Shown here: piece after piece, positions 1 to 64,000 of the stretch
Layout: every line of letters starts with the position of its first letter
How positions within the stretch are numbered: the stretch's first letter is position 1
Source: Naegleria gruberi
Taxonomy: Eukaryota
Length of the DNA: 64,000 nucleotides
Reading direction: 5' to 3' (one strand)
Assembly (NCBI GenBank): GCA_000004985.1
Contig: GG738912.1
Notes under the pieces: model-generated
What the model saw: the letters and a program-made list of their open reading frames with translations, nothing else
The model's database searches: none
Told to the model about the DNA's origin: nothing
Translations under genes and position numbers: made by a program

Positions 1-131
1 CTAACCATACTGTTGATTCCTCAGAGTAGCAATATCAGACAAGTTTAAAAGCAAATGGAAAAAATTACGGCATTAATTCTTTATTTGTTTGGTTATGTAC
101 AGGGCTTGGTATATAGTATTATATTATTATA

Positions 132-2696
132 TCAATGAATCATGGTCAACCATAAAAATACAATCATGATTGAAGCAAAACTCATTAAACCAGAAAAGTA
201 ATTGTATGAGTGCATTCCCAACGAAACAATTGGCGAAACTGCACGATTTTGACACTTCTCTCCAGAGGTATTATTCAAGCAAAGGCAAACATTCTTATCA
301 ATACAGATACCAATAGAAGAACACACCTCAGGGCTTGCTTGCATCACATCAAAACACGTAAAATTTTGACAATTATTTCCATAATATCCATCCAAACAAG
401 TGCAATTATTGAAACTTGAACAAAATCCATGTCCAGAGCAAACTCTTGAATCATTCTTTGAGATTCCAAGGCAATCAAATGATTCACATTTTGAGCCGTA
501 ATATCCCTTAGAACATGTACAATTGTTGTGGCTTGAGCATATTCCATGACTAGAACAAGTTGATGGATTTAAAGAACTCAATCCATAACATGAATATTGA
601 CTGCAATCTGAACCTGAATATCCTATAAAGCAAGTACAATTGTTGAAACTGGAGCAAATACCATGTGCGGAGCAGACTGATTCAGCATTCTTGGAAATAT
701 CAAAGCAATTGTAATGTTCACAAGTTGCTCCATAATAACCTTCGAGTTGACATGAGCAGTTATTGTAACTTGAACAAATTCCTCGAGCAGAGCAAACAGT
801 TGGATCATTGGAGGACTTTCCAGAGCAATTAAATTGTTCACAATTAGCTCCATAATATCCATCCTGACACAGACATTGGTCAACTTGTAAACATTTTCCG
901 TGTCCTGAGCAAACAGAAGGATTATCTTGAGGAGTTCCATAACAATTGAATAGTTGACAAGCAGCTCCATAGTAACCATTTGAGCAATTGCAAGTATTAT
1001 AATCAGTGCATAAACCATGGGATGAGCAAACAAGTGAGTCATTTGATTCAAGACCAAAACATTTGAATGATTGGCAAGATTGACCAAAATAACCAGTATT
1101 ACATGAGCAATTATTAAAAGTAACACATTTACCATGAGCAGAACAAACTGAAGGATCCATTGAATTCACACCAAAACAATCAAAGAATTCACAATTAGTT
1201 CCGTAATACCCAGTTGAGCAAGTGCAATTTTCAAGTGAAGAACAAACACCATTTCCAGAACAAACCGATGCATTTCTCCAATTCACTCCATTACAATTGA
1301 AATCTTCACAATTTTCTCCATAATATCCTTCATCAACATTACAAGAACATTGATTATGAGTGGTGCAATTTCCTCTTCCAGAACAAACACCAAAATCTTG
1401 GTTCGTCTTTCCAAAACATTGAACATGACACAATCCATCAATTAGAGCATGTGTTTCCTCACAAAAAGCAGTCAACTTTCTAATAGCATGGTTTCCAGCA
1501 TCTGAGATATAGATTTCACTCAAACTTCTCAATTGTCGTATGGCAAGGTTAACTGGATTATTCAATTGAGCATCAGTTGATAAACCACCATCTCCACTGA
1601 AGCCAACACTTGAAGTTCCTGCAATTGTGACAATGATTCCATTTGAAAAAACTTTTCTAATTCGATTGTTACCAGAATCGGCCAAAAACATTTCACCACT
1701 AGACGAAACAACAAGTCCTTTTGGAGAGGAAAGCTGTGCACTTGTTGCCTGACCACCATCTCCACCAAAACCACTTCCAGTTCCAATAACTGCATTGATA
1801 ATTCCTGAACTTTGTTTAATTCTTCTCACAACATTATATAAACTATCAACAAAGAATACATCGAGGTCTGAATTGACTGCAATTTGATAAGGAATTCCAA
1901 GCCATGCATTAATTCCCAAACCACCATCTCCCAAATATGAATTAGTCTGTCCTCTACCAGAAACATCATACAAGCCATTGGCATAAACCTTTCTGATCAT
2001 GTTATTTTCAGTGTCAGTAAATATCAACTCTCCATTTGGGCTTAAACATAGACCTCGAATGACATTGAACCATCCGAATGCATTACCATCTCCTGGAGAG
2101 GTATATCCTCTACCTCCATCTCCTACAAAAGGTCTAATATAACCAGTATTGAGATCGAGTCTTCTTACTACATTGTTAAAAGTATCGGCAATGTATAAAT
2201 CACTATTTGATGGGCTGAGTGAGAGACCTTGAGGGGAGAAGAATTGGCAGTTTACAGCTGGTCCGTTATCACCAGAATAACCTTGTGTTCTTGATCCAGC
2301 AATAGTTTGAATAGTTCCATTTAAATATACCTTTCGAATAATATTGTTGGTTGAATCTGAGAGGTAAACTTCGCCACTCTCTGAAACAGCAACACCCTGG
2401 GGAGAACTAAGCATTGTCTCAATGGCCAAACCACCATCACCATTATAACCTGCGCTACCTGTCCCAGCAATTGTTGAGATATTGTAACGTGGAGCCATTA
2501 TTTCACATTCAGAACCAAAATAACCAACATTACATGAACATGCGTTATTGGCTTGACATAATCCATTACCAGAGCAGACAGCTGGTTCTTGATCTGTTTT
2601 ACCAAAGCATGTGAAGGTTATGTTGGTAGCTTGCAAAAGCGTGGCCAAAAAGATCAACAATATGATTGTTGAGAGTAAAGAGTTGGCATTTGACAT
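132..2696 (-). CDS. Secreted/membrane EGF-repeat + NHL-repeat (six-bladed beta-propeller) protein with a C-terminal hydrophobic tail. The likely start is the internal Met at 2696, which gives a signal peptide MSNANSLLSTIILLIFLATLLQA.
   Basis: ORF 132..2885 (-). About 13 tenascin-type EGF units (CxxxGxCxxxNxCxCxxGYxGxxC) flank a central run of NHL-like repeats (…NNxIRKV…, …NHAIRKL…). N-terminal signal peptide after the second Met. The C-terminal hydrophobic stretch suggests a TM or GPI anchor. Confidence 0.6.
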   Translation of the reverse strand: MSNANSLLSTIILLIFLATLLQATNITFTCFGKTDQEPAVCSGNGLCQANNACSCNVGYFGSECEIMAPRYNISTIAGTGSAGYNGDGGLAIETMLSSPQGVAVSESGEVYLSDSTNNIIRKVYLNGTIQTIAGSRTQGYSGDNGPAVNCQFFSPQGLSLSPSNSDLYIADTFNNVVRRLDLNTGYIRPFVGDGGRGYTSPGDGNAFGWFNVIRGLCLSPNGELIFTDTENNMIRKVYANGLYDVSGRGQTNSYLGDGGLGINAWLGIPYQIAVNSDLDVFFVDSLYNVVRRIKQSSGIINAVIGTGSGFGGDGGQATSAQLSSPKGLVVSSSGEMFLADSGNNRIRKVFSNGIIVTIAGTSSVGFSGDGGLSTDAQLNNPVNLAIRQLRSLSEIYISDAGNHAIRKLTAFCEETHALIDGLCHVQCFGKTNQDFGVCSGRGNCTTHNQCSCNVDEGYYGENCEDFNCNGVNWRNASVCSGNGVCSSLENCTCSTGYYGTNCEFFDCFGVNSMDPSVCSAHGKCVTFNNCSCNTGYFGQSCQSFKCFGLESNDSLVCSSHGLCTDYNTCNCSNGYYGAACQLFNCYGTPQDNPSVCSGHGKCLQVDQCLCQDGYYGANCEQFNCSGKSSNDPTVCSARGICSSYNNCSCQLEGYYGATCEHYNCFDISKNAESVCSAHGICSSFNNCTCFIGYSGSDCSQYSCYGLSSLNPSTCSSHGICSSHNNCTCSKGYYGSKCESFDCLGISKNDSRVCSGHGFCSSFNNCTCLDGYYGNNCQNFTCFDVMQASPEVCSSIGICIDKNVCLCLNNTSGEKCQNRAVSPIVSLGMHSYNYFSGLMSFASIMIVFLWLTMIH

Positions 2697-3069
2697 TTTT
2701 AATTGATGTTTGTCCTGAATCTTTCCAGTGGAGCTTTTATAACATGGCCATGGATGAACCGTTGAAAGTGAAATTGGACACTTGCAAGTGTCGTTGGAGC
2801 TCAGAAATTGTCGTTTGATTAATGAAAAGTAATTTTTTGGATTGGCATTTCCATTTAATGAAAGCACTTGTTGGTTCATCTTCAACGTTTCATTTTCATG
2901 AAATTACAACGGAAAATCGTTCCATTGTATTCAACTCAATTGATTTTGTATTTTTTCTAATTTCCAAATATGGACTAATTTCTTTTAAGGAAAATATAAA
3001 ACAATACAGAGAAAAACGAGATCTGAAACTGGAGCGAAATGTTGATAGCATTCTATTGATTCATCTGAC

Positions 3070-5655
3070 TCATTCATTTTTCTTCAATATTGCTTCCATC
3101 AACTCATCACTGATTCCATCTTCCAGCTCATCTATTTCCTCTGCATGTCCCATTAAATTCAAAATATACTTAATTCCTGTATAAAACTCTTTCAATGGAA
3201 TTCTGAGAGGTGACTTGTTGATTGAGCAGCACAGTAATCTAGTAATGTAATTTCTCAATTTGATATCAATACTTCCATATAAATTTTCAATGATTTTGCT
3301 GATGAATTGATGAACTTTCTCCTCTTGGTTTAAAATCATCCAATCGAAAAAGGTTTTCTCCTCAACTTCCAAATCAGTATTTATGAGCATGAATAAATAT
3401 ATACATCCTAGAGAGTAGATATCAACTCTTTCATATAAATTATTATTGGAACGTGTTTTTTCGAATAGTTCAGGAGCTGCATATTCTCTTGTGCCTTGAA
3501 CTAGAGTAGTTCTTACAAGATCCAAATCAGCAATTTTACATTCGTCATGATCTGAGATTCGTGGCACCACTTTATCTTCGATTCTGTAGATTAAAATGTT
3601 TTGAGGTTTCAAATCTCTGTGAATTATTCCATTTTGATGTAAATAAATGCATCCCTTGAGAATATCTCTGAATAGCATTGTAATTTCCTTCAGGGATAGG
3701 TTTCTTTGTGACTCTATGTACTGTTTCAAATTTTGTTCAGCTAATTCCATAATTACAAAATAAAAATTATCCAATGATTGATAGACGACATCATATTCCA
3801 AATATCTAACCACATTGGGATGATCAAATTCTTTTGCTTTCTTGAAAGCTTCCATTAGCCTTGTTAAATCATTCATTATTGAACTCTCTCTGTATGTTTT
3901 CAAAGCAACAATACGACCTAGTTTTTTATCCATAACTTTGTCAACCACGCCTTTCCCACATCCTATGCCTCTTTCAAGGAATATAAATCTGTCTTTTTCG
4001 TTGATAATTTTCGTCAAACTACTTTGATAACTTATGAGTGTTGGTATATTATTGAGCTGTATAGTTTCATTCTTATTATTTAATGAAATATCTTGAATTT
4101 CACCTTTCAAGAATTGTAAAACATTCTCCAGAATTGTTTTATACAAATAGCAATTCAACCTTTTGGTTGTATCTCTTTGTATCATTGTAATTATACATCT
4201 ACTCAAGATATCAGTTACTCCAAAATTAGTATTAATTGTCTTGTTGAGTATTTTTCCAATTGCATAATGTAATTTCAATTCCCCATCATTTGTTGTCGAA
4301 ACAGAGGAGAAATATTTTCCAAAGGTAGTAAAATACATGTAATCATCATCATATTTAGATATATCTGAATCATTTAAAAATAGTTCATCTAACTGTAATG
4401 GACAGTTTGTAAATAATTTCAAAAGTATACATCCCAATGAGAACAAATGACCATTGTTAATTTGTTTTTGGTTATTACCATTCCTAGGAGCTTCAACTAA
4501 GCTTTCAGGTGGCATATATGGCACCTTTCTAACTGCCATTAATGGGTAACTATCTATCGCCTTTGCTGTGTTAAAGTTAATGATTTTGTAATAATCTTGA
4601 ACTTTTACAATATTTTTAGGATCCAAATCTCTGTGTAAAGTATAGTGTTCATTAATTGAACTGACAGACGTCAACACCTTGATAAATATCTCAATTATTT
4701 CTATTATTTTATCTTTTGAAATGAATCCATCTCTATAAAACCCTTCTTCATTATTTCTTGTAATATAATCTGATAATGATTGCTCTCCAAGTTCCATCAC
4801 TGAATACAAGTGACCACCAATTGTGTCACATTCAAAGTATTTAATCTTTCCTTCAATGTCTGTTTTCAATAATTTGATGAGCTCTCTTGTTGATTCTTCG
4901 TTTTTTTCAGCTTCGTATTTTAATTTTATGGCCCTCAATGTTTTCGATTTTTTGAGAAATACTTTGAAAACAGTTCCTTCGCCTTCATATCCTAATATTG
5001 ATATAAAATCATAATCACTCTTGAAATGGTTATAAAAAAGATTGAGGCATCTGAATATTCGTGAAAAATCACCAAAATAAATGTCATATTTTGAGAGTTT
5101 GTAATTGTCGAATGTATTCTCAGTCTCCAGCCAGATAGTTGCAAATATTAATATCTGATTGATTTCCTTTTTAGAATAAAATGATTTTTCAAACTTGTCT
5201 GAAATTCTTTCCACACTCCTTTTCAAATCTTTCAAAATGGTTGACTGTGAAGGATTTTCTTCAAGAAATTTATCCAATCTGAAACAAAATAAATAATAAT
5301 CACCTGTTTTTATGGTTGGCAACTCATCAATGGAGGGTTCTAAATTTTTCAACTGTTTCAAGATTTGGAAAATAATTAGTTTTTCAACAAATTCGGACGA
5401 ATAGGTTGGATTCGTAAAATTGAAAAAGGAGTTTCGTTTTGATTTTGGTTCAACATTGGGCAATATGACACAATTGTATAAATCTTTTTCATCACCAAAA
5501 TTTCGAGAATACTTGTCGAGAACATTTCTCGATAATTTTGTGTGAAGATTTTCAACAACTGATTCGTCAATGTCGAGAGAGAATGTTTCATCACGGATTT
5601 GTGTTTGTGGCTGAGCATGATCAAACCAAACCAGTGAAAGAAACTTGTCAAACAT
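3070..5655 (-). CDS. Tandem dual protein kinase. The C-terminal domain looks like an active Ser/Thr kinase and the N-terminal domain looks degenerate (pseudokinase-like).
   Basis: The C-terminal domain has GxGxxG-like GIGCGKGVV, VALK, HRDLKPQNILI and GTREYAAPE. The N-terminal domain has AIKLK and HRDLDPKNIV, but DFG is replaced by NFN and APE by PPE. ATG at 5655 follows an A-run. Confidence 0.75.
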   Translation of the reverse strand: MFDKFLSLVWFDHAQPQTQIRDETFSLDIDESVVENLHTKLSRNVLDKYSRNFGDEKDLYNCVILPNVEPKSKRNSFFNFTNPTYSSEFVEKLIIFQILKQLKNLEPSIDELPTIKTGDYYLFCFRLDKFLEENPSQSTILKDLKRSVERISDKFEKSFYSKKEINQILIFATIWLETENTFDNYKLSKYDIYFGDFSRIFRCLNLFYNHFKSDYDFISILGYEGEGTVFKVFLKKSKTLRAIKLKYEAEKNEESTRELIKLLKTDIEGKIKYFECDTIGGHLYSVMELGEQSLSDYITRNNEEGFYRDGFISKDKIIEIIEIFIKVLTSVSSINEHYTLHRDLDPKNIVKVQDYYKIINFNTAKAIDSYPLMAVRKVPYMPPESLVEAPRNGNNQKQINNGHLFSLGCILLKLFTNCPLQLDELFLNDSDISKYDDDYMYFTTFGKYFSSVSTTNDGELKLHYAIGKILNKTINTNFGVTDILSRCIITMIQRDTTKRLNCYLYKTILENVLQFLKGEIQDISLNNKNETIQLNNIPTLISYQSSLTKIINEKDRFIFLERGIGCGKGVVDKVMDKKLGRIVALKTYRESSIMNDLTRLMEAFKKAKEFDHPNVVRYLEYDVVYQSLDNFYFVIMELAEQNLKQYIESQRNLSLKEITMLFRDILKGCIYLHQNGIIHRDLKPQNILIYRIEDKVVPRISDHDECKIADLDLVRTTLVQGTREYAAPELFEKTRSNNNLYERVDIYSLGCIYLFMLINTDLEVEEKTFFDWMILNQEEKVHQFISKIIENLYGSIDIKLRNYITRLLCCSINKSPLRIPLKEFYTGIKYILNLMGHAEEIDELEDGISDELMEAILKKNE

Positions 5656-5842
5656 TTTTTAACAACTGAAAATTTGCATGCACGACATGTGACTTTCATA
5701 AGAATATTCTCAAGAATTTCCAAAAAGTTTTTAGACGAAATATTTAGGATAGGTTTCCAGCGAGGCTTCTGGAGCCTTTCTCATTGAATAACAACTCAGA
5801 GAGCTCTCATTGTGTGTCTCAGTGATAGATTTTTTTTAAGAT

Positions 5843-5966
5843 GAAACGTGATATTGAGTTTAGTGCAATTTACAAAAAAGCGAAACGTGATCAGCTATCT
5901 TGCAATCTCTTCCAAACATCTGCGTGCGTTTTTAAATTTCATACGAAACGTGATATTGAGTTTAGT
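5843..5966. promoter_or_regulatory. Bidirectional promoter region carrying three copies of GAAACGTGAT (two as a 22-bp repeat gaaacgtgatattgagtttagt). It lies between divergent genes starting at 5655 (-) and 6001 (+).
   Basis: Direct reading: copies at 5843-5864, 5882-5891 and 5945-5966. Confidence 0.4.
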
Positions 5967-6000
5967 CTAACTTTTTCATTCCATTTCAACCTAAAAAAAA

Positions 6001-6918
6001 ATGTTTGAACATAATGATCAAGACAGTGCTGTCACTCTTTCTCTCATCGATTTTCATTCATACATTTCCACCAATTTATTAGAAAAATTCAAAAAGAAAC
6101 TTTGCTCACCTCTTTCTCCCCTGATTGAATTTTCACAGAATTTTACAAAAATTTACAAACTTCCAGAGCCATATGTTTACAATGTGGCAATTTGTCAGGA
6201 GCTTAATTATTTAATTGTCGGCTCGTTTTCAACTATAAATTTTTATAATTTGGTGACTCATGAAGGATTATTTCAAATTCCATTTGATGATGGAATTTAT
6301 GACTTGGATTTGGAGAGGGAAAATTCAGGTCAATTTAATTTGATAGTTTCTAGTAGAAACAATGAGTTATTCAAGTTTAATTTTACTGAAATGATAAAGA
6401 CGAAGGAGTTAGGAGAGCCAATTTGGAAATCTGAAAAGAGATTTAACCAAATTTGGGGTCTAACACGTTTCAAAACTGAAATTTATGTAGTTGATCATAG
6501 AGAGAAAATGTTTGCTTTTGATTTAAAGACAGGAAAATTACGCCATGATATTCAAATCGATCTTTCTGAGAACTTGGTTGATTTGGTTTTCACTCCAGAA
6601 GAGGAAATGATTGTGTGTGGAATAGATCAGTTACACATTTTGAAATTCAATGAAAAATCTAAAGGATGGGAAAAGATTAAAACCTTGGATAACAAAGATC
6701 ATATCATTAACGATTGCTTCAGTGTATGTTATGAAAAAAAGACGAGATTGATCTATCTCACCGACATGTATGGTAAATTATTCATATTCGATAGACAATT
6801 CAACCTATTGAAGGAAGTGGAAGGTTTGTCATATCCATATGGTGTTGCAATTAATGATAAGAATGGAGAATTGTTCCTATGTAACACTGGAGCATGTGAA
6901 ATACTAGTTTACAAATAG
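6001..6918 (+). CDS. Hypothetical protein with NHL-like beta-propeller repeats.
   Basis: Intact 305-aa ORF with A-rich Kozak context. The C-terminal YPYGVAINDKNGELFLCNTGACEILVY resembles an NHL repeat. No other recognisable motif. Confidence 0.45.
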   Translation: MFEHNDQDSAVTLSLIDFHSYISTNLLEKFKKKLCSPLSPLIEFSQNFTKIYKLPEPYVYNVAICQELNYLIVGSFSTINFYNLVTHEGLFQIPFDDGIYDLDLERENSGQFNLIVSSRNNELFKFNFTEMIKTKELGEPIWKSEKRFNQIWGLTRFKTEIYVVDHREKMFAFDLKTGKLRHDIQIDLSENLVDLVFTPEEEMIVCGIDQLHILKFNEKSKGWEKIKTLDNKDHIINDCFSVCYEKKTRLIYLTDMYGKLFIFDRQFNLLKEVEGLSYPYGVAINDKNGELFLCNTGACEILVYK

Positions 6919-6997
6919 GTCAAATCATTTTTTTTACAATTTTATTGAATTTTTCAATAAATCTCAATAATTTCAATCGAATAGATGATTATCAACA

Positions 6998-7103
6998 TAT
7001 TGGAATGCAATCACATCCACTGATTTACAAATTGGATAACAAAATAGATTTATTGGAATGCAATCACATCCACTGATTTACAAATTGGATAACAAAATAG
7101 ATT
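6998..7103. repeat. Perfect 53-bp tandem duplication in the upstream region of the gene at 7137.
   Basis: tattggaatgcaatcacatccactgatttacaaattggataacaaaatagatt occurs twice back to back (6998-7050 and 7051-7103). Confidence 0.8.
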
Positions 7104-7136
7104 TCAAAATTCTCAATTTTTAAAAATTAAAAAAAA

Positions 7137-8288
7137 ATGTCCAAACCATCGGAACAAAAATCATCATCTCCGACTATTGCCGCCACCACTGATGAAAGTA
7201 AACAATCACAGTGTGGATGTAGTGGTCATCATCACCATCAACATCATGAAAAACCACTCAAATTATTTTCCATGTATCCAGAGTTGGAAGAAGTGACCCC
7301 GAAGGATGTTAGTAAATCAGCACTTCATGCCATTTTGGTTGATGATAACAAATTCCTTTGGAGTGGATACAGAAAATTACCAGTTAGTGATTATTGGAGA
7401 TCTTTTCTTTCCGTTTTTACACTCCATAATGAAACTATTAATATTTGGAATCACTTTATACCATCATTGATTTATTGTGTTTTTGCTTTTTATATTAATC
7501 ATTATGTAACTGAGGCTAATCCGAATGCCAAGTTTTTGGATAGAGCAAGTTTTATCTTTTATTGTGTTACTGGTATTTTCACATTTGGATTCAGTGCAAT
7601 GTATCACACTTGGAGAATGAATAGTATTAATGATTATCATTTCTGTTTATTGTGTGATATTAGAGGTATTGTTGTACTTGTTTCAGGTGCCAATGCTTTG
7701 AGTATTACTTTGCAAATTAAGGATTATGAATATTGGCAATGGATTTACTCTACTGTTAATATTGTTTTGGTTGTCTTTTTCATCTTTTGGATTAGAAAGA
7801 TGGTTAGAGAGAGATTGACTAATCAAAGAACAATTTACTTTACCATTTACAGTCTCATTCCTTTATTTACCTTGGTTCATCGTTTCATTTTGCAATCATC
7901 CTCAGTGAATGATTTCTATAGTATGATCAAGTATTGTATCTTGCCAAGATCAACTCACGAATATTTTGGAATTTCTCATGCCCATGTTAATTTGAATATT
8001 AAGGATATCATGTGGCAAGATAATCACTCAACTAATTCTTATTTCCCTAATGGAGTTTTGGATGTTAATTATGAATTAGTTCAACTTTTCATTGTCAATT
8101 ATTTACTTTTAGGTCTTGGAATGTTCATCAGAGGTTACAAGGCACCAGAAAGATGGATTCCTTACAAATTTGATTTATTTGGAGCTAGTCATCAAATCTT
8201 CCATTTCATGTCAGTTTATGCCAGTTTTTTAGTAGTTCACGGATTTTACATTTTATATTCTCAAGGAGCTTTCCCAGATCGTTTGTAA
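7137..8288 (+). CDS. PAQR / hemolysin-III family 7-TM receptor (adiponectin-receptor-like) with an N-terminal His-rich tract.
   Basis: PAQR motifs HNETINIWNHFIP near the N-terminus and HQIFHF in the last TM. Seven predicted hydrophobic segments. Contains CGCSGHHHHQHHEK. Confidence 0.7.
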   Translation: MSKPSEQKSSSPTIAATTDESKQSQCGCSGHHHHQHHEKPLKLFSMYPELEEVTPKDVSKSALHAILVDDNKFLWSGYRKLPVSDYWRSFLSVFTLHNETINIWNHFIPSLIYCVFAFYINHYVTEANPNAKFLDRASFIFYCVTGIFTFGFSAMYHTWRMNSINDYHFCLLCDIRGIVVLVSGANALSITLQIKDYEYWQWIYSTVNIVLVVFFIFWIRKMVRERLTNQRTIYFTIYSLIPLFTLVHRFILQSSSVNDFYSMIKYCILPRSTHEYFGISHAHVNLNIKDIMWQDNHSTNSYFPNGVLDVNYELVQLFIVNYLLLGLGMFIRGYKAPERWIPYKFDLFGASHQIFHFMSVYASFLVVHGFYILYSQGAFPDRL

Positions 8289-8625
8289 ACTATAAATTCC
8301 GTCTTCTTTTGTGTTGTAATGGATTCGAATATAATTTTCAATAATTCAATAAGCAAATTTCAGAACACAAATTTTTATCCAAACCGCAGTCATGTAAATA
8401 ACCTGGGAAGTGATACAAAAGTTTCATTCTGCTGTCTCGAGTCATTCCCCTTTTGCAATAGGGACATTTGAAAAGTGACGCATCATATTTCATCATTAAA
8501 AAAATTAAGCATTTGTTTCGTTTTTAAACCACCGGCGGTTGATTCATCTTCTACAAAATCAACAAACAACAAATACGCGTCCTTGTCGGTTGTGCTTTCA
8601 ATTTTTAAACGAAACTAAACTAAAG

Positions 8626-10101
8626 ATGAAGAGTCTGTTAGTTCTTCTCATGTTATTAGGAGTGGCTACTCTTCTAATGATGATCACTCCAGCAAGCCTT
8701 CAAAAAGAGCTTCCAATTACAATTCAATCATCAACAAAGGACAAGGTTATGGATGAATATTTAAAACAAATTACAGTCGAAACTATTGATTCAAATGATG
8801 ATTCAGGTAACAAGACAGTTAATTGTTGTAATGTTTGCCCAGTTCCAAAGATTATTATTATTCCAAAATATACAACAATCAAAGTTCCAATTAATATTCC
8901 ATATCCAGTATTGAAACCAATTCCACCACATCACGATGATGATGTTGTTGATAAATGTCCATCTGATTATCAATTCGTTCCACCAAACAAGTGTTCTAAA
9001 ACAATAATTATTGAAAAGAAGAAGAATTGTCCAATTGGATTTATTAGAATTGGTGAAACTGAATGTTTGAGATTGGTTATTATTCATAATAATATTCCAC
9101 CAATGAAAGTTGTTTGTCCACCTGGATATATTCCATTTGTAATTTCAAAGAATTCAGAGGAATATTTGAAATTGAAGGATTTACCAAAGGATTTACCTTC
9201 TAATGATTTCTTCTTTAAGAATGATACAAAGAATACTGTTTTAGGATGTAAGAAGAGTAAGAAAATTCATATTGATGAGGAAATTCCACATTGGACTTGT
9301 CCAAAGGGTTATTATTATCATTCTCCTTTCCATTGTGTTAAATCAGTTGAATGTCCAAAGAAGGGTGGTTGGATCAAGTTGACCGATGGTCGTTGCATTC
9401 GTACTTTATTCAAATGTCCACGTGGTTATAAGAAAGTTGGTAGACATGGGTTGACCTGTATCAAGATTAACATGAAATGTCCAAAGGGATACAGACAATC
9501 AAAGAAGAATCCACGTTTATGTTTAAAGACAAAGATCATTGTCAAGATTAAGTGTCCAAAGAAATCAATTTACAGTGAAGAAAAGAAGACCTGTATCTGG
9601 AAGAAATGTGCTACTGTCAGATGTAATGGAGCTTTGAAATGTCCAAAGGGTCAAATCTTGGCTCTCAAATCCAAGAAGGATTGTTGTCCATCATGCGTTC
9701 CATGTGCATGCTCTGCTGAATACCATCCAGTTTGTACCAAGGATGGTGTCACTGTTTTCAATTTGTGTTCTGCCAAATGTTTGGGATTGGAAGTTAAACA
9801 TGAAGGTGAATGTAAGATTACTGAAATTATCAAGATCACCAAGACATGCCCACCATGTGATCAATGTAAGAACGTTCCAAAGAAACCAGTTTGTGGTGTT
9901 GATGGTGTGACCTATCCAAACACTTGTGTTGCCAAGTGTGTCACTTCTGGTAAATTCGAAATGAAGAGAAAGGGCAAATGCAGTCCTGCTGATTGTGACG
10001 AAGCTGAATCCAATAAGACTGTCTCTGAATTCCTTCCATTCTTTGAACGTGTTTTAAAGTCTGAATTGATCAATGCCAAACAAAGAAAGCAAAAGAAATA
10101 A
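8626..10101 (+). CDS. Secreted cysteine-rich protein with two C-terminal Kazal-type inhibitor domains. The likely start is the Met at 8626 preceding the signal peptide.
   Basis: Signal peptide MKSLLVLLMLLGVATLL. Many CPxGY Cys-rich repeats. Kazal signatures CxxEYHPVCTKDGVTVFNLCSAKC and CKNVPKKPVCGVDGVTYPNTCVAKC. Confidence 0.65.
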   Translation: MKSLLVLLMLLGVATLLMMITPASLQKELPITIQSSTKDKVMDEYLKQITVETIDSNDDSGNKTVNCCNVCPVPKIIIIPKYTTIKVPINIPYPVLKPIPPHHDDDVVDKCPSDYQFVPPNKCSKTIIIEKKKNCPIGFIRIGETECLRLVIIHNNIPPMKVVCPPGYIPFVISKNSEEYLKLKDLPKDLPSNDFFFKNDTKNTVLGCKKSKKIHIDEEIPHWTCPKGYYYHSPFHCVKSVECPKKGGWIKLTDGRCIRTLFKCPRGYKKVGRHGLTCIKINMKCPKGYRQSKKNPRLCLKTKIIVKIKCPKKSIYSEEKKTCIWKKCATVRCNGALKCPKGQILALKSKKDCCPSCVPCACSAEYHPVCTKDGVTVFNLCSAKCLGLEVKHEGECKITEIIKITKTCPPCDQCKNVPKKPVCGVDGVTYPNTCVAKCVTSGKFEMKRKGKCSPADCDEAESNKTVSEFLPFFERVLKSELINAKQRKQKK

Positions 10102-10539
10102 ATTCTTCCTCAACTGTTTTGACCCCAATATTGAAAAGATCATAAAAATCTTCGCACCAATCACTTGACTATAAATTATAATGGCTCATATATGAAGTGA
10201 GTTTGAGGAATTTTAAATCTTAAAATCCCTTAACAAATTGTGATGAGCTCCACTACTATCAGTCTGAATTTATTTTACTATGTGCCATCCCGATCTCAAT
10301 TTTTGAATATTAATGTACTTATCGACTTTAAAAAAAATACTTTACGGAACAAGCGTATTCTTGTGGATTTGTTGTTGCGCGAACATGGAACATTAAGAAT
10401 TGTTTGCGATATGTTTGATCAGAAAAAACTGCCAATATTCCAGCTATCATTATTATCATCGTGATGGAGGTAAAACTTGCAGAAGGTTGGTATTTTCTCG
10501 AAGGGTTGTTTTCATAATAATAATAATTAATGAAATGAA

Positions 10540-11124
10540 ATGTTAATAGAGAATGTTATATTTTCGGATGATGTTTGTTTTGAGATAATTTCCATGATTG
10601 ATGATTCTTGGTTTATTTTGAATAATTGTTGTTTAATTTCAAAACAATGGTTTAATGTGATCAAGGAACGTTCAAAACTTGTTATTCAATTTAACGAACA
10701 ATTTACAGAAAATAGAATTGAATTGTTAATGAAAAGTCAATTCATGAATAGTATTGTAAATGTTAAGTTTTCTTATATGTTGCTTAACTCTCCAGATCAA
10801 GTTAAATTCATAACTGAAATGAAACAATTAACATCACTTAGTATTGCTGGCAATCAAATTGGTGTAGAAGGAGCCAAATTTATAAGTGAAATGAAACAAT
10901 TAACATCACTTGATATACATGATAATGGAATTGGTGTAGAAGGAGCCAAATACATTAGTGAAATGAAACAATTAACATCACTAAATATTGCTGACAATCA
11001 AATTCATGTAGAAGGAGCCAAATTTATAAGTGAAATGAAACAATTAACATCACTTAATATATATTATAATGGAATTGGTGTAGAAGGATCCAAGTACATA
11101 AGTGAAATGAAACAATTAGCGTAG
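10540..11124 (+). CDS. F-box-like + RNI-type leucine-rich-repeat protein. It appears C-terminally truncated relative to its paralog at 55480..56667.
   Basis: The N-terminus resembles the F-box-like region of the 55.5 kb gene (…FEIISMIDD…LISKQWFNVIKERS). It is followed by 4.5 near-identical 24-aa LRR units (EMKQLTSLxIxxNxIGVEGAKFIS) and ends abruptly in a stop. Confidence 0.5.
   Translation: MLIENVIFSDDVCFEIISMIDDSWFILNNCCLISKQWFNVIKERSKLVIQFNEQFTENRIELLMKSQFMNSIVNVKFSYMLLNSPDQVKFITEMKQLTSLSIAGNQIGVEGAKFISEMKQLTSLDIHDNGIGVEGAKYISEMKQLTSLNIADNQIHVEGAKFISEMKQLTSLNIYYNGIGVEGSKYISEMKQLA
10816..11124 (+). repeat. Near-identical 72-bp tandem repeat array (4.3 copies) encoding the LRR units of the gene at 10540.
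   Basis: gaaatgaaacaattaacatcact recurs at 10816, 10888, 10960, 11032 and 11104 with exact 72-bp periodicity. Confidence 0.8.
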
Positions 11125-11574
11125 AATAAAACGTGTAACTTTATTAATGTCTTATATCAATAACAGCCTGAGACCAAATCGTTATACTAACTTAGATTCT
11201 TTGCGGGGATTTGGTGTTTTGTTGATATTTAAGGCTGCCTTACATTGTAAAGATTCGTTATTTTAATGGCCTCTCTGTGGAGTATTATGAATGTGATTGA
11301 TTATTTTCCAAACATTGATGAGTTTACGTAAGTCAAACAATTCAGTGATTGGTTTTGAAGCGTTTTCTTGTCACTAAATAGGATGCTCCGATGGTGCTTA
11401 ATAAACTGATGTGCTGTAGTCTTTTCCATAATTATTTAAAGTCAAATTTCTCAAAAAACAATCATTTCTCATACCTTATTACTTCATTACGACTGTCGTG
11501 TTAGATGTTGTTCGTAGACAATTTGATTATTCAACGAACTGGACGATTACGATATTTCACATTTCACAAAAAAA

Positions 11575-12895
11575 ATGATTCAACACCAAGTCATCAAGTG
11601 CATTGTTCTGTTTTTCGTGTTGATTATTGCACAACTGATGCTATTGATGATCAATGTGAATGGCATGACCATCACAACGATGACCACTCCATCTGCATCA
11701 GCATCTTCATCACAATTTCTCAACGCTCAAGCTCCTGAAATTTCCTATCGGAATGGAAGATTTCTCCGAGATAAGAGTGCCATTGTTTTTGATTGGAGTG
11801 GATTCATCATTTCCACACAATTTACTCATCGTGAGAATGCCTCTCAACCTATCAATTCATTAAAGATGGTTGTTCATTTGGATGATCCAGGAAATTTGTA
11901 TAATTGTTACTTGTGGAAAATTAGTGAAAATAAGAGAGTGAAATTGTTGCAGGAAAATGTCTTGACAACTGTTAAGGGAGAAAATGCATTTGGATTGGTG
12001 TTTAATTGGCCTATGGATAAGGATTCTCAATCATATGTTGTTGAAATTGAAATTGAGAAGAGAACTGAAGCTATGGTTGGAGTTGTTCAATTTTATGGAA
12101 TTACCTTTTTACAATCTGTTCAATTAATTCAAAGAAATTCAATGAAATTGAAGGAGAAATCAAGTACTGATCTCAAGATTGAATTCATTGGAGACTCAAT
12201 TACATGTGCATATGGAAATATGGGTAAGCCGCCTTGTGCCTACACTCCTGCCACTCAAAACGTACATGAAAGTTTTGTTGAAAAGACAGCAAGATATGTC
12301 AATGCTAGTGAAATTCACATTGAATGTTGGTCTGGAAAGGGTGTAGTTCGTAATTTTGCAGATAAGAACACTACCAGTGTTGATCCATTCCCAGTTTACT
12401 ATCCAAGAACTTTGGCAAATGATGCAAACAGTGTTTGGGAATTTAGAAAGACATTTATTCCAGATATTGCTGTAATTACTTTGGGAACTAATGATTTCAG
12501 TACTGCTCCTAGACCTAGTTTTGAACAATTCTCAAATGGTTATCAGAAATTCCTTGATTTCATTTTTGGAAAGTATGCTCCAATTAAGGGACCATCTTTC
12601 AAGATTGTAATGGTTGTAAGTTTCATTGTTCAAAATTTCATTTCAATTGTTAATCTATTGGATACTATTGGATATGTAGAGTGTTGTGGCCACTGAAAAT
12701 TATGGAGATTACATTCAAAGTATTGCTGAAAAGCAACCTGGATATGGAAAAAATGTTTTCTTTGCTAATTTGAGAGATGTTTGGCGTGGATTTGGACAAA
12801 ATGATTGGGGATGTTCTGGACATCCAAATGAAAATGGTGATGAAAAGTTGGCTCTTGCTCTCAGCTCTTTCCTTTCCAAAAATGTTTTAAATTAA
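11575..12895 (+). CDS. Secreted SGNH/GDSL-family hydrolase, possibly CE2-type esterase-like. Two exons: 11575..12615 and 12680..12895, with a 64-nt intron at 12616..12679.
   Basis: Signal peptide, then GDSITCAYGN (block I) and GTNDFS (block III). After a GTAAGT…tatgtag intron, the catalytic block V DWGCSGHPNENG falls in frame. Joins ORFs 11575..12696 and 12686..12895. Confidence 0.6.
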
Positions 12896-12966
12896 TTTTT
12901 ATTTAATTTTTATTATAATAATGAATTTATTTTTTATATAATTCAATCTCAAAAATTTATTTACAA

Positions 12967-15900
12967 TTAATTACTGCTTGTTAGATCTTCTTCTTGACCT
13001 TCTTCAGCATTTTCCAAAAGACCTGGGTCATATTGATTCAACCAAGCATCACAACTCATGACAAGTGGAAGTTTAGCTAGTTTTTCCATGGCAATTCTAA
13101 CTTCTGGATTGACAAACTTTGGTTTCTTCTTAAAGAATGCAGAATAATAGTTTTGAGAACAAACTTCATCAAAAACTGGCAAGGCCTTCTTGGAATTGAA
13201 ACAATGACACCAAAATGCATTGAATCTAGTACTCTTAAAGTGATCTGGATCTTCCAACCACAAATCTTCAACTGTAATTTCCTTTTGAACCTTGAAAATT
13301 CCTTCAATGATGAAAGCAACAGCTGGGTTTTGAACTCCACTTCTGGCAATGTCGAGCAGATAATTGAAATTGTAAGCTTCTTCATTTACAAAGAGCTCTG
13401 CTGGATCTTCTTGTGGACCAATGAAGAGAGCTCTGAATGATGGAAGAACAGCTTTTCTCATATAGGCAGAAACGAAATTATCTGAATTAGTTTCGTCACA
13501 CAATGAGGAAAGGGAAACTTGCTTCAATTTTGTTTGAGTATCCAAATATGAAATTAAACAATTCACTTGATTGACAAAGCTTGCAACAAAATGATCTGGA
13601 TCACCCAAATCTGGATATTCCACAGTATCTATTCCAGCAATATTATAATTAATAACAATTTCATCTTCTTCCTCAATGACATCTTCTGGTTCTTGAGTGA
13701 GAGGTTTTTGAGCTTTTGGAGCAGTTGGTTTCTTTGGAGCATCGTCGTCCTCATCTTCATCGCTACTGAAATCGAGAGAGAGGTCACTTTCATCTGAATA
13801 GTCAGAGTGATCATCTTTCTTCGCTTCCTTATCAGATTTGACCACTGTTCCATTACCAATATCCTTATCGACAATCTTTGGTGGTTCAAGTTGGAGAAGG
13901 GAAATGAAACCTTTGGCTCCCTTATTGGAATTTTGCTCGTTTTGTTTTCTTTCCTTCCACATGGCCAATTCATTCTTGGTTAATAAGGATTCGAATTTGG
14001 TTTCGTTCTTATCTCCGAGAGCGAATAAAATCTTCTTCACTCTAACAACTTCTTCCTTATTCATATACTTTTCAGCTACACTCGAGTTGATTGTGTATTC
14101 AATAGTATTGGAGAGTTGACTAACAATACATTTTCCAAGTTTTTCTTGAACCATGGCATTCTTCTTAACATGTTTCAATCCTTGTTTGATAATGAACTGA
14201 GCTACTCTGTACAATGAATTGAATTGATCCTTATTTAACTTTAAAACCAACATGTCTTGATCTCCTTCTTTTCTAACCATTTGATCGATATTGAAAAGAG
14301 CGAAACCCATCAAGGCAATTTCACCAATATTGAGATTGGATTTTGGTTTCACGGCAGAGAATGAAGAAAAGAATTTTCCAAGTAAATTTCCTGAAGATCC
14401 TGATGCATTTTCCTTCTTCTTTCTCTTCATTGGAGCATCATCGTCATCCATACAGAGCTCTTCATCACTTTCTTCCCTGTAGTCTTCATCAAAGAAAAAG
14501 TCCTCGTCCTCATCTGGATCTAATTTCACTTTCCATGCATCCTTGTCCTGTGGATCGTTGGAAATGAGAGCAATTCTCTTCCACACCAATTGTTTGGCCA
14601 AAAGCTCCTTCTTTGACTTTTCCAAGTGTCCAGCATTAATTTCCTGTTCTACCAATTGAATCGACTCGTAGAAAGTCTTGAGGAGATAGGACATTGGACC
14701 ACAATTCTTTCCTGAATTATCCTTCTCTTCCTTAATGACCTTATTATAGAACTTGGCAATGGTTTGATTCTTTTCACTGATAATATCAAGGAGATCGTAG
14801 TGTGGATGCTTTCTCGAGAGTCTTTCAGCTTCTTGTTGTAAAATAGCAGCAATTTCATTTTCAAATTTGGTCTTGGCTTCCATCTCCTTGACAACTTGTT
14901 GAGCTTCATAGGAGAGTGGAGAAACCTCCTCAAAGGTATGATCTCTCACATAATTCATCAACAAACTCAAGTTCTTTTCCTCGATACCTTTTTGAATTTC
15001 CTTCTTTCTTCTGAAAAATTCCTTCAATTGATCTCTTTTACTGACCGCAATTTCTCTGACTTTAATCATTGGTTCTGGACGAACTGAGACAGAGTCTTCT
15101 TCATCCTTCTTCTTTGAATTATCCTTCACAGTACCATAACTATCACAAACAGCAATGATATCATCCAATTCCTTCAAACTCTTTTTCACATTGTAAGCAT
15201 AGAAAATTCTAGAAACCAAGTGAGTACACAATTGACCCAATTCATGTTGTGAAATTTCCATAACAGCTATACATGTTCAATTCAAATTTTGTAGAAACAA
15301 TTCAATAAAATTTGAATCATTCTAATACTTACGAGTATCATCACCAACTTTGTACACAAAAACTCTATAATCCACATTAGAAGCAGCTTCCAAATTTGCT
15401 CCCTTTGTCAAATTAATCATAACACTTATGTGTGCAGTAACTTTCGTTGTAATATTACTTCTTCCATAAATGATAAATCTCTCTGAGAACCAATCAGTAG
15501 TTTGAGCCACTCCATGTGAAACTTCGTGATGCAAATAGGATTTAGTGGCAATTTGAGAAAGATCAACACCACCATCAAGGAATGAAGTTCCCTGCTGAGC
15601 TTCGTTTGGATCATTTTCCTTTTCCTCAAATGCTGAAATTTTCACATTGAGTGGAGTGGATCCATAGGTCATGACTGGATGCACTAGAACTTCATAAATT
15701 CCAGGATCGACATTGGAAACTTGTATTTTCTTGAATTGTTTCAAATTAATTCTTCCAGGAGTTTGATAAACAACATCTTTCTTTTTGAATAATTGGAAAC
15801 CGAAACCAGAAATTGCTCCAACTGTTTGTCTTGACACTTTAATCAGTACAGTAATCAAATTATCCTATTTTCATCATCAACAGCATTCAAACATTCCACA

Positions 15901-16430
15901 AAAATTATAAATTTCGTATTGTCCATATAAAAATTATTACAAAAATTGGAAACTTTACAAAAACTTACTCTTTGCACTTCACCATCTTTTCTAAATAAAT
16001 TAAATTCCTTTGAACATTTTTGTTCTTTTGCAGTCATGACTGCTTCAAAATCCAAACTCAACTCTAAAGCTTCGATATGGATAGAAACAGGTTCGGGATT
16101 CGTATTACTCAACCGATCAAGACAAAGTTTATATCTGCAAGGTTCTAATTTACCATGGAGAATAATTTTCTCATCATCTGTGGCAGAGAAGGTAAATTGT
16201 TCATCTACACCAACTGGGAATAAACCACTTTCGAAAAAACCAAGTGCATTTTGTTGACTTTTACTTTCGAATAATCGTGAGTTTAGTCCAGCTCCGATGT
16301 TTAAAGGTAAATCACCAGATGTTGTAGAAGAAGTATTAGACAAGGTAATTTTCTTTCTTGCTTTGTTTCTCTGTAAATTAGCATAGTCTTCTCCGAGTTC
16401 AGATACTGACTGGGTTGATTTCAAATTCAT
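12967..16430 (-). CDS. Large (~1100 aa) acidic Lys/Glu/Asp-rich protein of unknown function. Three exons: 15969..16430, 15333..15864 and 12967..15266, with introns at 15865..15968 (104 nt) and 15267..15332 (66 nt).
   Basis: Three ORF-track pieces (15855..16430, 15322..15858, 12967..15261) join in frame through canonical GTAAGT donors and AG acceptors. Phases: 0 into exon 2, then 1 (C|CT) across intron 2. ATG at 16430 follows aaaaaaa. I do not recognise the product family. Confidence 0.5.
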
Positions 16431-16639
16431 TTTTTTTGATTGATGACTTGTTTAACTGAACAGTAATGATTGTTGAGAGATGTTTCACTGACAATGAAGT
16501 CTTTCACTGAAGTGATGAACGAACAGCGAATGCAAAGTACTTCATTGTTAATTATGGAAGTTTTGGTATTAATAATTTTACAGAATTTATATATTTAATA
16601 TTTACTATTATACAAAATGAAGGTTGTGATTCAGAAGAT

Positions 16640-17374
16640 TTACTTTCTGAAATTTCTCTTATAGGCAGCAAGACAGCTAATGCTAGGAGTTCTCAACTTG
16701 TCCTTATTGATTTGACTCAAAAATTGTTGTCTTGTCTTTCTCCAATTATTGACAGGTGAAGGTTGAACAGTTTGTTGATTCATTCTAATAAATTCCAATC
16801 TTTTCAAATCCTTAGCAGATAACAATCTCTTCAATTGGGTATTTCCACAAATTCTTTGATGGTATTTCATATATTTAGACTTGTGACATTTGTGGCAGTT
16901 TGGACATTCAACCAATGAGTTCTTTGCAGATTTTTGACATGAAGAACCTTGAGATTTGCACTGAGAAGTTTGACTTCCTTGATGTTTGGCAGTTTTCACT
17001 TTCATTTGAGATTTAACATTCAAGTCAGCAAACAATTTTTCCATTTGCAAAATTCTTCCTTTCAAAATCAAGTTTTCTTCTTGGAGAATTTTCTTTTCTC
17101 TTCTCAAAATTTCGACATGTTTTGAAGATTGCTTCTTCTTTGCTTGTTGTTTTTGTTTCTTCAATACCAAATCAACTCTAATTGACTTTCTTTTCAAGTA
17201 TGGGAAAGGTCCTTGTGGTTTCTTTGAGATTTGGACGAAAGGAGTTGTGGAAGTGGAATTGATGGATTGATTTAATGTTTGAGATGGTGAATTGACTGGA
17301 ATGTCATCAAAGTTTGAAGCATTGTTCTTTTGATTTGTGGCAGTTCTCTTGAAATCGAATTCTTGCATGATCAT
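16640..17374 (-). CDS. Small basic coiled-coil (bZIP-like) protein with a C-terminal CxxC…HxxxC zinc-binding motif.
   Basis: Basic stretch KKQKQQAKKKQ followed by a heptad-like EILRREKKILQEENLILKGRILQMEKL, then CPNCHKCHKSKYMKYHQRIC. ATG at 17374. Confidence 0.4.
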   Translation of the reverse strand: MIMQEFDFKRTATNQKNNASNFDDIPVNSPSQTLNQSINSTSTTPFVQISKKPQGPFPYLKRKSIRVDLVLKKQKQQAKKKQSSKHVEILRREKKILQEENLILKGRILQMEKLFADLNVKSQMKVKTAKHQGSQTSQCKSQGSSCQKSAKNSLVECPNCHKCHKSKYMKYHQRICGNTQLKRLLSAKDLKRLEFIRMNQQTVQPSPVNNWRKTRQQFLSQINKDKLRTPSISCLAAYKRNFRK

Positions 17375-18649
17375 TTTTGTTGTTTTGTTTTGATTTTGTT
17401 ATTGTGGAGTTTAGTGGATTGCTTCTCTGACTATTTATTCGAAAGTTAGTTGACGAATAGACCTACCCAAACTTTCAATAATGGAAACACATCAACAGCT
17501 GTACTTACCAACTGAACGAAAATGGAAAGTCATGTTATCTCTCAACCTATTAATACCCTTAAATACCCCAATCTAAACAAACCAACACACAGGCATTCCA
17601 ATAACAATTTTGTTATTTAGGCTATCAGATGATAAAACCATTTCAAAAAAGACTACAGCACCACAGGTTCCCAAGTTGTCTCCAACCTCAGTACTGATGT
17701 GGCTCGACGATGCTTAACTTCTCAAATCGGACGGGATGAGGTGCATTCATCGTGATATGGCCGTAGCCATTAATTTTCATAACGCCTTAATATTGAATAA
17801 TTTCTGCACATTTCTTGATGTCCAAAGATGATGAAAGTTAGATTTGAAGGAACGACTAATTCTTCATTACTAAGCAGCCTCGGTATTCCATATTCCTTGG
17901 TTATTATTTATTGTTTGGGTCGAAGAATCCATATCGGACCGAAGATACCCTGCCCCATTCTTATATTCCATAATGAGAATAATCTGATCATTGGCAACAT
18001 TGAAATTGTAATCAAGAGTTCCAAGAATATTTGGATGTGAATACTTTCTATGAAATTCAAGCTCACTAATTACATGTTTATAAATACGTAACCTGAAAAT
18101 CTTCTTTACCAGATCAGTCCATGTCTGGGTTTGCTCATATTCTTTTGACTATTGGAAACTCTGATTGCAAGATTGAAACATCACTGCATTACTCATACTT
18201 TTCAAAATCTAAATGTTTCTGTGCAATCGCCGACCACTTCTCAATCTTTTCATTAGTAACATGGAAAATAAGATGAATGGCCACAATTCTTCTTCATATA
18301 TTTCAGTAAGTTGATCGAAACATGTTGAACATTAATCTTTGCAAGTAACTCTCTCGTAAAGGAATTGATTTCTGGAAAGGATTCTGCTAGGGAGAATTTG
18401 AAAATACAGCATTGAACTTCCAATTCCATCCTTCAAAACAAATGGTTAAGGAATCGGTTGAGAGAGCGAAAGGATTCTTCTCAATAGAATTGTTAAACTC
18501 AAAGACTTGCATTTTTAAAATTCGAGTTGTATTAAGCTAATGATTAAATAGTGAGAAAAATAGAGTTTCATGTGTGCAACTTAGAACATCAAAGAACAGT
18601 AGGTTCTTACTGCTAATTATTATTATTGATTTTTTCTGATTACAAAAAA

Positions 18650-19243
18650 ATGATAAAATCGACGTGTTCTGGGTTGAAGCAGCTTGGATTGAATAAATTT
18701 CGATCATCACGAATAAATCTCCTCTTCCGACACCACTCCCCACTACTATTTTCTCAAGTCAACAACAACGATATGAACAATACACTCCAAGAAGAACAGC
18801 AGCAACAACAGGAACAAATAGAAATTTTACCCATCACAGTACCGAGAGTCGGAGAAGGAATTTCCACTCTCCAAATCACCAAGTGGCATAAACAAATTGG
18901 TGATTTGGTTGATTATGGAGATGCTTTGGTGGAGATGAAGGCATCCCAATTGTCGATTGATATTTATGCAGAAAGGAGAGGAATAATGAAGGAGCATTTA
19001 ATGAGAGAGGGAGAGTATGCACATGTTGGAGATGTAGTTTCGTACTTGCAAGTGGAAAGGATGAATAGTGAAGAAGTGAAAAAGGATATTGAAGGAATCA
19101 TGACAAAAACTGATATGACTGCGAAGAAGAAAATAGATTCGAGGGATTTAATAATTGCAATTATAGTTTTAATAGGTTTCTTTTTCGATGATTTTTTAAA
19201 ATTGGTCATGAATTGCTTTGATTATCTTTTCAATGAGAATTAA
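18650..19243 (+). CDS. Small protein with a biotin/lipoyl-attachment-like (single hybrid motif) domain and a C-terminal TM segment.
   Basis: …ITKWHKQIGDLVDYGDALVEMKASQLSIDIYAE…GEYAHVGDVV… resembles biotinyl/lipoyl domains (EAMKM-like VEMKAS). True ATG at 18650; the ORF-track start at 18626 is TTG. Confidence 0.4.
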   Translation: MIKSTCSGLKQLGLNKFRSSRINLLFRHHSPLLFSQVNNNDMNNTLQEEQQQQQEQIEILPITVPRVGEGISTLQITKWHKQIGDLVDYGDALVEMKASQLSIDIYAERRGIMKEHLMREGEYAHVGDVVSYLQVERMNSEEVKKDIEGIMTKTDMTAKKKIDSRDLIIAIIVLIGFFFDDFLKLVMNCFDYLFNEN

Positions 19244-19336
19244 GGAGGTTATTATTCCAACTATAATTGTTTTCCAAGAGGAATATAGTCGATTTTGGAA
19301 TTATTAAGGATCCAATCTGGTCTGTTAATAAACAAA

Positions 19337-20818
19337 TTAAATCTTACGGAGTTTATTAACACAGGGACAAACTCTTCTTCTATGTTCCGAATTTTGACAT
19401 CTGAATCTACTATTTCTCGTGCCTAGCGTACAATAATTTTCATCAAATAAAGGTGATGAAGAATCCAATACAGGATTTCTTTCATAGGTACATTTACAAT
19501 TTGGAGAGAATTTCTTAATTTCCTCACATCGATTAATGTAAGGGAAGAATCTACCATCACAAATAGCACCTCTCTTCTCACAACAAGTTGCACAACTTTC
19601 ACCCTTTTCACATGCAACACTTTCAACATTCTTCAATTCGTAGAGTGAGAATTTGTGAGATGGTGGGGTGGAAGGAAGCGTCAGAGTATCATGAGTAAAG
19701 GCATATTCAGGATCATCCTGAGTGGCTCTACCAGCCATAGCGGAAATAGGAATCGGATTTGTATCATTGCAAGGGAAGAATAAAGAATTTGGACATTGTT
19801 CCGAATGGAACAAGACGTATAATTGTGATTGTGTTTGTGGTTCGAAACAATGAGGGAAATCTACATTATTTCTCTCAATATTTCTCTCGTTACCCACTGA
19901 AGACATGACACCAATATGTTTCATTAATTGGTATCTGTAAAGATAGAATAATCTATCCTTGAAATATTCCTTTCCATAATCGTGGAATCTATGGAAAAAT
20001 TCCTCCAAAAGCCAATCGATAGGTATATTGGTATATTGTTGCAATTCCATGAAATGAATCAGTGCATTGAAATCCTTTCTTTGAATCATTACTCCATTCA
20101 TACCAAAAGAAAAACGTATTCCTGCCCAATCTCTTCCTTCTATTTCCAGTTGTGTTGCCTTCTCGAAAATTAATGAAAGGTGAGAGATTGCTCCAGGACA
20201 CATTATAAAATCATCCTCCATAATAACCACAGGAACATTTGATCTTGTCTTCATATTTTCATGAAACAATCTAATCATATCATAAAAATCGTTTGATTGT
20301 AACCTCTTCCTTTCCGACAAGTCGGAATTCATAAACATATTATAACTATATCGTTTGTGAATTAAATAGGTTTGTGACTCGTGTGTATTTTGTCTCACAG
20401 TTCGTTCCACTTCTTCTCTAAAAGGTTCTCCTTTTGAATTTAGCACCACAATACAAGGGAAGAATAGCCTTTGTTTTACTCTAGCTAGGGAATCGACTGT
20501 CTTTCCGAGATAATAGAATTTATCACCCTCTATTGGTGGTCTTGGTGCAGTCAGAATTAAAAACACAACTTGGCATCTATCATCCAAAATATGCTCTATT
20601 TTGTAATTGTTTTCATCCACTTCAAAAAGCAGATTTGTAGCAGGTGATATTATTGGTTTTAATCTAGGTTTAATCAACACTATTTTCAATATAATAATAA
20701 AAGCAAATAAAAACAGTATTTGTGAAGCAACTAGGAGTAGCAGAGATTTAGTCTTGGTAAAAGTTCGAAATAAAGGTAAATACCTCTGCTTTAAATCATA
20801 TATAAATGTATTTATCAT
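19337..20818 (-). CDS. Type-II membrane glycosyltransferase of the GT54 family (MGAT4 / GlcNAc-transferase IV-like).
   Basis: N-terminal signal anchor. VVIMEDDFIMCPG and …TNIPIDWLLEEFF correspond to MGAT4 YIQLEDDIIV and …KPIDWLLDHIL. Cys-rich C-terminus. Confidence 0.55.
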   Translation of the reverse strand: MINTFIYDLKQRYLPLFRTFTKTKSLLLLVASQILFLFAFIIILKIVLIKPRLKPIISPATNLLFEVDENNYKIEHILDDRCQVVFLILTAPRPPIEGDKFYYLGKTVDSLARVKQRLFFPCIVVLNSKGEPFREEVERTVRQNTHESQTYLIHKRYSYNMFMNSDLSERKRLQSNDFYDMIRLFHENMKTRSNVPVVIMEDDFIMCPGAISHLSLIFEKATQLEIEGRDWAGIRFSFGMNGVMIQRKDFNALIHFMELQQYTNIPIDWLLEEFFHRFHDYGKEYFKDRLFYLYRYQLMKHIGVMSSVGNERNIERNNVDFPHCFEPQTQSQLYVLFHSEQCPNSLFFPCNDTNPIPISAMAGRATQDDPEYAFTHDTLTLPSTPPSHKFSLYELKNVESVACEKGESCATCCEKRGAICDGRFFPYINRCEEIKKFSPNCKCTYERNPVLDSSSPLFDENYCTLGTRNSRFRCQNSEHRRRVCPCVNKLRKI

Positions 20819-21401
20819 CTTTTAAATTGTGTTATTAAATTATATTATTAATGATGATGGAAATATAAATTAAAATAGGTTGCTGATAATATTGGGCGAT
20901 GATACAGCAAAATGTATATGCTCGGATTATATTTCCTCTGTAAATTGTTCAGAGAGAGAAATATTAAATCAAGAACTTCCTGATGTTAAAGATGATAACA
21001 CTCAAATCTTAAGAAGAATGATGATGAACCCAAAAATCCACACTATCCAGATATTGTTAAATATATCAAAATTATCCTCTCCGGTAGTAGAAGAATCGAC
21101 GAATGAGAGAGAGAATATGTTCTTTACTTTTTTTCTCTAAATTTCCTTCATCAACATAATTTGCGATGTGTGTAACACAGAGAGGAACATCACTCGATGC
21201 TTGATTGTTTGTGCGTTTCATTCCCGCCCTTTCTAGAAAATCTTTATAAAACAGGTATAACGATAGGTAGTCGTTGGAACTGTAAGTTTTTGTAAAGTAC
21301 AGATTATTTTGCATTGAAATGAAGATATGAGAGATACACAGTTCAGAACAAGTGTGTTTTTGAAAATCAATTTTTAATTAAATCCTAGAAAAGATGTGAG
21401 T

Positions 21402-22883
21402 TTAAATAATTCCTGGAATGAAAATGTACTTGACAGTTTCACAATATTTGTCCCAATCTTCCTTATACTTTCTCTTACATCTTTCAGAATCTCTGTGATA
21501 ACGATGGATAATCATACAGAAGAAGAAGATGAAATAAAAGTATGGAATGAAACTTCCAAATCCACAGATCAAACCCCATGTCAAGCCCATTGTGGTATCC
21601 ATAGTATAGTTCAATTTACGAGCATAAGCCCACCAACCATCAACCAACAATTCACTACCTGCCTTAGTCTTGAGACATTTGGCATTATCTGGCAAAGTAC
21701 CATATGGCAATTGAGGGAAAGTCTTTCTTTCTCTGAAAGTACCATTCTTCTTCATACGGAATCTGTTACGTTGACTTTGAGCAGTATCCCAGAAATAGTA
21801 AGCAACAAAGAGCAAGATGAAAATACAGAGATTGTACCACCAAGGCATGTTAATTTCTTCACCCTTCTTGTAAATGTAAATGGATGAGAAACAGTAAACG
21901 AATGGAACACCAGCCAAATTCCAGTAAATCAACAACCAACCCCATTTTTCATAAAAGATATCCCATGATGATGGAACACATTCTTCACCCTTCATAATGG
22001 CATTGACATAAATTGTGTGGGCAGTTAACATGAAAATCATTGGTGTGGTAATGTATCCGAGTTCTTCATATTGTTTGGCAGCTGCAGAGAGTGTCAACAA
22101 GAAGAGCAAGACCCATGAAATTCTGGCTTCAGTGAACATTTTCAAATCCAAAGATCCTAATCTAGGATTCAAAACAGCTCCCATGAAAAAGTCATAGAGG
22201 AAACTTCCAGACAATCTGTGTTCATTTCCAGTTGCAATAGTATAGAAATAGGTAAAGATAGCAACAAGATTACTGAAAATAATGGCAACAGTTAAAATTG
22301 GAGCAAAATTATCATAGAGCATTGAGACTGGAGCAATTCCAGTAACATACAAGATACCAATGAGTGGCAATGTAATATACCAGACGTGGATGGCATTACA
22401 ATTGTAAATCAACTTTTTGCCACCTTCATGTTCGAGTGGTAAACCTTCATATAAGTCACCAGGAATTAACCAACCCAAAACACCTTCATAAACGATGAAT
22501 CCCATATAAATATTAAAAGCAGTCCAATTTGGTTGAGCAATTTCCCATGCAGCAGACCAATCTACATCCCAAAACCACACTAATTTAGAATCAGTAAATT
22601 CCAAACAATACCAATAATAGTATGGAATGATATGTGAAATTATCATAACAGCAAGACAACCTATTGGTCCACCAAATTCTCTGGCTGCCATATTCAGTAG
22701 AAGCAAAATTATCAGCAAGATACAAACAATTTCACACGAAACGAAACCGAAACAAAACGAAAAATAATTCACACCAATAAATATTCGAATCAACATTCAC
22801 TCTATAACCTACCTTCCTCCTTCTCTTCCTTCTTATTGACCCTTGTTGTGGCCTTCTCTTGTTGTGTTGTTGTCGAAGCCATT
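21402..22883 (-). CDS. Sterol reductase family protein (delta14-sterol reductase / 7-DHCR, ERG4/ERG24 family). Two exons: 22814..22883 and 21402..22684, with a 129-nt intron at 22685..22813.
   Basis: Family signatures LLVDGWWAYARKLNYTMD and the C-terminal …HRYHRDSERCKRKYKEDWDKYCETVKYIFIPGII. The MASTTTQQEK… exon has aaaaaaATG context and a GTAGGT donor. The acceptor …atggcag joins in phase 1 to give …EEAREFGGP…. Confidence 0.65.
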
Positions 22884-23736
22884 TTTTTAGTACGCCAATC
22901 CATAAAACCCCTCTGCTACTTCTTCAGACGATTCAATGATAAAATTGTTTTTCGTTGTTGGTTCGGTATTTTACGATAAAATCGCAATTCCACAAGATAC
23001 GGTTTCCGAGGGTATGTTTTGTCCTTTCTACAAGTTGTGGAACAGTGGGAAGGGTGTATTAATTGTGCAAATTGTGAAAAGTTTGTTAGCATTGGAGATC
23101 CTGCATGCATATTTGGAGATTGAACCCGTTCGAGTTGTTTGGTTTAGTTTTGTTGTAATGTGTTAGTCTTTGAAAGTGTTATTAGAAATGGAAACAATGT
23201 TTCATTTGTGAAAGTATAATTGTATTCGTTGGAAAGTGAGTATTTGATTGGGTTTAATTGTTATTCTTGAGTTCCATTCTAATTATTGAAAATATTCATT
23301 CGTATTTTAATTCTTGTTACAAAAAATTCCTCCCATGCATTGAACAAGTTTACAATTTTTGAAATTCAATCATGATGTTCTATTCTTCCATTACTTGCTT
23401 AATCCTAAAAAGAAAAGCACACAAATACAACAAATCATCTTCTTCTCTCAATTCGGAACATTCCTTTTCCGTACCAAATAAATCAATAAGAAAAAAACAT
23501 CAAACAACCTTTCATTCTCTCTCTCAATATCATCAAAGCGAAAATTATTTTTAGCCTTTGAAGAAGAACAGCAAACAACAACACTTGTAAATACAAAAAA
23601 GCAACATACAGCAATCAAATAACAACTCTAATATATTGCTTATTGAAGTAACGTTTGGAATACAACAATAACAAACACAGTTTAAAAGAATTATTTTTGT
23701 AAATAGGAAAAGGATTAATAATTAATTATTGGAAGG

Positions 23737-24379
23737 ATGGCACAAAGAAGAGTAATGAAGGATTTGACAACACTGCAACAAGTACCTATTGAAGGATTGA
23801 CTGCTGGACCGATCGGAGATGATGTTTTTAGTTGGAATGGGTATATTGATGGACCTGTAAGTGTTTGATGATTTAAATGTTGGAAATAATTGTATTTACT
23901 TGTTTTGGAACTAATTAGGTGGATACACCATATGAAGATGGAGTTTTTAAAGTCAAAATTACATTTCCAACTGATTATCCTTTCACTGCTCCACGATTGA
24001 GTTTTGGTAAGTTTATTGAACCAGTTGAAAATTCTATAAACTTTAATAGTGACACCAATTTATCATCCAAATGTAAATAGTGACGGGAAAGTTTGTCTCT
24101 CAATACTAGACAAGGACTGGAATCCCTCTGTAAATATATCACAAGTATTAATGAGTAAGTATTCGAAATATTATTTTGAAATATTCACTTGTAACAGCTG
24201 TACAATTACTACTCAAAGAACCAAATCCTGAAAGTGCAGTTCTTCCTAGCATTGGTAAACAATATGAGGATGATCGTGAAGCATTCAATAAGGAAGCTAG
24301 GAAACACACTCAGGAACATGCAAAGAAGAAAACAGAGGAAGAGAACAAAGAGGAAACACAGGAAAAAGAGGAGAAATAA
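23737..24379 (+). CDS. E2 ubiquitin-conjugating enzyme with a Lys/Glu-rich C-terminal tail. Four exons: 23737..23856, 23919..24006, 24050..24154 and 24198..24379.
   Basis: UBC fold motifs are reconstructed across three GTAAGT introns (62, 43 and 43 nt). They include …[14 protein letters not shown]|[35 protein letters not shown]|[15 protein letters not shown]… with the HPN motif and active-site Cys. Confidence 0.75.
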
Positions 24380-24484
24380 ATTTATATATATTAATTAATT
24401 ATTAATTATTAATTAATAATTTAAATAGGCAATTGATCATAAGGAACAAATATTAATAATACAAAAAAAATAGATCGCAACACC

Positions 24485-25810
24485 ATGAGAGAAATTGTCA
24501 GTCTTTTTATTGGAGGATGTGGTAACAGGATTGGAAATTGTTTTTGGAAGGGTATTATGAGGGAACACAATATTGATACAAATACAGGAGAGAGGATTGA
24601 AGGATTTGAAGATGTTGAAGAAAATTTAAATATTTTCCTTGATGAGAGGGAAGATAAATTTGTGCCAAGAGTTGTGATGGCCGATCTGGAGGCTGAAACT
24701 ATTGAATCAATGATTAAGAATGAGAATTTATTGGAATCAAAGTTTGCTTCCTTTCAAAGATGTGGAAATGGAAATTGTTTCTCTAGGGGAATGTACACTG
24801 ATGGAGCTCTGCTTATTCGAAATATAATGGATCAAGCAAGGAAGAGTGTAGAACAGTGTGATTTCTTTGAAGGATTTCAAATGTTTCATTCCATAATTGG
24901 TGGATCTGGATCAGGGCTTGGTTCATTAGTTGTTTCGAAACTCAGAGAAGAATTCCCTGACAAAATGATGGCAACTGCTACTGTATTGCCATCAAATAAG
25001 GATGACTATGGATCTAGGTCTCTTTCACATTATAATGCTGGTCTATCCATGCATTATTTGGTAGAGAATACTGATTTTGTAACTTGTCTAAATAATGAGG
25101 CTCTTGGAAATATCTGTAATAGCAAATTAGGACTGGAGAATTATGGCTATGAACATATGAATAATTTAATCACTCAAGCAATTTGTGGTTTTACTAGTCC
25201 ATTAAGATTTTCAGGAATTTTAAATTCTTCATACAGAAAGCTTTCAACCAACCTCGTTCCATTTCCAAGACTACACTTTTTCACTGTATCTCACTCACCC
25301 TTCTGTCTGGGTGATACTGAACCAACAGTTGAGGGATTAACAAGTGATGTTTTTAATCAGACCAATCTACTGATAAGTATGGATCCAAGTTTAGGCCGTT
25401 ACATGACCAATATCATTACTTATCGTGACAATGAGCCGAATATTTCCATGATTGAGGAATATGTAAGAAAATTCAAAAAGGATAATGAAGCTATTTTCAA
25501 AGAATGGGTGCCAAACAATATTCACACTTCAGTATGTAAATCTATTTCACCAGATTGTCCAACCAAGAGCTCAGCAACAATGGTATCCAATACCAGTGCA
25601 ATCAAAACAGTTTTTAACAAGATTTCCGACCAATTTACTGTAATGTTCAGAAGAAGGGCGTTTCTGCACCAATATTTAGAAGATGGTATGGATGAGATGG
25701 AGTTTACAGAAGCGGAATCAAACTTTAATGATCTTCAATCTGAATATTATGATGATTGGGGTGCGTGGTGTGAAGAAGAGGAAGAAGGAGAGTATGATGA
25801 AGAGCCTTAG
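24485..25810 (+). CDS. Divergent tubulin-family protein with a beta-like MREIV N-terminus and an acidic C-terminal tail.
   Basis: MREIVSLFIGGCGNRIGNCFWKG corresponds to tubulin MREIVHIQAGQCGNQIG. GGSGSGLGSLVVSKLREEFPDKMM is the tubulin GGGTGSG…EEYPDRIM block. Acidic EEEEEGEYDEEP tail. Strongly divergent from canonical alpha/beta/gamma tubulins. Confidence 0.7.
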   Translation: MREIVSLFIGGCGNRIGNCFWKGIMREHNIDTNTGERIEGFEDVEENLNIFLDEREDKFVPRVVMADLEAETIESMIKNENLLESKFASFQRCGNGNCFSRGMYTDGALLIRNIMDQARKSVEQCDFFEGFQMFHSIIGGSGSGLGSLVVSKLREEFPDKMMATATVLPSNKDDYGSRSLSHYNAGLSMHYLVENTDFVTCLNNEALGNICNSKLGLENYGYEHMNNLITQAICGFTSPLRFSGILNSSYRKLSTNLVPFPRLHFFTVSHSPFCLGDTEPTVEGLTSDVFNQTNLLISMDPSLGRYMTNIITYRDNEPNISMIEEYVRKFKKDNEAIFKEWVPNNIHTSVCKSISPDCPTKSSATMVSNTSAIKTVFNKISDQFTVMFRRRAFLHQYLEDGMDEMEFTEAESNFNDLQSEYYDDWGAWCEEEEEGEYDEEP

Positions 25811-26027
25811 AACTAATAAACATGAAGCAACATTTTCTTGCAACTCAACCTCTCATTACTAATTAAGCCAATTGGGGATTGATATTAATTTTCAAACAAT
25901 AACAAAAACTTCACTAGTACTTTACTGTTCTGATCCTTCTTACTCATGTTAATAAAAACCAAACTTTCAAACACTTTCTCTTCTCCACGATTTGTCCAAA
26001 ACCAAAATCATATGGCTCGCCACGTTA

Positions 26028-26098
26028 CCGTCTCGGGAGGAATCGAACCTCCGTCAATGGATTCAAAGTCCACTATGCTACCATTACACCACGAGACG
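26028..26098 (-). tRNA. tRNA-Gln, anticodon UUG.
   Basis: Minus-strand sequence CGTCTCG-TG-GTGT-AATGGTA-GCAT-A-GTGGA-CTTTGAA-TCCAT-TGAC-GGAGG-TTCGATT-CCTCC-CGAGACG-G. It has a perfect 7-bp acceptor stem, a GG-containing D-loop, a TTCGATT T-loop, and TTG in the anticodon loop. No intron. Confidence 0.8.
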
Positions 26099-26362
26099 AG
26101 CACATTAAGGTTGATTATAATTTAGTTATTACACTCATGACCATTTTCAATCTGTACTGTATTTGCGTTTCATGTCCCTTTGCTAAATTACATTGTATAA
26201 GAAAGGACTTGGAACATATTGCCATTTACAATTCAAAACGTAGAAACATTTTTTCTTGCTCTTCCTCATTACTTATTAAGGCAATAGAAGATTTGGCGCC
26301 TTTAAAATTCACACTTTCAAACAATTTTTCACAAACAAAAAAACAACAACACCACAACCAAT

Positions 26363-27433
26363 ATGAACAGAAAGGCCATGATTTCACTTTCCCCACTTTT
26401 ACTGTGTACAGTGCTGTGTACAGCCCTCACACAGGTCACACCCTCCTCACCTGACACCACAAATTATTATTTTCTATCAAGAGAGCCATCGTCATCAATT
26501 CTTAATATTATCCATCAAGAACACACTGATAATATTATAATAATTAATGATTGGCTTAATGATCTTGCCATCTCCTATTGTGTGATGTTAATTTACGCAC
26601 TCATCATGCTAGCCATGTCCCTCCAGAATCATCTTTCCACAGGAGAGCAATTTCTCAATGATGAAGAAGTATCCTCATCAATAGAGACTCAACACACATC
26701 TTCTCAGATAACAACAGAGGAGAGTGAAGGCAATGATCATGGCGATAAGGAGGTGGACGATCTGAATATGAGTATGATCGAAATGGTACCCGAGATTGTT
26801 GAAGAAGGTGGCTCCCAAGATTTTCCATCCATTGAAACACAGAATCCTCTCACCATCTCAACTCTCTACTCCCATTCCAAGATAACAGAAGGTAATGATG
26901 ATAAGGAAGGTGAAGATTCTGATACGCTCGAAGAAAGTTCCTTTGATTTATCTTACATTGAAACACCACGAAGAGAATCAAAAGACTTGCATCATGATTA
27001 CAGTCCTAGTGATGCATCAACCATAACTCCAAGAAGCCAATCAGATTTGGATCGCTCAGACCTCAGTATTGTGTCCTCTCCAAATGATGAAGAATCAACG
27101 TTACTAGATTGTTCTCTCAATCATGATGATTTTGAAATCAATGAACAATTTACTGAACCACCACCATCAGAAACAACTTCTTTTGAAGAATTAATGGCAA
27201 GAAACCTTGAACGTATCACATCATTAAACAGTGAAGTAATGAATGAATTTGCAAAGGAAGCAAGTATAATCCTTGCACAACTTCAAGACATTAAGGGTTA
27301 CAATAATGTGGAAGAAGTTGAGAAAGAAGAATTTCTTTTCAGCCTTGCAATGGAAATCTATGAAACAAGATTAATCAGAATGGATGTGGAGGCCCAAAGA
27401 ATTAATCTCAAAATTCAAAACCTTACAATTTAG
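26363..27433 (+). CDS. Hypothetical acidic Ser/Asp/Glu-rich protein with a hydrophobic N-terminus.
   Basis: Intact 356-aa ORF with ATG context caaccaatATG. Low-complexity acidic sequence, no recognisable domain. The exon structure is uncertain. Confidence 0.35.
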   Translation: MNRKAMISLSPLLLCTVLCTALTQVTPSSPDTTNYYFLSREPSSSILNIIHQEHTDNIIIINDWLNDLAISYCVMLIYALIMLAMSLQNHLSTGEQFLNDEEVSSSIETQHTSSQITTEESEGNDHGDKEVDDLNMSMIEMVPEIVEEGGSQDFPSIETQNPLTISTLYSHSKITEGNDDKEGEDSDTLEESSFDLSYIETPRRESKDLHHDYSPSDASTITPRSQSDLDRSDLSIVSSPNDEESTLLDCSLNHDDFEINEQFTEPPPSETTSFEELMARNLERITSLNSEVMNEFAKEASIILAQLQDIKGYNNVEEVEKEEFLFSLAMEIYETRLIRMDVEAQRINLKIQNLTI

Positions 27434-27989
27434 GAAATTGTATTGTATTTGATAAACTATCTTCAATTTTCATTATAATTTCATAAATTTGTGTTTCTCT
27501 TTTCCAAGTTTCATCAATTCCAATCGCTTCAACATATGGAGATGGATCAGGAACAATCCATGATGTTTGGCATCACATCCATCTGGGTCTTCTCACTATG
27601 TTTATTATCATGTGAAGTTTGTTAAAAATGTGTGTCCCATCTCCAACTATGGAGCACATGGAATGGCTGGAACACTAGGAACATTAACAATGTTTGTTGA
27701 TGTTCTGGTTTCAATGATTAGAAGTGTCAAAGGTATTATTTACAATGGAATTGAAAAGTATCGTGTTACTTTCTTTTAACATATCTTTCAACTCGCTTCT
27801 GTTGTAAACTAAAAACGCCATTTGTTAAAAACGACACTTTTCAAAAATGTACCTACTTAAAAATCTCCAAATTTGAACAATTACAATATTCTTCCATAAT
27901 TGTTCACTGACAAGTGTCAAATAAATAGAAGCTTCCACCTGCCATCCATCACTTTTTCACAAACAAAAACAAAAACAAATACAACAAAC

Positions 27990-28349
27990 ATGTCCTATCC
28001 AATTCCAACTCCATACGAATGGTCAACCACTCTCGATATTGGCAATGCTGAATTAAACGAACAACATAAGAAACTCTTCACTTTAATCAATGCCTTGGAT
28101 GCCAAGAGAAGTTGTGGCACAACATTGAAGGAATTATTAGATTACGTTGTTTTCCACTTCAAGACTGAAGAAGATTTGTTTGCTAAGGCTGGTTGGTCTG
28201 AATCTGCCTCTCATAAGGAAACTCATGATAAGTTTGTTCAGGATGCTTTGGCATTGACAAGCGTTGGAGATGGTGAGATGCAATTTATTAAGCAATGGTT
28301 GATTACTCACATTTGTGCCTCTGATATGAAGTATAAGGGTGTTATTTAA
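27990..28349 (+). CDS. Hemerythrin (O2/iron-binding HHE-domain protein), about 119 aa.
   Basis: Aligns along its full length to metazoan hemerythrin: …YEWSTTLDIGNAELNEQHKKLF…HF.TEE.LF…HKETHDKFV…WLITHICASDMKYKGVI, including the conserved His/Glu iron ligands. Start is the internal Met at 27990 (acaaacATG). Confidence 0.75.
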   Translation: MSYPIPTPYEWSTTLDIGNAELNEQHKKLFTLINALDAKRSCGTTLKELLDYVVFHFKTEEDLFAKAGWSESASHKETHDKFVQDALALTSVGDGEMQFIKQWLITHICASDMKYKGVI

Positions 28350-28600
28350 ATATTATCCTTTTTTGTAATTTTAGTAAAAAAACAATTTTGTAAATTAGTT
28401 TATTTTTTGATATTGTCGGCAAAAGTGTTCGAAATAGTCTTCCTCTGATTCATGTCTCACTCTGATTGTTCATATGAAATTGGAACGGTTATTAGAAAGC
28501 TCATCTAAAACAAGAGGTTAATGGACATATTAGATTTGTTTTGAATAAATGCAATTAAAGAACTCAATTAGACTTAAGTATTTAAAATTTACTGGAATTT

Positions 28601-30513
28601 TCAGGTTAATGACATTTTATACCAACAATTGATTTCTTCTAATTTTTTTTCAATAGAACTCAAAGTCAAATGTTCTTGTAAAGTTTCAACAAACGTTTCA
28701 CAATTGCGCAAAGTAGTGTTTGCTTGATGGGTGTTACCAAATACTTTTTGTTTGATTACTGACATCTTACCTTTAACAAAGTATACCTTCTCAGTCAATT
28801 CATGCAATTTTTCCCACATTTCAGAATTTTCCTCTGGTTGACTGAGTGAAATCTGATTGTTACTGAATGTGAATTTTTCACTGAAGAATGTTGACCTACT
28901 CACTACATCATGTACATTAACAGTAAACACGCCGTCTTGGTCAACTCTGCATTCAACACATATTTTATGGTTAGAGGCAGGCTTTTGATCAATTTTTATG
29001 ATTGAATTGGTTAGTAATTCTAACATTGAGCTAATTTCAGATTCTCCCTCTCTGAAGGTCAAATTAATCTCTTTCGTTTCGTCTGATGAATTTGTAACTG
29101 CCAATAGTTTTTTACAAGGCAAAGGTGTTCCCTTTTCCAGAACCTTAATTAAGGAATTATTTTGATATTCCTTAATTCGAATAGTTCTTGAAAGACATTC
29201 AGTAATAGGAATGGCTTGTTTTTGATAAAGATCATGAGCCAAGTAGGCAGCTCCATAACTAACGATATAAATTATGTCACTATTTTGTGGTCTAGTAATT
29301 GTCTTTAACAAGTCAACTCACTGTCAAGTTATTAAATCTTACTTACAACTCCAGGTAGTTCATCTTGCACCCAATCTTTCACAAATGGAATAAGAGATGA
29401 TCCTCCAACCATAAGAACCTCATTAATATCACATCCAAGTTCTTTAAATTTTGAAATTAAGGTCTGGACCCTTTTTTGGAACGCCTCCTCACAATCTCTC
29501 TTAAATTGCTCATAATTCACAGAAATAATCAAAGATAAATCATTCTCAGGAATCTCAATACTAAAGTATTCAACATTTCGTCTAGTTGAACATAAGGTTT
29601 CTTTCAAAATTCTTGCCTTTGCACTCAACTTGTGTTTAACTTCTTTCTTTAAATTATTCAACTGAGATGTCAATGATTTTTCTTCGAGTGTCATGGAAGA
29701 TGCTCCAAACCAAACAGGTTTAATGTAATTTTGGAAAACCAAATTATCAACATCAACACCTCCCAAAGTAGAATCTCCCTCAACCCATTTCACAATAAAT
29801 TCCAATTGACTATCATGATTTTTACAAACTTGAATGAGTGAAATGTCCAAAGTTCCACCACCAAAATCAAATACCAAGTAATTACCTTCCCCTCTTTGAG
29901 GATCTTTCTTAAAATAGTAATAGGCAGCTGCGGATGGTTCTGGTAATAATTTCAAAACCTTAATGTTTGATTTTCTAGCTGCTTCCAAAGTTGCATTCTT
30001 TTGGAAAACTCCAAATTCAGCTGGAACTGTAATGACTGCTGGAATTTCTTGATCTTTTCTAAATACGGTTACATTTTCAAGAATTTTTTGAGCTACCAAT
30101 TCTGGAGAAATGTCAAGAAACTTTCCGTTTTCAAATACGAAACGACATGTGGCAAGTTGGTTCTCTTGATTAGCAACTATTTTGTAATCTAATTTCTTTT
30201 CATTTTCTTGAATGACGGCCACTTGATTGTCTTTTCTATCCAAACATTAAGAATAGTCAAAGTTTCGTCAACTAACTTACCTTTTACCAATGATTCGTTT
30301 AGTTTCTGTAGCGTAGAGAACACCATTAACATCTTCCAATTCTCCAACACCAGTTTGAAATGATTCTCCGTTTATACAGCTTACATTCACAACAGAGTTT
30401 TGGAAATTACATGATCCTTGTGAAATATATTTCGTATATCCAAATTCATCAATGTACGAAACAATGGTTGTGCTAGTACCTAGATCAATACCAATACACT
30501 TAATATCACTCAT
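28601..30513 (-). CDS. Divergent Hsp70-like protein (A). Three exons: 30281..30513, 29347..30235 and 28601..29302, with introns at 30236..30280 (45 nt) and 29303..29346 (44 nt).
   Basis: Motifs IGIDLGTSTTIVSY, …IIGKR|KDNQVAV…, AVITVPAEF, LLPEPSAAAYYY, LVFDFGGGTLDISL, LGGVDVD, LMVGGSSLIPFV and …NSDIIYIVSYGAAYLA are kept in frame by GTAAGT donors and AG acceptors. Joins ORFs 30277..30654, 29332..30243 and 28601..29311. Confidence 0.7.
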
Positions 30514-30562
30514 TTTTTTTAAAAGAAACACATACTTCACATCATGCATGACATATAAACTA

Positions 30563-30626
30563 TCACGTTTTCGAATAAACCCACTCACGTTTCGAAATTT
30601 AGAGTTTACAATATTCACGTTTCGAA
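30563..30626. promoter_or_regulatory. Promoter of Hsp70-like gene A, containing three copies of TCACGTTT(T)CGAA (reverse complement of …GAAACGTGA).
   Basis: Copies at 30563-30575, 30585-30596 and 30615-30626, immediately upstream of the ATG at 30513. Confidence 0.4.
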
Positions 30627-30634
30627 TCAATCTT

Positions 30635-32101
30635 TTAATTGATATTTTTAACAAACGAAACCTTATAATTTCTAATCATCAGCTCCCTCAGAATACAACC
30701 AACAGAAATCATACTGCCATTATTCAAATATCTACGATTTTCTCCCTTTTTGAATTTTGACAAGCTTGGAATATTCCACAATCCTCCAACAAGTAGTAAT
30801 TGATTACTGTTAAATATTGGCATATTTTCATCAAGAGTTAATTCAGGAAATTCGCTTCTTTTGATAAAAACTGGTCCTTCAAGACTATCCTCTCCAAAAA
30901 TCATTCTAATAGTTTCGGATATAGAAATTTCGTCATCTTGACCATATTGATACATATTCATCATGAGTTTGTTCATTTGAAATGTAAATTTTGCACTTCT
31001 TTCGTCTTTGATATCATTCGTTTTCAATTCTCCATTTTCATACCTGTAATTCAATTTGCAACGAACCAAGATTCGATTACAAAAATCTGAAAGTATTTTA
31101 ACTCCACTAAAACTGAAGCTATATAATACTGTGGATTCGAATACTAGGGAATTGGAATCTTTCCTCACTATACATTGATAGGTGCCTGTACCTGATAAAT
31201 TGAAAATGCTGAACTGAATGCTCATTTCTTTGAATTGTTGCAGAGACGTTTCGTCAGGTTCTTTTTTAAAATCTAACTGATAGAATTGAGCTACATAATA
31301 TGAAATTACAGCCTCGTGCTCAAAACAAGTAGAATTGTTTACAATCTTACTGTCACAATGAAGCTCCCATCCGTATGGAATGGCTGTAATAAATTTCTTA
31401 TTCGAATCTTCATCAATTTGTTTTGAAAATGCTCCAATTAAATGATATATTAAATTACTATTCAATTTTCTTTCTGGAATATTTGAGAATTTTCTGAAAT
31501 ATTCAATGGAAAGCGCTGGTTGACCTTCTGTGATCTCTAACACTTGTTCTCCAATCATATTAGAATAAAATACAGAGGTTATTCTTGTTGAATACAGATC
31601 ATTAATTTTTGATGAACCAATGTTATGATAACTTGCTTGTGAATAAAAAGTTCCACAATCAATTCCAATAATTTGATGAATTTTGTATTCACTTTCCTCC
31701 ATAATTGGTTCCACAGGGTTCTCATTTGAATTTTTCTCGATAGATGTTTGGGTTTCATAATTTTCAACAATTACTTGGACATCCCCTTCCAAATTTTCAT
31801 TCATTTTACAATAGTTAATATGGTTTTCTTCTTCTTTTGGCTCCTCAATTGACATTCTCTTCTCCGTCTTAATTTTACAATCACTTTCATCATTCATAAC
31901 CCATTCTCCCATAATTTCATTCCTCATATGAACTATTTTTAAATCCTTTACATTAGTTTGCTGAGTTCTACATTGTTTGTAATCATCAAATGCACTATCG
32001 TCATCCGTGCTGTGTTGACTCGTAATAATTAATTTTTTGATAGACCTTTTGAATGTTGTGGCTGATCTTTTAATTTTTTGAAACGCCATTTTCTTTTGCA
32101 T
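30635..32101 (-). CDS. Highly divergent Hsp70/actin-fold ATPase-like protein (B) with a ~160-aa N-terminal extension.
   Basis: IIGIDCGTFYSQASY (phosphate-1), FNLSGTGTYQCIV (DLGGGTFD-like) and LLLVGGLWNIPSL (VGGSTRIP-like). The ATG at 32101 is the first true ATG; the ORF-track start at 32140 is TTG. Confidence 0.5.
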   Translation of the reverse strand: MQKKMAFQKIKRSATTFKRSIKKLIITSQHSTDDDSAFDDYKQCRTQQTNVKDLKIVHMRNEIMGEWVMNDESDCKIKTEKRMSIEEPKEEENHINYCKMNENLEGDVQVIVENYETQTSIEKNSNENPVEPIMEESEYKIHQIIGIDCGTFYSQASYHNIGSSKINDLYSTRITSVFYSNMIGEQVLEITEGQPALSIEYFRKFSNIPERKLNSNLIYHLIGAFSKQIDEDSNKKFITAIPYGWELHCDSKIVNNSTCFEHEAVISYYVAQFYQLDFKKEPDETSLQQFKEMSIQFSIFNLSGTGTYQCIVRKDSNSLVFESTVLYSFSFSGVKILSDFCNRILVRCKLNYRYENGELKTNDIKDERSAKFTFQMNKLMMNMYQYGQDDEISISETIRMIFGEDSLEGPVFIKRSEFPELTLDENMPIFNSNQLLLVGGLWNIPSLSKFKKGENRRYLNNGSMISVGCILRELMIRNYKVSFVKNIN

Positions 32102-32243
32102 AAAAAACGTGAAGTTTACAAAAAGTTGGTCAACCAGCAATCACGTAATCACGTTTGTTATTAATAGAAAATATAAAACGTGAAACCTGTGGAAATAATC
32201 GATTTTTGCAATCAACACTTTCTAATAATTATTTCAAAAGAAA
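32102..32243. promoter_or_regulatory. 142-bp bidirectional promoter between Hsp70-like genes B (-) and C (+), carrying several ACGTGA-core motifs.
   Basis: AAAACGTGAAG (32103-13), TCACGTAATCACGTTTG (32141-57) and AAAACGTGAAAC (32176-87). Confidence 0.4.
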
Positions 32244-34058
32244 ATGATCACCCCAATCTTAGTTGGTATCGATTATGGAACTACCAATACCAAAGCAAGC
32301 ATTCGTGAAGAATACATCTGTAACCAACCTAAATGCATTGAATTTGTAAGTGGTAAAAACTATCTTTCATCAGAGATTGCCATCAACAAGAAAGATAAAT
32401 CTTGCATTGTTGGCTTGGAGGATGGCGAATCAACATATTACAAGATTGCCGAATCCAAACGATTGATTGGCAGAGCCTACAAGTCTGTAATGAATAAGGA
32501 AGATTTTAGTACAAGACTTGGTTACCATGTTGCAAATGTTGATGGAATGGCAAACATTAGAATCAACTCAACCACAGATGGTAGCAATGATGTTGAAATT
32601 ATTGATATCGATCCAAGATTAGTTACTGCTGACATTCTTAAAAAAGTCAAAAAGCATATCATTGATACCAACAACTATCCAGATGATACAATTGTTCAAG
32701 CTGTGGTTACTGTCCCAGCTAATTATGGATATAGTCAGAAATCTGCAACAATGGAAGCTGCCGAGTTGAGTGGATTGCAAGTTCTACTGTTAATCCCAGA
32801 ACCAACAGCAGCTGCACTTGCTTTCTTAGATTCCAAGAAATTCTCTGATGGTTATTATCTTGTAATTGACTTTGGTGGTGGCACTCTCGATCTCTCACTT
32901 GTCCATCTGGAAGGTAAGAAAGTCATTGTAAAGAAAGTGTTTGGTAACATGTTTTTGGGAGGAGGAGATGTCGATCAAGCCATTGCAGAAGTGTTGAAAA
33001 CCAAGATTGACCCAGCACTTGAAATTCCAGTTCAGATTGAGAACATCTTTAGTAAGACTACAGAAATTGTCAATTTCAACAATGCTATTCTAAAGAAAAA
33101 ATCCAAAACACTCAAGGAAATGCTGAGCGAAGGAACCAACGAAGAAATTTCTTTGAGTATTAATTTGAAAGGTTATAGTGGTATGAAAATTGTCAATCTG
33201 TCATTTTCCAAACAAGAACTTTGTGCAGTTTTGAATTCAAAGTTTAGAGAACCTTTTGAAAAGGTCTTGAAAGAATGTAAGAATGGAATGGAGTGTGAAT
33301 TAGATGGTATTCTCCTTGCTGGTGGCTCATCTAAACTACCAACCATTGAATCTTGGACTAGAAATGTGTTTGAACAAGTTACAATTCATACACATGCACA
33401 TGATGTTCAAACTCTTGTTGCAAGAGGAGCTTTCTTAGCAGCAGAGTCAATCAGAAATGGCACAAATCAACTAGAGAATTTGCAAGTGATGGAAGAAGTA
33501 ACCGCAACCCATTTGGGAATTGAGACAAAGAATGTGGTGACTGATAAAGTAGAATTCACAACATTAATTCCAATGCACAGCCCTTTAAAAACTTCCTTTA
33601 CAAAGACCTTTACAAACGTTGTTGATGATCAAGAGAAAGCGAAAATTAGAGTATTGGAAAATTTGTCAGAATCTTTTGAAGATTCTACTGAAATATCCAG
33701 TTTGGTAATCAATATCATGAAAAGAAAGAAGGGAGAAACCAAGATTGATGTTACTTTTTCTGTTGATTTGAATGGTATCCTTCAGGTTGCCATTGTAGAA
33801 CAAGGAAGAGATTCTGATAATAAGCACGAAATCAAAACTACGTTGACCAATTTGTGGACTCCTGAACAAATAGAAGAGTTTCGTAAAAGAAAACATTTTA
33901 GTGTCCAAGAGGTAACTAAGGTTGCAGCACAACAAGTACCAAGCTTGAGTCAAAATCTTAGTAGTCAAATTCAATTTGACCTCTTAGATGAATTATTCAA
34001 AGGTCCAAATAAGCAAGTTCTCATTTTGGATACAGGTGCCAATAAACCATTATTATAA
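32244..34058 (+). CDS. Divergent Hsp70-like protein (C) with both nucleotide-binding and substrate-binding-like regions.
   Basis: VGIDYGTTNTKAS, VVTVPANYGYSQKSATMEAAELSGLQVLLLIPEPTAAALAF, LVIDFGGGTLDLSLV, LGGGDVD, ILLAGGSSKLPTI and VARGAFLAAE. Confidence 0.7.
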   Translation: MITPILVGIDYGTTNTKASIREEYICNQPKCIEFVSGKNYLSSEIAINKKDKSCIVGLEDGESTYYKIAESKRLIGRAYKSVMNKEDFSTRLGYHVANVDGMANIRINSTTDGSNDVEIIDIDPRLVTADILKKVKKHIIDTNNYPDDTIVQAVVTVPANYGYSQKSATMEAAELSGLQVLLLIPEPTAAALAFLDSKKFSDGYYLVIDFGGGTLDLSLVHLEGKKVIVKKVFGNMFLGGGDVDQAIAEVLKTKIDPALEIPVQIENIFSKTTEIVNFNNAILKKKSKTLKEMLSEGTNEEISLSINLKGYSGMKIVNLSFSKQELCAVLNSKFREPFEKVLKECKNGMECELDGILLAGGSSKLPTIESWTRNVFEQVTIHTHAHDVQTLVARGAFLAAESIRNGTNQLENLQVMEEVTATHLGIETKNVVTDKVEFTTLIPMHSPLKTSFTKTFTNVVDDQEKAKIRVLENLSESFEDSTEISSLVINIMKRKKGETKIDVTFSVDLNGILQVAIVEQGRDSDNKHEIKTTLTNLWTPEQIEEFRKRKHFSVQEVTKVAAQQVPSLSQNLSSQIQFDLLDELFKGPNKQVLILDTGANKPLL

Positions 34059-34781
34059 ATCTTCAGTAAATATTCTACCAAACAATACAATAAAAAGAGC
34101 CGTTAGTGGATAGAAAAGCACTATCGCTAGCACAGTTAGAATGATGAAAAATACAAAACTAGAAAGGTCAATCTTCTTTTGGAAACCATAGGTCAAGCTA
34201 AACAATCCATTATCATGATAATAACAATCGTGCAGACCTTCTTTCTTTCGAATTATTTCACTAACATTTACACAACCGTAGCGATAGAATTTTTCAATAT
34301 CATATTCTTCGTCAACATTTCTGAGTGTGGAATTGTAAACTGTTATGGAAACGTTTAGGTAGAGTACATCTGTGTATTTGATACAGTCATCATACCAATC
34401 ATAATCCACACAACGTTGTTTCACATAAACCATACATTCAGATACTGGACATTGTTGCAATGGGGTTGAGAATAAAGTTATCAGAAAGAAGAGCACTAAA
34501 AACAACGCAATGAAATGAGCAAAAAAATTCAGTAACATTGAAATGAAATAAATCGTGAATACCTTCCAAGGGAAACGTTCAATATCAAATTTAGAACGAT
34601 ATTTACGATAGTAATAGGCATTATGTTGTTCACGCCAGAATCCTGATTTTTCAACTAGACTATGGCATTGTCTATTAACATGGGAGAAGGATGCATAGCC
34701 TGTTCTAGGAATGAATGTGAATACCACTGAAAGCTCATCAGAATTAAGAGGTCTCAGCTTGTTTCGAATATTATTCTTCAT
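34053..34781 (-). CDS. Hypothetical multi-pass membrane protein.
   Basis: Intact ORF with aaaaaaATG context and several hydrophobic segments. Its stop overlaps the convergent stop of the Hsp70-like C gene by 6 nt. No recognisable family motif. Confidence 0.35.
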   Translation of the reverse strand: MKNNIRNKLRPLNSDELSVVFTFIPRTGYASFSHVNRQCHSLVEKSGFWREQHNAYYYRKYRSKFDIERFPWKVFTIYFISMLLNFFAHFIALFLVLFFLITLFSTPLQQCPVSECMVYVKQRCVDYDWYDDCIKYTDVLYLNVSITVYNSTLRNVDEEYDIEKFYRYGCVNVSEIIRKKEGLHDCYYHDNGLFSLTYGFQKKIDLSSFVFFIILTVLAIVLFYPLTALFIVLFGRIFTEDL

Positions 34782-35593
34782 TTTTTTCTTGTTGATTATT
34801 ATGATGTTTCTTGGCTTTACCTATTTAAATGATATTTAAAAGATAATATTAGTCTTCTAATTACAAGTCCCACCACAGGTTCCTGGTACAAAGAGCTCAA
34901 TCAAAAAAGTACACGTTTACAATAAATAATTTGATTAATATTGAAAATAAAGGTATTAATATCTTAATCTTCAATATTAATAGAATACAATGGCTTCTCA
35001 CACTAGAATGTCTTTTTATAGGACTTCATTTTGTTTAATTTATAGATGATGAATATCTAGTAGTATTGGGTTTTACATCCAACCCCATCATGAAAAGACT
35101 TTGATCCGATGATGATAAAATTTAATGGTGATGATAAATTTGCTCCAGTGCTACATATATCCTGTTCGGAATTTTTTAAAAAATAATTTAAAAAATAGGT
35201 TTGGAACGAATTATGGTGTTTTATTTGTCAAGCCTGTAGCTAAATTGCTAAAACCTTTCAACAAATTCTTGCGTATTTAATTGCAAATACTTCACCATCA
35301 TCATCAATATTAAAATTACAACACATGATTGAAGAATTTAAATTAGTATTGGTTGGGTCCGATCCACCATGTAAATTTACAAATCATTGAAAATATTATG
35401 AAATTTAAAAATTCAATTTTTCATAGTATTGTGTATGGATTGGATTTGGAAATTGTATTACAAAATTATTGCCAATTATGAAATCATAAAGGAATAATTA
35501 TGAGATGATCAGAGGAAAATTTGTGCCTTGTTGACTTTGAATCTCATACCTTTTCCAGATAATAAACATCATATTTCCATCAGAAAAAGAAAA

Positions 35594-36777
35594 ATGCAAG
35601 ATCTGTTGGAAAAAGCGCAACACCATCACGAAAAATTAACATCTGATCTGTTGAATATTAAAAAACAACATTTAAACAAAGAGGAAGAGGAATACGAAAA
35701 GTTTCGAATAACAAATTTGGCAAATATTAGCAATGTAAAGTTGCGGATGAAAAAGAGACGAATATTTGCCATGGACAGTTCGATTTATGGAATTTCTTGG
35801 TCTAGAGATTCATCACTGGTTGTGTCTGTAGCGAGAGGAGGAAATTTAGCAGTAAGTTTTCAAACTGAATGAAGAATAATTTAATTTAGTATAGTTTTGG
35901 AGAACTAGAGAAAATAAGAAAATCGCTGAAATGATGGTTTTGGATTATTGGACAATGTGCTGCAGTTTAAGTCCTTCTGGAAGGTTGATAGCAACTGGAG
36001 GAACCAGAAATGATGTTTATGTTGGTAAGTGATTGGAATATTGGATTCTAAACTGAACTATTTCAGATATTGTTAAAGAAGGAACGTATAAACAAATAAT
36101 TACTCCAACATTTAGAAACATGAGTGGACACCGTGGTTATTTGAGTAGTTGTGAATTTATTGATGAAATTCAACTAGTAACAAGTTCTGGCGATGGGTAT
36201 TGTATTTTGTGGGATGTGGAAATGGGAAGAGCTGTTCATTATTTCAAAGTATGTTGGAATTATTTGGAATCTGATTTAATTAAAAATATTATAGAAACAC
36301 AAATCGGATTGCATGTCAGTTTCTGTAAATCCAATTGATAGGAATTTGTTCATTAGTGGCTCGTGTGATATGAAAGTTTGCTTGTGGGATTTGAGAATGA
36401 AAAAATGTGTGAATTCATTTAAGGGTCATCATTCACATGATATCAATGCTGTGAAATTTTTTCCAAATGGATTGGGTTTCGTAACTGGATCAGAAGATCT
36501 TACCTGTAAACTATTCGATTTAAGGGTTGAAAGACCACTAACGACATTCTCAAATGATGAACTAAATGAGCCAATATCAAGTGTATGTTTCAGCAAGTCG
36601 GGTAGAATTCTATTTGCAAGCCATGGTCCAAGTATTATTGCTTGGGATACCTTAACAGGAAAAATGAATTGTGAAATTGCCAAACTGAATATCAAGTGTT
36701 CTTGCTTGGAAGTTTCTCCTGATGGAAGTGCATTGGCTGCAGGTTCTTGGGATCACTTTCTCCGAATATTTGCTTGA
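35594..36777 (+). CDS. Heterotrimeric G-protein beta subunit (WD40), about 350 aa. Four exons: 35594..35851, 35895..36024, 36067..36248 and 36295..36777, with introns of 43, 42 and 46 nt.
   Basis: The exons align end to end with canonical G-beta: …VVSVARGGNLA|FWRTRENKK…YWTMCCSLSPSGRLIATGG…|D|IVKEGTYK…GHRGYLSSCEF…VTSSGDGYCILWDVEMG…|KHKSDCMSVSVNPIDRNLFISGSCD…FFPNG…GSWDHFLRIFA. Donors are GTAAGT or GTATGT and acceptors are AG. Confidence 0.8.
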
Positions 36778-37122
36778 AGCTATTATGGATAATTTCAGTT
36801 AGAAGGGAAGTTTGAATATTCGAAAGATGAGTGGAACTGAATCATCGTTACAACAGCTAGTTTTACAAATGATTAGCATTTGAAACAGATTAACATTGAA
36901 ACAAAGCTTAAACGAGTGAATAATATGCAAAATGAAAAATAATATTGAAGCATCATGATTAAGGTGGAATCAAAGACATCTGGTAATGTTTCTAAAACAT
37001 TCGATCTTCCATTAGACCAATATATGAATAAGAACACAATTTAAAATTCCGAATCCATCATATCCGTATGTCTATTAAAAAAGAGAATTAAGAAAACACA
37101 AAAATCAACTAACATTAAAAAA

Positions 37123-39538
37123 ATGCCCAACAGAGGACAAGGAAATAACTCCTCTGCTTTATTCGGTGCACCTCCTCCAACATCATCATTATCATCTCTA
37201 ATAACAAATTCCGCCATGATGAATAATAATAATTTATTGTTAATGCAGCAACAACAGCAACAGCAGCAACAAGTGGGAAATAAGGATCCTGCTACATCAT
37301 ATAATAATAATAATAATAACAATAATAATAATATTGAAAGTGAAACTAGTAATGATAACGAAGATAGTCAACAAGGAGGAAAGTTTGCTAGTATTGCCTG
37401 TACCTCGTGCAGAAAGCTGCATCGGTATGTATTCTGTAGAATTAACTATTAATTTAAATAATAATGAATAATGAATATTTATATGTGATTACGTTATGTT
37501 GATATTTAAATAATATAGTAAATGTGATAAAACTCTTCCTTGCTGCGCATATTGTGTCAAGACTGGAAAACAATGTGTCTATCCATCACCAAGACGTGGA
37601 AAACAATTTCAACAACAGAAAAAAGCAAATCAATCATCATCCGATGCTCATTCACAACTATTTAATAATCCTTCCGTGGAATCAATGGAAGGTCCTTCAC
37701 TAACTATTCCTACTTCATCTTTTAAACACATTTCTAGTACAAGTTCAATTGATAGTCAGAGTTCAACCTCGTCATCGAATGATGCCTCACCAATACACTA
37801 TACTCCGTATGATACCGGAAAGACTCAACATGAACTCAATTATAAATATGTAGCTACACAGAGTTTAGATATCTACTATAGTGTATTGTGTTACGGATAT
37901 CCACTCATAGAGAGGGAAAGATTACAATCACTAATTGATGGAGGAAAACAAAAAAAGAATGGTCAAAATACGCCACTCTTTGTTTGGCAAAGTAAATTGG
38001 ATCAAGAAAAGGATTATGGACTATTGTACACAATGCAGGCCTTGTGTCTTCAACAATTGGGCCACAAGGATATTTCTTCACAACTCTTCCTTAAAGGAAA
38101 ACAAATAGTTGGTAAATTCTTTGATGAAGTTGACACGTTGAACATTCCGATTGCCATGAAGTTTATGGCTGAATATTTACTAGGCTCAGGAGAAAAGAAG
38201 AAGGCACGAGTGCTGACATCTACTATTAGAACAAATATTGCACCATATCTCAAAGGTAGTGGGCTCATCAACCCTAATAATATGGATAAGGACTTTGGTT
38301 GGATAGATAAGGAACCAAGACTTTTCCCATCTGTTCTATTGGAGAGTCAACTCAAATATTTGGAATTCTTTTTAACAGAGGAAGAATCTCCACAAACATT
38401 TATTTTCGAAGAATTGGAAATTTTAGGCCACAACAAGATGAAATTAGACCTCTCAAAAGTTGGACCAACCTGTAAGAACCTTAATGAAGAAAACAAACAA
38501 AAACTTTTAGCAATCATCAAGACGTATGAGTGTTTCACCGATTTGGTATTTAATACTTTAGCAAAGAAGGATGCACTTGTCTACCTGATAGCTCAACTCA
38601 CAAACAAACAAGTTCATTTGGAAATTTTGCTAAACTGCAGTCCTCAAATAATGGACATTGGTGAGATGCTCAAAATTTCTTACCAAATTATTGAACTTAC
38701 AAAGAACAACTTTTTCACATATATTCCTATTTTCTCTACCAAAGCCATAGTGCTGGCTTGTAGTGTTAGACTGAAATATAATAATCAAGGGCTGAATCCA
38801 CATGGTTTTATAGATTTTAGAGATGATTTAAGAGCTTTAAGAGTGCTGGCTAACCGATTTACTCTCATTCAAAAGGAACATGCCCAGCTCATCAAGACAA
38901 TTGAAAGCGTTTTATATACACAGTCGCTGACACAATCCCACAAGGATATTCCATTTGGCGGTCAACCATCATTCACCTCGGAAGAAAATCCATTCCAAGC
39001 CTTGTTAAATAATCCATCTTCTTCATTCTCTCCAGAGGCTGCCATCTCTGATATTTTACCACCTAACGGATACTATGATGATTTTCTGGATCATGAACAT
39101 GATATTGGACTTTATTCCCAGGGTGATTTGTTTGCCAGCCATCTTTTGGATACTTTCTATGAAAATAATGTGTATGAAACTCGATATAGAAGAATGATGG
39201 AAGATGTTATGGAAGGTTCGGAGAGATTCTCCATTTCCATTCAAAATATGATCAAACAACAACAAGCTCAACAACTTCCAGATGCCCTCCAAAGAGCTGA
39301 GGGTTTAAAGAAGCTACGATTGGATTTGGCAAACCAAATGATAGATATTGCCAAACAACATAACGATATTCCTAGTGTTATTGAGGCTGAGCTCTTCAGA
39401 AGGCAAGTTATTGCTGCCAATGTCAATACACAACAAGCTATACAACTACAACAAAATATAAGAGACAATCATCAACAATTTTCACAATTCTTGGAAACTG
39501 ATTCGAACTTTATGGATGAATATCCTTTTGAAATGTAA
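37123..39538 (+). CDS. Zn(II)2Cys6 binuclear-cluster transcription factor (1), about 773 aa. Two exons: 37123..37424 and 37519..39538, with a 94-nt intron.
   Basis: The intron splits the zinc cluster: …ACTSCRKLHR|KCDKTLPCCAYCVKTGKQCVYPSPRRGKQ… (GTATGT donor, phase 2; aatatAG acceptor). Poly-Q/N N-terminus. Joins ORFs 37123..37452 and 37676..39538. Confidence 0.7.
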
Positions 39539-39808
39539 ATTGTAAATTACCTATTTATTGAATCATGTAAATAATGAAACTGAACTTAATAAAACTGAAG
39601 AAAATTTCAGCATCTCATATTTTAAGGAGAATGTGATAGTAGTGTCTATTTATTTCAAATGTTTTTTAAAAAACAAATTAAATGGATCACAATTTTAACC
39701 ATAAGCGCACATTTATTTCCTCTGTGGACTAATTAAAATCAGTTAGCGGATGAATTGATGAGAGGACATTAAACAGCCATCTTCCTCGCCAAAATTCAAA
39801 TCAAAAAA

Positions 39809-41639
39809 ATGGATTCATTAGAGTTTTCACCATTTAGTCCTTCATCGTGTCTTTCTCTGGGAGGAGAGGTAATACAAACGTCAACAACAAACACTGCAAC
39901 AAGTAGTAACAGTCATGATTCACCATCAAAACTATCAATCGAAGAAGAAAAAGAAATTGATGTGGATAATAGTGATAAGGGAGGAAAACATCCGATTGCA
40001 TGTGCTCGTTGTAGAAAACTGCACAAAAAGGTATGTGATGCTTCTTTGCTTTCTGGTGGTAATCAATAATAATTTAGTGTGACAAAAAGTTGACTGGTTG
40101 TTCGAAATGTGCAAATGCAGGAGTTGATTGTGTGGTAAGTGAATGAAAGCAATTTTCATTAATTTTCTTGAATAATATTCGAAATAGTATAAAACTCCTC
40201 AAAAGAGAGGAAAAGGAGCTGAGCTTTATGCTCAAAATCCATCAAAAAAGAAAAAGAAATCATCAGAATCAATCTCTTTACCTTCAACAGAAATTCAATT
40301 GGAAAAGAAGGGTGTCTTGACAGGAATTACAATGACTGATGTGTATTTTACCTTTGTTTGTGGAATTCATCCAATGATTGAAAAGGAAAAATTGAAATAT
40401 TTTGTAAATAATTGTCTTTATCAATTTGAAAACAAATCAACAGGAGAGGAATTAATACTGGAAGATAATATTTGGATCAAATCAATTGGAGAAATGAAAT
40501 GTTTATATGCTTTATATTTAGCATTGATGAGCGTATCATCTCAAATTGTTGCAGATTTGGAAACAGTTGACAAATGCTTGAGGAAGGCAGAGATAGAGGT
40601 TGCTCTCCTTTCAATAGATTATTCCACAGAGTTTTACTGGGCTGTTGCTTGTCATTATATTAATGTTGCTTACATTGGAGATGGGGATCAGTACAAATCG
40701 AGGTATTACCTTTCCAAAGTGAATTTTTATCTTGAGAATCATTCAGAAAATTCGAATCCATTTTACAGAGTTCTCTACACACACAGTGGAGTTATTTCTT
40801 CGAGATTTAGGAATGAAACATTCTCTTTACAGACACTGCTGAATGGAACAAAGAATATGTTTGAATATTTCACGAATCGTAAAGTGGAAGATGTGTTTCT
40901 TCCAGGAACGTGGGAATACATGATGAATACGAAAATATCTCAACAAAATTATTTACTATTCAAACAGGTTTCTGATTACATTTTCAAAGTGATTGGAGAA
41001 CACAAATTTCAAGCTCAACGAAGTTTGACAGATTGTCACAGCACTGAATATTTCAAAATTCAGAGATTATTCACATGCATGTTAACAGAGGGTTTTTCAT
41101 TCATGTTCATGAAACAAATTCCTGAGATTAGTTTCAATGTAATGGAAGAAATTGCATTGAAAATTACTCTAATGACAGAAAATGAAATGTTTCCATTCCT
41201 AGTTCTTGGAACAATCAATATAGTTGTGGAAACAACTGAATTCCATCTTGGTATTTGTAAAAAGATTGATCTAGGACTTAAACCAAAGCTGGGAACTGTC
41301 AGAACATCCCCATCTAAATCAGTGACTTTTGATTATTTCTCAATTTTAGAAAAAGATTTGAGAGCTCTCAAAATATTGGCAGCTCGATATAGAAGAGTTA
41401 TGAAACTATATCCAAATTTAATTAGTGACATAACCGAACTTATAGAACGAAACAAAATGAAAGATCAAGTTTCATCTACTTTACTTTCCGTATCTGAAAT
41501 ACCTCCATTCTTTGCTCCACCACAACAAGATGAAATTCTGAGAAAGCAATTGGAACAAGCATTCAAAAGGCCAGAGGATGTTGATTCTTATTTTGCTGAG
41601 CAATCACTAGGGGATTGGGAAGAATTATTCAATTTTTAA
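39809..41639 (+). CDS. Zn(II)2Cys6 transcription factor (2). Three exons: 39809..40030, 40078..40134 and 40188..41639.
   Basis: …ACARCRKLHKK|CDKKLTGCSKCANAGVDCV|YKTPQKRGK… Introns have GTATGT and GTAAGT donors (47 and 53 nt). The C-terminal region is highly similar to the gene at 44944. Confidence 0.7.
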
Positions 41640-41722
41640 TAAAATATTTAGAAAACTTTGAAATCAAATATTTTAACAAATTCCATATTTAGAAAATTTA
41701 GAAATTACAATTTTTTTATTAT

Positions 41723-43123
41723 TTATTTGAAAACAAGAACAACATTCTTTTCTGCAAAACCACAGTAAAGTTCTCCAGTAGCACTGTCCAAAGCAATTAC
41801 CATTCCACTTCCAGCATGATATAAACCAAACTTGTAAGGACTATTCTCATTCATGAAAGAAGTGAGACAGGTTCCATCTTCCTTCATAGAATCAATACCA
41901 TATTGAACACAATAAATCTTATTAGTATTTGGTTCAAATTGTGGACATTTTTGAGTGTAGGTTCTTTGCTTGTCAAATTTCTTTAAGATTTTTCCATTCT
42001 TGTTAGTTACCAAGATGGTATCTTCATTGATAAGGACAAGTTCGTTATTGACATTAATACCCATACAATCAATTCTGCTCAATCCAAAAACATTGTTTCC
42101 TTGAATGTTTTGTCTCAAAGTCTTGATAATTTTACCAGTGTCAGGTGACAAAAAGTCAACTCCTCCATTTTGAGCAATGTAAATAGTACCATCAACCTTA
42201 TCAACAGCCATACTATAAATCATACCAGTGCCATCATTTTCCCAGAATACCATCTTACCATTTCTAGAAATTTTCACAATGGTTGATGCACAACATCTGT
42301 CAATAACATAAACAAGTGCCTTATCCTTGGTATCATAACAGAGATGCATATTATCTCTGTCTTGAGGTTCCTTGAAGTGATTCTTCAACATTTTAGTCTT
42401 TAAATCAAATTCAAAGAAAGTCCAACGATCAGCAACGAAAATGGTACGATTGACTGGATCAATTGCAAGACCAGCAACTCCAGCAAATTCAAAATTAAAA
42501 TCTTCATTCTCACCCAAAGTACCAATATGATTATAATTTCCACTGAATGGAACAAAACCACCAGAAGAAGCAGCAACAGATGAACCAGAACCACCAGAGG
42601 AAGAACCTGCACTAGTCAACTCTGAAACATCATTAACATGAGATTTGGTCTTGTTTGATGAATTGTGCAATTTCAAGTGATTTTCACACATGTGAGCATT
42701 ACATTGTTTACAATGATGAGTTGCCAAAACTTTCTCTTCATCATCAGTCAAACACTTGTCACAATTCTTTGCAGCAGAAACTTGACTTTCAATTGGAACC
42801 ACTGAAGAAGCATGTGATTTAGTCTTATTGGAAGTATTGTGAAGATTCAAGTGGTTTTCACAAAAGCACATATTACAGCTAGGACAGGAATGAGTAGCTG
42901 GAATAGTTTCGTCTTCATCCTTTAAACATTTATCACAGTTTCGAATAGTGGATGCTGCAGATAATTCAACAAGATCACTAACGTGTGATTTAGTCTTGTT
43001 TGAAGTATTGTGAAGATTTAAGTGATTATCACAATAGTTCATTTTACATTGCTTGCAGTTGTGAGTTGCAGGCACAGTTTCGTTTTCGTCCTTCAAACAT
43101 TTATCGCAATTGACAACTTTCAT
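41723..43123 (-). CDS. Three B-box-type zinc fingers followed by an NHL-repeat beta-propeller (TRIM-NHL-like architecture without a RING).
   Basis: Three copies of CDKCLxDExExVxATHxCxxCxxxxCxNHLxLHNxSNKTKSH (B-box-like C/H spacing), a Ser/Gly linker, and a C-terminal region with NHL-like repeats (…TIFVADR…, …YVIDR…, …IYIAQNG…). Confidence 0.6.
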   Translation of the reverse strand: MKVVNCDKCLKDENETVPATHNCKQCKMNYCDNHLNLHNTSNKTKSHVSDLVELSAASTIRNCDKCLKDEDETIPATHSCPSCNMCFCENHLNLHNTSNKTKSHASSVVPIESQVSAAKNCDKCLTDDEEKVLATHHCKQCNAHMCENHLKLHNSSNKTKSHVNDVSELTSAGSSSGGSGSSVAASSGGFVPFSGNYNHIGTLGENEDFNFEFAGVAGLAIDPVNRTIFVADRWTFFEFDLKTKMLKNHFKEPQDRDNMHLCYDTKDKALVYVIDRCCASTIVKISRNGKMVFWENDGTGMIYSMAVDKVDGTIYIAQNGGVDFLSPDTGKIIKTLRQNIQGNNVFGLSRIDCMGINVNNELVLINEDTILVTNKNGKILKKFDKQRTYTQKCPQFEPNTNKIYCVQYGIDSMKEDGTCLTSFMNENSPYKFGLYHAGSGMVIALDSATGELYCGFAEKNVVLVFK

Positions 43124-43442
43124 GTTTAGTTTCTGATATTTTTTAAAGTTTTTGATTTGTGTTTAAAGAGATGTGTTTGCTCACTTTTATACTTGGTTGA
43201 GAACCGCCCTCACACTCTCGACCTTTCAATTCTGAGCAAGTTTCGAATAGTTTCATTAAGAGACAATTTTTTGCCTACCAGTTTAAAAAGACAACCCAAT
43301 GAACATGTCGAGAACACAACAAGGAAGAGAGCTTTTTTGGAAAGGGTGATATTGCGTTTTACACATGAGTAAACTTTCGAGAGTTTTTTTGAACTAATTG
43401 CTGAAGTTTCGCATAAATTAAAAAAATAGAGAAACGTTTCAG

Positions 43443-44735
43443 ATGGCAAACTTTTCATTTAGTTTGAATGGTGTATTGAACAATCTACCAAGCTCCTTGT
43501 CATCCATTGGATACAAGGCTAAGAATGCACTCAGTAGAAAGTTAAAAAGTTCAAACGAAGGTAAACGAAACCCACATGCACCTTCAGATAACGATTTTGA
43601 TGAAAATGACTCATCAAATAATAACAATAATAAGAAACCATCCTCTTCATCATCCAACAGATTGGATAATTCATCATCTTCAAAGGCAACTATCAAATCG
43701 TCCAATAAGAAACCAAGAGTAAAGAAACCGAAAGTTGAAGTCAAGTATTGTGATAAATGCTTGAAAGATGAAGAAGAAAAAGTCCAAGCCACTCATTATT
43801 GCTCTGGTTGTTCCATGAATTATTGTGAAGCACACATAAATCTTCACAATTCGGCCAACAAGACGAAAGGTCATGCCGAAAGTGGTCAAGTTTCAAGTCT
43901 AGCTGCTGCACATGTTCCACTTGCTCTCTTACCAGACTTGCAACAAATTTGTGTGCTTCCCAATCCAGATAGCCCATTTTCATGCACAATTGACCATGGT
44001 TATGGTTCTCTATTCGTTCTTGATGGAGATATGTTTATGGAATATGATTTAACAACTAAAGAATTGGTAAATCATTTCAGAGAACCTCAAGAAAGACGTG
44101 CAGTTCGTGTCTGTTACGATTCCAATGATGATACTCTCATTTATGTACTTGACAGATGTGCTTCACATGATATTGTAAAAACTTCAAGAGATGGAAAGAT
44201 GATTCATTGGCAATTGGATGATCAATCACCAATTCGTGATATGAGTGTCGATCCAATTGATGGAACTATTTATACAGTTCAAAATGATGGAATTGTTTGT
44301 GTGAAGGATGGAAAAGTTTCGTCCACATTGAGAGAAAACATTAATGGAAATAACATGTTTGTGGACACCTATGACAATATTTGTGGAGTGACAACTAATC
44401 ATGAAAATAACTTGATAGTTGTTTCGAATAGATATATTATTACTTGTAATAAGAAGGGAAAGATATTTAGCAAAGTTGAAAAGGTCAGTTCTGGTGCAAG
44501 TAAGAGAATTCATTTGGATCCAAGTGGAGAACACATGTACTTTATTGGAGACAGTGGAATTGAGTCAACCAAATTGAATGGAACTTGTCGTACAGAATTT
44601 AGAAATGACAAGGTTGACTATGATCATAAATTTGAAGTTTCTAGAGGAGAAGGAATAGACATGGCCATTGATTTCACATCTGGAGAAGTTTATGTTGTCA
44701 ATCCTCACAAATCAAAAGTTCAAGTATTCAAATAA
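43443..44735 (+). CDS. Single B-box-type zinc finger + NHL-repeat protein, a paralog of the 41723 gene transcribed divergently from it.
   Basis: N-terminal S/N-rich low complexity, then YCDKCLKDEEEKVQATHYCSGCSMNYCEAHINLHNSANKTKGH and a C-terminal region homologous to that of the 41723 gene (…LIYVLDRC…, …GTIYTVQNDG…). Confidence 0.6.
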   Translation: MANFSFSLNGVLNNLPSSLSSIGYKAKNALSRKLKSSNEGKRNPHAPSDNDFDENDSSNNNNNKKPSSSSSNRLDNSSSSKATIKSSNKKPRVKKPKVEVKYCDKCLKDEEEKVQATHYCSGCSMNYCEAHINLHNSANKTKGHAESGQVSSLAAAHVPLALLPDLQQICVLPNPDSPFSCTIDHGYGSLFVLDGDMFMEYDLTTKELVNHFREPQERRAVRVCYDSNDDTLIYVLDRCASHDIVKTSRDGKMIHWQLDDQSPIRDMSVDPIDGTIYTVQNDGIVCVKDGKVSSTLRENINGNNMFVDTYDNICGVTTNHENNLIVVSNRYIITCNKKGKIFSKVEKVSSGASKRIHLDPSGEHMYFIGDSGIESTKLNGTCRTEFRNDKVDYDHKFEVSRGEGIDMAIDFTSGEVYVVNPHKSKVQVFK

Positions 44736-44943
44736 ATGTAATTTTACTCAATTACCACCACCAATTAATTCATATAAATCTACAAGTAGTATCCAATTGC
44801 AATAATAAAGAATGACTGAATTGCAATCTCTACTTGAATACTGTGATGTGTAAATATCAAGTAGAGATGGAAGCGGACATTTTATTGTGAAGGCGCACGT
44901 ATAGTTGGAGATTTTCAAACAATTTCCCACGTTATGAAAAAAA

Positions 44944-46611
44944 ATGGTTGAGGATTCAACAGAGATGGTATTAAACAATTCCTCATCAGAATCATCGGAG
45001 GGAAAACATTCTATTGCATGTGCTCGTTGTAGAAAATTGCACAAAAAGGTATGTGATGCTTCTTTGCTATCAGTTGATAATAATTGTAAACTGTATTTTA
45101 GTGTGACAAAAAGTTGACTGGTTGTTCGAAATGTGCAAATGCAGGTGTTGATTGTGTGGTAGGTTCCAAATAATACTAATTTCAATTCTAATAGAGTTTA
45201 GTATAAAACTCCTCAAAAAAGAGGAAAGGCCTCAGAGCACTATTCTCTACATCCAGCTAAAAGGAAGAAGAAACTTTCAAAATCTTCATCTATTACTGAT
45301 CAACAAGATAAAGTGCTAACTCCCAATACAATGATTGATGTGTATTTCACATGTGTATGTGGAATTCATCCAATGATTGAAAAGGAAAAATTGAAATATT
45401 TTGTAAATACTTGTCTTTATCAATTTGAAAACAAATCAGCAGGAGAGGAATTAATACTGGAAGATAATATTTGGATCAAATCAATTGGAGAAATGAAATG
45501 TTTATATGCTTTATATTTAGCATTGATGAGCGTATCATCTCAAATTGTTGCAGATTTGGAAACAGTTGACAAATACTTGAAGAAGGCAGAGATAGAGATT
45601 GCAACTATTTCTGTTGAACATTCTACAGAGTTTTACTGGGCTGTTGCATGTCATTACTTATTTATTGGATTTGTTGGTGAAGGAGATCAGTACAAATTGG
45701 GATATTACCTTGCTAAAGTGAACTATTTCATTGAAAGTCAATCAGAAACTTGTACGAATCCATTTTTAAAAATTTTGTGTGCAAATTCTAATTTAATTTC
45801 ATCACGATACAAGACTGAAATATTTACTTTACAGACATTGTTGGAGGGAACGAGGAATATGTTTCATTTCTTTACTAATCGTAAAGTGGAGGATGTGCTT
45901 CTTCCAGGAACATGGGATTACATGATGAATACGAAACTATCTCAACAAAACTATTTACTTTTCAAGCAGGTGTTAGATTTCATTTTCAAAGTGTTTAATC
46001 ATTGCAAACACGATATCACCAAAAGTGTGAAAGATTGTCATGGTGAGGATTTTTTCAAAATTCAGAGATTGTTTGCATGTTTACTTTCAGAAGGTTTCGC
46101 ATTCATGTTTATGAAGCAAATTCCTGAGATTAGTTTCAATGTAATGGAAGAAATTGCATTGAAAATTACTCTAATGACTGAACATGAATTGTTTCCTGTT
46201 CTATTTCTTGCAACAGTCGGATTTGCTATTGAGGCTGGAGAATTTCATCTCCAAATTTGTAAAGAAATTGAAATGGGGCTCAAACCAAGAACTGGTGCTG
46301 TGAAGGGAGTTTCAGGAAGGTTAATTACATTCGATTACTTTTCAATACTTGAAAAAGATTTGAGAGCTCTCAATTTATTGGCGGCTAGATATAGAAGAAT
46401 CACCAAATTCTATTCGAAACTCATGACTGAAATGAGTCAAATAATTGAGAGAAACAAGACAATAGATATGCTAGTTCATACAATTTCTTATTCTGAAATT
46501 CAAACTACAAGTAGTCAACCTCCTCAACAAGATGAAATCCTCAGAAAACAATTAGAGCAAGCAGATTTCGAATCATTTCTAACAGACTATCCGCTAGGTG
46601 ATGAATTGTGA
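44944..46611 (+). CDS. Zn(II)2Cys6 transcription factor (3), a recent paralog of gene (2). Three exons: 44944..45048, 45102..45158 and 45202..46611.
   Basis: …ACARCRKLHKK|CDKKLTGCSKCANAGVDCV|YKTPQKRGK… with identical exon-2 sequence and intron positions to the 39809 gene. Long near-identical stretches (e.g. CGIHPMIEKEKLKYFVN…ILEDNIWIKSIGEMKCLYALYLALMSVSSQIVADLETVDK). Confidence 0.7.
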
Positions 46612-46725
46612 GTTAACATTTCACATACTACCCACAAAAGCTAGCTCTGGATTAAATATATTTTATTCAATTCAGGTTTTTGATGTTTCTATGAAAGTTT
46701 CGTCTAAGTGCCGAAACATCCAATA

Positions 46726-48381
46726 TTAATACAAGAATTCTGCAAACAATGGCAAGTGATCAGAGCCATGATCTTCATCAGGAATACTTGATTTTGGAAC
46801 GAATTCCAAACAAGGTCCACTATCTTTCACTTGCAAACTTGGAGAATGCCATATGTAATCAACTATTGAATTTCTACCAGTCGTTCCACAACAAGTCCAA
46901 AACTCCTGAACTGTATCATGACTCTTTTGCAGTGGAATACTTTCACAAGCTTCAATTAATTGTATTGGTTTCTCGTGTGGACTTGTATTGAAATCTCCAA
47001 ACCAAATAATACTTGTCTTTTGAGGATCAGCAATTTTTCCAATTTGATTCAAAATTTCATTCACTTGTTTTTCTCTTGGGCCAGTATCACGAGGTTGGAA
47101 TGTCAAATGACAATTTATAATACAGAAGAATCGACCTTTCACTCTATCCCTTGCAATAACGTATTGAAATACTTCAGGATACTCCTTCACTAAGGTCTTT
47201 TCTCCCTTATTGAATATTTCAAATTTGGTATTTCTAATAGCAAGTATCAAGCCGTCCTTCTTTGGATAATTCTTATACGAATGGTAAACTGAAAATCCTT
47301 CTTGTTCCAGAAAGAATTGAATTTGAGAAGCATGTTGATTATCAATTTCTTGTAGACCAATTATATCAAATCTTCTCTCCTTCAAGACGGAAAATATTTT
47401 ATACTTTCGTATTTCCCAATCCAGATATTTCTGATTGGTAATATTCGAATATCTACTCAAAGAAATGTAACATTGTGCCAAAATATTATAGGAACAGACC
47501 AGAATAGTTGGTGGAGGAAAGGACAGATTAGTTTGTGGTAGATTTTCTGATCTTGATCCAATGATGACCTGATTATTCTGGACTGGAGAAACATGAAAAT
47601 GTTGAAATTGCTTTCCAGAATTTTGAGGATTGTAAAAATTTTGAGGAGGATAATTTTGAATTGCTTGATTTGGATAATTTGCAATTGGTTGTAAAATTTT
47701 GGGATTTGCATATTGAATTGGAGGAGGTTGATTTTGTTGGTGGTGTTGTTGATGACTATTAGAAACTGAACTAGTTCCTTTCTGATTATTACCATAATGA
47801 GCTTGATAGGTAGTTTGATTTTTGGCAGGTTTTTGACTACTTGACTGATTAGTAGAATCAATCTGCTTCTTCTTCTTCTCATTCACCCCATGACATTCCT
47901 TCCACACAGGTTCATCACTTCCATGTATAAAACAATATCTATGCCATCTTTCCTTATTATAGCATTTTTCACCATATTTGCACGGATGATGAAACTTGAA
48001 TTTGTGTGAAAATTCCTTATTTTCATCCAGTAATGATTTACAATTTAGTCCATACTTGCACGGATGATAAAATTGAAAATTATGATTGGAATCATTGGTG
48101 AGTTTACAATTTTCCCAATTTGGACATCTCAAAGAAACTAATTGTTCATCATCAATCCCTTGAATTACATTCGAAACATCTGAAAAAAAGTGTTTGGCCT
48201 TTCGAATAATTTCTTTCGAAAAATTAGTTTCATGTTTAAAAGTTAAATTGTGTTTCTTATTGGTGAGGAGAGAACAATCCTTCCCGAATGGACAGGTATG
48301 GATGAAATAATGTGTATGATTGGAGTCAAATAGATTATAACAATTTTCATCGTATTGACAAACTGTAAGTTTTGATGACAT
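46726..48381 (-). CDS. Protein with five PBZ-type (poly-ADP-ribose-binding) zinc fingers, a Q/N/P-rich linker, and a C-terminal CCR4/nocturnin-type endonuclease-exonuclease-phosphatase (EEP) domain.
   Basis: PBZ-like CxxxxxC-x7-HxxxFxH motifs: CQYDENCYNLFDSNHTHYFIH, CPFGKDCSLLTNKKHNLTFKH, CPNWENCKLTNDSNHNFQFYH, CKYGLNCKSLLDENKEFSHKFKFHH and CKYGEKCYNKERWHRYCFIH. EEP motifs VCSYNILAQCY…W.IR…DIIGLQEIDN, …GDFNTSP and …GSDHLP. True ATG at 48381 (caaaaaaaATG). Confidence 0.65.
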   Translation of the reverse strand: MSSKLTVCQYDENCYNLFDSNHTHYFIHTCPFGKDCSLLTNKKHNLTFKHETNFSKEIIRKAKHFFSDVSNVIQGIDDEQLVSLRCPNWENCKLTNDSNHNFQFYHPCKYGLNCKSLLDENKEFSHKFKFHHPCKYGEKCYNKERWHRYCFIHGSDEPVWKECHGVNEKKKKQIDSTNQSSSQKPAKNQTTYQAHYGNNQKGTSSVSNSHQQHHQQNQPPPIQYANPKILQPIANYPNQAIQNYPPQNFYNPQNSGKQFQHFHVSPVQNNQVIIGSRSENLPQTNLSFPPPTILVCSYNILAQCYISLSRYSNITNQKYLDWEIRKYKIFSVLKERRFDIIGLQEIDNQHASQIQFFLEQEGFSVYHSYKNYPKKDGLILAIRNTKFEIFNKGEKTLVKEYPEVFQYVIARDRVKGRFFCIINCHLTFQPRDTGPREKQVNEILNQIGKIADPQKTSIIWFGDFNTSPHEKPIQLIEACESIPLQKSHDTVQEFWTCCGTTGRNSIVDYIWHSPSLQVKDSGPCLEFVPKSSIPDEDHGSDHLPLFAEFLY

Positions 48382-48414
48382 TTTTTTTGACAAGTGAATT
48401 CTGACAGATAAAAA

Positions 48415-49302
48415 ATGGTAGCATCAAGCGAAGAAGAACACGATCAGGAAACATCAACAACAGCTGCATCACTTTCGATATCAAGTGTTGTTGGTGGAAT
48501 TAAAAATTTACTTGGTGAATTATTTGACAAGGCATCAACTGAAGAAATTGATCATGTAATTGCATTGACAGGATTTAATGCATTGAAAGCTTATACATGT
48601 TTATTGGAAAAGTATCCTCCACCTACTGTTCCGGTGTCAAATGTTGTGGAACAGCAGCCATCTGTCAGTAGTCAAAATATTCCCCTGACACAACAATATT
48701 TTCAACCATCACAATTACCAATTCAACATGTTCATCAAAATATTGATCCGATGATGATGAGCCAATTTATGATGCAAAATCAATTTATGCCTGTCGGATG
48801 TCAACAATTCAATCAAATTCCTCAATTTCAACAACAGCAACCTATGAATCAATCTACATGTATTTTGATGAATGATGGAATGGGAAGACAATATTATATG
48901 ATTTCTGATCCAAGTCAAATGTCAAGTAATAATTCAATGATGGTCAGCAGTGGAATTACAACTTCCAACCCAACTCCTCAACCATCTTCTACATCAATTA
49001 CAGCATCTACTTCAATTGCAACTCAAACATCTACTTCTAATACACCTGCCACATCAACGCAACCTGCCACCACTCATGTCACCATTGACAAGAAGAAGAA
49101 ATGTAAAGATTGGGACAAATGTACTCAAACTGGCGACCAAACACACGTTGAGAAATTCTTCCATCCATGCAGAAATGGATCTCATTGCAAGAATATTGAA
49201 AATGTCATTCATCAAAATAGATTTGTTCATCCTTGTAAAGATGGAAAGCAATGTAAGAAGAAGGATGATAATTTACACAATATTATGTTTACTCATAAAT
49301 AA
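48415..49302 (+). CDS. UBA/CUE-like N-terminal domain, a Q/M/S/T-rich low-complexity region, and three C-terminal PBZ-type zinc fingers.
   Basis: EEIDHVIALTGFNALKAYTCLLEKY is UBA-like. PBZ motifs CKDWDKCTQTGDQTHVEKFFH, CRNGSHCKNIENVIHQNRFVH and CKDGKQCKKKDDNLHNIMFTH. ATG at 48415 with aaaaATG context, only 33 bp from the divergent start at 48381. Confidence 0.55.
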   Translation: MVASSEEEHDQETSTTAASLSISSVVGGIKNLLGELFDKASTEEIDHVIALTGFNALKAYTCLLEKYPPPTVPVSNVVEQQPSVSSQNIPLTQQYFQPSQLPIQHVHQNIDPMMMSQFMMQNQFMPVGCQQFNQIPQFQQQQPMNQSTCILMNDGMGRQYYMISDPSQMSSNNSMMVSSGITTSNPTPQPSSTSITASTSIATQTSTSNTPATSTQPATTHVTIDKKKKCKDWDKCTQTGDQTHVEKFFHPCRNGSHCKNIENVIHQNRFVHPCKDGKQCKKKDDNLHNIMFTHK

Positions 49303-49369
49303 AATCAATGCTTTTGCTTGTCAAATTGTGAATTCACTTGTCAAATCATCGTTTTACCTGTCAAAAAAA

Positions 49370-51100
49370 ATGTTACCTTATCGTCCGCCTATTGTTCAGC
49401 CAATTCAACAGTTAATTCCGGTGTATTCCTACATGCCATCAACTTCATCATCGCCTGCCACTCCAACCAATGATCAATCACATCAATCAACTGCCACAAA
49501 TCAAAATAATCAGCAAAGTATTTGCAAATTTGGTCCAAATTGTCCCAACTATGACCAATGTACCTCTCTTCATCCATGCCGTTACGGAGAAGATTGCAGA
49601 AGAATTTCAAGAGTTGTTAACAAGACTCAGAAATTACAAGACATTGTTCACTGTTCCAAATGTTTCCATATTTGTAAATGGGGTGAGAAGTGCAAATATT
49701 TGAATGATGAAGAACATGTAAATATGTTTCTTCACACGTGTACTAAATCAAATTGTAAAGATGAAGTTCACAAAGAGAGATTTAGACATAAATGCAAATA
49801 TGGAAAAAATTGTCGTTCCTTAGATGGAAAATATGAAAATTGGGAACATTATGTCAAGTTTATTCATCCTAGGACTAATGGAGTTATGAGACATGTAGAA
49901 AAACAAATGTATTATCTATTTTCTGAAATATCTAATGATGAAAGCAATTCAAAAACTGCTCAATCTGACATTCCTGGTTTGACACTTGTAAAGAAGAGTA
50001 CACTCAAACCACAAGTGAAAGATAGAAAACGATCTGCCAAATGTGAAATTTCCACAATCGATGGTAAATCCACAGAGTATTATTTCATTGGGTATGAGAA
50101 GGGTGCTGGAAATTCGTCAACTTCAAAAGTCGTTTGTTTTAAAGAGACTGGAAAGGGAGTTTTTGAAGGTCATATTAAGGTAGTTGCAGAATCTAGTTGT
50201 GTATTTGATGGAAATGCAAAGATTGAACAACCTTGGTATCATTCAAAAGTTAATGTTTATAGAAATACTGTCATTAGTCAAGTATTTGATGAAATTTTGA
50301 AACAAGGTTTGAATGGAGTGAGCCCAAATGCTACCTATATCGATGTTATGAAATACATGATAGAACAGCATGATATTCCAATATTTATTGTTGGAGGAGC
50401 TGTCAGAGATGTCATTCGAGAAGTGATTGTTGAAAAAAAGACCAATGCCTTACAAATTATGAATAATATTAAGGATATTGATATTGGATTTGGTTGTGAT
50501 CCACAGACATTTCATGGACGCCTCACTCGAAAATATAAATCAGGTGTTCCAATTCCTGGACCTCGTGGACTAGTTCAAGTAGGAAGCTCCAATGGTTCTG
50601 ATCTATTCCTGGAAGGTAAAGCCATTAATGGTTTAAATAATGATAATAAGAGTGTGAAAGCACAAATTGCTCAATGTTATGGAACTAATCTGAGAGGAGA
50701 AAACATTTGTAGAGATTTCACATGTAATTCTCTTTGGTATGATCCAATCAATAAGTGCATTATTGATACTATTGGAAATGGGCAAGGAATTAAGGACGTA
50801 ATTTCAAAAAATTTACGAATTCCTGTAAAACCAAGAGATTGGGAATTTTGGGTTTCTGGCAATCCAACAAAGTTGATGAGATTTTACAAATTCCTTTTGA
50901 AGGGATATTCTGCAGATGCCAAAACTAAATCATTCATAATTGAACAAGTTAAAAGTGGTAAATTTATTAGTGATATGGAAATTAGAACTCAATACACAAA
51001 AGGAATTGGAAAAGCCAACAAAGCAAGGTTGGAGAATTTGTTGAGAAGTGATTTTGGTGATCAGTTTTACAATAATTATTTCGCTAATCATATTAAATAA
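49370..51100 (+). CDS. N-terminal PBZ-type zinc fingers fused to a class-II nucleotidyltransferase head domain (CCA-adding enzyme / poly(A)-polymerase PcnB-type).
   Basis: PBZ-like CKWGEKCKYLNDEEHVNMFLH and CKYGKNCRSLDGKYENWEHYVKFIH plus partial copies. NTase motifs FIVGGAVRDVI…DIDIGFG and RDFTCNSLWYD (class-II GGAVRD / RDFT[IV]NA). Start is taken at the ATG at 49370 (caaaaaaaATG) inside ORF 48950..51100. Confidence 0.6.
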   Translation: MLPYRPPIVQPIQQLIPVYSYMPSTSSSPATPTNDQSHQSTATNQNNQQSICKFGPNCPNYDQCTSLHPCRYGEDCRRISRVVNKTQKLQDIVHCSKCFHICKWGEKCKYLNDEEHVNMFLHTCTKSNCKDEVHKERFRHKCKYGKNCRSLDGKYENWEHYVKFIHPRTNGVMRHVEKQMYYLFSEISNDESNSKTAQSDIPGLTLVKKSTLKPQVKDRKRSAKCEISTIDGKSTEYYFIGYEKGAGNSSTSKVVCFKETGKGVFEGHIKVVAESSCVFDGNAKIEQPWYHSKVNVYRNTVISQVFDEILKQGLNGVSPNATYIDVMKYMIEQHDIPIFIVGGAVRDVIREVIVEKKTNALQIMNNIKDIDIGFGCDPQTFHGRLTRKYKSGVPIPGPRGLVQVGSSNGSDLFLEGKAINGLNNDNKSVKAQIAQCYGTNLRGENICRDFTCNSLWYDPINKCIIDTIGNGQGIKDVISKNLRIPVKPRDWEFWVSGNPTKLMRFYKFLLKGYSADAKTKSFIIEQVKSGKFISDMEIRTQYTKGIGKANKARLENLLRSDFGDQFYNNYFANHIK

Positions 51101-51142
51101 CTAATGTAAATCAAAATTCAACACTTTTTAGGTCATTAACTT

Positions 51143-54100
51143 TTAATTTTTTCTATTCCTTTTTGGTTTAGAAACAAATGTTGGGACTCTTGTGAGTGAT
51201 TGTTTTTCATATTCAAACTCTATCGCGGAAAAATGGTTATATTGTTCACCAAAGTATCCTCTAGCTTCTTGGTTTCCATTTTTAGCAGCTTTCAACAACC
51301 AGAGTGTTCCTTGTGTTACATCTGTTTCACATAATAACTTTCCCAACGCCAACTCTGCATCTGAATTTTGTTGTTGAGCAGCTTTGAGCAACCATGAATG
51401 TGCAAGCTTAATGTTTTTCGGGACAACCTTATCAAGTCCATACATATAAATCATTCCAAGAGAATATTGTGCATTTGAATTTCCTTGATTAGCAGATTTG
51501 CAATACCACTCAAAAGCAAGTGAATAATTGGGTGTTTGGATGATATTAAGTGTATGATGATAAATGCAAGCTACTTCATATTGGGCTTCATTATTTCCAA
51601 GTTCAGCAGCTTTTTGATAGTAATCCCATGCTTTTTGATTATCCTTTAATTCTTTATAGAGATATCCTAAACGAAAGAGTGCTTCTGAATTCTTCACATC
51701 AGATTCTACTGCTTTTAGATACCATATAATGGCCTCATGTTTATCCAATAAAACACCATCACCCAGCTCATACATTTCTCCAATATCATATTGTGAATCA
51801 GAATCATTGAATTTTGTAGATGCTTCCAAATACAATTCGTGTGCTTCTTGATAATTACCCTTATTAAAAAACATTCTAGCCACATTTCTAAGAGCTTCAA
51901 TATGCGTACTTATTATTTCAGCTTCTCTAAAAATAAGTTTTCTATATTCTTCATCAATTTCCATTCTTTTTAAATTCATATTATTACCTAATATAATGTG
52001 TTCGCCAGAAACTAAGATATCTGTAGTAATAGTAGAAAGCTTTTGCTTGGATAAATCGAGTGCTTTTTGGTAAAGTTTAAATGCCAACAATTCATTACTT
52101 GATATTCCATTATCACCATCTTCAAGCATTGATGCAACATAATTAATGGCAGGAATATAGTTACTATCATATACTTTCTTAAATAGCTCAAAAGTTTCGG
52201 TATTGTTTGTTTTGGAATAATGAATAGCTTGTTGGAATAATTTCTCCCCTTTATCATTACTAACTTCCAAAATCATATCCAATTGACTTGCAGAATATAA
52301 AACTCCATATTCCACGCCTTCCATTTCTAAAGTATTAACGTTCATCTCATATTGGTTTCTTCTTTGAGCATCTTCTATAAAATAAGAAATCAATTTTCTT
52401 TTTTGAGAATCATTATTTAACACTAAAGAGTAGAGAGTGTAATTATTTTGCTCTGATTTCTCCATTTCTAAAATGTGAGAGGAGAAGTTTGGGATTAGAA
52501 TAAATCTGCTTTTGTCTTTGATTAAATGGCCCATTTTTAAACCAAATTGTGTGACAGATTTTAGAGAGGAATTTAGAGAAATAATATGCACCTCCTTGTC
52601 CTTAAGAAATAATACAAAAAATCTCCAAAAAAGGTCCATCATTTCCGAGACCATTTGAACTCGCTGTTTCTTTTTGTTAATCTGTTTGAAAATAGTTTGA
52701 AATAATTCCTTATAAATATCTTCCATCCTTTTTTGATAATCATTTGGTTTCGTGTTGTTTTTGAAAATATTTGCTATCTTGTACTTGATAAATGTGATTA
52801 AATGTTGTCTGTCATCTACACGTGCTATTTGAGAATTTGGGTCTTTAAACTCTAATTTTTGAGAAACTAACAATTGCATACTATCATATAATTTACCAAC
52901 TAGAGAAACACTGCGCCTCAATGGACCATGTTTGTTCTTGTGGTAGTGTGGAAAGCCAGGGAATTTTTCAAGTAGTTCTAAATCTTGTGCATTTACAGCA
53001 ACACTGTAGTTGCCTTTTTTGGGAGCGTCGATAGCCCTGTTGATGAGAGTACATAATCTTTCCATGTTATTCCAGTATTTTCGTGACCATTGATTTCCAT
53101 AAAAATCAGCAAACAAATGACGAATTCCAATCAAGTCTTTGAATATATCAGGATCGAATGATCGTGTCTCATTGTAGTCGTCATCAAAAGATCCTGGATC
53201 GAACTCTACTAATGATTCTACTAGTTCGTTATCCCAACATGCAAAATATTGATCTCCATCTAGATCAGATCCTGCAATCATATTTGTTATTGGTCTACTT
53301 CCTTTTGTAGGAAAAACAATAACATCGTAAAGAAAATTCAATTCAGGAATGTTGACTGCCTCTAATTTTCTCAGGTCACCACGATGTAAGCATGGCTCTT
53401 TAGTGACAATCACAGTATTCTCAATTACATTCTTCTTCTTTGGATCATTTAGAGAGGAAACTTGAATAAATATTTGACCTTCTTTGAGTACTCCGAAAGG
53501 ATCTGCTATTCCGTACAACCTTCTAGAACTGTAACAAGGAATTCTCAAGGAGAGTATTTGGTTTCTGTAGGGGCCTGTCAGGAAAGCAAGCTTTTTGCTT
53601 TTTAGAATGGAAAGAACGTTAAGAGAGGCATAGTCTCCTTGTTTTACGTACTGATCAAAAACCTTGTCAATGTCCGATTCTGAAATATAGTTTTTCATCA
53701 AATTTTCAATATGTTTACAGGCCTTTTGGTTTAGTATTTCGAATATCTTTCCTTGTTTTGTTTCATCTTCACACCCTTCTAAAATGTGCATAATTGTCGA
53801 ATTGATTCTAGCAAAATCACAGGGGCTTGAATAACCTACGATGCATAAATTATTAATTATATCATCATCAGTGTTTGGGTGTTCAATTTTCATCATTGAT
53901 TTCCTTAGCACTAAATGGTGACCATACACCTTTTCCGCATTTGGATGGATGTAAACCATGCCTTTGGCTCCTCTAAATCTTATTTGGTATGCACAGGGAA
54001 GATATTCATTGACTAGAAACTCTACTCCATCATTTTCTTCGTAGATACCATCTTCATCCATCGATTGTTTGCTCTGGTATTTCAATAAATTTTTAGATTT

Positions 54101-55297
54101 ACGAACAATTTCATAAACTTTCATAGCCAATTCAAGAGAAATAAATCCACATCCATCGGTGAAAAGTCCCTCATCATTAATAACAGTGTATTCTGAAACT
54201 CCAATAGTAGGAATAACAGGAGTATTAAATAAAGCCAGTCTTAAACTTTGCTTTAATTTGTTATTCTCAAAATAAAGATCCCTGTTCAATGTATCTGGAA
54301 TGGCCCATGTTTTTACATCATGTATTGATAGGGAAGAATTGTTTGGAAGTTTGGAAAGATCAGGACACATGTAAATAAATCGATAAGAATGCATTCCACT
54401 CGTATTTTGACACAGTTTCTGGAATGTAAATCCAGCAATATGTAAAGGCTCTTCTCTTTCTATATATGGCTCTATTAGCCTGAATGATTGGTTATCCATT
54501 AACACTCTGCTAATGTGCTTTTGGTCTTTCATTAATTTCAATGTTTCCTCATCGAATTTTCCTTCCTTGAATTGATTTAAATATTGTCTCAATAATACTA
54601 TATCTCCATGATCCTCTGATTTTGATTCCATAGCCACTTGATCCTTCAATTCAATATTATTTAAAATTTCAGGGTGCTCTCCAGTAGATTCAAGAATCAT
54701 TTGAGATTTGAAACCCATTCTCAAAAAGCTAAATCCAACATTCAACACTGTATTCACACCAAATTTTTGTCTAAACCTACTCTGTAGCCATCTATCTTGT
54801 TGTGAGCTGTTGAATCGAATGGCAAGAATGGGTGATATCTTTGGTTTGTAAAAACAATATAAGGTTGCTGTTCTAGTCCTAAACATTGTCTCTGATTCGT
54901 CCAATTCTTCTGTTGTTTGCTTACTTGGAGATGAAAGGTTTAAATTCTGATGATCCTCTTCCTTCTCTGTTATTGTTGCTAACAACCACCGATGAAGAGC
55001 CTCTAATCCTATCGGATAGGCAATCACTGCCATCCTAGAAACTCTCTTTAATATTTCATAGCGATCGACGAAGGACATTCCACAATACTTTTCCCCTCTC
55101 ACATTTTTGAAATTAAATTCCAAATATTTGGTACAATCATCAAAATTTCTAATGATCGGAATGGATTCAATCATGTAATAAGTTGCCAATAAATCCTTTA
55201 CGTAATTTTCATCTTGTCTATTCATAAACTTTAACTCTTCAAGTTGTTGAATCTTTTCAAGCTTTGAGAACCCAGAAACAAAAGACAATACGGACAT
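51143..55297 (-). CDS. Eukaryotic cellular RNA-dependent RNA polymerase (RDR family, about 930 aa) fused to a C-terminal array of Sel1-like (TPR-like) repeats, about 450 aa.
   Basis: RdRP catalytic motifs …IVTKEPCLHRGDLRKLEAV… and …AGSDLDGDQYFACWD…. The C-terminus has at least 6 Sel1-type units (e.g. NSNAQYSLGMIYMYGLDKVVPKNIKLAHSWLLKAAQQQNSDAELALGKLL, AIIWYLKAVESDVKNSEALFRLGYLY). Single 1384-codon ORF. Confidence 0.8.
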   Translation of the reverse strand: MSVLSFVSGFSKLEKIQQLEELKFMNRQDENYVKDLLATYYMIESIPIIRNFDDCTKYLEFNFKNVRGEKYCGMSFVDRYEILKRVSRMAVIAYPIGLEALHRWLLATITEKEEDHQNLNLSSPSKQTTEELDESETMFRTRTATLYCFYKPKISPILAIRFNSSQQDRWLQSRFRQKFGVNTVLNVGFSFLRMGFKSQMILESTGEHPEILNNIELKDQVAMESKSEDHGDIVLLRQYLNQFKEGKFDEETLKLMKDQKHISRVLMDNQSFRLIEPYIEREEPLHIAGFTFQKLCQNTSGMHSYRFIYMCPDLSKLPNNSSLSIHDVKTWAIPDTLNRDLYFENNKLKQSLRLALFNTPVIPTIGVSEYTVINDEGLFTDGCGFISLELAMKVYEIVRKSKNLLKYQSKQSMDEDGIYEENDGVEFLVNEYLPCAYQIRFRGAKGMVYIHPNAEKVYGHHLVLRKSMMKIEHPNTDDDIINNLCIVGYSSPCDFARINSTIMHILEGCEDETKQGKIFEILNQKACKHIENLMKNYISESDIDKVFDQYVKQGDYASLNVLSILKSKKLAFLTGPYRNQILSLRIPCYSSRRLYGIADPFGVLKEGQIFIQVSSLNDPKKKNVIENTVIVTKEPCLHRGDLRKLEAVNIPELNFLYDVIVFPTKGSRPITNMIAGSDLDGDQYFACWDNELVESLVEFDPGSFDDDYNETRSFDPDIFKDLIGIRHLFADFYGNQWSRKYWNNMERLCTLINRAIDAPKKGNYSVAVNAQDLELLEKFPGFPHYHKNKHGPLRRSVSLVGKLYDSMQLLVSQKLEFKDPNSQIARVDDRQHLITFIKYKIANIFKNNTKPNDYQKRMEDIYKELFQTIFKQINKKKQRVQMVSEMMDLFWRFFVLFLKDKEVHIISLNSSLKSVTQFGLKMGHLIKDKSRFILIPNFSSHILEMEKSEQNNYTLYSLVLNNDSQKRKLISYFIEDAQRRNQYEMNVNTLEMEGVEYGVLYSASQLDMILEVSNDKGEKLFQQAIHYSKTNNTETFELFKKVYDSNYIPAINYVASMLEDGDNGISSNELLAFKLYQKALDLSKQKLSTITTDILVSGEHIILGNNMNLKRMEIDEEYRKLIFREAEIISTHIEALRNVARMFFNKGNYQEAHELYLEASTKFNDSDSQYDIGEMYELGDGVLLDKHEAIIWYLKAVESDVKNSEALFRLGYLYKELKDNQKAWDYYQKAAELGNNEAQYEVACIYHHTLNIIQTPNYSLAFEWYCKSANQGNSNAQYSLGMIYMYGLDKVVPKNIKLAHSWLLKAAQQQNSDAELALGKLLCETDVTQGTLWLLKAAKNGNQEARGYFGEQYNHFSAIEFEYEKQSLTRVPTFVSKPKRNRKN

Positions 55298-55479
55298 TTT
55301 TTTCTGGGTTTAAAATCAAAATTGAACTCACAACAAAAACAAGGATTGCAAAGGGTTTAGCATTAAATTTATTGTAAAAACAAATATCAACTTGGAATTA
55401 CTAGATACGTGTACCAATTCTCTGATCTACCTTTTATGAGATTAGCTGTCTATGAACTCTCTCAAATCTAAATCAGTAA

Positions 55480-56667
55480 TTACCACCAAAATACTATGTC
55501 AGTATTAGTCTGTTTGGAAAATTCATCACTAATTTTGTTTCCACTCACGTCTAATAATTGTAAATTCTTCATTTGTGTGATTGCCTTAAGTCCTTCATCC
55601 GTTATTTCATTGTTATTTACATATAAAATAGATAATTTCTCTAATTCACTAATGTAGTGTGCTCCTTCGTCTTGAATATCATTGAGTGAAATATCTAGTT
55701 CAGTTACGCGTTGCATTTTGCTGATAAATTTTGCTCCAGTTGGGCCAATTTCGCAATTATTGATCAAAAGTGTTGTCAATTGTTCAAGTTCACCGATTGA
55801 TTCTGCTCCTTGTTGTCCAATTAAATTGAAACCAACATTGATAAATGTCAAGCCTTTCAGTTGGCTAATTGAATTGGCTCCTTCCTCTCCAATTCCATTA
55901 CTACTAACATCTAGTTTGGTTAAATTCTTCATATGGCTTATTGAATACATTCCTTCATCACCAATGTTATTGCTGCCAATGAAAAGCTCTCTTAATTGAT
56001 CTAATTGTGCAATGAGTTCTGCTCCTTGTATTCCAAGATCATTATCATTAATTCTGAGAGAGGTTAAATTTCTCATCCCACTAACTACCTCCACATCCAA
56101 ACATTTGAGCTTAGTGTATGACATGTCCAGAATAGTCAATTGCTTCATATCTTTAATTTTACAAACTGATTCAAAACTAAATCTATTTCCAGAAACATTA
56201 AGTTCTTTCAATTGCTTCATTTGTGAAATTACACTGATTTCTCTATCAGAAATTTTACAAAACACAACATGAAGCCTCCTTAAATGCTCGCATCGTGCAA
56301 TGCTCTCTATTGCATCAATAGTTATTTCATTCTTGTTATTAATAACAAGAGAATTCAGCCTTTGTGCCATTTCAATTCCATTCCAAAATCTTTCATTCTG
56401 AATTCTTGCTCTGACTTCAATATTCGTAAAATATGATAACCATTCAAAATGTTCAATATTAGAATGTCTATTAATTATTACTATTGAAAGAATCGATCGT
56501 TCCCTAATTACATTCATCCATTGTTTAGAAATTAATAAACAATTCTTCAATAGGAATTTGTGATCCGCGTCTACAAAGGAGAGAATTTCAAAAATTACAT
56601 CATCAGAAAATAATTCTTGATGTTGTGATTTGATGCGGGTGGAATCTTCTACGTGATTGTTGAGCAT
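55480..56667 (-). CDS. F-box-like + RNI-type leucine-rich-repeat protein; the full-length paralog of the 10540 gene.
   Basis: The N-terminus …VIFEILSFVDADHKFLLKNCLLISKQWMNVIRERS is F-box-like. About 12 LRR units follow with an LxxLxIxxNxIGxEGAxxIS pattern. aaaaaaaATG context. Confidence 0.6.
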   Translation of the reverse strand: MLNNHVEDSTRIKSQHQELFSDDVIFEILSFVDADHKFLLKNCLLISKQWMNVIRERSILSIVIINRHSNIEHFEWLSYFTNIEVRARIQNERFWNGIEMAQRLNSLVINNKNEITIDAIESIARCEHLRRLHVVFCKISDREISVISQMKQLKELNVSGNRFSFESVCKIKDMKQLTILDMSYTKLKCLDVEVVSGMRNLTSLRINDNDLGIQGAELIAQLDQLRELFIGSNNIGDEGMYSISHMKNLTKLDVSSNGIGEEGANSISQLKGLTFINVGFNLIGQQGAESIGELEQLTTLLINNCEIGPTGAKFISKMQRVTELDISLNDIQDEGAHYISELEKLSILYVNNNEITDEGLKAITQMKNLQLLDVSGNKISDEFSKQTNTDIVFWW

Positions 56668-58005
56668 TTTTTTTTAATTTTTTTAAAAAAACATTAATGG
56701 AAATTTCAGAGACCAAATAACTTGAACGATCAAAGGCAGAATCTACAACTGAGAATGACTTGGTTTGAGAATCGTATCCAGTGGCCAAAACGAAATGTTC
56801 AGTCTTCTTTCCAGGTGGTTTGATTAGTTTCAAGATGACCATTCTTCCTTCACACAAGTTTCGAATAGTTACAGACATGTCAGTGGTTATCCCTGAGAAT
56901 TTCACACCAAATTGTTTGTTAATGGATGCCCAGATAAATAAGTTTCCATCCTTGAAACCACGATTTTTCTTCAACCATTCGTTCATTTCTTTTGGTGTCC
57001 ATTCGGTTCTTCCCAAACCTTTCAATCCAGAAGTAATGGCCGAAAGAAGACAACCAGCTTTACAAATTGTTGAACTTCCACTTCCTAATTTGAGAGATCC
57101 CCATCTTGTATCACATTGCTTAAAGACTGTGAATTGAGTATGAACATATCCTGGATAACATTCCTTTTTTGGAGGATTAGGTTTTATGGATATTTCTGGT
57201 TTTGGAGGAATTGGAATAGGTCTTGGAGATTCTTGTGGAATTGGAACAGGATTAGGTCTAGGAGAAGGTCTAGGATCTGGATGTGGTTTAGGAGAAGGAA
57301 CTGGTGGCACAGGTTTTGGTGATTCATGTGGCACTGGTGGAACAGGTTTTGGTGAAGGGATTGGATTTGGAGGAATTGGCTTTGGTGAAGGAATTGGAAT
57401 TGGTGGAGTTGGAGGATTCGGTTGGGGTGGATTTGGAATTGGTGGGACTGGATTTGGACTGGAGGAATTGGAATAGGTCTTGGTCCTCTACAACATGGTC
57501 TGGCACAGTTGTTTCCTTGTTGTGGAATTTTCAAATCCAAATTGACATTGACGTTTTGTCTACTTCCTCCATTGGAAGATGCTGAGCTGGAGGAAGAAGC
57601 AGAGGCAGATGCAGGTTGTTGGATAATGATTGTTTGAGGAGGTGGTATAATTGGTTTAATCATTGGAACATTGAGAATGATATTTTGAGGAGGGAAGAAA
57701 CACTTAGGTTTCTTGCAAGGTTTAGTTGGTTTTCTAATTGGTTTCTTACATGGTTTCTTTGGTTTCTTTCCAATCACATGGACAATAAATCCAGGACTCT
57801 TGTTATTTCTACACTTGAGTCTTCTAATATTGGATCTAATCTTTCGAGATTTGGACGAAATTCTTTCAGTGTCCAAAGTAATCACTTGGACACTTCTTCT
57901 TTCATGATTTGCTGAGTCGCTTGCCAACACAGCAGCACTAAAGAAACAAATTAACAATAGTGTGGCCAACAAGAAAGCTGTTTTCACAATCAAATTGCTG
58001 AACAT
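56603..58005 (-). CDS. Secreted protein with a signal peptide, a Lys/Pro-rich basic region, a Pro-rich linker, and a C-terminal papain-like (NlpC/P60 / CHAP / C39-like) cysteine-peptidase-fold domain. The reading frame is interrupted by a -1 frameshift near 57455-57475 in a CCA/CCT repeat.
   Basis: ORF 57184..58104 has signal peptide MFSNLIVKTAFLLATLLLICFFSAAVLA and KKPKKPCKKPIRKPTKPCKKPKC. ORF 56603..57486 in the -1 frame continues the Pro-rich linker (…PNPVPPIPNPPQPNPPTPPIPIP…) into a domain with candidate catalytic Cys (STICKAGCLLSA) and His (EHFVLATGYD). The two frames overlap 57184-57486 and no splice signal is present, so this is an assembly indel or a pseudogene. Confidence 0.45.
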
Positions 58006-58223
58006 TTTTTTGATGGTTTTGGTCAATTGGCTTGAATCTCCTAGAAGAAATAGGTTTCGAATGGTTGAGTAGTTTCTGATATCATCACAGAAACCTTGAC
58101 TCACTGATTCCTAGGTCTCTACAGGTATTGCAACTTTACAAAACATGTCAGGTCAAGCTTTGTTCCTGATAGTTCAGGGTTTATGCAAAAAAGGAAATGG
58201 AACTTTCGTTTATTCTTTGAAAA

Positions 58224-59360
58224 TTATTGGTTGGAAATATTAGAGCATGTGGACAAACAGCGATTATCATCCCCATCTTCGTTGATAGTTGTCATTGGTG
58301 TGGAAGTTTGAATCTGTAGTTGACCTTCCTCAACATTAACTGAACTTGAAATATTACTATTTGCATTATCATGATCAATTAAATGTTTCAATACCACCTT
58401 TCTGATTTGGAAGAGCACAAACCATGATAATCTTATCATGACCAATACCAAGGAAATCTTGATAGTTTCTCCTGGTAAGAATGGAACTAAACCCTTCTCA
58501 ATTCCCTTAGAGAGTCCAAGATTTGGCACTCCGAATGCCAACCATCCACATCCAAATACAAATGTAACAGCATTCGATAGACACAACATGAGGAGATTCA
58601 TCATGATGGTACGATCTGAAGCCATTTTGGAGCAAAACCAACCACAAATCAGTGCACTAAAGACAAAACCAATGAGGAAACCACTACTACTCGACTGGAA
58701 CAAGACCAGATTTCCATGTGTTTGATTGGAAAACCAAGGAATATCAAGAACAGAACCACAGAATAAATAGAGGAGAATACTGAGTGGAGCAATGACAAAA
58801 CCAGTTAAGGAGCCAAGCCACAAGACACCAAAAGTTTGTCCAGTGATTGGAACGGCACTAATGGAGGAAGGGAGTGAAATGGAAATTTGAGCACAAACTC
58901 CCATCAAGCATGCTCCAAAGATAACCAACAACATGTTGGAAATGAAGGGAACGACAGCATTGGAAACGATTGTTTTCAAAAGTGGATGGCATGTGCCAAG
59001 TTTCAAATGCCACTTTTTTACAAGATCAAATCTTCTCTCACTCTTGATAAGAATGAGATCAAAAACTGAACGCATGAGTGCCATGTATGCATCCAAGAAT
59101 GAAGGATACCAACTTGGGTTGACCAAGATTTTCACAGGAGGTTCCTCTTCAACCATTGGTGTAGAAGTGCTGCCAATTCTACCAATTGAGTGGTCTTGTC
59201 CTCTTCTTCTTCTAATCTGTGATATATTTTCAGATTCAATGGTGAGATGTTGCTGAGAAACTTTATATCCAAGCTTTCTTTCAATTTCCTTGCCCAAATC
59301 ATCAATTCTGCTTGACGATTCAAATGACTCACCAAGTGGGGACACTACAAGATATTGCAT
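58224..59360 (-). CDS. BioY-family (biotin ECF-transporter S-component-like) membrane protein with a ~150-aa N-terminal hydrophilic extension.
   Basis: …ISAVPITGQTFGVLWLGSLTGFVIAPLSILLYLFCGSVLDIPWFS… matches the BioY core (VPITLQTLAVLLAG…LLYLLLGAIGLPVF). About 6 TM segments. True ATG at 59360 (aaaaacaccATG); the ORF-track start is TTG. Confidence 0.5.
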   Translation of the reverse strand: MQYLVVSPLGESFESSSRIDDLGKEIERKLGYKVSQQHLTIESENISQIRRRRGQDHSIGRIGSTSTPMVEEEPPVKILVNPSWYPSFLDAYMALMRSVFDLILIKSERRFDLVKKWHLKLGTCHPLLKTIVSNAVVPFISNMLLVIFGACLMGVCAQISISLPSSISAVPITGQTFGVLWLGSLTGFVIAPLSILLYLFCGSVLDIPWFSNQTHGNLVLFQSSSSGFLIGFVFSALICGWFCSKMASDRTIMMNLLMLCLSNAVTFVFGCGWLAFGVPNLGLSKGIEKGLVPFLPGETIKISLVLVMIRLSWFVLFQIRKVVLKHLIDHDNANSNISSSVNVEEGQLQIQTSTPMTTINEDGDDNRCLSTCSNISNQ

Positions 59361-59733
59361 GGTGTTTTTTTTGTATTGTTTTTCTCTCAAGATCTTGTGA
59401 GGAGAGAACTCGAAGCTCAATAGAATTTGATTCTTCTAAGTGTTTGGGGAGACCGAAATATTCGGAAGTTTTGAAAAGATCCGTTTAATGTGTAAGCAAT
59501 TCTGAACCTTCTTTAAGGATTTTTAATAATCACGAACGACTCCCCGAATACAATATGGTTTCACACATTGTAAATTTAACAGAGTTACGAATATTAAATT
59601 ATAATTAATCTAATTAATAATAAAGCATCAATATATTGCTAACTAGATTGCTAATCAATCATGCATGGATTTGAAACTAGATCCAATATCTATCACGTAA
59701 ATATTCAAAACTCATTAATAAAACATGAATTGT

Positions 59734-61437
59734 TTAATAACGTGAGGTGGTGAAGCCATCATCCTCATTGAGCATTCTAAGCTTGTACTTTTGATATTCT
59801 TTTCCCATTTTGAATCTAGTGTAGGTATCTTTCATGACATGTTCAATTTCTGTGAGTGCTTCCTTGTAGAGGAGTACTACATTGGCAACATTATCAAAAT
59901 CAGTGTCAAATTCATCTTTGAATTTGGCCAATAATTTGCTTGGAAGATTTAACTGGTAGACTGAAGTGGATGGAATGAATAATTGGTAGAGTTTCAGAGC
60001 TAGGGCTCTTTGTTCTTCTTCTGATAAAAAGATTGAATTCAAAAATTTCAAAACTTCCTCATAAAAGATAATATTCTCTTGTGAATATTCATCTTTGGAG
60101 AAGGTTTTGAATTGTTCTCTCATGTAGGTGTCTCTTAAAAATTCTGAGAGTGAGGATCTACGAGATGTGGAAGGAAGATCAGCAGATGGAGTTTTTTTAG
60201 CAAAACTGAATCTTCTTGGAGATTCGAATAACTCTTCATCTGAATCTTTAGAGTTAGGGATTGGGTTTTCATTTCTGTTAAGTACAGAAAATTGGATTTC
60301 AAATGGTTCACTAATTTCAACAACTGTTGATTTTGCAGAATTAATTTCTGATTCGTGATTCATTAGATTGTTAAAATTCAACTTTGGAATAATGAGCTGA
60401 TTGAGCATAAGGGTATTTCTTCTACTCTTTCGGTTAATGTTGAATGAATGGGATTTGTTAGGAGGTGTTAAATTATCCACAATGGGACTACTTGAGCTAG
60501 AACTAGTACTAGCTCTGGCTGATCTGATATAACCAATTGGGAGTTCATGTTCATCATATTCATCTTCACTTTCCTCTGCTTCTTTAACTTCTTTACTTTC
60601 GTGAACTTTCTTCAAGTTAAGTGATAAGGCAAGTGAAATTGACTTTCTGAAAGAATTGGAATGTGAACTATTAGCTTCCAATTTGGAAGTTGGGGTTGAT
60701 GGTGTTTGGATTTTGGCCGAGTAATCATTTCTAAAATCAGACTCTGCTTGTTTCAAATTTTTACAAAGTCCATAAAATGAATTATTGGAATCTTTGAATT
60801 GTTTCTTGTGAGTCATGTGGAAAATAAATTTGTAATTCAACAAGATTTGACAAAAGCATTGACTGAATAGTCTAATCTCATCGGATTGAGAAAGTCCAAA
60901 CCCATTATTTGACTCCACAATTGTCTCTGCCTTAATGATCTGACTAATCAATAATGTTGAATCCTTTCCTGTGAAACTTTCCTTAAAAGACTTGAGTAAA
61001 TATCTATTATCTTTCACTGAAATTTCAGAGTGGAATTGTTTAGCAAGGTCAATAATAAATTCCACGGAAAGAACCTTCTTTGATAGGCAAAAATCCACAA
61101 AGCTAGTCAAATGGTTTCTCTTTCTTTTCAATAATTGATTGGATGAATGTTTTCTTGGTGAAAGAGGTGTCATTGGACTTGTCATTGGTGACTCAACAAT
61201 CAATGGATTACTGGCAGATGATTTTGGAGAAGTATTTGGAGATGAGAAGAGAGAATCGTCATCATCCTTCAAATAACCACAAAAATCCTCATAAAATCTC
61301 ACAAGACAATTATGATGACTTGTTGATTGGTCGATCAAATCTGTCAATTTTGTAACAACTGACAATTCATTGGTTGCAGAGTCCTGAGCAGGATCTTCCT
61401 CATGCATTTGTGTTCCGTTATTCTTGTTTTTGTTCAT
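59734..61437 (-). CDS. Protein with an S/N-rich N-terminus and a C-terminal RGS (regulator of G-protein signalling) domain.
   Basis: The C-terminal …LSEFLRDTYMREQFKTFSKDEYSQENIIFYEEVLKF…LKLYQLFI…DTYTRF… fits the RGS-box consensus (F..FL..E.S.ENI.FW..V..F / Y.RF). True ATG at 61437. Confidence 0.65.
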   Translation of the reverse strand: MNKNKNNGTQMHEEDPAQDSATNELSVVTKLTDLIDQSTSHHNCLVRFYEDFCGYLKDDDDSLFSSPNTSPKSSASNPLIVESPMTSPMTPLSPRKHSSNQLLKRKRNHLTSFVDFCLSKKVLSVEFIIDLAKQFHSEISVKDNRYLLKSFKESFTGKDSTLLISQIIKAETIVESNNGFGLSQSDEIRLFSQCFCQILLNYKFIFHMTHKKQFKDSNNSFYGLCKNLKQAESDFRNDYSAKIQTPSTPTSKLEANSSHSNSFRKSISLALSLNLKKVHESKEVKEAEESEDEYDEHELPIGYIRSARASTSSSSSSPIVDNLTPPNKSHSFNINRKSRRNTLMLNQLIIPKLNFNNLMNHESEINSAKSTVVEISEPFEIQFSVLNRNENPIPNSKDSDEELFESPRRFSFAKKTPSADLPSTSRRSSLSEFLRDTYMREQFKTFSKDEYSQENIIFYEEVLKFLNSIFLSEEEQRALALKLYQLFIPSTSVYQLNLPSKLLAKFKDEFDTDFDNVANVVLLYKEALTEIEHVMKDTYTRFKMGKEYQKYKLRMLNEDDGFTTSRY

Positions 61438-61886
61438 TCTCTGTATCACTGTGATTGCAAAATTGTGATATCGTTAGGAAGGAAAAATTGTTGTAATCTA
61501 AATTTTGTTGATGATTATAATCCCTCGGCTTAGAAGGGTTTATTATTCGAAACTTACGTTAGTGTTGTGTGGTTTGCTGTGTGTGTGGATCAGAAACAAA
61601 TGGTCTCGAAAGACTCTTTTGTTGTTGTGTGAGGAGTGAGAGGGAGGTTTGTGGTGTTTTTTTTCAAAATCAAAAAACGTTTCGATGAAAAAACATGTGA
61701 AATTCATGCTTGGGTGAATGTTGATGATTAATGTGATGTTTTTGAAAGTTATGCATGAAGACGAAAGGACCAAATCACCGGACTCTTGGAGTTAATTAAA
61801 CATTTGGAAAGTAGCAACAAGCATTATTGTGCAAATGGCCGAAATGTTTAGAATAATACATAAGAATTTATCCTCTTACTTCATTT

Positions 61887-63443
61887 CTAATGAGTACTTT
61901 CAAATATTACTTTGGGTTTCTTAGATTTTGATTGTACATAAAGGATGCCATCTGTATCAAGTCCAAACGTGAGTGAAATATTACTAGAAGATAACTCTGT
62001 TATCTCAGTAATCTTTACAATTCCAATCAGCTCATTATCACTTGCTTTTTTCGAATCACCTTCATATATTTTGAGTGAAACTGCTTTCTTTTGATTGTTT
62101 GGATTTGGCGGGAGGGAGAATTCTCTTTCTGAACTACAGGGAATGGAATTGTCCTTTTTAAGGAGTATCATTAAATCTCCTCCTATACTAATCTCACATC
62201 CAATGTTTCGGCTTGTAACTTCAATGAGGAGAAGATCTTTTTCAAAATTTGCTAATATACCACCTTGGATAGCAGCTCCAAAAACAACTGGATTTGGATA
62301 AATAGGTCTTGGATGGATGGATTTACAAAAATAGGTTGTAATGAGTTGTTTTAGTTTTGGTATTTCACATCCTCCTCCAATAATTATTGCATCGGCTATT
62401 TCTTCCTTGGAACAATTTGCTCTTCGAATGACCTTATCAGCAAGGGATAAACATTTTGAAAAGAAATCAGTATTCAAATCCTCAAATTTAGAACGAGTTA
62501 GCACAATCTCAAAATCAATTCCATCCATTAGTGATTTGATAGATAGTTGTGTTTGCAATTCAGTAGATAATTTCTTCTTGGCTTCCTCGCATGCAACTTG
62601 CATCTTCCTCATTGAAACAGGATTCTCCTGTAGTCGTTTCTTGAATAATTTATAAAATTCCTCACAACAATAGCTCACTAAACTTTCGTCTAGCTTTGCA
62701 CCACCATGGTTAGGGAGACCATCACTACTTTTTGTATCCACAACTCCATTGTCCACCAAGAACACTGAAGCAGAGCATCCTGACCTTCCCAAATCAAATA
62801 CGAAAACCCTCTTTTCCCCTCTGTATTTCCAAATATACTGGAAGCAAGCTGCAGATGTATCATGAACGAGTCTACTGTTTGTCACTCCAATACTTTCCAC
62901 GACTTTCTTCATTTCAATTCTCTGATGATTCGAAAAGTAATTCGGAATTGAAACCACCAAATCCGTCACTGCTCGTTTCAAATATCTTTCAGCATCCTCC
63001 TTCAATTGTTTAAGAATTAATCCAATCATTTCATTAACAGATATTTCCTCATACTCCTCCTCTTTACAAACACTCAAACGAATTGTCTTGTCCTGCTTTC
63101 TAATAATTCTGAATGGCCACTCATTACTTTTCAATATTAATTCGTCATCTTCATCATCACAAGCCTTTCCAATTAATTGTTTAAAATCCCAGAATAAACA
63201 ATATGGATCCTCCGATTTACTATAAAACTCCAAAGCCTCCTCTCCAATTAATATTCTACTATTACTCATAGATGAGTCATCCAATAATGAAGAGGAAGAA
63301 ACAAAGGCTATACACGTTGGAGTTTCATAATTTCCCAATTTATTTGGAATGTATTCAACATGATCTTCGAGATAGACAGCCACTCGACAATGTGATCCTC
63401 CGAAATCAATGGCAACAATTCCGTGATTGAGATGAGAAAACAT
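61887..63443 (-). CDS. Divergent Hsp70-like protein (D).
   Basis: VAIDFGGSHCRVAV (phosphate-1), VFVFDLGRSGCSASVFLV (DLGGGTFD-like) and AIIIGGGCEIPKL (VGGSTRIP-like). True ATG at 63443 (aaaaaaaATG). Confidence 0.6.
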   Translation of the reverse strand: MFSHLNHGIVAIDFGGSHCRVAVYLEDHVEYIPNKLGNYETPTCIAFVSSSSLLDDSSMSNSRILIGEEALEFYSKSEDPYCLFWDFKQLIGKACDDEDDELILKSNEWPFRIIRKQDKTIRLSVCKEEEYEEISVNEMIGLILKQLKEDAERYLKRAVTDLVVSIPNYFSNHQRIEMKKVVESIGVTNSRLVHDTSAACFQYIWKYRGEKRVFVFDLGRSGCSASVFLVDNGVVDTKSSDGLPNHGGAKLDESLVSYCCEEFYKLFKKRLQENPVSMRKMQVACEEAKKKLSTELQTQLSIKSLMDGIDFEIVLTRSKFEDLNTDFFSKCLSLADKVIRRANCSKEEIADAIIIGGGCEIPKLKQLITTYFCKSIHPRPIYPNPVVFGAAIQGGILANFEKDLLLIEVTSRNIGCEISIGGDLMILLKKDNSIPCSSEREFSLPPNPNNQKKAVSLKIYEGDSKKASDNELIGIVKITEITELSSSNISLTFGLDTDGILYVQSKSKKPKVIFESTH

Positions 63444-64000
63444 TTTTTTTAATGGTTGATCCAATTTTAAAAGTTTACAATTTTAAATAATTTAATTGTT
63501 TGTGATATATGATGATACTAAATTCTGATGATTGTAAGAATGCATTCATTTTGTATTGATATTAAAGAAAATTTTTAATAATTAAGTGTTGTAAACAACT
63601 GATACCAAAATGGATTGGAACTAACTTTGGGAATTTTAATTTACGCATGAATTTCACAATTCAAGGTTATTTGCATCATTTTTCGGTTACTCAGTATTTT
63701 ATACAATGAATTGTAAAATGATCAAATAGTTTACAATAGCCGATTGCAACTTTGAAATATAACTTCCAAAATGATTTAAAGATGAAAGCAAGCATACACC
63801 ATGAATCTGTATTATTCAACATCTCTTTCTGAATCTACCATAGAAATCAAGGTCATCACAGGTCTTGCAGGAAGTGACTGATTTCAAGCCTTCTTTAAAA
63901 CAATCAGAATTAATAATATAATTAAAACATTAATAAACAAAATTATTTTTAATGGAACCAGGTTAGTAATTGTTTGAGATTTCTCTAATTGAGCTGTACC

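Follow-up and report, generated by a model that had tools for sequence, protein, structure and literature searches.

Three adjacent genes of Naegleria gruberi, each joining an array of Cys/His zinc fingers to a different module, raise the question of what these fingers recognise and what the attached enzymes would do at the site so marked. The locus was analysed within a 64-kb stretch of contig GG738912.1 (hereafter the window), which is dense in long open reading frames and has a GC content of 33%. A giant virus or a bacterium as source, which these two features had suggested, was dismissed on the full identity of gene 1 given next; the window is chromosomal DNA of N. gruberi. Gene 1 (46726..48381, minus strand), whose product matched the NCBI entry 'predicted protein [Naegleria gruberi]' at 100% identity in a homology search, encodes 551 amino acids with five N-terminal fingers, a Q/N/P low-complexity linker and a C-terminal EEP phosphoesterase. 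Gene 2 (48415..49302, plus strand) encodes 295 amino acids with a short helical N-terminal region, three PBZ-like fingers at the C-terminus and a low-complexity linker between the two, and gene 3 (49370..51100, plus strand) encodes 576 amino acids comprising a low-complexity N-terminus, one CCCH finger, four fingers of CCHH type, and then an SH3-like barrel with the head and neck of a nucleotidyltransferase (NTase). It is suggested, with a probability of about 0.5, that the three genes belong to an ADP-ribosylation reader-effector set confined to Heterolobosea and a small number of other protists. The observations behind this reading are the domain identities, the intact active sites, the conserved architectures and linkage, and the recurrent fusion of the NTase family to readers and writers of poly(ADP-ribose) (PAR).

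Thirteen Cys/His fingers (5 + 3 + 5) were counted over the three genes with longer spacers allowed, in agreement with the '13 or more' of an earlier note on this DNA, while the strict pattern C-x5-C-x6-8-H-x5-H, sought in all six frames over the 64 kb, gave nine matches, eight in genes 1-3 and the ninth in a stop-interrupted frame. The gene 1 array (47923..48360, minus strand), for which the best PDB match is the APLF PBZ, holds fingers at 48298-48360, 48232-48294 and 48064-48126, found by pattern search, together with a C-x5-C-x11-H-x5-H finger at 47986-48060 and one of canonical PBZ spacing, C-x5-C-x6-H-x5-H, at 47923-47982. Gene 2 carries three contiguous C-x5-C-x7-H-x5-H fingers linked by H-P-C (49102..49296, plus strand). 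The gene 3 array (49523..49867, plus strand) opens with the CCCH finger, C-x5-C-x5-C-x3-H (amino acids 52-68), and continues with the four CCHH fingers (amino acids 70-100, 102-122, 124-140 and 142-166), and one finger of this gene is a short C-x4-C-x4-H-x5-H variant. These two, the CCCH finger and the short variant, are the exceptions to the joint retention of C-x5-C and H-x5-H, which is seen in 11 of the 13 fingers. The middle spacer is 7 residues in seven window fingers, 11 in two, and 6 and 18 in one each; the spacing is mostly C-x5-C-x7-H-x5-H, with a period of 22 residues in tandem arrays. Of 26 Naegleria fingers, 25 have an aromatic residue just ahead of the final His, at H2-2, as had been remarked for this locus, 14 have a Gly at C1+3, and 17 have an aromatic at C1+2 or C1+3.

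The assignment of these fingers to the PBZ class proved less direct. The best single-finger score against Pfam PBZ (PF10283) was 14.6-15.0 bits against a gathering threshold of 22.7, which none reaches, and the whole proteins gave no PF10283 match at E<=1; since the score lies below threshold, the PBZ call fails the refutation test that the earlier note had attached to it. What stands is the resemblance. A profile of the 26 Naegleria fingers, searched against PDB chains, found APLF (2kqb/2kuo) as top match at E 1.3e-5, with both APLF fingers, PBZ1 and PBZ2, aligned over their whole length and all four ligands matched, and the APLF PBZ was again the top match of a single-sequence PDB search. 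The runners-up in the profile search were TTP (E 0.01) and Nab2 (E 0.04), placing CCCH fingers at least about 1000-fold behind APLF. Fusion of such fingers to PARPs, and the WWE or U-box and PARP domains that take their place in NTase relatives, point the same way. The 13 fingers therefore appear, from their sequences, to resemble PBZ most and are termed PBZ-like, and standard HMMs would seem to miss a large divergent class of them. In APLF the PAR-contact dyads, Y386/R387 and Y428/R429, follow the second Cys (PMC6264785). The dyad is mostly absent from the Naegleria fingers (aromatic at C2+1 in 2/26, basic at C2+2 in 4/26), a few of which show it in swapped order, basic then aromatic. Because most fingers are devoid of it, PAR binding is proposed here rather than established.

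The same features lend themselves to a serious, if unlikely, alternative, in which the fingers bind RNA (adenosine or poly(A)) as relatives of the CCCH/Nab2 type, and the EEP and NTase, as a deadenylase-like enzyme and a tailing polymerase, simply turn over RNA 3' ends without direct reading of PAR. Besides the loss of the contact dyad and the Nab2 match, this is favoured by sub-threshold Pfam matches to CCCH families (for example zf-CCCH_4, 21.5 bits against 24.6), by the genuine CCCH finger of Nab2-like spacing that opens the array of gene 3 and is kept in five other members of the NTase family, by a cellular RdRP gene (Pfam) adjoining the three-gene locus, and by the enzymes themselves, the EEP being nearest ANGEL2, nocturnin and CCR4 and the NTase nearest CCA-adding enzymes and poly(A) polymerases. 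However, the ligands are CCHH, not CCCH, in 12 of the 13 fingers, the APLF PBZ leads the other matches by about three orders of magnitude, NTase relatives exchange the finger array for WWE, a dedicated iso-ADP-ribose reader, or for a PARP catalytic domain, and clustering with PARP genes is kept in two Naegleria species.

The EEP (Exo_endo_phos) domain of gene 1 (46756..47493, minus strand) matched PF03372 at E 1.2e-16 (61.6 bits, cutoff 24.5; amino acids 297-542), and its catalytic set is complete (N299, E345, H425, D463, N465, D508, D541 and H542). Its PDB matches were ANGEL2 (1.5e-10), nocturnin (1.3e-9) and yeast Ccr4 (4.6e-5), with motifs aligned, whereas neither APE1 nor TDP2 was among them. 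The domain belongs to the CCR4/Angel/nocturnin clade, in line with the earlier note, and its active site is intact. As in the CCR4/ANGEL/nocturnin/PDE12 branch in general, every catalytic residue is kept, with alignment to nocturnin and ANGEL2 over the full domain. CCR4, ANGEL2 and nocturnin are a deadenylase, a 2',3'-cyclic phosphatase and an NADP(H) 2'-phosphatase, respectively, and since the gene 1 EEP is equidistant from the three, sequence alone does not give its substrate. The CCR4 deadenylase proper (CNOT6/6L) carries an N-terminal LRR that binds CAF1 of the CCR4-NOT complex, whereas Pfam found no LRR in gene 1, where PBZ-like fingers and the low-complexity linker occupy its place.

Gene 3 combines a family-specific beta domain, the SH3-like barrel (49970..50263, plus strand), with a class-II NTase head and neck (50264..51097, plus strand) recognised from motifs, Pfam and a structure model of high confidence. 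The match to the PolyA_pol head (PF01743; E 1.8e-8, amino acids 338-483) is above threshold, which upholds the suggestion of a CCA-adding or poly(A)-polymerase-type head, and the GGxVRD, DxD and RDFTxN motifs known from CCA-adding enzymes and the bacterial poly(A) polymerase are present as GGAVRD (342-347), D369/D371 and RDFTCN (448-453), together with E415. It differs from these enzymes in having 20 extra residues inserted between GGxVRD and DxD, in the gain of the N-terminal barrel, in the loss of nearly all of the body and of the tail that binds tRNA, and at motif D, where their EDxxR is replaced by GNPTK (497-501), a GNP[ST]K sequence invariant across the gene 3 family. Motif D is the base-selecting template for CTP or ATP, and the body and tail hold the tRNA or RNA primer. 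A phmmer search of the PDB with the NTase gave no sequence match, and a fold search of a viral library returned only generic phage and giant-virus tRNA nucleotidyltransferases. Gene 3 encodes a divergent class-II NTase with intact catalytic residues.

These family assignments bear on the idea of a DNA-damage module, in which PAR at break sites would recruit the EEP to clean 3' ends in the manner of APE1 or TDP2 and the NTase to extend DNA. All characterised PBZ proteins function in the response to DNA damage, among them APLF, CHFR, SNM1A and Dictyostelium Ku70, Ung, Rad17 and APL (PMC5087659, PMC4245714), and other eukaryotes have a DNA ligase K joined to PBZ (PMC6264785). Such a module is nevertheless quite improbable here: the EEP falls in the CCR4/Angel/nocturnin clade, away from APE1 and TDP2, the NTase has the RDFTxN motif and class-II fold of RNA-specific enzymes, and the linked PARP domains described below resemble PARP15/12/14 and not the DNA-break-activated PARP1-3. 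As for the broader notion of nucleic-acid end processing, both enzymes are of RNA type (CCR4/Angel/nocturnin and CCA/PAP class II), so that RNA or ADP-ribose-like ends are likelier to be meant than DNA ends.

Gene 2 contains no catalytic domain and has no Pfam match. The UBA-like domain formerly ascribed to it was not borne out, as no UBA or CUE match was found at E<=10 (Pfam) and a single-sequence AlphaFold model of the N-terminus gave two helices at low confidence (pLDDT 68), the helical region spanning amino acids 22-66 (48478-48612, plus strand). A homology search with the protein gave no match; orthologues are a 507-amino-acid gene of N. lovaniensis (58% identity over the fingers, E 3e-30) and a 494-amino-acid gene of Willaertia. 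Sub-threshold CUE matches occur only in the N. lovaniensis relatives (score 17.2 at E 0.004 and 13.9 at E 0.044; cutoff 21.1). Gene 2 is probably a finger-only adaptor with a small helical N-terminus that may be CUE-like.

The orthologous clusters of sister species place the same fingers beside PARPs. In N. lovaniensis the order is SIR2, finger-PARP, finger-EEP and finger-NTase, followed by an EEP, a PARP with a CUE-like region and fingers, and the gene 2 orthologue; the cluster recurs in N. fowleri, where it holds 16 strict fingers, and in both species the fingers are fused to two PARP catalytic domains. Orthologues with the fusions of genes 1 and 3, a search for which had been recommended, exist in both. 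The NTase family (369 representatives at E<=1e-10) is joined in other lineages to PBZ-like arrays, with about 15 fingers in a relative from the malawimonad Gefionella, and it also includes a relative bearing WWE instead of fingers (E 3.7e-11) and relatives in three clusters with U-box and PARP catalytic domains in their stead. PBZ is known to co-evolve with PARPs, and its fusion to effector enzymes and to protist PARP catalytic domains has recurred (PMC4245714, PMC5087659). No description of PBZ fused to CCA-adding enzymes or deadenylases was found in the literature searched, in keeping with the impression that these fusions were undescribed. The Naegleria PARP catalytic domain is nearest PARP15/12/14 and appears to retain the H-Y-E triad. 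This weighs against PAR reading, in that fingers fused to PARPs need not bind PAR; the CCCH fingers of PARP12, and those of the related ZAP, bind RNA. In the N. gruberi window, tblastn and a Pfam scan of every ORF of 180 amino acids or more detected no gene for a PARP, a macro domain or PARG. Elsewhere in N. gruberi, one PARP1-clade protein and two short H-Y-E PARPs with N-termini described as domain-less were reported (PMC2964712); these two, described in 2010, probably belong to the divergent PBZ-like finger class.

Linkage at the locus could also be accidental, the finger-coding DNA having spread by local duplication or exon shuffling into proteins of unrelated pathways. Fingers of genes 1, 2 and 3 match one another in cross-comparison, the genes are ordered and oriented differently in N. 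gruberi and N. lovaniensis, and functional gene clusters are rare in eukaryotes; adjacency could in part stem from such duplication. As a full account this is very improbable, since linkage has outlasted rearrangement in three Naegleria species (N. gruberi, N. lovaniensis and N. fowleri) and in Willaertia, where a gene 2 orthologue directly follows the NTase gene, and independent NTase fusions to other PAR modules argue for one pathway. A further point against it lies in the intergenic DNA. Genes 1 and 2 are arranged head to head with 33 bp from start codon to start codon (48382..48414), as previously noticed, and this region contains the 15-mer GAATTCACTTGTCAA (48387-48401, minus strand), a second copy of which (49330-49344, plus strand) lies in the region upstream of gene 3 (49303..49369). 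The exact 15-mer is common to only these two promoters in the 64-kb window, which is consistent with co-regulation. The AAAAAAAATG start context was rejected as a cluster-specific signal, being a general feature of Naegleria genes, and Rfam and tRNA scans gave no feature near the locus.

In the reader-effector reading, in which PAR binding, substrate, order of action and co-regulation are inferred, the PBZ-like arrays would anchor the proteins on polymers of ADP-ribose or on targets modified with it, the work of PARPs that bear the same fingers, in the same gene cluster, in sister species. Gene 1 would supply a Mg-dependent CCR4/Angel/nocturnin-type phosphoesterase at the docked site and gene 3 a class-II ribonucleotidyltransferase with an altered base-selecting motif D, the two working in opposite directions on the 3' end of a polymer of ribonucleotide type, most likely RNA, at ADP-ribosylated sites. 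The phosphoesterase may trim or heal the end by taking off nucleotides, a 2',3'-cyclic phosphate or a terminal phosphate, after which the NTase would extend it without a template. The architecture hints at an undescribed enzymatic branch of ADP-ribose signalling. A highly speculative and improbable variant is that the GNPxK NTase family does not use RNA as substrate but adds nucleotides to a free ribose hydroxyl of ADP-ribose, whether protein-, nucleic-acid- or chain-terminal, and the CCR4-like EEP erases this hybrid mark; if true, a new writer/eraser pair would lie on top of PARP signalling, ancient and common to Heterolobosea, malawimonads and other protists, with phage-injected relatives.

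PBZ, WWE and macro domains serve as markers of proteins downstream of PARPs, and the effectors known through them so far are DNA-repair, checkpoint and ubiquitin-ligase proteins. New here is the joining of a template-independent ribonucleotidyltransferase family and a CCR4-like phosphoesterase to readers and writers of PAR across several deep lineages of eukaryotes. Should the fingers read ADP-ribose, PARP signalling would be tied to the remodelling of RNA 3' ends, and possibly of ADP-ribose chains, a link to RNA ends not revealed by any model organism.

Compared with known PBZ reader-effectors (APLF, CHFR, SNM1A, Dictyostelium Ku70/APL, Entamoeba and Capsaspora PBZ-PARPs and Adineta PBZ-PARG), the Naegleria proteins share the C-x5-C...H-x5-H frame, the aromatic two before the last His, G at C1+3, tandem copies, and fusion to catalytic effectors and PARP catalytic domains. 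They differ in a central spacer of usually 7 rather than the canonical 6, in sub-threshold Pfam scores, in mostly lacking the Tyr-Arg PAR-contact dyad, in their much longer arrays (3-7 fingers per protein, and about 15 in the Gefionella relative), and in having RNA-type enzymes as partners instead of DNA-repair factors. PARP12, PARP7 and ZAP (PARP13) offer the other comparison: the N. lovaniensis neighbours likewise place a finger array before a PARP12/14/15-type catalytic domain, and one NTase relative has the WWE of CCCH/WWE/PARP proteins, whereas the Naegleria fingers are CCHH and not CCCH, the H-Y-E triad is apparently retained, and the genes of the window pair their fingers with an NTase or an EEP rather than with a PARP.

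The predicted products of gene 1 (46726-48381, minus strand), gene 2 (48415-49302, plus strand) and gene 3 (49370-51100, plus strand) share arrays of Cys/His fingers, which had been read as PBZ fingers, at least 13 in all. Six-frame translation of the window yields nine instances of the strict pattern C-x5-C-x6-8-H-x5-H, of which eight fall inside the three genes; with longer middle spacers allowed, the count is five, three and five fingers for genes 1, 2 and 3, respectively. The units are contiguous, with H-P-C joins and a 22-residue period; the commonest spacing is C-x5-C-x7-H-x5-H, and the canonical PBZ middle spacer of six is found in one finger (gene 1, 47923-47982). Of 26 fingers compiled from N. 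gruberi and N. lovaniensis, 25 have an aromatic residue two positions ahead of the final His. The Pfam PBZ model (PF10283) stayed at or below 15 bits on all fingers against a threshold of 22.7. As a single-sequence query against the PDB, the gene 1 fingers returned the APLF PBZ as top match (E 0.009), and a profile of the 26 fingers matched APLF 2kqb/2kuo (E 1.3e-5), aligning with both PBZ1 and PBZ2 end to end with one position deleted. In APLF, Y386/R387 and their equivalents stack on adenine and contact phosphate (PMC6264785). Such PAR-contact residues are rarely retained in Naegleria: the second Cys is followed by an aromatic in 2/26 fingers, and the position after that is basic in 4/26. 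The label PBZ-like is used here since APLF is the best PDB match, yet its contact residues are rarely kept; by sequence, the fingers would form a diverged group within the PBZ fold, with PAR as putative ligand.

The next genuine zinc-finger matches of the profile in the PDB were TTP (0.01) and Nab2 (0.04). Gene 3 begins its fingers with one of CCCH type (C-x5-C-x5-C-x3-H, aa 52-68, window 49523-49573), which has Nab2-like spacing and directly precedes the CCHH array; five other proteins of the nucleotidyltransferase (NTase) family to which gene 3 belongs keep this finger, whereas the EEP and gene 2 proteins lack it. In the main rival explanation, the fingers would bind RNA in the manner of CCCH-PARPs, with no reading of PAR. 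The model with the best support is a finger-tethered pair, one enzyme trimming or healing ends and the other extending them, at ADP-ribosylated sites. The PBZ-like fingers would tether the phosphoesterase of gene 1 and the NTase of gene 3 to these sites, where the former would trim or heal ends and the latter would extend them; the substrate would probably be RNA 3' ends, ADP-ribose chains or DNA being less probable.

The enzymatic domains assigned to genes 1 and 3 in the earlier note were both recovered by Pfam, as Exo_endo_phos (E 1.2e-16) and a PolyA_pol head (E 1.8e-8), respectively. The closest solved relatives of the gene 1 EEP domain are ANGEL2 (1.5e-10), nocturnin (1.3e-9) and yeast Ccr4 (4.6e-5), with which all its catalytic residues align; neither APE1 nor TDP2 was among its PDB matches, and the LRR characteristic of CCR4 is missing from gene 1 according to Pfam. 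The CCR4/Angel/nocturnin clade includes a deadenylase, a 2',3'-cyclic phosphatase and an NADP(H) phosphatase. In gene 3, the GGAVRD motif, D369/D371, E415 and RDFTCN are conserved, and GNP[ST]K, which is invariant in the NTase family, stands in place of the base-selecting motif D (EDxxR). Its C-terminus is about 140 residues shorter than that of a CCA enzyme, so that the tRNA-holding body and tail are missing. The gene 3 NTase is a class-II superfamily member and not a CCA-adding enzyme or PAP orthologue. The NTase head is preceded by a family-specific SH3-like beta barrel (49970-50263, aa 201-298), which is retained even in U-box-PARP-NTase fusions.

An exhaustive profile search of the NTase family yielded 1563 cluster representatives at E<=1e-3; at the stricter E<=1e-10, 369 remained. 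PBZ-like finger arrays are found on closer relatives (proteins P0014, P0017/P0157, P0028, P0030, P0054 and P0096), and one from the malawimonad Gefionella okellyi (P0023) carries about 15 such fingers. Another relative combines a WWE domain (E 3.7e-11) with one finger, and three clusters show a U-box, a PARP catalytic domain and the NTase in one protein. The repeated, independent fusion of this family to two PAR readers and one PAR writer is the strongest argument, drawn from domain architecture, for a probable role in ADP-ribose signalling. Distant relatives occur in phage polyvalent proteins joined to an InPase domain (PMC5512222), as in a phage locus (L005 8001-11396) with portal and SNF2 helicase genes as neighbours; this fusion would fit an active, pyrophosphate-releasing NTase.

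Orthologues with the same fusions exist in sister species. In N. lovaniensis, the gene 1 orthologue (P0012) sits in a cluster which comprises, in turn, a SIR2 gene with zf-UBP, a 484-aa PARP (low-complexity region, four fingers and PARP catalytic domain), the finger-EEP gene, a finger-NTase gene, a second CCR4-like EEP without fingers, a 616-aa PARP (CUE-like helix, at least six fingers and PARP catalytic domain), a 507-aa gene 2 orthologue and a ubiquitin E1 gene. The same cluster, with 16 strict fingers, is found in N. fowleri, and in Willaertia the gene 2 orthologue directly follows the NTase gene; the linkage of the finger genes therefore outlasts rearrangement in two genera. The PARP catalytic domains of N. 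lovaniensis are nearest to PARP15/12/14, then tankyrase, and keep the catalytic-position Glu, in agreement with two short N. gruberi PARPs described as having an H-Y-E triad and an N-terminus with 'no known functional domains' (PMC2964712). No PARP, macro or PARG gene was found in the N. gruberi 64-kb window. The SIR2 deacetylase-zf-UBP and ubiquitin E1 genes flank the cluster at 6877-8379 and 19229-21875 in N. lovaniensis (L001) and at 2194-5325 and 15464-17115 in N. fowleri (L006), placing NAD-consuming and ubiquitin-system neighbours next to PARP genes. The Willaertia magna pair lies between two guanylate-binding-protein (GBP) genes (L002 7279-9796 and 16643-19444); in animals, this family is linked to cell-autonomous immunity.

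For gene 2, the proposed UBA-like domain is not supported by Pfam, which gives no UBA or CUE match. Conservation is strong only in the C-terminal finger triplet (58% identity to N. lovaniensis), and a short helical segment occupies the same position in all orthologues. Sub-threshold CUE matches occur in two N. lovaniensis relatives (E 0.004 and 0.044) and not in N. gruberi; the N-terminal segment is, if anything, CUE-like, and 'UBA-like' is unproven.

The window has a GC content of about 33% and densely packed long ORFs. The 551-aa product of gene 1 is 100% identical to an NCBI 'predicted protein [Naegleria gruberi]'; together with the gene 3 homologues given below, this marks the window as nuclear DNA of N. 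gruberi. A collection of 5.8 billion proteins, in which gene 1 is present, holds no N. gruberi entry for gene 2 or gene 3; both have clear sister-species orthologues, the best homologues of gene 3 being from Willaertia magna, N. lovaniensis and N. fowleri (44-46% identity), and both look like intact conserved genes absent from the reference annotation. Two features support 49370 as the start of gene 3, an N-terminal 'MLP' also present in the N. lovaniensis orthologue and the A-rich start context usual for Naegleria. As claimed, the spacer between the gene 1 and gene 2 start codons measures 33 bp. The exact 15-mer GAATTCACTTGTCAA has only two copies in the 64-kb window, both in short finger-gene promoters, one in this spacer (48387-48401, minus strand) and one 26 bp upstream of the gene 3 start codon (49330-49344, plus strand). 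In N. lovaniensis, a shorter core, AATTCAC[GT]T, is found at L001 9983 and 13917, in the promoters serving the finger-EEP/PARP pair and the NTase gene. These sequences may represent a shared cis-element and suggest, short of proof, co-regulation.

A 1384-aa gene (51143-55297, minus strand), 42 bp from the NTase gene and in tail-to-tail orientation to it, encodes a eukaryotic cellular RNA-dependent RNA polymerase (PF05183, E 2e-78) with C-terminal Sel1/TPR repeats; the proximity of an RNAi-type polymerase to RNA-end enzymes could be coincidental or not. A divergent pair (41723-43123, minus strand; 43443-44735, plus strand) shows B-box-type zinc-binding signals that are weak and miss the Pfam cutoff in both genes, with a sub-threshold NHL-repeat match in the latter, and the products look like putative TRIM-NHL-like proteins without a RING. 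A 5S rRNA gene (17650-17768, minus strand; 105 bits) and a tRNA-Gln(TTG) gene (26027-26099, minus strand) are isolated and distant from the finger genes. Divergent Hsp70-family ORFs lie at 28601-30243 (minus strand), 32244-34058 (plus strand) and 61887-63464 (minus strand), the first as two adjacent ORFs, a split that could reflect an intron or a pseudogene.

The suggestion that these architectures are undescribed agrees with the literature searched, in which neither a CCA/PAP-type NTase nor a CCR4-like EEP is reported with PBZ as fusion partner. There is a small chance that the NTase modifies ADP-ribose itself, which, if true, would be categorically new. PBZ modules joined to other effectors and to PARPs are well known (PMC4245714).

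What the first reader, a model, noticed from the sequence alone, without database searches (positions are those of the whole stretch)
51143..55297. RNA-dependent RNA polymerase fused to a C-terminal Sel1-repeat array
The N-terminal ~930 aa carry the diagnostic cellular-RdRP motifs (DLDGDQY and the …TKEPCLHRGDLR… block). The C-terminal ~450 aa form a run of at least six Sel1-like repeats, which are protein-interaction scaffolds. RDR proteins I know of are either stand-alone or carry N-terminal helicase/RRM-type additions. A C-terminal Sel1 scaffold on an RdRP is unusual and may target the polymerase to a specific complex. The gene lies immediately downstream of the PBZ cluster.
Basis: partly seen in the sequence, partly recalled or inferred. 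Interest (0 to 1): 0.7.

Follow-up and report, generated by a model that had tools for sequence, protein, structure and literature searches.

The report
Naegleria RNA polymerase with Sel1 tail
This is a real single gene of the amoeba Naegleria gruberi that joins an RNA-copying enzyme of the gene-silencing type to a built-in protein-docking tail; the combination is rare and unstudied, but it is a lineage-specific variant of a well-known enzyme rather than a new kind of system.

Summary
Window 51143-55297 (-) is one uninterrupted 1384-codon ORF, 100% identical to a deposited Naegleria gruberi protein.

- **Polymerase part.** Residues 282-806 are a cellular RdRP (PF05183, E 1.8e-78). The catalytic DLDGD (678-682) and the TKEPCLHRGD block are intact.
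- **Tail.** Residues ~1014-1369 are a Sel1-like-repeat solenoid (PF08238, E 4.8e-36). The AlphaFold model has pLDDT 83, and its best structural matches are bacterial Sel1 proteins.
- **The fusion is not an artefact.** Both other N. gruberi RdRPs retrieved, and a relative on an independent metagenome contig, have Sel1 repeats at the same position. Two of these three add a TLDc domain.
- **The fusion is rare.** Only these 4 of 152 RdRP proteins, and 1 of 83 RdRP loci, have Sel1. A Naegleria lovaniensis relative lacks it. The Willaertia RdRP carries TPR plus zf-MYND instead.
- **Literature.** No searchable paper describes the architecture.

Most likely it is an active RNAi-type RdRP whose tail is a built-in adaptor for a partner protein, or for self-association. 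That is inferred, not shown. No transcript data could be reached. Pfam does not support the "PBZ cluster" label for the neighbour. Verdict: a new architectural variant of a known kind, of modest interest.

The parts
51143..55297 (-). Complete CDS: 1384 codons plus the stop codon (51143-51145). Single exon. It encodes the RdRP-Sel1 fusion protein.
   Evidence: The ORF is listed. It is 100% identical over 100% of its length to the NCBI 'predicted protein [Naegleria gruberi]' (P0001). There is no internal stop, GC3 is even along its length, and it contains no GTA[AT]GT 5'-splice-like hexamer.
54455..55297 (-). N-terminal region (residues 1-281) ahead of the Pfam RdRP match. It is conserved within the Naegleria clade. 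By position it may be the N-terminal part of the RdRP fold (inference).
   Evidence: Invariant columns are scattered through residues 47-264 in the 5-protein alignment. There is no separate Pfam family here.
52880..54454 (-). Cellular RdRP catalytic domain (residues 282-806).
   Evidence: PF05183 matches at E 1.8e-78, 265 bits against a cutoff of 23.8. The region aligns to solved RDR chains 7w82/7w84 (E 1e-22), RDR2 7eu0_M (E 6e-21) and QDE-1 2j7n (E 4e-17).
53369..53404 (-). TKEPCLHRGDLR block (residues 632-643), the conserved motif just upstream of the catalytic loop.
   Evidence: Position. T632, K633, E634, P635, H638, R639, G640, D641 and L642 are invariant in 11 relatives. The block aligns to TKNPCLHPGD of chain 7w82_A.
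53252..53266 (-). Catalytic loop DLDGD (residues 678-682), the metal-binding aspartates of cellular RdRPs.
   Evidence: Position. It is nearly invariant in 11 relatives and aligns to DLDGD of chain 7w82_A. A paper quoted (PMC4791657) states that DLDGD are the key residues and that the last Asp is required for activity.
52259..52879 (-). Post-catalytic helical region (residues 807-1013). It links the polymerase core to the repeat array. By position it may correspond to the C-terminal 'head' of solved RdRPs (inference only).
   Evidence: It aligns with the paralogs at 24-27% identity, with invariant F890, L908 and A977. No Pfam family matches. The AF2 model of this part has low confidence.
51191..52258 (-). 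Sel1-like-repeat (SLR/TPR-class) alpha-solenoid (residues ~1014-1369), about eight helical hairpins. A first block (~1024-1081) and the main array (1133-1355) are separated by a poorly predicted insert.
   Evidence: PF08238 matches at E 4.8e-36 with 5 stretches, plus TPR families. PDB sequence hits are Sel1 proteins: 8sxq at E 3e-41, 6ok3 at E 7e-34. A local Sel1 profile scores 170 bits over 1024-1355. The AF2 model has pLDDT 83 and pTM 0.77 and is all helix pairs. Foldseek's top hits are SLR proteins 4bwr, 6ok3, LceB 8sxq and LpnE 6deh, at E 3e-12 to 1e-10.
51962..52006 (-). Low-confidence insert inside the repeat region (residues ~1098-1112), poorly conserved.
   Evidence: pLDDT is below 50 for model residues 109-123. 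Identity to the paralogs in residues 1084-1132 is 8-17%. A GT...AG candidate here is 61 nt long, which is not a multiple of 3, so it cannot be an intron that keeps the Sel1 frame.
51146..51190 (-). Short basic C-terminal tail (residues 1370-1384, ...VSKPKRNRKN), predicted disordered.
   Evidence: Sequence. pLDDT is below 50 for model residues 381-395. Any localisation role is speculation.

Best explanation
The gene encodes one polypeptide made of a catalytically competent cellular (RNAi-type) RNA-dependent RNA polymerase followed by its own Sel1-like-repeat solenoid.

The polymerase part would copy single-stranded RNA templates into complementary RNA, giving dsRNA or small-RNA precursors. It would use the DLDGD aspartates to hold the catalytic metal, as in plant RDRs and Neurospora QDE-1.

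The C-terminal solenoid is a protein-binding surface attached in cis. It most likely tethers the polymerase to a partner protein or to another copy of itself. Candidate partners are a Dicer, an Argonaute, a helicase or a nucleotidyltransferase. In other eukaryotes that job is done by separate subunits of RdRP complexes.

The fusion arose once in the Naegleria gruberi lineage. It was then kept while the gene duplicated into three paralogs whose tails differ: a long canonical array here, a shorter array in P0002, and a short array plus TLDc in P0003. This suggests each paralog is wired to a different partner or pathway.

Shown: the single ORF, both domain identities, intact catalytic motifs, conservation of the fusion in paralogs and in a second organism, and its rarity elsewhere. 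Inferred: polymerase activity, a role in RNAi, and the adaptor function of the tail.
For: **Single ORF.**. The ORF is identical to the deposited N. gruberi model.

**RdRP identity and intact motifs.**

**Sel1 identity by sequence and by fold.**

**Same architecture in relatives.**
- N. gruberi P0002 and P0003 and metagenomic P0004 have Sel1 above the Pfam cutoff at the equivalent position.
- A local Sel1 profile confirms this at 81, 54 and 65 bits.
- P0004 is one stop-free ORF on an independent contig.
- The P0003/P0004 ortholog pair keeps the Sel1 segment gap-free at 59% identity, against 80% in the RdRP core and 54% in the N-terminus. This argues for selection on the tail.

**Single origin.** In an NJ tree the Sel1-bearing proteins group together; window+P0002 has 82% bootstrap support and P0003+P0004 has 100%.

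**Rarity.**
- Only 4 of 152 RdRP proteins have Sel1.
- Only 1 of 83 loci has it.
- None of the 40 next-closest representatives shows Sel1 among the listed families.
- There are no viral relatives.

**Related case.** Related heterolobosean RdRPs (Willaertia magna P0095 and metagenomic P0097) carry another helical-repeat/interaction module, TPR plus zf-MYND, C-terminal to the RdRP.
Against: - No transcript, proteomic or functional data were reachable.
- The N. lovaniensis relative P0093 ends just before the Sel1 position, and no Sel1 ORF follows it. P0005 and P0092 also lack Sel1. The tail is therefore dispensable for RdRPs of this clade in general.
- Bootstrap support for one clade of all Sel1-bearing copies is weak (36%). 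One gain is the parsimonious reading but is not proven.
- The repeat sequence shows no near relative that would hint at a partner or an origin (best 30-35% identity).
- Nothing in the data names the ligand of the solenoid.
- The model of the whole protein was too poor (pLDDT 42) to show whether the tail packs on the polymerase.
Confidence: 0.6

Rival explanations
1. The tail regulates the enzyme itself rather than recruiting a partner. The Sel1 solenoid would fold back on the polymerase, acting as an autoinhibitor or a template-channel lid, or it would mediate homodimerisation.
For: - The tail directly follows the post-catalytic helical region.
- From my own knowledge, not tested here: QDE-1 is a homodimer in its crystal structure, and eEF2 kinase uses C-terminal SEL1-like repeats that contact its own catalytic domain as well as its substrate.
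- Nothing in the data distinguishes intra-molecular from inter-molecular binding.
Against: - The paralog tails differ strongly in length and sequence while the cores stay at 48% identity. That fits divergent external partners better than a conserved internal contact.
- Sel1-less clade members exist.
- The full-length model was uninformative.
Confidence: 0.2
2. Gene-model artefact. The RdRP and the Sel1 protein are two adjacent genes, or the ORF contains an unrecognised intron or stop, and they only appear fused.
For: - No transcript evidence was reachable.
- The linker (residues 807-1013) and the insert (1084-1132) are weakly conserved.
- N. gruberi genes are tightly packed; for example, only 42 nt separate this gene from its neighbour.
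Against: - There is no stop in 1384 codons (P about 1e-37), nor in the 327-codon junction (P about 1e-9).
- The same order and frame continuity occur in P0002, P0003 and the independent metagenome ORF P0004/L001.
- The only GT..AG candidate in the insert is 61 nt and would break the frame, and there are no GTA[AT]GT sites in the CDS.
- GC3 is uniform along the ORF.
Confidence: 0.04
3. The tail is a recent, largely neutral add-on, acquired by exon shuffling or by transfer of a bacterial or giant-virus Sel1 gene, with no specific role.
For: - Sel1 proteins are very common in bacteria, and the best matches to the tail are anonymous metagenomic Sel1 proteins.
- Some clade members do without the tail.
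Against: - No close donor exists (at most 35% identity).
- There is no DNA-level tandem repeat, so the repeats are old.
- The tail is kept in three diverged paralogs and across a species pair at 59% identity without gaps.
- The model is a well-formed solenoid.
Confidence: 0.08

Closest known systems
N. gruberi paralogs P0002 (1235 aa, named 'RNA dependent RNA polymerase' at NCBI) and P0003 (1745 aa), with the metagenomic ortholog P0004
   Same: They have the same clade-specific N-terminus, RdRP core (48% identity) and post-catalytic region, and Sel1 repeats at the same relative position.
   Different: The window protein has by far the longest and most canonical array: 170 bits against 54-81 with the local profile, and Pfam 122 against about 36 bits. 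P0003 and P0004 add an N-terminal extension and a C-terminal TLDc domain.
Plant RDRs (solved chains 7w82/7w84; Arabidopsis RDR2 in 7eu0/7roz)
   Same: They share the PF05183 core. The TKxPCLHxGD and DLDGD motifs align residue for residue.
   Different: From my own knowledge, plant RDRs have an N-terminal RRM-type domain and no C-terminal repeat array, and RDR2 is coupled to its partner Pol IV through the polymerase body. The alignment here covers only about residues 432-731.
Neurospora QDE-1 (2j7n, 5fsw)
   Same: The catalytic loop region matches at E 4e-17.
   Different: The match is weaker and shorter (residues 586-723) than to plant RDRs. QDE-1 has no Sel1/TPR tail.
Willaertia magna RdRP KAL9647075.1 (P0095) and metagenomic P0097
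   Same: They are heterolobosean-type RdRPs and the next-closest group by score. They also carry a helical-repeat interaction module about 400 residues after the RdRP domain.
   Different: Their repeats score as classical TPR, not Sel1 (no hit with the Sel1 profile), and a zf-MYND finger follows. The proteins are about 1870-1900 aa. Whether the TPR and the Sel1 arrays share an origin cannot be decided, because all TPR-class repeats resemble each other.
RdRP complexes with separate accessory subunits: S. pombe RDRC (Rdp1-Hrr1-Cid12), Tetrahymena Rdr1 complexes, C. elegans RRF-3 with GTSF-1
   Same: The functional analogy is an RdRP that must be physically coupled to partners. The RRF-3/GTSF-1 coupling is described in the abstract of PMC13650160. 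The other complexes are from my own knowledge.
   Different: In those systems the coupling surfaces are on separate proteins or on an N-terminal domain of the RdRP. Here a generic docking solenoid is part of the polymerase chain. No partner is known.
Sel1-like-repeat scaffolds: bacterial LpnE, LceB, HcpC and E. coli c5321; eukaryotic SEL1L/Hrd3
   Same: They share the fold and the repeat signature.
   Different: Those are stand-alone, secreted or membrane-anchored adaptors. This array is the C-terminal domain of a nucleic-acid polymerase. Identity to them is only 22-29%.

Membership tests
Cellular (eukaryotic) RNA-dependent RNA polymerase, Pfam PF05183 | Sequence match to the family profile above the curated threshold | tested here: met
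   265.2 bits against a cutoff of 23.8, E 1.8e-78, covering profile positions 63-581 of 582.
Cellular (eukaryotic) RNA-dependent RNA polymerase, Pfam PF05183 | Catalytic DxDGD loop with all aspartates present | tested here: met
   DLDGD is at residues 678-682. It aligns to DLDGD of solved chain 7w82_A and is nearly invariant in 11 relatives.
Cellular (eukaryotic) RNA-dependent RNA polymerase, Pfam PF05183 | Double-psi beta-barrel catalytic fold | tested here: inconclusive
   The AF2 model of residues 185-1384, built from a 5-sequence alignment, had pLDDT 42. The fold is therefore inferred from sequence homology to solved RdRPs only.
Cellular (eukaryotic) RNA-dependent RNA polymerase, Pfam PF05183 | RNA-templated RNA synthesis and a role in small-RNA silencing | not testable with these tools
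   This needs an enzyme assay and small-RNA sequencing in N. gruberi.
Sel1-like repeat (SLR) proteins, Pfam PF08238 | Repeat profile match above the curated threshold, in several tandem copies | tested here: met
   122.3 bits against a cutoff of 30.7, with 5 stretches. A local two-repeat profile built from 601 segments scores 170 bits, with 5 domains spanning 1024-1355.
Sel1-like repeat (SLR) proteins, Pfam PF08238 | Alpha/alpha-hairpin superhelical fold | tested here: met
   The AF2 model has pLDDT 83 and pTM 0.77, with 18 helices arranged as hairpins. Foldseek's top 12 PDB chains are all Sel1/SLR proteins, at E 3e-12 to 6e-9.
Sel1-like repeat (SLR) proteins, Pfam PF08238 | Binds a protein or peptide ligand | not testable with these tools
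   No interaction data exist, and the partner is unknown.
PBZ zinc finger (zf-CCHH, PF10283), claimed for the neighbouring gene | Profile match above the curated threshold | tested here: not met
   E 5.2, 7.6 bits against a cutoff of 22.7. The fingers read C-x5-C-x7-H-x5-H, so they are PBZ-like in spacing at best. The only significant family in that gene is the PolyA_pol head domain PF01743.

The most novel reading that the evidence does not exclude
In heterolobosean amoebae the RdRP has absorbed its own scaffold. TPR-class arrays (Sel1 in N. gruberi, TPR+MYND in Willaertia) built into the polymerase would replace the separate adaptor subunits of RdRP complexes in fungi, ciliates and nematodes. 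The three N. gruberi paralogs would use different tails (long Sel1; short Sel1; Sel1+TLDc) to feed three distinct small-RNA pathways. If so, the tail sequence would be a direct handle for finding the otherwise unknown RNAi partners in this deep-branching eukaryote lineage.
Probability: 0.3. Interest if true: 0.5.

Novelty: new variant of a known kind. Interest (0 to 1): 0.33.

Why it matters
Cellular RdRPs rarely act alone, and how each is coupled to its template and to Dicer or Argonaute is a recurring question. A polymerase that carries a generic docking solenoid in cis gives a simple experimental handle: pull down with the tail, or delete it. This would apply in a free-living relative of the pathogen N. 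fowleri, where RNAi is almost unstudied.

The result also adds a Sel1/TPR class to the list of RdRP accessory domains, alongside helicase, RRM and MYND. The significance is limited. Both domains are ordinary, the protein is already in public databases with both Pfam domains precomputed, and the function of the tail is only inferred.

Tried and rejected
- **Transcript evidence.** An exact-product lookup found nothing on record for P0001 or P0002, so the single-transcript test could not be run.
- **Full-length structure.** AF2 on residues 185-1384 with a 5-sequence alignment gave pLDDT 42. It was unusable and was not taken to a fold search.
- **Third large homolog search.** The clade profile returned only 7 proteins because of the candidate cap, and it did not add N. 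lovaniensis or Willaertia. The P0093 lookup nevertheless worked.
- **Hidden intron.** I looked for one in the weakly conserved insert. The only GT..AG candidate is 61 nt (frame-breaking), and no GTA[AT]GT occurs in the CDS. Rejected.
- **Bacterial promoter/terminator scan.** It found 27 sites against 21.6±4.5 expected. There is no enrichment, and the scan is irrelevant for a eukaryote.
- **DNA tandem repeats in the Sel1 region.** None, so there was no recent repeat expansion.
- **Viral contigs.** No relatives. A giant-virus origin or counterpart is not supported.
- **JGI metagenome scan.** It returned 80 RdRP loci, all at or below 48% best-segment identity and most at 27-36%. None carries Sel1.
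- **Donor of the tail.** The best matches are 30-35% identical anonymous Sel1 proteins, so no origin can be named.
- **Functional link to the convergent PolyA_pol-head neighbour**, by analogy with the nucleotidyltransferases of RdRP complexes. No such neighbour is found at the P0004 or N. lovaniensis loci, and it belongs to a different nucleotidyltransferase family. I treat it as coincidence.
- **Literature.** Six searches found no paper that links an RdRP to Sel1 repeats or describes this protein's architecture. The N. gruberi genome paper and the Burroughs-Ando-Aravind RNAi review (PMC4066877) are not held, so an earlier mention there cannot be excluded.
- **Phylogeny.** NJ bootstrap values for the deeper nodes were low (16-36%). 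Only the sister pairs are reliable.

Full report

Yes. The ORF listing finds an ORF at 51143..55297 on the minus strand, 1384 aa, starting with ATG. It is the longest stop-free stretch in the 64-kb window. The window is AT-rich (about 33% G+C) and its stop-trinucleotide frequency is 0.059. The chance of 1384 open codons is therefore about 1e-37. The chance that the 327 codons between the end of the Pfam RdRP match and the main Sel1 array stay open is about 1e-9.

An in-frame stop lies 5 codons upstream of the ATG, so the N-terminus is well defined.

**2. What organism and gene?**

The protein is 100% identical over its full length to a deposited 'predicted protein [Naegleria gruberi]', which UniRef names RNA-dependent RNA polymerase. 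Its precomputed Pfam domains are RdRP, Sel1 and two TPR-type families (P0001). The window is therefore N. gruberi nuclear DNA. The public gene model is the same single exon.

**3. Domain identities**

*Polymerase.* Pfam gives PF05183 (RdRP) at residues 282-806, E 1.8e-78, 265 bits against a cutoff of 23.8. Against solved structures, the core matches RDR chains 7w82/7w84 (E 1e-22), Arabidopsis RDR2 (E 6e-21) and, more weakly and over a shorter span, Neurospora QDE-1 (E 4e-17). TKEPCLHRGD aligns to TKNPCLHPGD, and GSDLDGD to GGDLDGD. PMC4791657 states that DLDGD are the key residues and that the last Asp is needed for catalysis. Here all are present, and they are nearly invariant in 11 relatives.

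*Tail.* Pfam gives PF08238 (Sel1) at E 4.8e-36 with 5 stretches, plus several TPR families at 1134-1245. PDB sequence hits are Sel1 proteins, for example LceB 8sxq at E 3e-41. An AlphaFold2 model of residues 990-1384, built on an 88-sequence alignment, has pLDDT 83 and pTM 0.77. It is a run of helix pairs from about residue 1014 to 1369, with one poorly predicted insert at about 1098-1112. Foldseek against the PDB puts Sel1-like-repeat proteins first: 4bwr, 6ok3, 8sxq, 6deh, 6onw, 6ork and HcpC 1ouv, at E 3e-12 to 6e-9.

My manual reading of the sequence and a local profile give one block at about 1024-1081 and a main array at 1133-1355. That is about eight hairpins in all. The repeats are old, because there is no DNA-level tandem repeat.

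Residues 807-1013 are neither Pfam-RdRP nor Sel1. They are helical and align with the paralogs. By position they may correspond to the C-terminal 'head' of solved RdRPs, but that is inference only.

**4. Is the fusion genuine?**

Four lines of evidence say it is.

- The ORF is continuous, GC3 is even across it, and it has no splice-site-like hexamers. The one GT..AG candidate in the weakly conserved insert is 61 nt and would destroy the Sel1 frame.
- The two other N. gruberi RdRPs retrieved, P0002 (1235 aa) and P0003 (1745 aa), also have Sel1 above the Pfam cutoff about 240 residues after the RdRP domain. A more sensitive local Sel1 profile, built from 601 repeat segments of unrelated Sel1 proteins, confirms this at 81 and 54 bits.
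- P0004 is an ortholog of P0003 from an unrelated metagenome assembly (ERZ27315067). It is a single stop-free 1811-codon ORF with the same RdRP-Sel1-TLDc order.
- Between P0003 and P0004 the Sel1 segment aligns without gaps at 59% identity. The RdRP core is at 80% and the N-terminus at 54%. This is what a functional domain would show.

I could not obtain transcript evidence, because exact-product lookups found nothing on record. The artefact rival is therefore not formally excluded. I rate it at about 4%.

**5. How widespread is it?**

An exhaustive HMMER search with residues 1-1100 against 1.84 billion cluster representatives found 3194 RdRP relatives, and the best 150 were returned.

- A tight clade (above 250 bits) holds the three N. 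gruberi proteins, metagenomic P0005, P0092 and P0094, and N. lovaniensis C9374_011878 (P0093).
- Next come Willaertia magna P0095, N. lovaniensis 011877, metagenomic P0097 and Vermamoeba.
- With the local Sel1 profile, only P0001-P0004 of 152 RdRP proteins score.
- Of 83 loci (80 metagenomic RdRP loci with flanks, plus 3 others), only the P0004 locus does.
- The Pfam survey of the 40 next-closest representatives shows SF1 helicase in 8, zf-MYND in 3, TPR in 2 and RRM in 1. Sel1 is not among the 25 of 33 families that the output listed.
- N. lovaniensis P0093 ends just before the Sel1 position, and the 1.2 kb downstream holds no Sel1 ORF.
- There are no relatives in the viral collection.
- Willaertia P0095 and P0097 carry classical TPR plus a zf-MYND finger about 400 residues after the RdRP domain. 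A helical-repeat interaction module behind the polymerase thus recurs in heterolobosean RdRPs, although homology between the TPR and the Sel1 tails cannot be decided.

An NJ tree groups the Sel1-bearing proteins. Window+P0002 has 82% support and P0003+P0004 has 100%, but the joint node has only 36%. A single gain followed by duplication is the parsimonious but unproven history.

**6. How it most likely works**

Steps that rest on homology: the N-terminal ~1000 residues form a cellular RdRP that uses the DLDGD aspartates to synthesise RNA on an RNA template, producing dsRNA or small-RNA precursors.

Steps that are inferred: the C-terminal Sel1 solenoid is a protein-binding surface. As part of the same chain, it would tether the polymerase to a partner or to a second copy of itself. 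Elsewhere such coupling is provided by separate subunits or other domains. One example is nematode RRF-3 binding GTSF-1 through an N-terminal domain (PMC13650160 abstract). Others, from my own knowledge, are fission-yeast RDRC and the Tetrahymena Rdr1 complexes.

The paralog tails differ a great deal while the cores stay 48% identical, and one paralog adds TLDc. This fits paralog-specific partners. The main rival is an intramolecular regulatory or dimerisation role, which I rate at about 0.2. A neutral add-on (about 0.08) and a gene-model artefact (about 0.04) are unlikely.

**7. Comparison with the known, and novelty**

Membership in PF05183 and in the Sel1-like-repeat family is met on every feature I could test. 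The DPBB fold itself was not confirmed by modelling, and activity and ligand binding are untestable here.

The combination is visible in public databases. However, six full-text searches found no paper that links an RdRP to Sel1 repeats or describes this protein's architecture. Two papers that might mention it are not held.

I therefore class it as a new architectural variant of a known kind. It is lineage-restricted and probably functional, but it is built from two ordinary domains and has no demonstrated mechanism. Interest is about 0.33.

**8.

- The repeat region starts at about residue 1014, not 930.
- The fusion is a family trait of N. gruberi RdRPs, not a singleton.
- The neighbouring gene (48415-51100, +) is convergent with this gene, with stop codons 42 nt apart. 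Its only significant Pfam family is the PolyA_pol head domain. PBZ/zf-CCHH is not supported (E 5.2), although the fingers have PBZ-like C-x5-C-x7-H-x5-H spacing.

Noticed in passing
window 48415-51100 (+): The convergent neighbour ends 42 nt from the RdRP stop codon, so the 3' ends of the two transcripts probably overlap. It has repeated C-x5-C-x7-H-x5-H fingers followed by a PolyA_pol head (CCA-adding / poly(A) polymerase type) domain, PF01743, E 2.9e-8. Pfam PBZ is not significant. It is read as two overlapping ORFs in different frames (48415-49302 and 48950-51100), which suggests an intron or a frame change. A nucleotidyltransferase beside an RdRP is suggestive, but the linkage is not conserved at the P0004 or N. 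lovaniensis loci.
   Followed up: partly
L003 2762-9357 (N. lovaniensis PYSW02000051.1): Two RdRP genes sit head-to-head only 42 bp apart (C9374_011877 on the minus strand, C9374_011878 on the plus strand). Neither has Sel1, and 011877 has a much weaker RdRP match (92 bits).
   Followed up: partly
P0095 (Willaertia magna KAL9647075.1) and P0097 (metagenome): These are ~1870-1900 aa RdRPs with C-terminal TPR repeats followed by a zf-MYND finger. This is a second kind of interaction module fused behind a heterolobosean RdRP.
   Followed up: partly
P0003 (N. gruberi) and P0004 / L001 6001-11436: This paralog lineage adds a TLDc domain (PF07534) after the Sel1 repeats and a long N-terminal extension. 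A TLDc domain on an RdRP is itself unexplained.
   Followed up: no
window 55480-56667 (-): The gene immediately upstream on the same strand is an LRR_6-type leucine-rich-repeat protein with a weak N-terminal F-box match (E 0.009, 16.3 bits against a cutoff of 20.5). In L002, an LRR ORF also directly follows the Sel1-less RdRP P0005. This may be coincidence, because such LRR genes may simply be common in these genomes.
   Followed up: no
window 56603-57334 (-) and 57184-58104 (-): A Peptidase_C39_2-like domain lies behind a proline-rich N-terminus. Overlapping ORFs with low-complexity P/Q-rich and G-rich translations on both strands lie around 57184-58104.
   Followed up: no
window 26027-26099 (-): tRNA-Gln (anticodon TTG), the only tRNA in the window.
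   Followed up: no
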